From: Patescibacteria group bacterium | GTDB lineage: Bacteria; Patescibacteriota; Gracilibacteria; UBA1369; PNNO01 | Assembly: GCA_024275695.1 (NCBI GenBank) | Contig: JAJRYP010000065.1 | Coordinates: 1-34,300, forward strand | Reading direction: 5' to 3' | DNA length: 34,300 bases | Part shown: positions 1-34,300 of the stretch, one piece after another | Numbering within the stretch: position 1 is the stretch's first letter | Layout: each line of letters opens with the position of its first letter | Made by a program: the position numbers and the translations under genes | The notes under the pieces: model-generated | Database searches by the model: none | What the model was told of the DNA's origin: nothing | What the model saw: only the letters and a program-made list of their open reading frames with translations

Positions 1-925
1 CGTCTACGGAAACTGCGCCATTTTTATATCTTTGAACGTAAAGCATTGGATTTATAGTATTTTTTATAGCAATATCCTGATTTAAACCTTCATTAACAGC
101 CTGAGTGAATGACATACCCGCGTTCGAGGCTTCTTTTGATGTGAAAGGCCAGAACGGATGCCATGGCGCCGAATCTTTATCAATTTGAAAATGAAGATGC
201 GGAGTAGTTGAAGTTCCGGTGCTTCCAACATAACCAATAAGGTCTCCTTTACGTACAACCTCTCCTTCATTTACTCTGATTGATTGTAAATGTGCGTAAT
301 TCGAATAATATATAGTTTTAGTATTTGAATTATTGTATGAAGGGAAATTTTTATGTTCGATTACAATGTGATTTCCGAATCCGGAACTCTGAGTTGAAGC
401 TTTTGTAACAATGCCGTTTCCGATTGCGTATACCGGAGTTCCCGACGGAACTTTGATATCAATCGCAAGATGACTTCCGGTATACTCTCTTCCATCCAAT
501 GCATAATTCCCCATGTATGGTACGGAATAAGTTATTTTTGCGTTTCTTACAGCATCATCCCGGGGATTACCCCACTGCAGGGAATCTGTTGAAAGTTTTA
601 ATTTGTTTGGATCATAAACGGGAATATTTTGCATTTTACTTGAAGGCATTGCTGAATATGAATTATTCCACTGGGCACTTGTTAAAGCCACCCAGTTTGG
701 AGCTTTTTGTATTGGTAATACAGTCCCGTCAAAAGCGGGTGCTTGCTTTGTAGGAATAATACTCGCTTGAAAAGTGGTAATATTCTGTTCCACTAAATAA
801 ACCGAAGCTGTTAAAAAAGCAAATAAAGAAAGCCAGGCAAAAAAACGTTTTATTATAATTTCTTTATGATGCCGATGTTTTTTATACTTAAAATTGTGAT
901 GTTTTTTTTGTTTTTGTTGTGCCAT
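1..925 (-). CDS. M23/LytM-family metallopeptidase with N-terminal membrane anchor (C-terminus cut by window edge)
   Basis: Absent from the supplied track because it runs off the window edge. The reverse-strand ATG at 925-923 opens a frame reading MAQQKQKKHHNFKYKKHRHH... through to position 1. It has a hydrophobic anchor (FFAWLSLFAFLTASVYLV) and the M23 zinc motifs GSHLAIDI (HxxxD) and TPHLHFQI (HxH). The listed ORFs 82..270(-) and 499..753(+) are off-frame artefacts inside it. Confidence 0.85.
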   Translation of the reverse strand, partial: MAQQKQKKHHNFKYKKHRHHKEIIIKRFFAWLSLFAFLTASVYLVEQNITTFQASIIPTKQAPAFDGTVLPIQKAPNWVALTSAQWNNSYSAMPSSKMQNIPVYDPNKLKLSTDSLQWGNPRDDAVRNAKITYSVPYMGNYALDGREYTGSHLAIDIKVPSGTPVYAIGNGIVTKASTQSSGFGNHIVIEHKNFPSYNNSNTKTIYYSNYAHLQSIRVNEGEVVRKGDLIGYVGSTGTSTTPHLHFQIDKDSAPWHPFWPFTSKEASNAGMSFTQAVNEGLNQDIAIKNTINPMLYVQRYKNGAVSVD

Positions 926-999
926 GACCGGTTGTATGTTAGTTTTTGTTTTGATTTTGTTATTATGCTCTATTATACCAAATTTTGACCTTTTAATCA

Positions 1000-1497
1000 A
1001 TGAATGAATACGGCCAAAAAATATCTTTGTCAGAGGATGAAACTAAAAAAATCGCAGCAAAAATTGCAGATAATTTTAATAAAAACAAGATTCTGCCAAT
1101 CTGTTTAAAAGGAAATCTTGGAAGTGGGAAAACCGTTTTTGTAAAGGGGTTTGCGGAATGTCTTGGTGTGAACGTTTCTAATGTAAAGAGTCCGACTTAC
1201 ACATATTTGCGTAAATATGAAACCTCAAACGGAAATATTTATCATTTTGATTATTATCGTCTTGAAGAAGCTGACAATTTGGTGCTAGAGGAGTTAGATG
1301 AGATCATCCACCATCCAAATTCTTACGTTTTAATTGAATGGCCTGAAAAAATCGAACACATTTTGCCAAAGCCATATATGGAAATACGTTTTGAAGCGGG
1401 AGAGTATCCAAATAAAAGAATACTTACAATAAATCGCTATGGATACAACGGAAATTCAAAAATTGTATCAACTTTATCGTACACCCGATCATATTAA
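1000..1497 (+). CDS. tsaE: tRNA t6A37 threonylcarbamoyl-transfer ATPase TsaE (YjeE)
   Basis: 165 aa. P-loop GNLGSGKTVFVKG, followed by the SPTYTY and HFDYYRL motifs typical of TsaE. Confidence 0.85.
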   Translation: MNEYGQKISLSEDETKKIAAKIADNFNKNKILPICLKGNLGSGKTVFVKGFAECLGVNVSNVKSPTYTYLRKYETSNGNIYHFDYYRLEEADNLVLEELDEIIHHPNSYVLIEWPEKIEHILPKPYMEIRFEAGEYPNKRILTINRYGYNGNSKIVSTLSYTRSY

Positions 1498-2032
1498 AAA
1501 GCATTGCGAAAAAGTAGCTTTGGTTGCGGGAGAAATAGCCGAAAGTATTAAGAGAAGCGGAACCTGCGTAGATGTGGATTCCGTGATACATGCCGGCTTA
1601 TTACACGATATGCTTAGGGTGCTTGATATAAACGCAGATCATTATAAGGCGCTTTGCGACAATGCGTCAAAAGAAGATATTGCAGTATGGAATGCTTTAA
1701 AGAAGCAGTTTGTCGGTATGGAGCATCCCTATGCGACTTACAGGTTGCTTATGTCTTGGGGGGAAGAGAAAGTGGCCTCTATTGTAAGAAAACATCAATT
1801 TGAATCGATTCTAAGTCCGGAAGAACTCCCGTTTACTCTGGAAGAGAAAATCATGACATATGCCGATAAAAGGGTTCTACATACAAAAATCGTTTCATTA
1901 AAGGAACGGTTTGAAGATGGCGCGAGGAGATATCATGAAGGCGCTGAAGCACAGAAAATTTATAATAAATATTTTGAATTGGAGAAAGAGCTTTTTGCTT
2001 TATTATCTTTTGTTCCCGAAAGTCTAAATTAA
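1439..2032 (+). CDS. HD-domain phosphohydrolase
   Basis: 197 aa. It has the H...HD signature (HAGLLHDMLR) and a KHCEKVALVAGEIA N-terminus typical of small HD/HDIG hydrolases. Its start overlaps the tsaE tail by 59 nt. Confidence 0.7.
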   Translation: MDTTEIQKLYQLYRTPDHIKKHCEKVALVAGEIAESIKRSGTCVDVDSVIHAGLLHDMLRVLDINADHYKALCDNASKEDIAVWNALKKQFVGMEHPYATYRLLMSWGEEKVASIVRKHQFESILSPEELPFTLEEKIMTYADKRVLHTKIVSLKERFEDGARRYHEGAEAQKIYNKYFELEKELFALLSFVPESLN

Positions 2033-3690
2033 AGCAAAGCGTTTAAAGCTTCTCTTGTCCGAGATCCCACATTTCCGGCTTCCATATCGTTTACCGAGCT
2101 AATTAAACCTTTGTCGAGTTGAAAATTTATAACTGCATCTTTTGTGATGTTCCCATAATAATCGGTTGTGAAACCTCCGTTATAAAATCCTAAATCCTTC
2201 AATGTTTTTTGAAGCAACGCTACTTGTTCTCCACGACTTCCAATGCTTAATTCCGATGTGAAAACAGGGGATTGAACATCTGCTTTTTCTTCCGATTTTA
2301 TTGCGACCTTATTTTTGAATGACGCTGTCTTGGAAGCTATGATTGCTTTGGTATTTGCTCTGTATCCTAAGATATTATTAACCGCCATCCTTGTTCTCGG
2401 TCCGAAAACGCCCGCCCCGGAATCGTTTTGACTTGTTATAATTCCTTTCTTTTGCTGAAATTTCAATACTGCGTGTTTTGTTAAGTCTCCGTAATATCCG
2501 GTAGGTTCAATCGCAAATAAATTGAATTTCTTAAGATCTTCTTGTAAACGTCTTACATCTGTTCCTTTATCGCCCGGTTTAAGGTCATTTGTAAACGCAT
2601 CAAATTCCGCTTGAACGATTGAAGCTTCTTGCACTTGTGCAATAGCGGTGTCATCAAGTTCGGACAATTTTTGAGAAAGCACGGAGAATGTTTTTGGCCC
2701 GAAATATCCGGCACCTAAATCGTCTTCATAATCTACTATTTCGTGCTCTTTCTGAAATTCAAAAACAGCGTTAATTGTATCTTCGTCATATATACCTGTT
2801 ATTTCAACGTCAAATCCAAGTTTTTGCAGCGCTTTTTGGAGTTTTTTAACTTCATCTCCGCTATCATCTTTACCTAAATTCTTTTTGGGAACAAGTTCTT
2901 TCTTGCGGTTTGTTATGACAGCTTCAAGCTTCGATCTTGTTTGAGGCCCTAGATAACCGGCTCCAAAATCTTCTTGTCTATCAACAATTCGTTCATCAAT
3001 TTGGAATTGCATAACAGCTTTATATACTTCATCACCGTAATATCCGTCTATCTTGCCTTTATAGTAATCTAAATCAGTCAAATATTCCTGAAGCTCTTTC
3101 ACCTTATCTCCCGAAGTCCCGTACCATAAATCTTTTTTAAATATTTTTTGTTGAACTACTATATTTCTAATAAATCTTTCAGCTTCGCTAAACCCTTCCA
3201 GATATACATTTTCTTCAATATTCGGATCGCGTCCGTAAACGGTTGCAGTGACGGTTCTTTTCCCCCAGTTAAGAGCCCTTGTAAGTCCGGCGTCACCATA
3301 ACCCATCCATACATCAAGACGGTCATGTGAATTCCCTCGCTCTCCGGCATGTACAATTGCGCCGCCACGATCATGAACCGCAACGGTTCCAATTCCGGGA
3401 ATCTTCATTTTCGTCCCAAACGCGTATGTGGATGGCGCGGCAATCATTCCGGGATAAACGGGAGTACCGTCGGCGCTGTTTACACCGCTTCCGTTTAATC
3501 TAATATCTCCTTCGTAACTTCCCGTTACATATCTCTCCTGTCCGGCCAGCGGAGAGTAATAGGCGGAAATAATAAATGTTTTTTGGTATGCGGCGTGTGC
3601 GATTTGATGCAATGCAAAGAATGCAAGTATTGTCCCAATGATTAAAATCATTGGTTTTGCATGAAAATGATATAAGCTTTTTGTATTCAT
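2029..3690 (-). CDS. Secreted or anchored cell-wall protein: N-terminal 3D (RlpA/MltA-like) domain plus four PG_binding_1 repeats
   Basis: 553 aa. Signal/anchor segment MILIIGTILAFFALHQIAHA. The 3D-domain pattern is present (SADGTP...VHDRGGAI...RLDVWMG). A repeat of the form G-D/S-x-V-x-x-LQ-x-x-L...YYG..T..AV..FQ occurs four times. Confidence 0.8.
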   Translation of the reverse strand: MNTKSLYHFHAKPMILIIGTILAFFALHQIAHAAYQKTFIISAYYSPLAGQERYVTGSYEGDIRLNGSGVNSADGTPVYPGMIAAPSTYAFGTKMKIPGIGTVAVHDRGGAIVHAGERGNSHDRLDVWMGYGDAGLTRALNWGKRTVTATVYGRDPNIEENVYLEGFSEAERFIRNIVVQQKIFKKDLWYGTSGDKVKELQEYLTDLDYYKGKIDGYYGDEVYKAVMQFQIDERIVDRQEDFGAGYLGPQTRSKLEAVITNRKKELVPKKNLGKDDSGDEVKKLQKALQKLGFDVEITGIYDEDTINAVFEFQKEHEIVDYEDDLGAGYFGPKTFSVLSQKLSELDDTAIAQVQEASIVQAEFDAFTNDLKPGDKGTDVRRLQEDLKKFNLFAIEPTGYYGDLTKHAVLKFQQKKGIITSQNDSGAGVFGPRTRMAVNNILGYRANTKAIIASKTASFKNKVAIKSEEKADVQSPVFTSELSIGSRGEQVALLQKTLKDLGFYNGGFTTDYYGNITKDAVINFQLDKGLISSVNDMEAGNVGSRTREALNALL

Positions 3691-3893
3691 TTTGTAGGTT
3701 TATTTTTATATTATTTTCAGTTTTTTATCTTAATATTATGCCATAAATGGCAAATTTTTTCATTCATGATAAGTAGACGCAAAAAGAGTCTTATTGTATA
3801 ATAAGTTTTGCTAAAAAAGGATCTCACTCCGCTTGCTTATATTTATTGCGCACTTCGCGTTGCTGCGTGCGTGATAAACGAAACTCGGCAATT

Positions 3894-5744
3894 TTACATA
3901 ATCGCTCCGATTCTTCGAAGAATTTCTCTGTCAACAAATGACTTTTCACGTCCGTATGTGAGCCTGGAAAGCTGTTTAATGGCGCTGCCGACATCCGGAT
4001 CGCCGGTTTCCAGATATGGATTAATTGGAGTTATACTGAAAGGTTTTGATGGTTGTGTATCAATGGAAAGTTTTATTACCGCTTTAAACTTATCGAGATT
4101 GATCAAATCCTGATCCGAAAAAACGGGCGCCATTTCCTTTGCCATATATTCGGCATCTTGTGCGCCTATCTTATATGACATCATTGTCCCAACGTTGCCA
4201 AATACGGCATCCTTAACTTTAGATTTACCGTCTTCTCCTTCAAGCTGTTTTATATATTGATGCGCAATAATAAGTCCGAGTCTATATTTTCTCGCTTCGG
4301 AGAGTATACTCTCGATACTTTCGGTAATATAGTTTTGAAATTCATCTATGTATAAGAAGAAATCTTCACGTTTTTCTTTTGATTGAGATTGTCTTCGCAG
4401 GGCCGCCATTTGAATTTTTTGTACAATAATAAGACCTAAAAGTTTTGAATTGATATCTCCGGTCGTTCCTTTTGAAAGATTCATAAGAAGAATCTTTTTT
4501 TCATTCATCGCTTTTGCAAAATCAAAGCTTGATTTACTTTGTCCGATAATATTTCGCATCATTGTATTTGTGACAAACTGACCAAACTTGGAAGCAAAAT
4601 ACGGTATCATTTCCTGTTTTTCTCTTGCTCCGGTTTTGGCCATCTGATGCTCCCAGAATGATTTTACAATCGGATTTTTTACCTTCTCGACTTTAAGTTT
4701 TTGGTAAGCGTCATCAGTAAAAAGTCGTACAATATCGGTTAATGCGCCTCCTTCGGGATCTTCAATTAATGTTAAACAACCATTACGAAAATAGTCCTGA
4801 ATTCGCGGCCCAAACACTTCTTCGTTAAACAGTTTAATCATGATATTCATGGCATCTAAAGCTACAAGTTCGCGTTCTTCGTCCGTTTCGGCTTCGAGTA
4901 GATTAATTCCGATGGGACGTTCAAGGTCGGCTGGATTGAAGTAAATGACGGCGTCCGCGCGTTCACGGGGGATAAAAGGGATAATATCTTCGATAAGCTG
5001 TCCGTGAGGATCAACAATACAAAGTCCTTTGCCGTTTTTAAGATCCTGACGAATCATTACTTGCATAACCGAACTTTTACCTGTACCCGTTTGTCCGATG
5101 ACGTAGAAATGTCTGAATCTGTCTTCATTTTTAATGCGCACCTCTTTTGATTCTCCGCGATAATAATTATGTCCGATTAGAATGCCTTCGGTAGGTAAAT
5201 TTGATGGCGGAGGGGCGATTTTAAACCTTTGCCATGCGATATGTGGCGATCTGTTGTATTTGGTGTTCGGAATGTGAAAAATGCTGGCCAGCTCTTCGCA
5301 GCTAAAAACCGATTTTTTTTGCCTAATCGAGCATGTAAGCGACCTTTTGAAACTTCTAAATATAAAATCTCTAATAAGTTTACGCTCGGAATGCCACTTT
5401 GTATAAGTAAAACTATTTCCGTTTGTGCTTGTATATTGTGAAAATGCGCTGCGAATATTGGTTAAATGTGTTTTAACTTCATGTGTTGTTTTTGAAGATG
5501 CAACTATTCTTATAATAGACTCATATCCCGGTTGCGAATTTTTTTCTTCTATAGCCTTAACTTCTTCTTCCGTTGCCGGAGTGGTTCTGCCGGAATCTTG
5601 CATCTTATCTTCAGTCATCTTATCTCCGCGTACCATTAACTCAAAAAGGGCGCTAAACCAGGAAACGGGATTAAACGGGGAACGTCCCGACTTATTTTTC
5701 TTATTAAATGTTTCTTCCGCCATCATGCGTCCTTTTTTTGCCAT
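3894..5744 (-). CDS. TraD/VirD4/HerA-like P-loop ATPase, C-terminal part of a split paralog of the gene at 27591..30128
   Basis: 616 aa. Walker A VIGQTGTGKSS, Walker B FFLYIDEFQNY, and an AHQYIKQLE sensor-like motif. It aligns end to end with residues ~230-845 of the 845-aa protein (for example CIVDPHGQLIEDIIPFIP against CVIDPHGDLIEDILTYIP). Confidence 0.8.
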   Translation of the reverse strand: MAKKGRMMAEETFNKKNKSGRSPFNPVSWFSALFELMVRGDKMTEDKMQDSGRTTPATEEEVKAIEEKNSQPGYESIIRIVASSKTTHEVKTHLTNIRSAFSQYTSTNGNSFTYTKWHSERKLIRDFIFRSFKRSLTCSIRQKKSVFSCEELASIFHIPNTKYNRSPHIAWQRFKIAPPPSNLPTEGILIGHNYYRGESKEVRIKNEDRFRHFYVIGQTGTGKSSVMQVMIRQDLKNGKGLCIVDPHGQLIEDIIPFIPRERADAVIYFNPADLERPIGINLLEAETDEERELVALDAMNIMIKLFNEEVFGPRIQDYFRNGCLTLIEDPEGGALTDIVRLFTDDAYQKLKVEKVKNPIVKSFWEHQMAKTGAREKQEMIPYFASKFGQFVTNTMMRNIIGQSKSSFDFAKAMNEKKILLMNLSKGTTGDINSKLLGLIIVQKIQMAALRRQSQSKEKREDFFLYIDEFQNYITESIESILSEARKYRLGLIIAHQYIKQLEGEDGKSKVKDAVFGNVGTMMSYKIGAQDAEYMAKEMAPVFSDQDLINLDKFKAVIKLSIDTQPSKPFSITPINPYLETGDPDVGSAIKQLSRLTYGREKSFVDREILRRIGAIM

Positions 5745-5785
5745 CCGTCTTTTTTTGGTCTTATCATTATCTGAATTGCGGCACC

Positions 5786-6358
5786 TTAATCCGGCTTAAA
5801 TTTAGATAAAACATTTACAATTGCGTTTAAAGGGTCGGAATTGAGTCTTTGATAAGTTTTAAACGGAATCATTGAATTTTTTGTAAGACGCATGTAATTT
5901 CCGGCTGCTTTATAGCCCGGTTGAAAAATATTATAATCTTCAATTTTTTCAATAAAACTATCCGGATAAAAACTTGTAAGTTGTTTCTCAATAAGACTTT
6001 CAAGATGTCTTGGACATACAATGAAGAAATTAATTTCACTGCCTAGAACAACGTATTCCAATGAAAGAAAATCCTGTCCGCCAAACTTATCTTTCATACT
6101 GCTTCCGTAAATACTATGAAGGGACTGGAAGAAGTGCGTCATAACGCCTGTAATTTCTTTAAAATCTTTCCCGGTTGAAAATGCTTCACTCTCTCGTTCA
6201 CGATCTTCTTTAGATTCTTTTTGCGGAACTAAAATTTTCAAAAAAACCATATCAAGAGAGCGTTGAAAATTTTTGTAATGGCGATATGAAAGAAATGCTG
6301 CAATTAAAATTGCCGCAATCGTAACCACGCCCAATATTATTATCCAAAAAACATCCAT
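5786..6358 (-). CDS. Membrane-anchored N-terminal domain fragment of the split ATPase paralog
   Basis: 190 aa. One N-terminal TM helix (VFWIIILGVVTIAAILIAAFL). It is homologous to residues ~40-190 of the 845-aa protein (IEKQLTSFYPD/IEKQITSYYPD, IPFKTY/YPIKTY, SDPLN/NDPLN, NVLSKF/NVLSKL). Confidence 0.7.
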   Translation of the reverse strand: MDVFWIIILGVVTIAAILIAAFLSYRHYKNFQRSLDMVFLKILVPQKESKEDRERESEAFSTGKDFKEITGVMTHFFQSLHSIYGSSMKDKFGGQDFLSLEYVVLGSEINFFIVCPRHLESLIEKQLTSFYPDSFIEKIEDYNIFQPGYKAAGNYMRLTKNSMIPFKTYQRLNSDPLNAIVNVLSKFKPD

Positions 6359-6420
6359 ATAAATATTTATTTCTTTATATATTATAAAGGAAAATCGGAG
6401 TTTTTGAAAGTACCTCTTTG

Positions 6421-8193
6421 TTAAGCTTTCTTGGGTTTCCTTACTTCCACATGCATTTCGGCCACTTGATCAAGCGGTAATTCGGAAGGAGCGTCTAACA
6501 TTAGATCGCGAGCTTTTTGATCTTTTGGAAATGCCATTACTTCTCGGATATTAGGTTCTTTTTCAAACAGCATCACGATCCTGTCCATTCCAAGTGCGAT
6601 TCCACCATGCGGAGGAGCTCCATATTCAAAGGCTCGAAGCAGATGGCCAAAACGTTTATCTGCGTCCTCGGGAGAAATTTTTAAAATATCAAAGATTTTG
6701 GATTGAAGCTGTGGTTCATGAATTCTAATACTGCCGCCGCCAAGTTCTACTCCGTTTAATACCAAATCATATGCGTAAGCTCGAACTTTTTCAGGATTTT
6801 TATCCAATAATTCAAGATCTTCTTCGAGAGGATGCGTGAAAGGATGATGTTCCGCTGAAATTTGTTGTTCTTCGGCATTCCAGTGAAACATTGGAAAATT
6901 TGTAATCCATAAATAACAAAGTTTATCTTCATCGATTAAATCAAGTTTTTTCCCGCAAGCAAGTCTAACCTGTCCTAACGATTCACATGCTACCTGAAAT
7001 TTGTCAGCTGCAAAAAATACAATGTCGCCATCTTGCGCATTTGTATGTTCACGAATTTTTGTAAGCTCATCTTCTTTAAGAAATTTAGTAATACCTCCGT
7101 CGGGGCCGCTATTTGTATATTTGATATATGCCAAGCCTTTGGCTCTGTAAGTTTTTGCAATTTCTTCAAGTTCATCAATTTCTTTGCGAGTAAACCGCGC
7201 GCCTCCGTTAACTTTTAGGGCTTTCACTTTTCCACCTTGTTGAATTGTGCCGCTAAAAACTTTAAATTCGCAATTGGTAACGACATTACTTATATCAACA
7301 AGCGGCATCTCGAACCGTAAATCCGGCTTATCACTACCGTAATTATTCATAGCGTCATACCAGGAAAGCTTTTTAAAAGGTTCAAACTGAATTTTTCTTT
7401 CAGGATAAAGCTCTTTTGAAAGAGCAATCATCAAGTCTTCAATAACTTGCATCACATCATCTTCATGAACAAAGGACATTTCTATATCAAGTTGCGTAAA
7501 TTCCGGCTGTCTATCCCCGCGTTGATCCTCATCTCGAAAACATCGCGCCATTTGATAATATTTATCAAAAGACGAAATCATTAGGAGTTGTTTGAGCTGC
7601 TGTGGCGATTGTGGAAGAACATAAAAATGACCCGGAAACAAACGTGAAGGGACAAGGTATTCACGGCTTCCTTCAGGCGTTCCTTTTATCATCATAGGGG
7701 TTTCTATATCCAAAAAACCGGATTTGTTCAAATATTCTCTTATAAAATTAAATATTTTATGCCTGTTAACTATATTTTTATGCAAACGTTCACGTCTAAG
7801 GTCGATATAGCGGTATTTTAAACGAATATCTTCGCCGACTTCTTTATCTTGATCAACTTCAAACGGAGGAGTTTTAGCTGTATTTAAAATAACCGCTTTT
7901 GTAACCAAAACTTCTATTTCACCTGTTTCCAAATTTGGATTTGTTTGTCCTTCAGGTCTTTTTCGAACAGCTCCTTCAATTTCTATTACGTATTCAGATC
8001 GACAATCATCGCCAATTTGGAAAGTATCCTTATACTTTGGATCAAAAACAATTTATGTAAGACCATATCCGTCTCTAAGATCGATAAAAATAAGTCCTCC
8101 GTGATCGCGTCTGCGATGTACCCATCCGGCAAGTTTTATTTTTTCCCCTTCGTCGGAAGCTCTGAGTTCATTACAAGTATGCGTTCTATACAT
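6421..8193 (-). CDS. aspS: Aspartate--tRNA ligase interrupted by a single in-frame TAA (codon 47, minus-strand 8055..8053)
   Basis: The track ORF 6421..7932 (503 aa) is the class II catalytic core. Reading the same frame upstream from the ATG at 8193 gives [57 protein letters not shown]...NLETGEIEV. This is the canonical AspRS OB-fold N-terminus, with the stop at the conserved Gln of the G-x-x-Q-V/I-V-F motif. Confidence 0.9.
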
Positions 8194-8278
8194 ATTAATA
8201 GTTATAATTAATAATTAACAGTAACATATTCTACTGATACTCGTTTATCTTCGCAACAAAACTCTTAACGATTAGTAC

Positions 8279-8307
8279 TTGACAAATTTGTCAAAACAGT
8301 TAATAAT
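8279..8307 (+). promoter_or_regulatory. Near-consensus sigma-70-type promoter whose -35 lies inside a perfect 16-bp palindrome
   Basis: TTGACA (8279-8284), a 17-nt spacer, then AATAAT (8302-8307). TTGACAAATTTGTCAA (8279-8294) is its own reverse complement. Confidence 0.4.
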
Positions 8308-8341
8308 GCGATTTGAATTTTAAAATTTAACATACCCCGAT

Positions 8342-8545
8342 ATGCAAAGAATGGAAGAAGATAAGCCCAAATGGTCGGATTTGCCTGAACCTGAACTTGA
8401 ATATCACGAACCTACATCCGGCACGCCGCAGTCGCCTCAACTACCTCCGTTCATGCCGCCAAATTTGAATGAGGATAAAGGATCAACACCGCAAGAAGAA
8501 ATTAACAAATGGATTAAAATATATAGAAGAAAATTGAATAACTAA
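8342..8545 (+). CDS. Hypothetical small Pro-rich acidic protein (67 aa)
   Basis: The ORF lies about 30 nt downstream of the predicted promoter. I saw no recognisable domain and no obvious Shine-Dalgarno. Its stop overlaps the dnaE stop (CTAA at 8542-8545). Confidence 0.3.
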   Translation: MQRMEEDKPKWSDLPEPELEYHEPTSGTPQSPQLPPFMPPNLNEDKGSTPQEEINKWIKIYRRKLNN

Positions 8546-11500
8546 TTAATCATATTTTGAATTTTCGATCTCAGATTATCATTAACATTTATACCAAACG
8601 GCACTTTAATTCTTTTTAGGGAGCCGTTTGTTCGTATATGAATTTCACATTGGGTCTTACCTTTATTTTCTAAAAGAAGATGTTTGATCTTTTCCAGAAT
8701 AGAATGCCCGCAGTTGGAAGGTAGGTTAATAATAAACGGATCATTGTCGTTTCCGGAAGAATCAATCATTTCGTTTGCTGCTTTTTTTTCGGGTTCTTGT
8801 TCGGAAAAATCCGGAGAAACATGCACAATTATTTCATTAGGGTCATACATGCCGTTTTTTTTGGCATTTTCTATCATAGTTTCAAGCGAAACCGCTTTTG
8901 CTTCTTCGCAAATAAGTTGAACCTGGCCTCGTCTATCATCAAGTTTACCTGTCATGATAACCGTTTCATCCTCACCAAACAGATGTCCGAATTGTTGATA
9001 ACTTTTTGGAAAGACGATAACATTCAATTTTCCGGTTGGATCTTCAACAACAAAAGAAGCCATATATGCTCCGCTTTTTGTGAAAATTTTTCTATATTGC
9101 GTGATGAGACCGCCGATCGTAACTTTTTTCCCGAGATTTTTTCGAGTTAAATTCTTTATTAGATGAGCTTTTTTAGCTATATATTTTGTTAAACCCTGTA
9201 AAGGATGACTTGACACATATAACCCCAAATATTCTTTTTCCCATTTTAGTTTTTCCATATTTGTGGCGGGCGTAACATTCTTTAATTGAAAAGACGTTTG
9301 TGATTCTTCTTCTTCCTCATTATCGAGCATTCCGAAAATATCGGTTTGTCCTTCGGCTTTGGTTTTATGATGATATTTTGCATACATGCATATTTCTTCC
9401 GTGCTGTCCGCAATTTGTTTGCGTTCGCCAAATTCATCCAGTGCTCCGCTGTAGGCCAAAGCTTCAATAGTTTTTTTATTGAGAACTTTTTGGGGAACAC
9501 GATCTATAAAATCTTCAAGATTTTTAAAAGGTACATCTTTTCTGGCCTCGATTATTTCTTGAGAAGGCGCATCTCCAATGCCTTTAATTGCGGCTAAACC
9601 AAAACGAATTTTATTGTCATCGACATATGTGAAGTTTCTAAAAGATTCGTTTATGGAGGGTGGAAGAACTTTTATGCCCATTTGTTCGCATTCAATTATT
9701 TCAAGGACGATTTTATCTGTATTGCCATAATCGCAACTCATTAATGCCGCCATAAATTCAGTCGGATAATTTGCTTTTAAATAAGCGGTTTTATAAGAGA
9801 TCATCGCATATGAAGTCGCGTGAGCTTTATTAAATCCGTAACCTGCGAACGGTTCGATAACTTTTTCAAAAACTTCATTTGCGAAGCTTTCTTTGTGACC
9901 TTGTTTTATTGCACCTTCCGCAAATTTTTTCTGTTGTTCTTGTAAAAGTTTTGGAATCTTTTTACCTACAGCCTTTCTTAAAATATCGGCTTCACCAAGT
10001 GAAAATCCTGCAAAATCTCTTGCGATTTGAAGAATTTGTTCCTGATAAATGGCGACACCGTTTGTTTCTTTAAGAATTTCTTCAAACGAAGGATGGAGAT
10101 ATTTGATTTTTTTCGGATTGTGGGCGCCTTTAATATAACTTGGAATCCATTCCATCGGTCCGGGTCTGTACAGCGATATCATAGCAATAATATCTTCCAA
10201 TTTATTTGGCTTTAATTGTTTCAAATATCTTTTCATACCGGCGGATTCCAACTGAAACACTCCGGAAGTATCTCCCGCCTTAAATAAATCATATGCCTTT
10301 TTGTCATCTAAAGGGATTTTTGAAAGATCTATATAAGCGCCTTTAGTTCGTTTGATGATTTTAATGGCTGTTTCAAGAAGAGTAAGATTTTTAAGACCGA
10401 GAAAATCCATTTTAAGAAGACCGATGTCTTCAATCGGTTTCATTGAATACTGAGTGATTATCGCGTCGTTATCGGCGGGGGAACGTTGAAGCGGAGTGTT
10501 TTCTATTAAAGGTTTTTCGGAAATTACTACCGCACACGCGTGAGTTCCGGCATGACGAACCGTCCCATCAAGTTTGGCTGCGGTATCAAGCAGTTTTTTT
10601 GCTTCATGATCGCTTTCATACACAGCATTTAAATCGGGATCATTTTGTATGGAATCTTTTAAAGGGGCATGTTTCCCCAAAATAGTCGGTGGTACAAGTT
10701 TCGCTATTCTATCAACTTCAGCATATGGGAAACCAAGTCCGCGACCGGTATCGCGTACAACGGCCTTTGCAGTCATTGTTCCAAAAGTAATAATTTGAGC
10801 TACATTTTGACGACCATACTTTTCGACAACGTAATCAAGAACTTCGTAACGACGACTGTCAGCGAAATCTATATCAATATCGGGCATTGATACCCGAGCC
10901 GGATTTAAAAATCGCTCAAACAGTAATCCGTATTTAAGAGGATCGATTTCAGTTATATTTAAGCTGTAAGCGATAATGGCACCGGCTGCGGATCCGCGCC
11001 CCGGCCCTACCAAAATTCCATTATCTTTCGCATATTTAACAAAATCGTGAACTATAAGAAAATATGTATTAAAGCCCATGTCGTTTACCATCTTAAGTTC
11101 ATATTCCAGTCTTTCCATAGCCTTGGGCAGTTCTTTCTCGGAATACTTTTCTTTTAAACCTTCTTCGCAAAGTTGTCGCAAATATTCTCTTGGGGATTCA
11201 TTTTGAGGAGTTTTGAATGTTGGAAGCAGATTTTGCCCGAATTTTAGTTCCAGATTACATTGGTCGGCAATTTGGAGTGTGTTTGAGATAGCTTCGGGTG
11301 TATCTTTAAAAACATCTTTCATTTCTTCGGGAGAACGAAGACTGTAGTTACCTTCGTATCTCATTCTATCAGTATCTTGAACGGTTTTTCCTGTTTGAAT
11401 GCAAAGCAGGACATCGTGGACTTCTTTATCTTCCATTGAAACATAATGCGCGTCGTTTGTAGCAATTAAAGGAGCATTGCATGTTTTGGAGAGTTCTTTT

Positions 11501-12069
11501 AGCGCACGATTTACAATCATCTGATTTTCTATTTCAGGATGATCTTGCATTTCCAAATAAAAATTTTCCCGGCCAAATATATTTTGATACTCTTTTATGG
11601 CCTTTACCGCCTCTTCTTGATTTTGTTGAATAATTAATCTTGGAATATGGCCCGCCAAGCATGCGGTACTGGCAATCAAACCTTTATTATGTGCCTTAAG
11701 AAGGCCCAAATCGATTCTCGGTTTATAATAGAACCCTTCCAAATGACCTTTACTTACTAATTCCAGAAGATTTTTATATCCCCGGTTATCTTTTGCTAAA
11801 AGAATCAAATGATACGGCTTATTTTCGGGACCCGGAGTTTTATCAAAACGAGATTTGGGTGCAACGTACACCTCGCAACCTATAATTGGCTTAATATTTT
11901 CTTTTAAAGCCGCTTTGTAAAATTCTATAGCGCCATAAAGCACCCCGTGATCAGTCAAAGCAACAGCGGGTGATCCATGTCGTTTTGCTGTTTTTACTAT
12001 ATCTTTAGGCTTTCCAAGTCCGTCTAAAAGACTGTAATGACTATGGACGTGCGTATGTACAAATGACAT
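8542..12069 (-). CDS. dnaE: DNA polymerase III alpha subunit
   Basis: 1175 aa. N-terminal PHP motif (FVHTHVHSHYSLLDG), conserved PDIDIDF and GLLKMDFLGL polymerase-core motifs, and a C-terminal OB-fold region. Confidence 0.95.
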   Translation of the reverse strand: MSFVHTHVHSHYSLLDGLGKPKDIVKTAKRHGSPAVALTDHGVLYGAIEFYKAALKENIKPIIGCEVYVAPKSRFDKTPGPENKPYHLILLAKDNRGYKNLLELVSKGHLEGFYYKPRIDLGLLKAHNKGLIASTACLAGHIPRLIIQQNQEEAVKAIKEYQNIFGRENFYLEMQDHPEIENQMIVNRALKELSKTCNAPLIATNDAHYVSMEDKEVHDVLLCIQTGKTVQDTDRMRYEGNYSLRSPEEMKDVFKDTPEAISNTLQIADQCNLELKFGQNLLPTFKTPQNESPREYLRQLCEEGLKEKYSEKELPKAMERLEYELKMVNDMGFNTYFLIVHDFVKYAKDNGILVGPGRGSAAGAIIAYSLNITEIDPLKYGLLFERFLNPARVSMPDIDIDFADSRRYEVLDYVVEKYGRQNVAQIITFGTMTAKAVVRDTGRGLGFPYAEVDRIAKLVPPTILGKHAPLKDSIQNDPDLNAVYESDHEAKKLLDTAAKLDGTVRHAGTHACAVVISEKPLIENTPLQRSPADNDAIITQYSMKPIEDIGLLKMDFLGLKNLTLLETAIKIIKRTKGAYIDLSKIPLDDKKAYDLFKAGDTSGVFQLESAGMKRYLKQLKPNKLEDIIAMISLYRPGPMEWIPSYIKGAHNPKKIKYLHPSFEEILKETNGVAIYQEQILQIARDFAGFSLGEADILRKAVGKKIPKLLQEQQKKFAEGAIKQGHKESFANEVFEKVIEPFAGYGFNKAHATSYAMISYKTAYLKANYPTEFMAALMSCDYGNTDKIVLEIIECEQMGIKVLPPSINESFRNFTYVDDNKIRFGLAAIKGIGDAPSQEIIEARKDVPFKNLEDFIDRVPQKVLNKKTIEALAYSGALDEFGERKQIADSTEEICMYAKYHHKTKAEGQTDIFGMLDNEEEEESQTSFQLKNVTPATNMEKLKWEKEYLGLYVSSHPLQGLTKYIAKKAHLIKNLTRKNLGKKVTIGGLITQYRKIFTKSGAYMASFVVEDPTGKLNVIVFPKSYQQFGHLFGEDETVIMTGKLDDRRGQVQLICEEAKAVSLETMIENAKKNGMYDPNEIIVHVSPDFSEQEPEKKAANEMIDSSGNDNDPFIINLPSNCGHSILEKIKHLLLENKGKTQCEIHIRTNGSLKRIKVPFGINVNDNLRSKIQNMIN

Positions 12070-12239
12070 TCAACAAAAAAGTTAGGCTTTTAAAGTTCTG
12101 TTGGGCAAATTTGATAATAGCTGCTCTTGGTTTTTTTTACAATTTTAAAAATTTCTAAAATTATTATAAAAACTTCTTAGCAAATATCATTTGAACTAAT
12201 ATTATTTTATTATATTTAATTATTCTCTAAAATAATAAA

Positions 12240-12644
12240 ATGCCATTAGAATGGACAAAAGAATATAGCGTTAATGTTCAAGAAATAGATGAACAGCATA
12301 AAGAATTTATAGATTTGATAAATCGCTTAAGCAAAGGAATAAAAGAAATGGCATCCAAAAACGATCTTGGAAATATTTTGAATAAGCTGGATCATTACGC
12401 TAAAACTCATTTTGCTACGGAAGAGAAATATTTTAAGAAGTTTGATTATCCCGATAAAGACAAACATATAGTTCAACATAGGAGATTTTCAGACAAGATC
12501 AAAGACTATAAAAGCAGATATAAAGGTGATAAAGTTGCAATTTCCTTTGAAGTTATTGATTTTCTCGAAGATTGGCTTGTTGATCATTTGTTAAACGAAG
12601 ACCAAAAATATTCCGGCTTTTTTAATGAACACGGCTTGTTTTAA
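12240..12644 (+). CDS. Hemerythrin-like (bacteriohemerythrin) metal-binding protein
   Basis: 134 aa. W..eysV....iDeQHkefi N-terminus plus His/Glu/Asp ligand spacing (HFATEE, HIVQH, DHLLNED). Confidence 0.85.
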   Translation: MPLEWTKEYSVNVQEIDEQHKEFIDLINRLSKGIKEMASKNDLGNILNKLDHYAKTHFATEEKYFKKFDYPDKDKHIVQHRRFSDKIKDYKSRYKGDKVAISFEVIDFLEDWLVDHLLNEDQKYSGFFNEHGLF

Positions 12645-12726
12645 AAACGCTTATCCAACTTTTAAATATTCACCTCGCCTTTCATTGCTCGGTTGTATAT
12701 TTAAGGAACTCAATCAATTTCAACTG

Positions 12727-12811
12727 TGGTGCCGGGGAGAGGACTCGAACCTCCACGGGTTGCCCCACTAGTTCCTAAGACTAGCGTGTCTACCAATTCC
12801 ACCACCCCGGC
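12727..12811 (-). tRNA. tRNA-Leu (anticodon UAG), class II with long variable arm, CCA encoded
   Basis: The reverse complement is GCCGGGGTGGTGGAATTGGTAGACACGCTAGTCTTAGGAACTAGTGGGGCAACCCGTGGAGGTTCGAGTCCTCTCCCCGGCACCA. The acceptor arm is GCCGGGG/CCCCGGC, the anticodon stem is CTAGT/ACTAG and the loop is CTTAGGA. Confidence 0.9.
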
Positions 12812-12827
12812 GTGTCAAAGTACATAG

Positions 12828-12856
12828 AAATTAACAAAATAGATGTCTTGAGTCAA
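12828..12856 (-). promoter_or_regulatory. Candidate promoter for tRNA-Leu
   Basis: On the minus strand: TTGACT (12856-12851), a 17-nt spacer, then TAATTT (12833-12828), about 16 nt upstream of the mature tRNA 5' end. Confidence 0.4.
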
Positions 12857-13086
12857 TATCATCTAAGAATAGCTTTAAAAGGCTTGCAAATAGCAAAAAA
12901 CTTAAATGTTGGAAATGTAGCGAAAAAACATTTGACAAATATGAAAATGTGAATTACCATTTGTGACCTCTCGAGGCAATTAGTTCTTTTAAAATAATTT
13001 TGCAACATAATCAATTTTCTTGCTTGACATATTATTTTATAACTAATATCGTAAAAACACTTAAAAACTCTTATCCTTAAATAACT

Positions 13087-14181
13087 ATGAATACAACTGC
13101 ATCTAAACAAGGATCACGTAGCGTATCGATACGCAATGTGAACTTGTCTGAAATACTTGAGGATATGTTTATGGTCCTCAGCGATAAAGAGAAAGATGTG
13201 ATAGTTAAGCGTTTTAGTTTAAACAATAAGCCAAAGATGACTTTAGAGAAAATCGGACAAGAATTTTCCGTTACCCGAGAGAGGATAAGACAGATAGAGA
13301 AGATTGCGCTTGGAAAGCTTAAAAGAACGGTAGAGAATACACAATTAAACGAAATAAGCATTCTTGCAAACGAACTTATGCAAAATAAAGGAGGAGTTAG
13401 TACGGAAGAATCCTTAATTGGCGGAATTCTAAATCTTATTGGAAGCACGGAGAAGTTAGACGCTTATATTATTCGTCTGGCTTTAAACATTACTCCCGAA
13501 TTGGAAAAAACAGATAAAAGTAATTTATATTACCCGTTTTGGCGTTTTAATACTCTTCCGGAAAAAGATGTACGAGTAATGATTGATGCCGGAATTTCCA
13601 TTCTCAACAAGAAAGGTGATGTCCTTGACGAACAAACTCTTGCAAAACAACTGGTTGCCGCGGTTGCCTTGAAAGGAATCGAAGCATCTAAAGAAACTGT
13701 TATTTCCGCTCTTGAAGTTGATCGTCGAGTTAAAAGAATGAAAGATGGAAGCTTTGGCCTTATGAGTTGGAGACATATTAATCCGCGAAGTATTAGAGAT
13801 AAGGCGTTTATTGTTCTTAAACAATCAAACGCACCTTTACATTTTATTGAAATTGCAAATAAGATTACCGAATCCGGCTTTGATAAAAAAGTTGTTACTA
13901 CGCAAGCTGTTCACAATGAACTTATCCGATATGATCAGTTCGTATTAGTTGGAAGAGGTCTTTATGCCCTTAAAGAATGGGGTTATAAAAAAGGAACTGT
14001 TGCCGATGTTATTAAGGAACTTCTTGCAAAGAAAAGTCCTTTAAGCAAACAGGAGATTATTCAGGGCGTTCTAAAACAGCGCCAGGTTAAGAAAGGAACA
14101 ATTTCTCTTAATCTTCAGAAAAATCCACACTTTGTTCGTGTCGGTCGCGCAATGTACGCGCTGGATATGAGCAAAAAATAA
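13087..14181 (+). CDS. Sigma-70 region 4-only protein with C-terminal HARE-HTH-like winged-helix domains (paralog 1)
   Basis: 364 aa. The N-terminus LSDKEKDVIVKRFSL...MTLEKIGQEFSVTRERIRQIEKIALGKLKR is a textbook sigma region 4.2 HTH, and no region 2 or 3 is present. The C-terminus (PLHFIEIANKI...VHNELIRYDQFVLVGRGLYALKEWGY, then a second similar unit) resembles the RNAP delta/HARE-HTH fold. TTGACA boxes lie upstream at ~12931 and ~13025. Confidence 0.7.
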   Translation: MNTTASKQGSRSVSIRNVNLSEILEDMFMVLSDKEKDVIVKRFSLNNKPKMTLEKIGQEFSVTRERIRQIEKIALGKLKRTVENTQLNEISILANELMQNKGGVSTEESLIGGILNLIGSTEKLDAYIIRLALNITPELEKTDKSNLYYPFWRFNTLPEKDVRVMIDAGISILNKKGDVLDEQTLAKQLVAAVALKGIEASKETVISALEVDRRVKRMKDGSFGLMSWRHINPRSIRDKAFIVLKQSNAPLHFIEIANKITESGFDKKVVTTQAVHNELIRYDQFVLVGRGLYALKEWGYKKGTVADVIKELLAKKSPLSKQEIIQGVLKQRQVKKGTISLNLQKNPHFVRVGRAMYALDMSKK

Positions 14182-14193
14182 TTTAATCACGCC

Positions 14194-14514
14194 ATGTCTA
14201 TGGATGATTGCCTTTTTTGTAAAATCATCAATAAAGAAGTAGATAGTGAAATTGTTCATGAAGATGAAATATGTGTGGCTTTCAATGATATCAATCCTAA
14301 AGCGCGTGTACATTTATTAATAGTTCCCAGGAAACATATCGCAAAAATTTCAAATATTGAGGAAGGGGATGAAAAGATCATGGGGCATTTAATAAAAATT
14401 GCCAAAGATCTTGCTGAAAGATTTGAATGCAAAGGGTATCAACTCCTTTTCAATGTAGGACGTGAAGCGGGACAAATCATTTTTCATGTTCACCTTCATT
14501 TGATGGGGAATTAA
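14194..14514 (+). CDS. HIT-family (histidine triad) nucleotide hydrolase
   Basis: 106 aa. CLFCKII N-terminus and the histidine triad HVHLHLMG. Confidence 0.9.
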   Translation: MSMDDCLFCKIINKEVDSEIVHEDEICVAFNDINPKARVHLLIVPRKHIAKISNIEEGDEKIMGHLIKIAKDLAERFECKGYQLLFNVGREAGQIIFHVHLHLMGN

Positions 14515-14521
14515 ATCGAGA

Positions 14522-14794
14522 CTAAAACTTATAAATATCTTTTCTGTGTTTTATAGTAAGAATTAATAGGATTTTAATATTCCCTTTTTTATCTAAATCA
14601 AATATAGTTCTGTATTCACCAATTCTAAATCTATATGTCCCAAACTTTGGTTCTTTCAATTTTTTTGCATGAGACAATGGATTTTTTTGTCTTTGATAAA
14701 ATTTTAGTTTATCTAAGATTTTCTTAGCAGTTCTTTTTGATAACGCCGCTAAATCTTTGTAAGCCTTTTTTGTATAAACAAGTTTGTATTCCAT
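14522..14794 (-). CDS. RelE/ParE-family type II toxin
   Basis: 90 aa. The pattern YRFRIGEYRTIFDLD...ILLILTIKHRKDIY is typical of RelE/StbE. The ATG directly abuts the stop of the upstream antitoxin ORF (TAAATG). Confidence 0.8.
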   Translation of the reverse strand: MEYKLVYTKKAYKDLAALSKRTAKKILDKLKFYQRQKNPLSHAKKLKEPKFGTYRFRIGEYRTIFDLDKKGNIKILLILTIKHRKDIYKF

Positions 14795-15043
14795 TTACAG
14801 TCCTAATTTTCTGTATACTTCATTTTCACTATATACTTCTCCTTTTTTGATTTGTTCCCTGGCTTCTTCAATATCTAACGCAAGATTTTCCAAAATCGCC
14901 TCGTCTTCATCAATGGGGTTGACCTCCAGTATAGGCATTGAATGATACATTACTATATATCTGATTTTTTTGTTTCTTGCCTCTTTCCAGATATTAGTGA
15001 TATTTTGACGAAATTTTTTTATTCCAATAATTTTTGTAGTCAT
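14795..15043 (-). CDS. Phd/YefM-like type II antitoxin
   Basis: 82 aa, located upstream of and abutting the toxin. The N-terminal pattern (GIKKFRQNITNIWKEA...IVMYHSMPILEV) matches the Phd/YefM fold. Confidence 0.65.
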   Translation of the reverse strand: MTTKIIGIKKFRQNITNIWKEARNKKIRYIVMYHSMPILEVNPIDEDEAILENLALDIEEAREQIKKGEVYSENEVYRKLGL

Positions 15044-15097
15044 AGTGAAAATTTAGTGCTACTTAGAGTGTACATTTTTGATTGTAAGATGTCAAAA

Positions 15098-15122
15098 GGA
15101 AAAAATAGCCTCCCATGGGGGC
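15098..15122 (-). terminator. Candidate intrinsic terminator downstream of nadC
   Basis: On the minus strand, the GC-rich hairpin GCCCCCATGGGAGGC (one C.A mismatch) is followed by TATTTTTTCC. It is the only GC-rich patch in this AT-rich spacer. Confidence 0.4.
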
Positions 15123-15199
15123 GGAATTGACTTAATGTTCCAAAATTATTTTGCCCCTTCATTATATGACACGCTCATGTACACTCACGCTTCATAATT

Positions 15200-16183
15200 T
15201 TAAAGTCCGCCAATTTCCAATGATAAATCTATTGATTGGATTTTTTGTGTTAAAGCACCTATGGATAAAATATCTACACCCGTCTTTGCGTAATCTTCGA
15301 TATTTTGTTCGTTGATTCCGCCCGAAGCTTCATACAAACAAATATCATATAGAGATTCTTGCCGAAGTGCGTTTAAAGTCTTTTCGATTTCTTTCGGATT
15401 CATATTATCGAGCATCATAACAACTTCCTTAGGTATAATTTTTTTATTTTGATATTGTGTGATGAGCTTTACCGCTTCAAGTGCGCTCTTTATATCTTCA
15501 ATTTCAATTTCAAAAAATTTATAAGGATGTTTTGGAGGTTTAAAAGAGGTGAAAAGTTTTTTTAAATCGTATTTATAATAGGCAAGATGATTATCTTTAA
15601 TAAGAATTGAGTCCGCGAGATTTAACCTGTGTGTAGCACCGCCTGCGATAGTCACGGCTTTTTTATCGATAAGCCCCCATGTAGTTTTTCGTGTTGGAGC
15701 AACGCATATATTCGATTTTATTTTTTTTGCCTTATCAATAATTTTTTTAGATTCCGTAGCAATACCACACATATGTTGAAGAAGATTCAAAATGCTTCGC
15801 TCAGCCTTTAAAATATCTTTAATGTCGCCTTCTAATTCCATAAGCATATCGTCTTTTTTAAATTCTCTTCCATCTTCAAGACGTTGTGTTAGGTGAATTT
15901 GATTAAGTCGAGGCTTAAAAGCAGGATCGCTTTCCGAAACAAAATAATTGATCTCTTCTCCTCCGGCCATTATCCCGTCCTGATTGGCATATATTCTTGC
16001 CGGGACTTTTTGAGAATTATGAATAAGGCAGTCGCTTGTTATGTCTCCGTGTTCATTTAGATCTTTTTCAAGTTCCAGAAATGTATATCTAAAAACCCAT
16101 TGTTTATAAATAAGATTATTTACTGTTAAAAGATCTTTTTGATTAAATAGTTTTTCTGTTAGTTGAGTGCGATCTTTAATCAT
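15200..16183 (-). CDS. nadC: Nicotinate-nucleotide (quinolinate) pyrophosphorylase
   Basis: Motifs RKTTWGLIDKKAVTIAGGATHRLNLADSILIKDNH. The track ORF begins at a TTG at 16201, and I favour the ATG at 16183 (MIKDRTQ...). The start is uncertain. Confidence 0.85.
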   Translation of the reverse strand: MIKDRTQLTEKLFNQKDLLTVNNLIYKQWVFRYTFLELEKDLNEHGDITSDCLIHNSQKVPARIYANQDGIMAGGEEINYFVSESDPAFKPRLNQIHLTQRLEDGREFKKDDMLMELEGDIKDILKAERSILNLLQHMCGIATESKKIIDKAKKIKSNICVAPTRKTTWGLIDKKAVTIAGGATHRLNLADSILIKDNHLAYYKYDLKKLFTSFKPPKHPYKFFEIEIEDIKSALEAVKLITQYQNKKIIPKEVVMMLDNMNPKEIEKTLNALRQESLYDICLYEASGGINEQNIEDYAKTGVDILSIGALTQKIQSIDLSLEIGGL

Positions 16184-16220
16184 GCTAATATTGGTTCCCA
16201 AGCTACATTATTTTTATATC

Positions 16221-17297
16221 ATGCTTTCTGAAAAGTATAAAGTTCTATCGGATCCGGAATGTATGCCTTTAATTGAACAGGCTAAGAAAAAACTCGGAGA
16301 CAAGATTTTTATACTCGGCCATCATTATCAGCGTGATGAGGTTATTCAGTTTGTAGATGCGGTAGGGGATTCGTTGATGCTTTCACAAACTGCCGCGAAA
16401 ACCAAGAGTAAATACATTATTTTTTGCGGAGTGACTTTTATGGCTGAAACAGCCGATATTATAACCGGCGACGATAAGATTGTTCTGCATCCGGATCTTT
16501 CCGCAGGATGCCCCATGGCTGACATGGCTCCGGCAAGTCAGATTCGCAGAGCGTGGAAAGAACTTGAAAAAGTTATTGGAGATACATCAAATGTAGTCCC
16601 TGTTACATATATAAATAGTTACGCGGAAACGAAAGCCTTTTGCGGAGAGCGAGGCGGCGTTGTTTGTACATCATCCAACGCTGATAAAATATTGAAATGG
16701 GCTCTTTCCCAAAATAAAAAAGTTTTCTTTTTCCCGGATCAACATCTTGGAAGAAATACGGCACATAGACTCTCAATTACAAATGATCAAATGGTTTTAT
16801 GGGAACGCGAAAAAGAAAACGGAGGATTAAGTGAAGATAAAATCAAATCGGCTAAAATATATTTATGGAACGGATGTTGTCCGGTTCACGAACGATTTAA
16901 ATATGACGACTTGAAAACGATTAGAAAACGCGATCCTGAAATAAAAATACTTGTTCATCCCGAAGTCCCGGAAGAACTTGCTAATTATGCAGATTACATG
17001 GGGTCAACTCAGTATATTGTTAATAAAATCGAACAAGCGCCAAAGGGGTCTAAATGGGCAATTGGAACAGAAATTCATCTGGTATCGCGGCTTGCAAAAA
17101 ATCATCCGGATAAAAAAATAATTTTGCTTGGAACACCAATTTGTATGTGCTCGATGATGGATAGAATTTCTCCCCAGTACTTGTTGTGGACATTGGAGAG
17201 TCTTGTAAATGACAAAGTCATAAATGTTGTGAAAGTTCCGGAGAATATAACACAAAACGCAATCAAAGCTTTAGATAGAATGTTTGAATTAACCTAG
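16221..17297 (+). CDS. nadA: Quinolinate synthase
   Basis: ILGHHYQRDEVIQFVDAVGDSL and GCPMADM motifs with conserved Cys positions. The track ORF starts at 16167, which overlaps nadC, so the ATG at 16221 (MLSEKYKV...) is more plausible. Confidence 0.88.
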   Translation: MLSEKYKVLSDPECMPLIEQAKKKLGDKIFILGHHYQRDEVIQFVDAVGDSLMLSQTAAKTKSKYIIFCGVTFMAETADIITGDDKIVLHPDLSAGCPMADMAPASQIRRAWKELEKVIGDTSNVVPVTYINSYAETKAFCGERGGVVCTSSNADKILKWALSQNKKVFFFPDQHLGRNTAHRLSITNDQMVLWEREKENGGLSEDKIKSAKIYLWNGCCPVHERFKYDDLKTIRKRDPEIKILVHPEVPEELANYADYMGSTQYIVNKIEQAPKGSKWAIGTEIHLVSRLAKNHPDKKIILLGTPICMCSMMDRISPQYLLWTLESLVNDKVINVVKVPENITQNAIKALDRMFELT

Positions 17298-17818
17298 CTT
17301 TGTTTTTCTTTAACAAAACGCATCCAAAGATCTTTAATTAGATCCGTTGTCGCGTGCGCAAGAGAAGCAAGCAGCTCGCGGAGTTTTCTTAGTTGCGCCG
17401 TCAAAATATTAAGTTGATGTGCTTCCACGGTACCTTTTTTATTCATCACTTTTTTAATTTTTTTATGCAGGCTTTTAATTTCTTTTTTTAATTCACGTTG
17501 AACTTGTGATTTCATTATTTTTGTTGCCGGTAGAGGTTGAAAAGTTGCTGCGGCGGATTGGTTTTGAGTAGTAGCCGCACCGGTTCCGGCATATTGATCT
17601 TTTGCTTTTGATTCTTTTTCGCTCACTTTGTCCGGCGAAATCTCAGCCGCTTCGGCACCTTCTGCTGTTTCAAGTCCACCCAAGTCCACGGAAACCTTTG
17701 CTTTCTCGACTTCTTCTTTTTCCATTTTACGAACTTGCGGCTTTTCGGCCGTTTTAACTTGTTCTTTCCCTGATTCCGGGTTAACTCCCATTTTGTTATC
17801 TGTATCTGCCATATACAT
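17294..17818 (-). CDS. Hypothetical protein with a low-complexity acidic/Ala-rich N-terminus and a basic coiled-coil C-terminus
   Basis: 174-aa ORF with no recognisable domain. Its stop overlaps the nadA stop in CTAG (17294-17297). Confidence 0.45.
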   Translation of the reverse strand: MYMADTDNKMGVNPESGKEQVKTAEKPQVRKMEKEEVEKAKVSVDLGGLETAEGAEAAEISPDKVSEKESKAKDQYAGTGAATTQNQSAAATFQPLPATKIMKSQVQRELKKEIKSLHKKIKKVMNKKGTVEAHQLNILTAQLRKLRELLASLAHATTDLIKDLWMRFVKEKQS

Positions 17819-17957
17819 AATTAGAATTTCTTTATATTATACTAAGAAAACGGATTTGAGTCAATTTGGCAGACTTAACTTAAGCATTTATAAATTGCAG
17901 TTTGTATGGTATAAAAAATGCTGTATATCCTGTTAACGATTATAACCAAACCTCCAC

Positions 17958-20585
17958 GTGAAAGAAATAGCAAAAGCTTATACTCCTCAAAAATACGAAA
18001 ATTCTATTTATAAAAAATGGGAAGATTCGGGAGTGTTTACACCCGAAATAGATCCGAACAAAAAATCATTTACAATATCGATGCCGCCTCCAAATGCGAC
18101 GGTAACGCTACATTTGGGGCACGCTACAATGCTTGCAATTGAAGATCTAATGATTCGATATAAAAGAATGCAGGGGTTTTCGGCTTTATGGTTACCGGGA
18201 ACCGACCATGCCGCAATCGCCACTCAAAACAGGGTAGAAAAAAATCTTGCGGAAAAGGGGATTGATCGCCATAAACTAGGAAGGAAAAAATTTTTGGAAG
18301 AGGTTGGAAAATTTGTTGAAAAATCACGTGATACAATCAGGAAACAAATAAGGAAAATGGGATCAAGTTGCGATTGGAGCCGTGAAAGATTTACTCTCGA
18401 TGAAGGATTAACAAAAGCTGTACGTGAAGTTTTTACCAGAATGTATAATGATGATCTGATTTATAAAGGAGATCGAATAGTTAACTGGTGTCCGCGTTGT
18501 GAATCGACACTTGCGGATGATGAAGTTGAATATAAAGAAAAGCAGGAGAAGCTTTATTGGATTAAATATGGTCCATTTACATTAGCTACAACACGTCCCG
18601 AAACAAAACTCGGAGACACGGCCGTCGCGGTTCATCCGGATGATGAAAGATACAAAGATATGGTTGGGAAGAAATATATGATTCCCGGTGTTCTTGGTGA
18701 ATTTGAAGTGATTGTTGTTGCCGACAAGGAAGTTGATCCGCAGTTTGGATCGGGGGCCATAAAAGTTACTCCCGCACATAGTTTTACGGATTTTGAAATT
18801 GCGGAAAGGCATAACATTCCTTTGAAATCCGTTATTAACGAACAGGGGAAAATGATGGATAATTGCGGGAAGTACGCCGGAATGACAACAGAAGAGTGCC
18901 GTAAGGAAATTGTAAAAGATATGGATAAAATGGGACTTATAGAAAAAATTGAAGATTTTACTCATAATCTTTCAGTCTGTTACAGATGTAAAACTGCGGT
19001 AGAGCCGCTTGTTTCCAAACAATGGTTTATTGCTGTTGATAAACCGGTAATTCAAGATGGTGACAAAAAGATTTCAATAAAGGAAAAAGCCCTGAAAGTC
19101 GTTAGAGAAGGGGATATAAAAATCGTTCCTGATCGATTTAATAAAACATATTCTCACTGGATGGAGAATTTACATGATTGGTGTATTTCCAGACAAATAT
19201 GGTATGGTCATCAAATACCGGTTTGGTATTGCCGTGATTGCAATGAAGAAATAGTTCAAACGGATGATCCAGAAAGTTGTCGAAAATGTAAAAGTAAAAA
19301 TATAAAACAGGACTTGGATACTTTGGACACCTGGTTTTCATCCGGACTTTGGACTTTTTCGACATTAGGTTGGCCGAAAAAAACCGAAGATTTGAAGTAT
19401 TTTCACCCTACTGCGGTTATGGAGACAGGATACGATATCCTGTTTTTCTGGATTGCGCGCATGATTATTATGACAACTTATGCTCTCAACGAAATTCCTT
19501 TCGAGACTGTATATTTGCATGGACTAATTCGTACTCGAAGTGGAAAAAAAATGTCGAAGTCAGATCCGTCAACCTGTATAGATCCTCTTGAAATGATTGA
19601 TAAATATGGAACCGATGCCTTGCGATTAAGTTTTCTTATCGGATCGACACCCGGAAATGATATGCGTTTATACGAAGAAAAAATCGCCGGATACAGGAAT
19701 TTTGTTAATAAAATTTGGAACGCTGCAAGATTTTCTCTAATGAATATTAAAGAAGAAAATCTGGATGAAGTTTTTGATCCTAAAAGGCATATAAATTCAC
19801 GCGCCGATAAATGGATTCTTACAAAATTGCAATATCTGGTGAAAGACGTAACAAAGGATATTGAAAAGTTTAGATTTTCCGATGCCGGAACAAAAATCTA
19901 CAATTTCACCTGGTCCGAATATTGCGATTGGTATGTTGAGTTAAGTAAAGGTCAGCATTTGAATCCGCATGTTTTAGTACATGTTCTAAAATCTGTTCTT
20001 AGATTGCTGCATCCTTTTGTACCTTTCTTTACCGAAGTATTATGGGAAAATCTTCATGAAAAAAAGATGCTTATCGAAGAGACATGGCCTGAATATGATA
20101 AATCATTGGTGTTTGTGAAAGAAGTTGAAGAAATGGAGCTGTTGCACCAAATTATTTCGGATATTCGAAAAATGAGAGCCAACTACGGTGTAGAGCCGGC
20201 TAAAAAGATTCATGCCGTTATTTATGCTGGTAAATATAAAGACTTTTTAGAAGAAAAACGTGAGCCACTTACGAGAATGGCTCGTCTGGAGAATCTTGAG
20301 ATTTTCGATAAAGGAGAAAAAATTGAAAAAGCTGTTTGTTTATTTGTAGGCGATTTGGAAATTTATTTACCCTTGCATGAGTTGGTTGATATTGAGAAAG
20401 AGCAAAAAAGACTTGAGAAAGAGCTTGAAAATCTTGTTCAATTTGAAAAGACTTTATCTTCAAAACTACAGAACAAAAAATTTGTTCAAAATGCACCGGA
20501 AGATGTAGTAGAAAAAGAAAAAAAGAGGTTGAAAGAAACCAGGAGCGGGATTAAGAAGATTGAGGAGAAACTTAGCGAGTTATAA
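17958..20585 (+). CDS. valS: Valine--tRNA ligase
   Basis: 875 aa. HIGH-type motif (TLHLGHA), KMSKS motif (KKMSKSD), and a C-terminal coiled coil. The start is apparently GTG. Confidence 0.95.
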   Translation: MKEIAKAYTPQKYENSIYKKWEDSGVFTPEIDPNKKSFTISMPPPNATVTLHLGHATMLAIEDLMIRYKRMQGFSALWLPGTDHAAIATQNRVEKNLAEKGIDRHKLGRKKFLEEVGKFVEKSRDTIRKQIRKMGSSCDWSRERFTLDEGLTKAVREVFTRMYNDDLIYKGDRIVNWCPRCESTLADDEVEYKEKQEKLYWIKYGPFTLATTRPETKLGDTAVAVHPDDERYKDMVGKKYMIPGVLGEFEVIVVADKEVDPQFGSGAIKVTPAHSFTDFEIAERHNIPLKSVINEQGKMMDNCGKYAGMTTEECRKEIVKDMDKMGLIEKIEDFTHNLSVCYRCKTAVEPLVSKQWFIAVDKPVIQDGDKKISIKEKALKVVREGDIKIVPDRFNKTYSHWMENLHDWCISRQIWYGHQIPVWYCRDCNEEIVQTDDPESCRKCKSKNIKQDLDTLDTWFSSGLWTFSTLGWPKKTEDLKYFHPTAVMETGYDILFFWIARMIIMTTYALNEIPFETVYLHGLIRTRSGKKMSKSDPSTCIDPLEMIDKYGTDALRLSFLIGSTPGNDMRLYEEKIAGYRNFVNKIWNAARFSLMNIKEENLDEVFDPKRHINSRADKWILTKLQYLVKDVTKDIEKFRFSDAGTKIYNFTWSEYCDWYVELSKGQHLNPHVLVHVLKSVLRLLHPFVPFFTEVLWENLHEKKMLIEETWPEYDKSLVFVKEVEEMELLHQIISDIRKMRANYGVEPAKKIHAVIYAGKYKDFLEEKREPLTRMARLENLEIFDKGEKIEKAVCLFVGDLEIYLPLHELVDIEKEQKRLEKELENLVQFEKTLSSKLQNKKFVQNAPEDVVEKEKKRLKETRSGIKKIEEKLSEL

Positions 20586-20680
20586 ATCAACCAATGGTTT
20601 TGTGGATTTTTGGAGGACATACTTTATTTAAGGTCTGTTTTTTGTTATAATAAAAAGAAATTTCTATAAAATTTTTCTAA

Positions 20681-21601
20681 ATGAATGTGGCGCTGAATCA
20701 AGAAATCCATCATATTAAGGAGCTCATTTCAAATCAGAGATTGAAAGAGGCTTATACAGCATGCAATAAGCTTTTATTGAATTTTCCGGAAAGTGGAAGA
20801 GCTTACAAACTTCAAAAACAAATAGAGAAAATAGTGTTTAAGCGGAATGTGGAAAGTGTCAAGAAGGATTTGAAAAATCTAAAACCTTTATGGAGAGAAC
20901 ATAAATACGGTGAACTTGCAGAAAAATTACAACATCTACAGACTTATGTCCCCGGCTATGCTCCGGTGGAAAAACAACTGGAAAAAGCGAAAAAACTTTA
21001 CAGCAAATATCATGAAAAAGAGCAGAAAGATGCTTTAAGAAAATATATTAAGACTATTGCTGAAAAAATGAAGAAAGAGGAATATGAAGAAGCAATCACA
21101 CTCTCAAAACAAGTTTTGTATAAAATTCCTAATGATGAACAAGCCAAATTTCTTTTAAATAGGGCCAAAAAATTTTTTGTGACAAAGAAGATCAATGAAA
21201 ATAAACAGTTTTTGGAAAGTGATAAATTTGGTGAGATTCAAAAATTCCTTCAGGAACTTTTAAAATTTAATCCGAATTCAAAACAAATAGATGCATTGCT
21301 TAAGAAAGCGAGAAAAAGGGAAAAAGTGACACTCGAAATGAACAAGAAAGAATTTGCTTTCAGATCTTACGAAAATATCATGGTTCTGTATAAAAAGAAA
21401 AAATACGATAAAGTGATCGAGGCACTTCAGGAATTACTTACAATAGAACCTGATAATCTCAAGTATCTTGAACTTTTATCAAAAGCTAAAAAAAGATTCA
21501 GCAGACAATTGAACAGGGAAGTGATATCGAAAATATTCAAGTTACAAGAAAAATATAAACTCGATCATAAAAAGCATCCAAAAGAATTTATTAAGATATA
21601 A
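20681..21601 (+). CDS. Lys-rich all-helical, TPR-like repeat protein
   Basis: 306 aa with repeated roughly 34-residue helical units (for example EEAITLSKQVLYKIPNDEQAKFLLNRAKK and DKVIEALQELLTIEPDNLKYLELLSKAKK). Confidence 0.5.
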   Translation: MNVALNQEIHHIKELISNQRLKEAYTACNKLLLNFPESGRAYKLQKQIEKIVFKRNVESVKKDLKNLKPLWREHKYGELAEKLQHLQTYVPGYAPVEKQLEKAKKLYSKYHEKEQKDALRKYIKTIAEKMKKEEYEEAITLSKQVLYKIPNDEQAKFLLNRAKKFFVTKKINENKQFLESDKFGEIQKFLQELLKFNPNSKQIDALLKKARKREKVTLEMNKKEFAFRSYENIMVLYKKKKYDKVIEALQELLTIEPDNLKYLELLSKAKKRFSRQLNREVISKIFKLQEKYKLDHKKHPKEFIKI

Positions 21602-22678
21602 CTACTTTTTTTTAAGTTTGTACTGTTCACGACCAACTCTTTCGAATTGTGGCTTATTCTTGAGATTTAAAATAATAGTTATCTTTTTAACCTGTCTCTG
21701 TTTCATTACTTCTTTAATAATATCCTCTTGTGATTTAAGTTTGCCGTCTTTAAGAATATCTTCAATGATGTCTGCAACAGTTCCTTCTTTATATCCCCAT
21801 TCTTTAAGAGCATAAATTCCTCTACCAACAAGTACGAACTGATCGTGTCTGATCAGCTCATTGTGAACCGCTTGTAAATTAATACGTTTATTGTCGAATT
21901 GAAGTTCAGTGATTTTATTAACAATTTCCACAAAGTGAAGAGGTTTTTTATTCTTGTTTAATACATAATAAATCTTGTCGCGAAGCGTTTTTGGATTAAT
22001 ATGTCTCCAACTTGCCAAGCCGATACCACCTTCCACCGGCTTAAGTCTCTTATCAAGTGTAAATGTTGATATAACTTGCGGAAGATTACTGTGATCGAGC
22101 TCTTTAAAATGTTTACGCAGTTCATCAAAAATTTTACTGTGAGTGTAAATATCGGATTTTTTACTCAAAATATCAATTGTTTTCTCGGTAATATCTTTTA
22201 TATAAGTATGATCAATATTGGCATATTTGATATATGGGTGATAATTAATAGTGTTTGGAGTTCTTACAAGTTCTTTATCCAGTGTAAGTGAAAGATTGAT
22301 TGCGTTTTTATTAATTTCTACGTCATTTTTATTTAAAATATTAATTAGTTCCGCAAATAGATTTTCTTCCGTCATTATCCCTCCTTTTTCCTTTAAGATT
22401 TCCTTAATGAATTCATTGAGTGCATTAAGATCCGTATTCCCAACGTTTCTTTGTAATTTTGTAAGTGCGTTTTTTTCAATTTGTCTGATTCTTTCTCGAG
22501 TGACATTAAACTCTTTTCCTATCTCTTCAAGTGTTGCTCTATAAGTATTATCCAGATTAAATCGTCTTTTAATTACATGTTTTTCCTTTTGTGAAAGCAG
22601 TATCAGGAGGTCCTGTACTATTTTTTGAGCATTTTGAAATGTTCTTACAGGTGTCTTTTTGATATCCATAGAAAGCAC
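21602..22678 (-). CDS. Sigma-70 region 4-only protein with C-terminal HARE-HTH-like domains (paralog 2)
   Basis: 358 aa with the same architecture as 13087..14181: LSQKEKHVIKRRFNL...ATLEEIGKEFNVTRERIRQIEKNALTKLQR, and C-terminal PLHFVEIVNKI...AVHNELIRHDQFVLVGRGIYALKEWGYKEGTVADII. Confidence 0.7.
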   Translation of the reverse strand: MLSMDIKKTPVRTFQNAQKIVQDLLILLSQKEKHVIKRRFNLDNTYRATLEEIGKEFNVTRERIRQIEKNALTKLQRNVGNTDLNALNEFIKEILKEKGGIMTEENLFAELINILNKNDVEINKNAINLSLTLDKELVRTPNTINYHPYIKYANIDHTYIKDITEKTIDILSKKSDIYTHSKIFDELRKHFKELDHSNLPQVISTFTLDKRLKPVEGGIGLASWRHINPKTLRDKIYYVLNKNKKPLHFVEIVNKITELQFDNKRINLQAVHNELIRHDQFVLVGRGIYALKEWGYKEGTVADIIEDILKDGKLKSQEDIIKEVMKQRQVKKITIILNLKNKPQFERVGREQYKLKKK

Positions 22679-22791
22679 TTAAATTAAAAAATATTTAGAG
22701 GAATATATCAAATTTGAAAAATCCACTTAATTATATTCTTTTGTGATTTTTCAGTGAAGCAATTAGGGTTTACTAATTCCGGAAATAATTT

Positions 22792-23478
22792 TTAATTCAA
22801 GCTTTTCGACATAGAATGCATACGGTAGCCTATGCAATAAACGGTTTCTATAAGTCGCATTTTGGGATTGTAGTCGATTTTTTTACGAAGTGTGTTTATA
22901 TGAACATCGACAGTATGAGTAAATAAATTTGCATTTCTGTCCCAAACATTTTCAAGTATCTTTTGTCTACTTAAGATAACGTCGGTATTGCTCATAAGAT
23001 ACTCTAAAAGTTGGAATTCTTTATTTCTTAAATAAAGTTTTTGTTCAAATCTCTCAACCTCTCTTGTTTGAAGATTTAATGTGAGATCTGCAACTTTAAG
23101 AGTTTGTTTGTTTTTGAAAGATTGTTTTTGAAGAAGATATTTTTTGATCTCAAATGCCAGAGCTCTTACAGTGATTGATTCGGGATAAACATATAATGGA
23201 AGGCTTATATTAGGTGTAAGAAGATCTAATGTAGATTTGTTTGCAACAATAAAAAAAGGACAATTACGCGGCACTTTTTGAATTTTTTCGAGTTGTATTG
23301 ACGGTAAATGAATTTTCGATGGGAATTTACACACAACCGCATCGAATTGCTTTAACAAATATTCATCGTCCCAATTATCGTAAAATGACTTGGCTTCACT
23401 CTGAATATTTTCATATTTAAGCCCGCGGGATAGAAAAGTAGCCGCCATTGTATGCTCTGCAAGTACAAGAATATACAT
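22792..23478 (-). CDS. OmpR/PhoB-family winged-helix regulator with a degenerate (pseudo-)receiver domain
   Basis: 228 aa. The C-terminal trans_reg_C pattern is present (LTLNLQTREVERFEQKLYLRNKEFQLLEYLM...ILSRQKILENVWD...VDVHINTLRKKID...IETVYCIGYRM). The N-terminal receiver-like fold lacks the acidic pair (ILVLAEH) and the phospho-acceptor Asp (DAVVCKF). Confidence 0.75.
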   Translation of the reverse strand: MYILVLAEHTMAATFLSRGLKYENIQSEAKSFYDNWDDEYLLKQFDAVVCKFPSKIHLPSIQLEKIQKVPRNCPFFIVANKSTLDLLTPNISLPLYVYPESITVRALAFEIKKYLLQKQSFKNKQTLKVADLTLNLQTREVERFEQKLYLRNKEFQLLEYLMSNTDVILSRQKILENVWDRNANLFTHTVDVHINTLRKKIDYNPKMRLIETVYCIGYRMHSMSKSLN

Positions 23479-23618
23479 AACAACATGATAAAAATAATAA
23501 GGAAAATAATGATAATGAATTTTATGGATTAAGTAGGCTTACTTCTATAAATTTCCCTTTTAAATAATGAAAATAAGGTTAAAATTGTGCTGTAACTATT
23601 TCAACAACAATTTATTAA

Positions 23619-24650
23619 ATGATTGAATTAAACGAACTGCGGACATTGTTGGTAGAAAACGGAATTCCTTCCTATAGGGCCAATCAGGTTATGCACGCGG
23701 TTTATAAAGAAGGAAAAATCAATTATAGTAATATGACGGTTTTGCCTTCATTCGTAAAAGAATTCTTTGAAATGAATCTTCCGATTTTTTCAATTGAGAA
23801 AGTACGGGAAAGCATTTCATCAAGTGGGAATACGCATAAAACTCTATTTAGATTACATGACGGGAAAAAAATAGAAGCGGTTTTAATGCGCTTCAAAGAT
23901 GGGAGGAAGACGGTCTGCGTTTCAAGTCAAGTTGGATGTACATTAAAATGTAAATTTTGTGCAACCGGAAAAGGCGGTTTTAAGCGCAATCTCACTTATG
24001 AAGAAATTACGGATCAGGTTTTATATTTTCAAAATTTACTCAAAGATGAAGATTCACATGTTGGGAATGTTGTATTCATGGGGATGGGCGAACCGTTTCT
24101 GAACTATGACAATGTCATAAAATCAATATCGATTTTAAACGACCCGATCACTTTCAATATCGGTCTACGAAATATAACAGTATCAACATCCGGAATTATT
24201 CCGCAAATTAAACAGTTTGCCGATGATGCGAGGCAAGTAAAGCTCGCTATCAGCCTACATGCTCCAAACGATAAAATTCGAACTTCAATTATGCCTATTG
24301 CTAAAAAATATCCATTAAAAGAATTAATGTTAACTTGTAAAGAATATACGGAAAAAACGCATAGAAGAATTTCGTATGAATACGTAATGCTTAGAGGTAT
24401 TAATGATTCCGATTCCAACGCTCACGAACTTTCAAAGCTGCTTCATGAACAGCTGTGTCATGTAAATCTGATACCGTACAATGAAACAAACGTTAAAGGA
24501 ATGAAAGGATCAACAAAAAATCGTACGGAACAATTTAAAAAAATACTCGAGCTGCATAAGATTCCCGTAACGGTTCGCATCAGTCTTGGAAAAGATATAA
24601 AAGCCGCATGCGGGCAATTGGCGGGAAAATCCTCTTGCAATTTAGGTTAA
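23619..24650 (+). CDS. rlmN: 23S rRNA/tRNA adenine-C2 methyltransferase RlmN (radical SAM)
   Basis: 343 aa. Radical-SAM CxxxCxxC motif (GCTLKCKFCATG), MGMGEP, and a C-terminal conserved Cys (AACGQL). Confidence 0.9.
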   Translation: MIELNELRTLLVENGIPSYRANQVMHAVYKEGKINYSNMTVLPSFVKEFFEMNLPIFSIEKVRESISSSGNTHKTLFRLHDGKKIEAVLMRFKDGRKTVCVSSQVGCTLKCKFCATGKGGFKRNLTYEEITDQVLYFQNLLKDEDSHVGNVVFMGMGEPFLNYDNVIKSISILNDPITFNIGLRNITVSTSGIIPQIKQFADDARQVKLAISLHAPNDKIRTSIMPIAKKYPLKELMLTCKEYTEKTHRRISYEYVMLRGINDSDSNAHELSKLLHEQLCHVNLIPYNETNVKGMKGSTKNRTEQFKKILELHKIPVTVRISLGKDIKAACGQLAGKSSCNLG

Positions 24651-24695
24651 TAAGGAGAAGCATATAAGTATATTTAATTACTAACCAATTTAATT

Positions 24696-24956
24696 ATGGC
24701 TGATGAACAACAAAAGCGTAAAATTCAAGTTAAATTCGATTCGGATCAGGAAGCCGGCGTTTACAGTAACGCAATTTCCGTACATCTGAAAAAAAATGAA
24801 GTTGTAATGGATTTTGGATATATTATCCCAAATGTTGATCCGACCACAATTAAAGTTGTAAGCAGAATCAATGTGACTCACGAAACAGCGGAAAGTTTTT
24901 TAAAGGTTCTCTCAAATGCAGTTCTGGATTGGAAGAATAAACAGAAAAAAGCATGA
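24696..24956 (+). CDS. DUF3467-like small protein
   Basis: 86 aa. The pattern GVYSNAISVHLKKNEVVMDFGYI...KVVSRINVTHETAESFLKVL matches my recollection of DUF3467. There is a 4-nt ATGA overlap with dtd. Confidence 0.55.
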   Translation: MADEQQKRKIQVKFDSDQEAGVYSNAISVHLKKNEVVMDFGYIIPNVDPTTIKVVSRINVTHETAESFLKVLSNAVLDWKNKQKKA

Positions 24957-25405
24957 AAGCACTCATTCAGAAAGTAAAAGAAGCATCGGTTGTTGTTGAT
25001 GGAAAAATAACAGGAGCCATTGAAAACGGGATTTTAATATTTCTGGGAATAACGCACGAAGATGGATCTAAAGAAATAGAAGGTCTCGTTGATAAAATCG
25101 TTAATTTAAGAATTTTCGAAAACGATGGTAAGCGGATGGATCTTTCCGTAAAAGATCTCGGAGGAGAATTACTGATAGTTTCTCAATTTACTTTATATGG
25201 CAGTTTGAAAAAAGGAAGACGTCCGGATTTCGGTGAGGCGGCAAATCCGGAGAAAGCCAAAGAACTTTACGATTTATTTACTTTCGAGTGTCGAAAAACA
25301 GAGTTAAAGGTTGAGACGGGTGAGTTTGGCGCAATGATGGAGGTATCGCTTATTAACAACGGACCTGTTACTTTTTTACTTGATAGCAAGGATTTGTTAA
25401 AATAG
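24953..25405 (+). CDS. dtd: D-aminoacyl-tRNA deacylase
   Basis: 150 aa. MKALIQKV...ILIFLGI...SQFTLYG...NNGPVT motifs. Confidence 0.9.
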   Translation: MKALIQKVKEASVVVDGKITGAIENGILIFLGITHEDGSKEIEGLVDKIVNLRIFENDGKRMDLSVKDLGGELLIVSQFTLYGSLKKGRRPDFGEAANPEKAKELYDLFTFECRKTELKVETGEFGAMMEVSLINNGPVTFLLDSKDLLK

Positions 25406-25432
25406 CATTCGTTTAGACTTTAATTTTTAAAT

Positions 25433-26824
25433 ATGGCGCAAAATAAGCAAGATTTGATGGAGAAGGTAGTTTCACTTTGTAAGCGTAGGGGATTTGTATT
25501 TCATGGATCGGAGATTTATGGAGGACTCGCAAATACATGGGATTTGGGGCCGCTTGGCGTTGAACTTAAAAATAATGTCCTTAGAGCATGGTGGAAATTT
25601 TTTGTTCACGGTCGTCGTGACATTGTGGGGATTGATGCCGCTATATTAATGAATCCTAAAGTTTGGAAGGCTTCAGGGCATGTAGATAGCTTTAATGATG
25701 CTCAAATCGATTGCAAAGAATGTAAAAAACGATTTCGGGCCGATCATTTAATTGAAGATGCGCTTAAAGATGTAAAAGTTGAAGGTTTAAGCACCGATGA
25801 CTTAAAAAAACTGATTGATGAAAACGATATTAAATGTCCTAATTGCGGTGCGCAAAATTTCACGGACGTTAGAACATTCAACTTATTGTTTCAAACTCAT
25901 ATCGGACCGGTTGCAAACGATACGGATCCCATTTTTTTGAGAGGTGAAATTGCCCAAGGTATGTTTGTAAACTTTAAAAACGTACTTGATACATCACGCA
26001 AAAAAATTCCTTTTGGGATCGCTTCGGCCGGGAAAGCTTTCAGAAATGAAATTACTCCCGGCAACTTCATTTTCCGAACTCTTGAGTTCGACTTAATGGA
26101 ATTTGAATATTTTATTAAAGAAGATATGTGGAAGGAGAAGTTTGATTATTGGCTTGAGGAAATGCATAAATGGTTGGAAATTGTTGGGATAAATAAAGAA
26201 AATACACGTGTTAGGCAACATACCGATGATGAACTTTCTCATTATTCAAAGAAAACGGTTGATATAGAATATAAAACACCGTTCGGATGGAAAGAGCTTT
26301 ACGGTCTTGCATATCGAACGGATTTTGATTTGCGAAATCATATTGAAAAAAGCGGAGCCGATTTGAATTATTTCGATCAAACAACAGGCGAAAAATATAT
26401 TCCTCATGTTATAGAGCCTACATTCGGATTAAGCCGCACGTTACTTATGGTTTTACTTGATGCATACGATGAAGAAGACGTTAAAGATGCAAAAGGCAGC
26501 AAAGAAACTCGTATTGTACTACGATTAAAACCGGAAATCGCACCATTTAGAGCCGCAATTTTACCCCTTATGAAAAAACCGGAATTGGTCGAAAAAGCGG
26601 ATGAAGTATTTGGCTTACTCAAAGATGAATTTGCTTTAGACTTTGATATTACCGGAAGTATTGGTAAACGATACAGACGTCAAGACGAGATTGGGACCCC
26701 GTATGCAATTACGATCGATTACGATACTCTGGATGACAATTCGGTTACTGTTCGAGATAGGGATACATTGAAACAGGATAGGGTGAAGATTTCCGAACTG
26801 GTACCTATATTAAGAGGAAAATAG
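25433..26824 (+). CDS. glyQS: Glycine--tRNA ligase (alpha2 homodimeric type)
   Basis: 463 aa. [34 protein letters not shown]-terminus, class II motifs, and a C-terminal anticodon-binding domain. Confidence 0.95.
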
Positions 26825-26877
26825 AAATTTACGAAAATTTTATACTTTTTTTACAAGCTTATGTTATTTGATTATGC

Positions 26878-27531
26878 ATGAGTTTGCTTCCACGTGAAAA
26901 ATTACAACTACATGGTCCTAAACAATTAAATAATAGCGATTTGATTGCTATTATTCTCGGACACGCGACCAGAAAGGAAAATGTTTTCGATTTAAGTAAA
27001 AGAATTTTAAAAGAGTATGGATCGTTGCCGCTTCAATCGATACAGAATGTGACAGAATGCCAAAAATTATTCGAAATAGGACAGGTCCAGGCATCCAAAA
27101 TTGTCGCGTGTTTTGAAATCGGCAGACGTTTTTTTTCAAAAAATCATATAAAAAACAAACTTAACAATGCCAATAACGTATTCTCGCATGTAAAAGATAT
27201 GTTGGATCTTCGTAAAGAATATATTCGCGGACTTTATTTGAACACGAGACATGAATTAATTTACGATGAAGTTTTGTCTATCGGTACTCTTGAAAGCACA
27301 TCTTTGCATCCTCGGGAAGTATTTTATCCTGCAATTCAAAGATATGCATATACTTTTATACTGGTGCATAATCACCCTTCGGGAAATCCCGAACCAAGTA
27401 AGGATGATTTTTATTTAACCCGGGAGATAGTTAAAGCGGGGGATTTGTTTAGAATTCCTCTTCTCGATCATGTTATCGTATCTAAAAACGGATATTACAG
27501 TTTTCAGGAAAACGGAACCCTTTCACCTTGA
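26878..27531 (+). CDS. radC: RadC-like JAB/MPN-domain protein
   Basis: 217 aa. JAMM motif HNHPSGNPEPSKDD and an N-terminal helix-hairpin-helix-like region. Confidence 0.85.
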   Translation: MSLLPREKLQLHGPKQLNNSDLIAIILGHATRKENVFDLSKRILKEYGSLPLQSIQNVTECQKLFEIGQVQASKIVACFEIGRRFFSKNHIKNKLNNANNVFSHVKDMLDLRKEYIRGLYLNTRHELIYDEVLSIGTLESTSLHPREVFYPAIQRYAYTFILVHNHPSGNPEPSKDDFYLTREIVKAGDLFRIPLLDHVIVSKNGYYSFQENGTLSP

Positions 27532-27590
27532 ATTTTTGCCTTATTTTTGCTAAAATATATAGATTATAAATATAAAAACAAAAAATAAAC

Positions 27591-30128
27591 ATGTGGGATT
27601 ATATTCTGCAGCATCCGCTTAGAACACTTGTAATAGTTGTTGTACTTGTAAGTTTATACAGATACACGGTCTGGCTTTTTCGCTATTTTATACAACTTTA
27701 TTATGCGAAAAAGCTTACATATATGAGAATAACACTTCCTCGTGAAGACACTCAAAAAGATAAAGACAAGCAAGTTGAAAAAGATTTTCGTGAAAAAATA
27801 GGCGTGATGGATCAATTTTATAGAAATATACATGAAATTCGTGAACTTTCATTCAAAAATCGTATTCGCAATTTCTTTTTAAATCTGGACGTTGTTTCTT
27901 TTGAAATGGTCGCGATGAGCAAAGAGGTAAATTTTTATGTGGTAACTTACCCTTTTTATCAAAATATTATTGAAAAACAAATTACATCGTATTATCCGGA
28001 TGCCGATATTCAGATGACAGAAGCTTACGTGGTTGATCCTCCCGGAAATAAGCAAAGATGCTTTTATGCTTACCTGAACAGAGAAAATTGGTATCCAATT
28101 AAAACATACAAAAAAATTGAGAACGATCCGTTAAACGATATGACAAACGTTCTTTCCAAACTTGGTGATGATGACAAGGCGGTTTTTCAGTTTGTTATAA
28201 GTCCGCGTTCAGACAGGTGGAGAAAAAAAGCCGAACGAATGGGAACAAAACTTTTCTTAAATAAACTCGGGAAAGGTTGGGTTCCGAGAATTCCGATAAT
28301 CGGGACTTTACTTAACTGGATATTTAGCATTTTTACCGGTATTGCATTTGGATACGATCGTATGAAGAAACAAGCCCCAAACACGGGCGCCCCGGAAGGA
28401 AGCCAATATGTACGTATGCTTCAAACTAAAGAGGAAGTGGCAAAAATGATTGGTGAAAAAGCCAGTCAGGTTGGTTTTGACGTAAGTGTTAGGGTTATTG
28501 CGTCGTCAAAAACTCGCGGGGATGCCTACAGACTCGGAAACAATATGATTTTGGCATTGAATCTTTTTAAAGATGCCGCAATGAATTGGTTTCAGACCAA
28601 AAGGTTATTTTTTCTCGATTCAATCAATAATAAAATTATGCTTCATGCTTTTAAAAATAGATTACATAATTTCAAACCGCTACCGTTTTTCGGAGAAAAA
28701 GAATCAATAATGGTTCCGGAAGAACTTGCAGCTTTGTATCATTTCCCAAATAGTAGATATAATTACACGCCGGTTATTAAATGGCTCAAATATAAAGTTG
28801 TGCCGGCTCCTGTTAATACTCCGCAGGAAGGAGTTTATCTGGGTGATAATGTATATCGGGGAGTTCGAAAAAAAGTCCATATACTTAGGCAAGATCGAAC
28901 AAGACATCAATATATAATCGGAAAATCCGGTGCAGGTAAATCCGTATTCATCAGTTTTATGGCAAGACAGGATATTAGGAATGGTGATGGAGTTTGCGTT
29001 ATCGATCCACATGGTGATCTTATTGAAGACATCTTGACTTATATTCCTAAAGAAAGGGCAAAAGATGTAATCGTTTTTAACCCTTCCGATCAGCAGCGAC
29101 CAATGGGGCTTAATATTCTGGAAGCCGATACGCCCGAACAACAAGATCTTGCTTCAAGTCAGGCTACCGAGATTTTCATTAAATTGTTTGGTGACGAAAT
29201 ATTCGGACCGCGCATTCAACACTATTTTAGAAATGCTTGTTTAACACTAATGGAGGACAAAGAGGAAGGAGCGACTTTGATTGATGTCCCTCGAATGTTT
29301 GTTGATGACGATTTTATGAAATACAAAGTGAAAAAAGTCAGAAATCCGGTTGTGCGTTCATTTTGGGAACATGAATATGCTCATACGGGGGAGAGGGAAC
29401 GTCAAGAAATGATTCCGTATTTTTCTTCTAAATTCGGTCCGTTTATCACAAATTCTATAATGCGTAATACCATCGGACAAACAAAATCCGCATTCAATTT
29501 TCGTGAAGTCATGGATAATCAAAAAATACTCCTTATCAATCTTTCCAAAGGTAAGATCGGCGATTTAAACACACAGCTTTTAGGACTGGTTGTAGTTGCG
29601 AGAATCCAAATGGCCGCGATGAGTCGCGCAGATATGCCGGAAGATCAACGTAAGGATTTTTATTTATATGTAGATGAGTTCCAGAACTTTGCGACAGACA
29701 GCTTCTGTTCGATTCTGTCCGAAGCCCGGAAATATCATTTAGCCTTAATTATGGCGCATCAATATATTAAACAGCTTGAAAAGAAGCAAGACACATCTAT
29801 CCGTGATGCGGTGTTTGGTAACGTAGGAACAATGATGTCATTTAAAGTTGGCGCGGATGATGCCGAATATATGGCAAAAGAATACGCTCCTGTTTTAACC
29901 GAAGCAGATGTACTTGGGATCGCAAACTACAAAGCATATATTAAACTAAACATCAAAAATACAACATCAAGACCTTTCTCTCTTGAAACTATTTACGATA
30001 CAACCGGCAAAAACAAGAAAGTTGCTGAAATCGTGAAAGAATATTCGAGAATGAAATACGGACGAAAGAAAGAATTCGTTAATCAGGAAATTGCAGCGCG
30101 AATCGGTATTGACCTAAGTTCGGAATGA
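27591..30128 (+). CDS. Membrane-anchored TraD/VirD4/HerA-like P-loop ATPase, full-length paralog
   Basis: 845 aa. TM1 is LRTLVIVVVLVSLYRYTVWLF. It is followed by a roughly 150-aa domain shared with ORF 5786..6358, then a second hydrophobic segment (IPIIGTLLNWIFSIFTGIAFGY). Walker A IIGKSGAGKSV, Walker B FYLYVDEFQNF, and AHQYIKQLE. Confidence 0.8.
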   Translation: MWDYILQHPLRTLVIVVVLVSLYRYTVWLFRYFIQLYYAKKLTYMRITLPREDTQKDKDKQVEKDFREKIGVMDQFYRNIHEIRELSFKNRIRNFFLNLDVVSFEMVAMSKEVNFYVVTYPFYQNIIEKQITSYYPDADIQMTEAYVVDPPGNKQRCFYAYLNRENWYPIKTYKKIENDPLNDMTNVLSKLGDDDKAVFQFVISPRSDRWRKKAERMGTKLFLNKLGKGWVPRIPIIGTLLNWIFSIFTGIAFGYDRMKKQAPNTGAPEGSQYVRMLQTKEEVAKMIGEKASQVGFDVSVRVIASSKTRGDAYRLGNNMILALNLFKDAAMNWFQTKRLFFLDSINNKIMLHAFKNRLHNFKPLPFFGEKESIMVPEELAALYHFPNSRYNYTPVIKWLKYKVVPAPVNTPQEGVYLGDNVYRGVRKKVHILRQDRTRHQYIIGKSGAGKSVFISFMARQDIRNGDGVCVIDPHGDLIEDILTYIPKERAKDVIVFNPSDQQRPMGLNILEADTPEQQDLASSQATEIFIKLFGDEIFGPRIQHYFRNACLTLMEDKEEGATLIDVPRMFVDDDFMKYKVKKVRNPVVRSFWEHEYAHTGERERQEMIPYFSSKFGPFITNSIMRNTIGQTKSAFNFREVMDNQKILLINLSKGKIGDLNTQLLGLVVVARIQMAAMSRADMPEDQRKDFYLYVDEFQNFATDSFCSILSEARKYHLALIMAHQYIKQLEKKQDTSIRDAVFGNVGTMMSFKVGADDAEYMAKEYAPVLTEADVLGIANYKAYIKLNIKNTTSRPFSLETIYDTTGKNKKVAEIVKEYSRMKYGRKKEFVNQEIAARIGIDLSSE

Positions 30129-31309
30129 GAACATTAAATACACAAAAACTTGTCGAACACGTAAGAAATACAAAAATACTTTTGTATTCGCTTATTTTTG
30201 CGTTAGTTGTCGGAATGCTCGGACTTGGAAGCGGGATAAGAAATCTATATGGAGAAATTGTAACAAAGGACTATCAAATTTCCGTCTTAACTGAAGAAGT
30301 TGGAAAACTTAAAGAAGAAAATACATACATATATCAAGATCTATTAAAAAATAGAGACTTCCTAACAAAAAGTATCAAAACAATAGAAAATTCGTTTACC
30401 GGATATATCGAAGGAAATGAATCGGAGAAGAACAAAATGCACGCGACTTTTACGCAAGTTCAGAATGATTTAAATACACTTTTAAATGAAAAAGAATTTG
30501 CAATAGCAAATTTGCGAGAACGAAACGAACGTTTAACGGAAGAAATAAAATTTCAAGTATATTCGGAAGATGTGGAAAACATTTTAATAATCGGAAAAAA
30601 TCAAAACCTTACAGACACAATTATTCTCGCAAGTGTAAATCCTTCGCTTGAAACAATAACATTAATCAGCATTCCGCGTGATTTATACGTTAACGGGAGA
30701 AAAATTAATTCAATTTATGCTTCGTATGGAATTGATAAATTTAAAAGAGATATACAAATGATAACCGGTCTGAATATAGAAAAATATGTAATTTTTGATT
30801 TTGCGGCCTTTGAAAAAATCATAGATATATTGGGTGGAATAGACTTGTATGTTCGCAACGATATTTACGATAACAGATTTCCGACAGTGAATAATGGATA
30901 TACAGTCTACTTGATTGAGAAAGGTTCGCATCATTTTAATGGCAAAGATGCTTTAAACTACGCGCGTAGCAGGAAATCTACGTCCGATTTTGACAGAAGC
31001 AAACGTCAACATCAGGTTATTCAGGCAGTTCGCGTAAAACTAAAAATGTTGGATATTCTTGCCGATTTGGATAAAGCCATAGAAATTTTTGAAACTGTGG
31101 CCGGCGGTGTTGATACAAACATTGGTGCGTTCGAAGCACTTTACTATATGAACAATTATCAAAATTATGTTATTGAAAGCGGCAATATAATAAGTACAGA
31201 GAACTTTTTATATTCTTCCACATCGGTTGACGGTCAATATATTCTTTTACCGAAAACAGGAGATTATTATCAGATAAAGCAGTATGTATCGAATTTGATT
31301 AAAGAGTAG
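30125..31309 (+). CDS. LytR-CpsA-Psr (LCP) family cell-wall glycopolymer ligase with TM anchor and coiled-coil stalk
   Basis: 394 aa. TM segment ILLYSLIFALVVGMLGLG, a coiled coil, and LCP core motifs (TDTIILASV...LISIPRDLYV...INSIYASYG...YARSRKSTSDFDRSKRQ). There is a 4-nt ATGA overlap with the upstream ATPase gene. Confidence 0.85.
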   Translation: MRTLNTQKLVEHVRNTKILLYSLIFALVVGMLGLGSGIRNLYGEIVTKDYQISVLTEEVGKLKEENTYIYQDLLKNRDFLTKSIKTIENSFTGYIEGNESEKNKMHATFTQVQNDLNTLLNEKEFAIANLRERNERLTEEIKFQVYSEDVENILIIGKNQNLTDTIILASVNPSLETITLISIPRDLYVNGRKINSIYASYGIDKFKRDIQMITGLNIEKYVIFDFAAFEKIIDILGGIDLYVRNDIYDNRFPTVNNGYTVYLIEKGSHHFNGKDALNYARSRKSTSDFDRSKRQHQVIQAVRVKLKMLDILADLDKAIEIFETVAGGVDTNIGAFEALYYMNNYQNYVIESGNIISTENFLYSSTSVDGQYILLPKTGDYYQIKQYVSNLIKE

Positions 31310-31358
31310 GATTCATGCATAATTGAATATGAAATAATCATGTTAACTATCTTTATTC

Positions 31359-31976
31359 ATGAAAAAAATATTTCTACTTTCATTTGCCACTCTTATTTTT
31401 ATATCCGGATGTAACGGAAGTGACGTTGATATAAATGAAAACATCCAGGTTCCTTCCGATATCGATATTACATATACAAAAGGAAATGCAAATGCGTCCG
31501 TAACAATTACGGAATATAGTGATTACCAATGTCCGTTTTGCGCCCGTTTAACGCTCGAAATACTTCCTTTGATTCAAAACGACTACATTGAGACGGGAAA
31601 GATTCTATTTGTGTATAAAGACTTGCCGCTTCCAAATCATAAGTATGCTCAAAAAGCCAGTGAGGCGACATATTGCGCGGGTGAACAAAATGAAGATAAG
31701 TTTTGGGAAATGCATGTGAAAATATTTGAAAATCAGAAAAACATAAGGCGAGAAGACTTATCGAAATACGCTGAAGAAGTTGGATTAAATGTGCAGGCTT
31801 TCGACAGTTGTCTTGATAGCGACAAATATAAAAATCTTGTCTTACGAAACAGACAGGACGGTTTGAAGGCCGGTGTGGAAGGAACTCCGACATTATTTGT
31901 AAACGATGTGCCACTCGTTGGATTGCCTCAATATGAAGCTTTAAAACAAGTTATTGAAACCGAGCTTAGGAAGTAA
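31359..31976 (+). CDS. DsbA/thioredoxin-fold thiol:disulfide oxidoreductase, probable lipoprotein
   Basis: 205 aa. Lipobox-like LIFISGC and the CPFC active site (YSDYQCPFCARL). Confidence 0.85.
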   Translation: MKKIFLLSFATLIFISGCNGSDVDINENIQVPSDIDITYTKGNANASVTITEYSDYQCPFCARLTLEILPLIQNDYIETGKILFVYKDLPLPNHKYAQKASEATYCAGEQNEDKFWEMHVKIFENQKNIRREDLSKYAEEVGLNVQAFDSCLDSDKYKNLVLRNRQDGLKAGVEGTPTLFVNDVPLVGLPQYEALKQVIETELRK

Positions 31977-31983
31977 ATTGTAA

Positions 31984-32060
31984 TGGTGGCAGGGGTGGGG
32001 ATCGAACCCACGACCTCGGGCTTATGAGTCCCGCGCTCTAACCAACTGAGCTACCCTGCC
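31984..32060 (-). tRNA. tRNA with CAU anticodon, elongator type (Met, or Ile2 if lysidine-modified)
   Basis: The reverse complement is GGCAGGGTAGCTCAGTTGGTTAGAGCGCGGGACTCATAAGCCCGAGGTCGTGGGTTCGATCCCCACCCCTGCCACCA. G1:C72 is paired, so it is not an initiator. The anticodon loop is CTCATAA, and there is an A31/G39 mismatch at the bottom of the anticodon stem. Confidence 0.85.
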
Positions 32061-32116
32061 GTATGCGAAGTTTATTCTAAAAGCAGCACACAATAAGTGC
32101 AAGCTTTTTTCAAAAA

Positions 32117-32866
32117 TTAAAAAGTTTTTATGTTGAAATTAAATAAAACTCTTGCCGGCACAACCAGATTTGGATTATTTGGCGGAATTTTTTCCAATTG
32201 TGGCGGGCTATGCATGGGTTCAAAATAATAATCTTTTCCTTCACGATAAATTCGTTTTACACCTAAATCGCCTTTATACAAAATAGCAAACAATTTTCCA
32301 CTGTTATCTTCAATATCATTATTTTTAATTGGTTCAAGAATAATAATATCACCTAAATAAATTCCGAATTCGGGATAATCTCTTATGAAAATTCGGACTG
32401 CAACAAGTTCTTCAAGCGGTTTATGATAATGCAGATAATTTCTCATATATGATCTGGAAGCATAAATAAAATTATTGGAAACCTTTCTTAATTCATATAG
32501 TTGATCGAATGTTTTATTTCGTAGTTTCGTATTATCGAGTAGGGGAATCGCAGCAACATCATCCTGGAAATCTCTACTAATATCTCGTTCAATTAAAGAA
32601 ACTAACTTGTCCCATTTTTTTGCTTTGTCAACATAAGAAAGTAGACCGGGTTTGTTTTCCCCAAGAAAATAACCTACCGGCTTTTTAAGATATTCCGCTA
32701 TTTTCATTAACTCGGAAATTTTTGGAAGATATCGTCCCTTTGTAATATTGGAAACATATGCACGTGATTTTTGAATCATTTGAGCTAATTCGATTTGTGA
32801 AACACCGCGTTCCGTAAGGGCGGCCTTGATTCGTTCCGCAATAAGTTTAGTAAATTTTTCATCCAT
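32117..32866 (-). CDS. XRE-family HTH repressor with C-terminal S24/LexA-like (CI-like) domain lacking the catalytic Ser
   Basis: 249 aa. N-terminal HTH (GVSQIELAQMIQKSRAYVSNITKGRYLP). The C-terminus aligns with the LexA/CI beta-barrel (VAVRIFIRDYPEFGIYLGDIIIL...GKLFAILYKGDLGVKRIY...FEP). The G-x-S-M Ser position is replaced (IRDY), the Lys of VKR is retained, and there is no Ala-Gly cleavage site. Confidence 0.7.
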   Translation of the reverse strand: MDEKFTKLIAERIKAALTERGVSQIELAQMIQKSRAYVSNITKGRYLPKISELMKIAEYLKKPVGYFLGENKPGLLSYVDKAKKWDKLVSLIERDISRDFQDDVAAIPLLDNTKLRNKTFDQLYELRKVSNNFIYASRSYMRNYLHYHKPLEELVAVRIFIRDYPEFGIYLGDIIILEPIKNNDIEDNSGKLFAILYKGDLGVKRIYREGKDYYFEPMHSPPQLEKIPPNNPNLVVPARVLFNFNIKTF

Positions 32867-32894
32867 AATAATATTGTTTACACAGCTTAAACAT

Positions 32895-32923
32895 ATTATT
32901 AACTACTACTTAATTTTTGTAAA
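32895..32923 (-). promoter_or_regulatory. Candidate promoter of the XRE/S24-like gene, overlapped by an inverted repeat
   Basis: On the minus strand: TTTACA (32923-32918), a 17-nt spacer, then AATAAT (32900-32895). The inverted repeat TGTAAAG (32918-32924) / CTTTACA (32938-32944) overlaps the -35. Confidence 0.35.
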
Positions 32924-33013
32924 GATCAGTGATAATGCTTTACATAAATTAAATTTTTTGTTAAAAAAAGAAGCGGTTTTAGAGACTTCTATAAAGAGAA
33001 GAGAGAGGCTTCA

Positions 33014-33049
33014 CAAAAAGTACCAAGTATTTGGTGCTTTTTGTTTTTC
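33014..33049. terminator. Bidirectional intrinsic terminator
   Basis: CAAAAAGTACCAAgtatTTGGTGCTTTTTGTTTTT. This is an 8-bp stem (one G.U pair) with a 4-nt loop, an A-tract upstream and a T-tract downstream, so it reads as hairpin plus U-tract on both strands. Confidence 0.5.
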
Positions 33050-33097
33050 TGAAAGGAAAACAGCGATAGCACGCACGTGGAGTTCCAAGCGTTATTA

Positions 33098-33235
33098 TTA
33101 TGAAGTTTTTTTATTCAAAATTACCTTTTTAGCTTTACCAAAAACTAATGCTGAATATAACCATTTTAATTTGATTTCCGGTTTGCTGTATTTGTCTCTT
33201 TTTAGTTTTTCAACATCTATATCTGCTTTTTTCAT
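33098..33235 (-). CDS. 45-codon ORF translationally coupled to the nucleotidyltransferase gene
   Basis: Too short for the supplied track. The ATG overlaps the upstream TGA (ATGA at 33235-33232). Translation: MKKADIDVEKLKRDKYSKPEIKLKWLYSALVFGKAKKVILNKKTS. The terminator lies about 50 nt downstream. It could instead be a frameshifted C-terminal extension of the NTase, because A6 runs flank the junction. Confidence 0.35.
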   Translation of the reverse strand: MKKADIDVEKLKRDKYSKPEIKLKWLYSALVFGKAKKVILNKKTS

Positions 33236-33720
33236 AATTTTTTGAGTTTTAATAAAGCTTCCAAATCTAACATATCTTTATTTCTTTTCGTTGCCTTCTT
33301 CATTTTAATTAAATCATCAATACTTACAACCGGTAATTCCATATCCCAAACTTTAATAATAGTTTTTTTCTTATCATAATCTTTAAAATGTGAAGATTCT
33401 TTTACAATTATATCAATATCAAGTTGAGGCTGAGTATTTGATATATACGTGTAGGCCTTTAGCCCTTTTTTCTTAACAAACTCATCTAGTTTTGCCTTGT
33501 TTCCCAACTCTTTAATATTTACCGGAATTCTTTCTACATAATCTAGTTTACGCATTAATTTATCCATTTTTGCTAGATTTACAGGATTTAATGCTAGTAA
33601 AATATCTATATCACCTGTAAAACGAGCGTAACCATAAAGGTTAACCGCAACTCCGCCAACAATTAAATAGTTGATTTTAGCTTCTTCGAGTTCTTTGAAG
33701 ATTTTTTTGTATAGATTCAT
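33232..33720 (-). CDS. Minimal pol-beta-fold nucleotidyltransferase (DUF2204/DUF6036/AbiEii-like family)
   Basis: 162 aa. NTase signature GGVAVNLYGYARFTGDIDIL (G-G-x11-D-x-D), a third acidic residue in LDIDIIV, and a C-terminal SIDDLIKMKKATKRNKDMLDLEAL motif common in this group. Confidence 0.65.
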   Translation of the reverse strand: MNLYKKIFKELEEAKINYLIVGGVAVNLYGYARFTGDIDILLALNPVNLAKMDKLMRKLDYVERIPVNIKELGNKAKLDEFVKKKGLKAYTYISNTQPQLDIDIIVKESSHFKDYDKKKTIIKVWDMELPVVSIDDLIKMKKATKRNKDMLDLEALLKLKKL

Positions 33721-34011
33721 GTGAGGATTTTATCACACAGGCTTAATTAACGTCTAGTGGGGAGCTTTGTTAGCCTTGAAATATTTTGACACCGAAATGA
33801 AATCGATTGTAAAATTGGGTCAAGTTAGCGATTGATATAGCCTTATCTCCGGAATTAATATCAGAAATACTATCGAAAAGAATCAGCAAGGAAAACTTAG
33901 CAATTGCTTTAAGGCAAGAAGCTGAAAATCAAAGTGCTGGTCTTCTAACAGCTGTTACGACAAAAAAACGATTTTGTCGTCCGCTACGGAACGCAAAACT
34001 CGCTACTATTT

Positions 34012-34086
<75 letters not shown>

Positions 34087-34112
34087 TCAATATATTTTTA
34101 AAAGCAGTAGTT

Positions 34113-34140
34113 ATTATATGCAACTCTGCATCGAAGTCAA
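34113..34140 (-). promoter_or_regulatory. Strong candidate promoter for tRNA-fMet
   Basis: On the minus strand: TTGACT (34140-34135), a 16-nt spacer, then consensus TATAAT (34118-34113), about 26 nt upstream of the tRNA 5' end. Confidence 0.55.
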
Positions 34141-34300
34141 ATGAAAGTCAATAATTATCAGGCTCTTTAAACAGTTTGGGTAAAAATTTCAGTAAGAACC
34201 GAGAAAGGTAGAAGACAAAACATGAGCCTTTTTGCAAATCTTTCAACATTATGTATTCCACAGTGTAAACGTTTCATTGTTTCGAAACGGCCGTGTAAAG

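Follow-up and report, generated by a model that had tools for sequence, protein, structure and literature searches.

A private in-frame TAA at a conserved glutamine codon of aspS in a Patescibacteria contig is most likely a sequence artefact

Does a TAA that interrupts an otherwise intact frame for aspartyl-tRNA synthetase (AspRS) reflect an unusual reading of the codon, a mutation that disables an essential gene, or a flaw in the deposited sequence? We addressed this question in the window, the whole stretch of 34,300 nucleotides that was analyzed, and by comparison with related genomes. The initial annotation had offered three explanations: a sequence error or minority allele, a very recent nonsense mutation, and site-specific readthrough or suppression. 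Of these, the first, widened to include a private allele, has by far the strongest support; a recent nonsense mutation is its main rival, and readthrough or suppression, for which no support was found, is unlikely.

The aspS frame and its interruption

The minus-strand frame of aspS spans 590 codons and translation of 8193..6421 reveals exactly one internal stop. Features of the locus are as follows.

8193..6421, minus strand: aspS frame, bacterial-type AspRS, 590 codons with one interruption (translation, Pfam, and PDB matches)
8228..8256, minus strand: promoter-like TTGCGA-17-TAGAAT located 5' of the aspS ATG, 9 of 12 matches to consensus
8056..8193, minus strand: aspS codons 1-46, encoding the first OB-fold strands, outside the automatic ORF and fully conserved in alignment A1
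8055..8053, minus strand: internal TAA, codon 47, equivalent to Gln46 in E. coli AspRS
6421..7932, minus strand: automatic ORF of 503 amino acids with a TTG start, corresponding to database protein P0013
6423..6421, minus strand: terminal TAA of aspS, from translation

The description of the locus in the initial annotation is borne out by translation and Pfam. The automatic ORF, which starts at METGEIEV, lacks the OB-fold, and reading the frame upstream from 8193 restores the domain. Protein P0013 in the database is identical to this ORF and likewise begins METGEIEV without an OB-fold domain. The contig that encodes P0013 is exactly 34,300 nt long, and the window is therefore a complete deposited contig. 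In relatives, the TTG of the 503-aa ORF is the Leu codon of a conserved NLETGEIEV stretch. The 503-aa call is an artefact that the internal stop produces in gene calling, and its TTG is no real start.

With Gln put at codon 47, the protein has the organization of AspRS. Pfam identifies an anticodon-binding OB-fold (tRNA_anti-codon, PF01336; residues 20-102, E = 1.7e-17), a tRNA-synt_2 domain (PF00152; residues 121-559, E = 7e-114), and a GAD domain (PF02938; residues 313-406, E = 2e-29). The Gln-restored protein also matches AspRS structures in PDB from end to end (E = 6e-187). In an alignment with E. coli AspRS (PDB 1C0A), codon 47 falls on Gln46, in GIVQVFF, in agreement with the earlier placement of the stop at an AspRS Gln, and the same site is Gln in the structures shown for AspRS of P. 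aeruginosa and two mycobacteria. In the E. coli complex, Gln46 presumably contacts anticodon base U35.

The plus-strand base at 8055 is A in the deposited sequence, as had been reported, and relatives imply G. On the coding strand, the internal TAA is preceded by ...GGT CTT ACA and followed by ATT GTT TTT GAT. As deposited, aspS does not have an uninterrupted frame with Gln at codon 47. The first in-frame ATG, GTG, or TTG past the stop is a TTG at codon 88 and there is no Shine-Dalgarno-like sequence ahead of it. Except for the interrupted frame, the gene is a normal bacterial-type AspRS gene in every feature tested.

Genomic setting of the contig

The window has a G+C content of 35.7% and ~29 intact genes, typical of a Patescibacterium with a small genome, and no gene other than aspS is interrupted. 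Its genes include tsaE, dnaE, valS, hisS, dtd, rlmN, radC, nadA, and nadC, and others encode two VirD4-like ATPases, two proteins with sigma region 4 and HARE-HTH domains, LytR, DsbA, and a ParE toxin. Its closest relatives among sequenced genomes are the single-amplified genomes (SAGs) AM-312-G21, AM-311-A13, and AM-312-L06, together with MAGs of Peregrinibacteria and Peribacteria. The three SAGs are from a study of coastal sediment (PMC11919646) and are classified as Patescibacteria; Gracilibacteria; UBA1369; PNNO01. Synteny with AM-312-G21 (locus L002) extends over ~17 kb with 80-85% nucleotide identity, and the window therefore represents a species different from that of AM-312-G21.

Other features of the window are listed by coordinates.

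1439-1497: 59-nt overlap between the TsaE and HD-domain gene ORFs, which are on the same strand
3894-5744, minus strand: VirD4/TraG-like coupling-protein ATPase
12727-12811, minus strand: tRNA-Leu(UAG) gene
13087-14181, plus strand: protein of ~360 aa with N-terminal sigma-70 region 4 and HARE-HTH
14515-15195, minus strand: ParE-family toxin (PF05016) and an 82-aa ORF, in ORFs 14522-14794 and 14795-15043
15200-17297: nadC and nadA, encoding quinolinate phosphoribosyltransferase and quinolinate synthase, conserved with L002
16167-16201: divergent ORFs of nadC and nadA, sharing 35 nt at their 5' ends when nadA is started at a GTG
21602-22678, minus strand: paralogue, also of ~360 aa, of the protein at 13087-14181, with the same two domains
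27591-30128, plus strand: second VirD4/TraG-like coupling-protein ATPase
31984-32060 and 34012-34086, minus strand: tRNA genes with a CAU anticodon

The VirD4-like gene at 3894-5744 is syntenic beside aspS in more than 20 related genomes, and its product departs from the otherwise invariant alignment columns 270 and 332 by singleton changes, D to A and M to I, respectively. The sigma/HARE-HTH protein encoded at 13087-14181 shares 94% identity with its orthologue in L002 and is conserved across the order. In the ~680-bp toxin cassette, the TAA of the 82-aa ORF directly precedes the ATG of the ParE toxin, and the ORF presumably encodes the antitoxin of this toxin. In the syntenic L002, the HIT gene and nadC are immediate neighbors, whereas in the window the cassette separates them; it is therefore an indel of a toxin-antitoxin module. 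Both ORF overlaps are probably over-extensions of start codons by the ORF rule. The presence of genes for de novo NAD synthesis in a reduced, Patescibacteria-type genome is notable. The two CAU tRNAs could be initiator Met, elongator Met, or lysidine-modified Ile.

Codon 47 in relatives and selection on aspS

The glutamine interrupted by the stop had been called universally conserved, and this holds for bacterial-type AspRS, the only type examined. In alignment A1, all 24 of the nearest proteins with coverage of the site (61-90% identical) have Gln. A set of 26 genome loci, with identities as low as 47%, was retrieved through other peptides and chosen without reference to residue 47, and all 26 likewise encode Gln. 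At the DNA level, relatives have CAA or CAG. The initial annotation had proposed to check whether the TAA is conserved in orthologues, and an internal stop at the orthologous site is absent from every orthologue examined. Metagenome contigs were scanned with the motif H-G-G-x-I-F-x-D-x-R-D-x-Y-G-x-T-[codon], back-translated with degenerate bases, and at least 120 have CAR at the site and 0 have TAR. The protein collection contains no sequences of the same species, with the nearest being ~90% identical. A truncated homologue, P0019, was suspected of sharing the stop; its lesion is instead an extra T (+1) in a T-run.

In the nearest genome, L002, the sequence at the site is CTT ACA CAA ATT versus CTT ACA TAA ATT in the window. 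Because L002 has CAA in a 12-base context that is otherwise identical, one C-to-T change explains the TAA, as the initial annotation had proposed. The TAA is a single-base change that is private to this contig and unconserved.

Relative to L002, aspS is colinear and gap-free, with 92% amino-acid identity, a dS of ~1.4, and a dN/dS of 0.036 across the whole gene. The ratio is 0.085 ahead of the stop (codons 1-46) and 0.033 past it (codons 48-590), which means that strong purifying selection has acted on both segments for essentially the entire time since the two lineages diverged. The stop is the sole departure of the window from otherwise invariant columns of alignment A1, in which relatives have 0-10 departures. 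The absence of decay that had been noted in the remaining 543 codons is thus upheld by the retained invariant columns and by dN/dS. The promoter-like block TTGTTGCGAAGATAAACGAGTATCAGTAGAAT is near-identical in L002, and its TTGCGA-17-TAGAAT may act as a promoter, judging from its match to consensus. The single lesion, dN/dS of 0.036, conserved columns, and kept promoter-like block speak against a decaying pseudogene or redundant duplicate.

Explanations for the internal stop and comparison with known systems

We favor, with a probability of roughly 0.7, that the TAA is a private one-base lesion without function that most likely arose as an artefact, in amplification, from template damage, or in consensus calling. 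The TAA would be a C-to-T (CAA to TAA) difference in the deposited sequence that has no biological role. Its source may be an amplification artefact or lysis damage, an error of low coverage or of consensus calling, or a cytosine that was deaminated and left unrepaired in the template sampled. The organism's own aspS would be ordinary, functional, single-copy, and bacterial-type, with Gln47, and the 503-aa ORF would be what a gene caller makes of the broken frame.

Lesions in deposited aspS sequences are common. Among ~108 other public aspS loci, 5 (~5%) have unrelated lesions, each located elsewhere in the gene. Frameshifts are present in aspS of L027, L086, and L091. An in-frame TAA occurs near aspS codon 506 of L041, whose contig is covered only 3x, and L076, from an organism with code 25, has a TAG at a Tyr position, aspS codon ~129. 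Locus L001, found separately from the ~108-locus set, has one extra T (+1) within a T-run at 2720-2745.

Rates of error in single-cell workflows point in the same direction. The closest public relatives are SAGs from one study, and a benchmark of the workflow of their sequencing facility yielded 5 mismatches per 100 kb (PMC8443664). In the coding sequence of the window, 5.2% of possible substitutions make a stop. If the window is from a SAG, the expected number of artefactual nonsense changes is ~0.08 per 34.3 kb and ~2.7 per 1.2 Mb genome. The SAG-specific part of the argument is conditional on this origin. Cytosine deamination induced by lysis (or heat) and polymerase errors in the first round of amplification produce false single-cell variants (PMC8214697; PMC7923680). 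The coding-strand C to T in aspS is of the type expected of deamination or amplification errors. Base rates argue for an artefact rather than a real mutation, and we infer the former.

Some points count against an artefact. The rest of the contig has no other sign of a raised error rate. Across 680 invariant columns in five neighboring proteins (DnaE, VirD4-like, sigma-like, HIT, and one hypothetical protein), singleton changes number 2 in the window and 2 in L002, and no excess damage or raised error load is apparent elsewhere in the contig, a result that is compatible both with an isolated error and with a real mutation. In addition, a consensus of deep-coverage Illumina reads rarely carries substitution errors.

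The main alternative is that the nonsense mutation is genuine and very recent. The sampled cell or a minority genotype would carry a null aspS allele that is lethal or strongly deleterious and not yet purged, or one that is tolerated via a second, divergent AspRS or another route elsewhere in the genome. This explanation has an appreciable, if minor, chance of being correct. C-to-T is the commonest spontaneous change and, with no other lesion and a dN/dS of 0.036, an allele that has just arisen fits as well as an artefact does. For the same reason, a real inactivation must be very recent, which narrows the initial proposal of a recent mutation to an extremely recent one. Sampling of single cells can catch cells that are non-viable, and the closest relatives are SAGs. 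However, given typical bacterial mutation rates, a new nonsense mutation in an essential gene would be orders of magnitude rarer per cell than benchmarked workflow errors. A null allele of an essential gene would also not be fixed in a MAG that represents a population consensus. As for tolerance, relatives with closed chromosomes (OY969931.1, OY970195.1, and OZ246407.1) each have one aspS locus in a scan that is blind to archaeal-type paralogues, and the window has no second class IIb synthetase.

Explanations that invoke decoding of the stop have to contend with how TAA is used in the window. The 29 genes end in 17 TAA, 8 TAG, and 4 TGA stops, and the terminal TAA of aspS is where homologues end too. 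By comparison, there is one in-frame stop in ~10,000 codons, and 361 Gln codons are CAA or CAG. A six-frame scan uncovered a single stop that splits a homologous protein, in one frame only; its other cases of adjacent segments are neighboring genes or non-coding frames. With TAA serving as a terminator and only one frame interrupted, the organism therefore uses the standard code. Some other Gracilibacteria differ in this regard. Among orthologues on metagenome contigs, aspS of L106 has 23 in-frame TGA codons and that of L076 has 5, mostly at conserved Gly positions, and these reflect the UGA-to-Gly code (code 25). The lineage of the window, unlike L106 and L076, uses TGA as the stop in 4 genes.

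Under the standard code, the UAA could still be read as Gln at this one site, by a near-cognate tRNA-Gln(UUG) or an unlinked suppressor tRNA(UUA), and yield full-length AspRS. We regard this as very improbable. The stop is exactly at a Gln codon, one base off CAA, and the frame is kept on both sides of the TAA; Gln is among the residues inserted when UAA is decoded by near-cognate tRNAs. But both release factors recognize UAA, which among bacterial stops is the least leaky, and a general suppressor of UAA would be costly because TAA ends 17 of the 29 genes, aspS included. The stop is also unconserved in the relatives' proteins, genome loci, and metagenome contigs described above. Signals for recoding were likewise sought in the window. 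In a stretch of 141 nt that surrounds the stop, predicted folding is no more stable than in shuffled sequences (MFE z = +0.93), and a search of the window with Rfam recovered three tRNAs only and no recoding element. ARAGORN found tRNA-Leu(UAG) and two tRNA-Met(CAU) in the window and no suppressor tRNA, which agrees with the initial annotation.

The odds are correspondingly slim that the contig came from a live cell of an ultra-small, Gracilibacteria/Peregrinibacteria-like bacterium with a real TAA in its sole aspS and with UAA decoded as Gln to restore the wild-type protein. If true, it would be an early step to reassignment of a stop codon in a class that already reassigns UGA. It would also be a rare bacterial example of an essential gene saved by suppression, in a lineage that tends toward changes of the code.

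A still more remote scenario is an AspRS in two pieces, in which a 46-residue N-terminal peptide and a re-initiated C-terminal protein assemble non-covalently. Both parts are intact and nothing more speaks for it. The first available restart, the TTG at codon 88 that is not preceded by a Shine-Dalgarno-like sequence, would drop about half of the OB-fold. The cut also falls inside the beta-barrel and no relative is split there. Last, a change of genetic code in which UAA means Gln, as in ciliate code 6, has a precedent of sorts in relatives of the same class that read a stop as sense (TGA as Gly in L106 and L076), but the use of stop codons in the window effectively refutes it: TAA ends 17 of 29 genes at homologous C-termini and the lone in-frame TAA compares with 361 CAA and CAG codons for Gln.

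A private artefactual lesion thus remains our preferred explanation, and its main importance is for quality control. The practical effect is that a truncated AspRS without the anticodon-binding domain (P0013) is now in protein databases. A survey of completeness or metabolism might mistakenly conclude that the genome has no normal aspS.

The locus can be compared with several known systems. Like cases of reassignment (ciliate code 6 and code 25), it has a stop triplet where homologues have a sense codon. In recoded genomes, the reassigned triplet occurs many times per gene, as in L106, and is unused as a terminator, whereas the window has a single in-frame TAA and uses TAA as its main terminator. 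Like sites of programmed readthrough, the frame is maintained across the stop. Programmed sites are conserved in orthologues and usually have a leaky stop, a favorable context, or a downstream structure, and the site in the window has none of these. The encoded enzyme resembles E. coli AspRS (1C0A) and the non-discriminating AspRS of P. aeruginosa (4WJ3) in having an OB-fold, class II core, and GAD domain, and in its length; it differs in that the window copy has TAA at the codon equivalent to Gln46. The closest likeness is to the "internal stop" pseudogene calls in draft SAGs and MAGs, with one substitution in one assembly of an otherwise perfectly conserved essential gene. The lesion is of this kind, already known from draft genomes of uncultured organisms, and the benchmarked rate of the SAG workflow makes such internal stops routine.

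Follow-up and report, generated by a model that had tools for sequence, protein, structure and literature searches.

A probable domesticated coupling-type translocation ATPase encoded in a Patescibacteria chromosome

The 845-aa ATPase (paralogue A) encoded at positions 27591-30128 on the forward strand of Patescibacteria contig JAJRYP010000065.1 is, with a probability of roughly 70%, one of two chromosomal paralogues that combine DUF8128 with a T4CP and a domesticated coupling-type translocation motor, of which the neighboring LCP, DsbA-like, and RadC genes form no part. The window analyzed is the 34,300-nt stretch at contig positions 1 to 34,300. Besides the ATPase, the initial annotation had placed a RadC gene at 26878-27531, an LCP gene at 30125-31309, and a DsbA-like gene at 31359-31976, all on the forward strand, and the four ORFs were recovered there with Pfam assignments in agreement. 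The ATGA at 30125-30128, in which the ATPase stop overlaps the LCP start, was present as described, as were the motifs GKSGAGKS, YLYVDEFQNF, and AHQYIKQLE. The ATPase sits in a long codirectional string of core genes (RlmN, Dtd, and GlyRS) whose synteny extends to genomes with as little as 66% protein identity, and the GC content of the region matches that of the remaining window. As reported earlier, VirB4, VirB6, relaxase, and pilin families were all absent among the window ORFs of at least 80 aa. Since the 34-kb window contains no T4SS gene, the link of the ATPase to a T4SS is one that we infer.

Pfam searches with the ATPase gave matches above the gathering score to TrwB_AAD_bind (49.5 bits, covering residues 431-778), T4SS-DNA_transf (46.4 bits), TraG-D_C (28.8 bits), and DUF87 (26.7 bits). 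Neither an FtsK_SpoIIIE Pfam match nor a gamma/KOPS domain was found in the protein, and it scored far under the cutoffs of the NCBIfam TraD/VirD4 equivalog models (e.g., 51.9 versus 366). The Walker A motif GKSGAGKS occupies residues 444-451 (28920-28943, forward strand) and the Walker B region YLYVDEFQNF residues 691-700 (29661-29690, forward strand), which is followed by the conserved segments SEARKY (710-715) and AHQYIKQL (722-729), the latter lying within AHQYIKQLE (722-730). In an alignment of 137 family sequences, 71 columns were invariant, including G444, G447, G449, and K450 of Walker A and Y693, D695, E696, E711, R713, K714, Q724, and Q728. Judged from this alignment, the family keeps both Walker motifs and the polar/arginine motifs downstream of them without change.

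The ATPase has a single N-out transmembrane (TM) anchor, and the remainder of the protein is cytoplasmic. The N-terminal TM helix, at about residues 10-39 (27618-27707, forward strand) by hydrophobicity and the AF2 model, has a hydrophobic core at about residues 5-30, where the Kyte-Doolittle score peaks at 1.97 (residues 12-30), and the modeled helix spans residues 9-39. The 15 aa flanking it contained 0.42 K+R before and 3.40 after the helix across 130 homologues, a bias that indicates an N-out/C-in orientation. These topology and Pfam data agree with the earlier description of the protein as a P-loop ATPase of the TraD/VirD4/TrwB type that is anchored in the membrane at its N terminus. However, the second hydrophobic segment proposed at the time (residues 234-252) is not a conserved TM helix, since it is TM-like in just 7 of 137 family members and lies in a variable linker at about residues 225-275 that is disordered (pLDDT of <50). 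This linker splits an N-terminal domain at about residues 40-425 (27708-28865, forward strand; AF2 domain model and Foldseek), in which DUF8128 (PF26449) and residues 280-420 or so form one larger unit. The domain of about 150 aa recognized earlier corresponds to DUF8128 and is only part of this larger domain.

The full-length AF2 model (pLDDT, 90.9; pTM, 0.81) matched TrwK/VirB4, TrwB, HerA, and Cag-beta structures in Foldseek searches, with TMt values of 0.63 to 0.69 (E, ~1e-11) against TrwB and an E value of 9e-14 over about 940 columns against full-length TrwK/VirB4. The best PDB sequence matches of the ATPase were TrwB and DotL. A model of the N-terminal 425 residues alone (pLDDT, 80.8) matched only TrwK/VirB4 chains in the PDB, with 14 matches at E values of 5e-6 to 1e-3 and probabilities of 0.98 to 1.00, followed by a sharp drop. 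The cytoplasmic N-terminal domain is accordingly classified, on the basis of the models, as having the predicted fold of the VirB4 N-terminal domain. In the C-terminal half, the model shows a TrwB/VirD4-type nucleotide-binding domain with an all-alpha insert of eight helices at about residues 505-645 (29103-29525, forward strand; model secondary structure). Classical T4CPs have two TM helices, whereas members of this family have one TM helix and a domain of about 380 aa; this difference and the low NCBIfam scores speak against the coupling-type reading.

The closest full-length homologues outside CPR bacteria are conjugation coupling proteins. Searches with tblastn retrieved 352 plasmid records, with query coverage of up to 85%. 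On Bacillus methanolicus pBM69 and on plasmids of Shouchella, Niallia, and Embleya, the homologue has a replication-relaxation gene on one side and a primase or VirB4-like gene on the other, with TcpE/PrgI, VirB4-like ATPase, and NlpC/P60 wall hydrolase genes nearby. The Embleya homologue (E, 7e-56 by tblastn), from an actinomycete, lies in the same kind of locus. With hhalign, the family profile aligned with the pBM69 coupling protein over 669 columns, N-terminal domain included (probability, 100%; E, 8e-47), whereas only the P-loop aligned with the pBM69 VirB4-like ATPase (probability, 5.5%). The profile comparison indicates that the ATPase family is homologous over its full length to the coupling protein encoded beside the relaxase gene in conjugation-type loci of Bacillaceae plasmids.

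The 845-aa gene has nothing unusual about it within its family, a very large set of chromosomal T4CP-type genes in Patescibacteria that had been catalogued previously. The family comprises 21,845 cluster representatives at an E value of <1e-3, and precomputed annotation places PF26449 at the N terminus of every listed homologue. A 2025 survey reported 5,713 VirD4-type T4CP homologues in 2,918 of 3,035 Patescibacteria genomes (96%), or about two per genome, compared with VirB4 in 80% of genomes; just 148 of the 5,713 are close to virB4, and relaxases are seldom found (PMC12102498). In Southlakia epibionticum ML1, the T4CP homologue is nonessential while T4SS genes are essential (PMC12102498). 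As the initial annotation suggested, no function is known to have been established experimentally for orphan ATPases of this kind, and the survey goes no further than to leave exaptation of these homologues possible (PMC12102498).

The family is probably the domesticated counterpart of the relaxase-adjoining coupling protein that monoderm bacteria carry in conjugation-type loci on plasmids. By analogy with TrwB, VirD4, and the FtsK/HerA superfamily, the ATPase would assemble a membrane-docked hexameric ring, and ATP hydrolysis would feed a polymer substrate, either DNA or unfolded protein, into a membrane channel. This channel would most probably be the chromosomal relaxase-less T4SS encoded elsewhere in most Patescibacteria genomes. 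Paralogues A and B may work redundantly or jointly.

Alternatively, the ATPase family could have been recruited by exaptation for a housekeeping role independent of the T4SS, e.g., as an FtsK-like membrane translocase for chromosomes or DNA in segregation, dimer resolution, or DNA uptake/export, which we regard as unlikely but worth serious attention. The excess of T4CP homologues over VirB4, together with the nonessentiality in ML1, fits either redundancy of the two paralogues or such a role, which is also favored by the near universality of the family at about two copies per genome, by the rarity of a nearby virB4, and by the exaptation that the survey authors allow. Orthologues are 65 to 80% identical across many Peregrinibacteria genomes, which is consistent with strong purifying selection. 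In addition, informational genes are frequent neighbors: DnaE and AspRS adjoin paralogue B, DnaX lies at +1 to +4 of the ATPase in 19 loci and CysRS in 8 loci, and an XerC/D-like integrase family occurs near it in 6 loci, at least some from Microgenomates. None of the CPR loci sampled had a relaxase beside the gene. However, in a tiny genome any gene that is inherited vertically should have housekeeping neighbors, and the lack of FtsK-type domains and the conjugative nature of the closest full-length homologues outside CPR bacteria both argue against this role. A separately annotated ftsK in TM7x (PMC10768705) indicates that FtsK is not obviously missing in CPR bacteria, and, if the paralogues do not substitute for each other, the nonessentiality in ML1 speaks against an indispensable function in segregation.

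The initial annotation had proposed a dedicated envelope translocation module, with the ATPase translationally coupled to the LCP, accompanied by the DsbA-like lipoprotein and RadC and tied to wall remodeling, of which copy B would be a recurrence; this we consider very improbable. The LCP protein is a LytR-CpsA-Psr glycopolymer transferase (PF03816, LytR_cpsA_psr, 7e-36; TIGR00350, 107.5 bits versus a cutoff of 62.3) with an N-terminal TM helix and a helical stalk. The DsbA-like product (Thioredoxin_4, 9e-36; DSBA, 5e-24), carrying the lipobox FISGC and a CPFC active site, is predicted to be a DsbA/MdbA-like thiol-disulfide oxidoreductase lipoprotein, and a CPR-enriched MdbA-like family of this kind has been described (PMC6744442). 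RadC (NF000642, 201 bits versus a cutoff of 180; Pfam RadC, 1e-38) contains a UPF0758 N-terminal domain and a JAB domain with an HNHPSG motif and is a housekeeping-type gene whose adjacency to the ATPase is variable, being missing upstream in L001 and P0098 and separated by an inserted gene in L087. The substrates of LCP and DsbA proteins leave via Sec or flippases, so a cytoplasmic ring ATPase would be unnecessary.

The module proposal draws on the ATGA overlap and on the LCP gene adjoining the ATPase in 9 of 9 close orthologues (identity of about 59% or more) at a spacing of -24 to +9 nt, including loci in which RadC, DsbA, or the genes downstream differ. However, the same 4-nt overlap couples the unrelated DUF3467 and Dtd genes of the window, and the unrelated GlyRS adjoins the ATPase as constantly in the same clade. 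In the remaining loci sampled, approximately 13 more distant A-type loci of the same class, 14 paralogue-B loci, and 45 loci from other CPR classes, no LCP gene lay closer than about 8 kb to the ATPase, a distribution that fits one ancestral gene-order event. Pfam scans found LCP in 4 and DsbA in 2 of 74 downstream neighbors and RadC in 1 of 70 upstream neighbors. DsbA follows LCP in only some orthologous loci, and both DsbA and RadC vary even among close orthologues. In other CPR classes, the conserved neighbors are quite different (a small charged ORF, a 213-aa ORF, DnaX, and CysRS), and the window contains no homologue of any of them. The pairing is therefore the local gene order of one small Peregrinibacteria/Peribacteria lineage rather than a conserved module, and LCP, DsbA-like, and RadC would be ordinary envelope and housekeeping genes outside the machine, their synteny inherited in that lineage. 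A lineage-specific functional link between the ATPase and LCP is possible, given the constant adjacency despite changing outer neighbors. Profile and structure searches place the ATPase in a family whose partners are known from plasmid conjugation loci, and the LCP/DsbA/RadC adjacency is not conserved across that family; by both of these tests, which the initial annotation itself had set, the module proposal is not supported.

The second ATPase copy, paralogue B (3894-6358, reverse strand), lies beside wall enzymes as first described and is 44% identical to A over the full length, but it is broken in this contig. An in-frame TAA at 5786-5788 and a 1-nt deletion near 5725 leave ORFs of 190 and 616 aa, whereas its orthologues are intact at 821 to 826 aa (821 aa in the 94%-identical ones). 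Downstream of paralogue B lies the gene for a putative wall hydrolase (2029-3690, reverse strand), a secreted protein with a 3D domain and four PG_binding_1 repeats (Pfam PG_binding_1, 1.5e-43); the 3D domain was detected in the orthologous neighbors. There is also an M23 peptidase (5-925, reverse strand), of which the N-terminal 306 aa remain before the contig end and which shares 84% identity with the L085 orthologue over residues 1-306 (tblastn). A PG-binding/3D protein is found downstream of paralogue B in at least six related loci (L004, L020, L021, L022, L026, and L085) and 1.2 to 1.9 kb upstream in three more distant A-type loci, which favors the recurrent pairing originally suggested, but only at the level of a lineage. 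A wall hydrolase is a normal constituent of T4SS loci, so this pairing fits a T4SS-type origin and not a new module.

Directly 3' of the DsbA-like gene lies a tRNA-Met gene, after which come an HTH repressor-like gene and an AbiEii-like gene. At this point, one close relative carries an insertion of about 5 kb made up of small ORFs. A conjugative or integrative mobile element or its decaying remnant in this genome is hardly credible, even with this insertion, these three genes, and the plasmid-borne Firmicutes and Actinobacteria homologues in conjugation-type loci in its favor, because searches of the window ORFs found no integrase, relaxase, or other transfer gene and because the ATPase lies inside the syntenic core-gene string, with unchanged GC content and strongly conserved orthologues.

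The window is an entire metagenome-assembled contig of 34.3 kb with a G+C content of 36%, and it carries core genes encoding DnaE, AspRS, ValRS, GlyRS, an RlmN-like protein, Dtd, TsaE, NadA, and NadC. The closest relatives of its proteins bear the labels Peregrinibacteria, Peribacteria, or "Patescibacteria group." Eight co-directional genes at positions 23619 to 31976 encode an RlmN-like protein, DUF3467, Dtd, GlyRS, RadC, an ATPase, an LCP protein, and a DsbA-like lipoprotein. The initial annotation had proposed that the last four belong to an envelope translocation module, and all four ORFs have exactly the coordinates claimed, namely, RadC at 26878 to 27531, the 845-aa ATPase (paralogue A) at 27591 to 30128, LCP at 30125 to 31309, and the DsbA-like protein at 31359 to 31976, all on the forward strand. 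The ATGA overlap between the ATPase stop codon and the LCP start codon is also real. The RadC gene scores above the NCBIfam equivalog cutoff of NF000642, and Pfam agrees. The LCP protein belongs to the LCP family, with 124 bits to PF03816, 107.5 bits to TIGR00350 (cutoff, 62.3), the LytR_cpsA_psr catalytic domain, and an N-terminal transmembrane (TM) segment seen in the sequence, and the last gene is a DsbA/MdbA-like member with Thioredoxin_4 and DSBA Pfam matches, a CPFC motif, and a lipobox. A promoter and terminator scan of positions 23400 to 32300 returned counts no higher than the shuffled expectation and was uninformative about operon structure.

Paralogue A scores above the gathering thresholds of the Pfam models TrwB_AAD_bind, T4SS-DNA_transf, TraG-D_C, and DUF87, and it falls far below the cutoffs of the NCBIfam equivalog models for specific TraD/VirD4 subfamilies. 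Its best PDB match is TrwB when searched as a single sequence, and TrwB followed by DotL when searched with a 137-sequence family profile. The Walker A (GKSGAGKS) and Walker B (YLYVDEFQNF) motifs are present, with key residues invariant in the 137 sequences, and the SEARKY and AHQYIxQL motifs are invariant or nearly so. An AlphaFold2 monomer model built from the same 137-sequence alignment (pLDDT, 90.9; pTM, 0.81) matched TrwB in Foldseek over about 440 columns, with TM-scores of 0.63 to 0.69 normalised to TrwB and an E value of about 1e-11, and Cag-beta and HerA were also matched. In this model, an eight-helix insertion at residues 515 to 642 lies between core strands, where coupling proteins have their all-alpha domain. 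The earlier description of the protein as a coupling-protein-like P-loop ATPase is thus borne out by the Pfam profiles for type IV coupling proteins (T4CPs), by the PDB search, and by the TrwB-like predicted fold. A match to the NCBIfam model of CedD, which functions in archaeal DNA import, was weak and confined to the P-loop.

Of the two hydrophobic segments described in the initial annotation, only the N-terminal TM helix is conserved in the family. The mean number of basic residues is 0.42 before this helix and 3.40 after it, which indicates an N-out/C-in orientation with the body of the protein in the cytoplasm. Residues 234 to 252 are TM-like in only 7 of the 137 sequences and sit in a disordered, indel-rich linker, so a second TM helix that would put the DUF8128 domain outside the cell was rejected on the grounds of conservation and the positive-inside rule.

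The N-terminal domain, described initially as about 150 aa of unknown function, corresponds to Pfam DUF8128, and the precomputed Pfam strings of the window ATPase and of all listed homologues start with this domain (PF26449), followed by T4CP domains. The top Foldseek E values of the full-length model were those of full-length TrwK/VirB4 chains, aligned over about 940 columns, and not those of TrwB. Residues 1 to 425 were therefore considered separately, being modelled alone (pLDDT, 80.8) and then searched with Foldseek. The first 14 matches were all TrwK/VirB4 (E values of 5e-6 to 1e-3, probabilities of 0.98 to 1.00, about 445 columns), the probability fell to 0.18 at match 15, and TrwB and HerA were absent from this search. 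The run of VirB4 matches and the drop after it argue that the DUF8128-containing half, which includes a single N-out TM helix at its start, is predicted to fold like the N-terminal domain of VirB4. By sequence, the ATPase is not a VirB4, and its C-terminal domain is T4CP-like. TIGR00929 gave 21 bits against a cutoff of 643, over the P-loop only, no Pfam VirB4 family matched the ATPase, the family profile found no VirB4 chain in the PDB, and hhalign against a plasmid VirB4-like protein gave a probability of 5.5% with only the P-loop aligned.

The classical T4CPs TrwB (R388), VirD4, TraD, DotL, and Cag-beta have in common with the predicted model of the window ATPase a RecA-like domain with an inserted all-alpha domain, and both are anchored in the membrane at the N terminus. 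However, classical T4CPs have two TM helices with a short external loop, whereas the window ATPase has a single conserved N-out helix and, at its N terminus, a further cytoplasmic domain of about 380 aa that has no equivalent in classical T4CPs. Classical T4CPs are also linked to relaxase and/or T4SS genes, and the window ATPase is not; neither a relaxase gene nor virB4 occurs in the window or, across the 80 related loci, in the top-ranking families of neighbours. VirB4 (TrwK of R388) resembles the window ATPase in its two-domain layout, size, and predicted N-terminal fold but differs in that the VirB4 sequence signature is missing from the window protein. The likeness to HerA and FtsK, comprising a P-loop core, the DUF87 Pfam match, and a HerA Foldseek match with an E value of 1e-11, is restricted to the ATPase core. 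Neither Pfam nor NCBIfam returned a match to the FtsK_SpoIIIE motor or the gamma (KOPS-binding) domain, the protein has a single TM helix, and the window contains no Xer partner of the ATPase. As for HerA, there is no HAS-barrel, the N-terminal domain matches VirB4, and no NurA gene is present in the window.

Outside Patescibacteria, homologues with a known set of partner genes are found on plasmids. A tblastn search against plasmids matched 352 records, including those of Bacillus, Streptomyces, Staphylococcus, Clostridium, and archaeal plasmids, at 24 to 29% identity over at most 85% of the query, with most of the N-terminal domain included. On Bacillus methanolicus pBM69 and on plasmids of Shouchella clausii and Niallia, the homologue (annotated as "DUF87 domain-containing") lies between a primase gene and a replication-relaxation gene; after the latter come genes for conjugal transfer proteins, TcpE among them, and then one for a VirB4-like ATPase (about 850 aa). 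On an Embleya plasmid, the order is PrgI, an XF1762 family protein, a VirB4-like ATPase, the homologue, a replication-relaxation protein, and an NlpC/P60 hydrolase. The coupling-like proteins of Bacillaceae and Streptomycetaceae plasmids, such as WP_003349917.1 of pBM69 and WP_331738717.1 of Embleya, are similar in size to the window ATPase (812 to 883 aa), share only 24 to 27% identity with it, and are also annotated as [quoted passage not shown] With a tblastn E value of 7e-56, the protein from Embleya resembles the window ATPase in having a single N-terminal TM helix, behind which comes a run of arginines, whereas the Bacillaceae proteins have no TM helix. Alignment of the family profile with the pBM69 protein by hhalign gave a probability of 100% and an E value of 8e-47 over 669 columns (query 92 to 808, template 34 to 734), so the homology is full length and covers the N-terminal domain. 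This homology, together with the order of the plasmid loci, indicates that the family corresponds to the coupling protein of conjugation-type systems in monoderms. The setting differs, since the plasmid genes adjoin genes for the replication-relaxation protein, primase, TcpE or PrgI, a VirB4-like ATPase, and a wall hydrolase, whereas the window gene adjoins none of these and lies between RadC/GlyRS and LCP/DsbA.

The window ATPase aligns end to end with members from many classes of CPR (Patescibacteria), at 31 to 47% identity, and its DUF8128-T4CP domain string likewise identifies it as a family member. A word-indexed search gave 3,915 matches among 8,000 scored candidates, the best 120 all being at least 65% identical, and an exhaustive search recovered 21,845 representatives at an E value of <1e-3 and 5,887 at <1e-30. 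The NCBI name of family members is [quoted passage not shown] A survey of 3,035 Patescibacteria genomes by Quinonero-Coronel et al. (2025) found VirB4 in 2,417 of them, few relaxases, and 5,713 VirD4-type T4CP homologues in 2,918 genomes, only 148 of which were near virB4 (PMC12102498). Judged from prevalence and annotation, the T4CP hits of the survey probably correspond to the DUF8128-T4CP family, with which the window ATPase shares the domain string, the size class of about 800 to 870 aa, a chromosomal location, about two copies per genome, and the lack of an adjoining virB4 or relaxase gene. The two paralogues in the window match the survey's copy number. Nothing essential distinguishes the window ATPase from that set, the LCP gene directly downstream being a local trait of its nearest relatives only. 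A stand-alone coupling-protein-like ATPase of unknown function is therefore already on record, and the window gene is a new but ordinary and typical member of a known, catalogued family. A literature search on DUF8128 found nothing, and Wang et al. (2023) make no mention of VirD4, T4CP, or FtsK in their main text.

Several variants were observed within the family. Proteins of 1,400 to 2,000 aa (P0272 to P0293) carry C-terminal extensions of 600 to 1,200 aa, which offer no Rosetta-stone clue because they contain no Pfam domain. In some CPR lineages, a second, more divergent ATPase paralogue of 858 to 1073 aa lies in tandem or within a few kilobases, as in the related loci L053 (1128 to 3587 and 3587 to 6163), L067 (7995 to 10367 and 12226 to 15447), and L070 (7929 to 10496 and 13630 to 16557), which hints that the two paralogues work together. 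In eight Gracilibacteria-labelled loci (L016, L018, L030, L033, L037, L042, L072, and L084), the ATPase is intact only when TGA is read as sense (code 25). Several family-carrying metagenome-assembled genomes are labelled Gammaproteobacteria, Bdellovibrionales, Nitrospirota, or Methylomirabilota, and these look like mislabelled or mis-binned CPR contigs.

A large part of bacterial diversity belongs to Patescibacteria, which depend on other cells. In the only system tested so far, epibiotic growth required the T4SS, and the survey concluded that the Patescibacteria T4SS derives from monoderm conjugation machinery (PMC12102498), an origin that fits the relationship of the family to monoderm coupling proteins. 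A coupling-type ATPase that about 96% of genomes carry in two copies, hardly ever beside T4SS genes, is in this light among the more conspicuous unassigned motors of these tiny genomes. The features established here are family membership, a single N-out anchor, a predicted VirB4-like N-terminal domain, and a TrwB-like motor with intact catalytic motifs, and the gene is inherited vertically in a core-gene context. By analogy with TrwB, VirD4, and the FtsK/HerA superfamily, the ATPase most likely forms a membrane-docked hexamer that would spend ATP on handing a polymer substrate to a channel, most probably a chromosomal T4SS that lacks a relaxase and is encoded elsewhere. As the main alternative, which we regard as unlikely, the ATPase would be a housekeeping translocase independent of any T4SS. 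In favour of this alternative are the distribution of the family, which is wider than that of VirB4, its dispersal away from virB4, and the result from Southlakia epibionticum ML1, in which the homologue was non-essential while the T4SS genes were essential. The analysis adds that the family is a full-length homologue of the coupling protein that lies beside the relaxase in monoderm conjugation-type plasmid loci. This link and the predicted VirB4-like fold of DUF8128 are the transferable results, and for this window the outcome is mostly deflationary.

To place the gene neighbourhood in context, 80 loci were fetched from one-genome-per-species contigs across CPR classes, together with nine places for close orthologues of paralogues A and B. 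ORFs were called with code 25 where needed, and neighbours were identified by Pfam and iterated HMMs. LCP directly follows the ATPase in all nine loci whose A orthologues are at least about 59% identical (the window, L001, L003, L006, L015, L086, L087, L088, and the P0098 place), with a spacing of -24 to +9 nt. It does so in none of about 13 more distant A-type loci of the same class, where no LCP gene lies within about 8 kb, in none of about 14 paralogue B loci, and in none of about 45 loci of other CPR classes. In a Pfam scan of direct neighbours, LCP accounted for 4 and DsbA for 2 of 74 downstream genes, and RadC for 1 of 70 upstream genes. Even in the group of nine close loci, only three have DsbA after LCP, and four have RadC directly before the ATPase; in L087, a CoA-ligase-like gene is inserted between RadC and the ATPase, and CarS, PGA_cap, or other genes occupy the DsbA and RadC places in the remainder. 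GlyRS upstream is as constant in the close loci as LCP downstream, and the unrelated DUF3467 and Dtd genes of the window have an identical ATGA overlap. This pattern is what one ancestral gene-order event followed by slow rearrangement would give. The LCP/DsbA/RadC adjacency is thus not conserved across the family and represents local synteny, and because the neighbourhood changes from class to class, the pairing is no guide to function.

A composite reading starts from the joining of a VirB4-like N-terminal domain to a T4CP-like motor in the DUF8128-T4CPs and from their near-universality, two copies per genome, and dispersal away from virB4. On this reading, which is a decidedly long shot, these proteins would no longer be T4SS coupling proteins but a Patescibacteria-specific housekeeping membrane translocase, and in the Peribacteria lineage of the window, paralogue A would be coupled to the LCP ligase both functionally and translationally. 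A ring motor in the cytoplasm would then be tied to the attachment of wall polymers or to local wall opening. The ATPase-LCP-DsbA module of the initial annotation, from which the coupling-type ATPase stands and the association with DsbA and RadC does not, is very improbable, and the idea survives only as a possible lineage-specific coupling of the ATPase with LCP.

In other CPR classes, the ATPase has different neighbours. A small charged ORF overlaps the ATPase start in 16 loci, with a shorter variant in 7 more, a 213-aa ORF lies downstream in 18, DnaX and CysRS are nearby in 19 and 8 loci, respectively, and an XerC/D-like integrase family is nearby in 6, at least some of them Microgenomates. 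Many non-Peregrinibacteria loci (L036 to L077) have a member of an unannotated family on either side of the ATPase gene. One is a highly charged ORF that measures about 168 (or 136) aa and overlaps the ATPase start with its stop codon, and the other, on the downstream side, measures about 213 aa and in most cases has dnaX after it; examples lie at 7474 to 7956 and 10568 to 11209 in L040 and at 782 to 1288 in L071. None of these ORFs has a significant Pfam match or a homologue in the window, and as genuine partners of the ATPase, they are stronger candidates than LCP or DsbA.

Paralogue B (3894 to 6358, reverse strand) shares 44% identity with paralogue A over its full length after repair and belongs to a separate, equally conserved group of orthologues of 819 to 828 aa. 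Its neighbourhood, consisting of DnaE, AspRS, paralogue B, a PG-binding/3D protein, HD, TsaE, and an M23 peptidase, is kept in relatives. The initial annotation had read this second copy beside wall enzymes as a recurrent pairing that suggests a translocase tied to wall remodelling. The copy and its conserved wall-enzyme neighbours are confirmed, but a wall hydrolase beside a T4SS-type ATPase is normal in T4SS loci, so its presence here is no pointer to a new function. Two lesions interrupt the gene, namely, a TAA at 5786 to 5788 (reverse strand) in place of the GAG of a 94%-identical orthologue and the loss of 1 nt at about 5725, some 60 nt downstream; the remaining 2.4 kb is undamaged. Very recent pseudogenisation, a split gene that still functions, and an assembly error are the possible explanations. 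The AspRS gene (about 6421 to 8220, reverse strand) also has an in-frame TAA, at 8053 to 8055, where the close orthologue L085 has CAA (Gln), and this codon separates an N-terminal anticodon-binding domain of about 95 aa from a 503-aa ORF. Together, the lesions suggest base errors in the assembly or a decaying population, and since AspRS is essential, the likelihood of assembly or base errors is no lower than that of true pseudogenisation of paralogue B. Code 25 or stop recoding was rejected as an explanation, given that TAA ends 16 of the 28 genes in the window, which makes it the predominant true stop there, and that no in-frame stops interrupt long genes such as dnaE.

A role in antiphage defence was also rejected, as PADLOC returned only generic ATPase-core matches (mad8, 1.4e-13; HerA, 1.7e-5) and no match for RadC, LCP, or DsbA. 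Directly past the DsbA-like gene, the reverse strand carries a tRNA-Met gene (31984 to 32060), an HTH_3 repressor-like gene (32117 to 32866), an AbiEii-like nucleotidyltransferase gene (33232 to 33720), and a second tRNA-Met gene (34012 to 34086). In a 93%-identical relative (L086, 14262 to 19300), about 5 kb with nine small unannotated ORFs is inserted between the DsbA and HTH genes, which may reflect either a hotspot of integration or a small mobile element. The window also encodes two paralogous proteins combining sigma-70 region 4 with HARE-HTH (13087 to 14181, forward; 21602 to 22678, reverse), the latter of which is kept in the syntenic block of relatives. A ParE-family toxin gene (14522 to 15043, reverse) abuts an upstream 82-aa ORF without a Pfam match, which presumably encodes the antitoxin.
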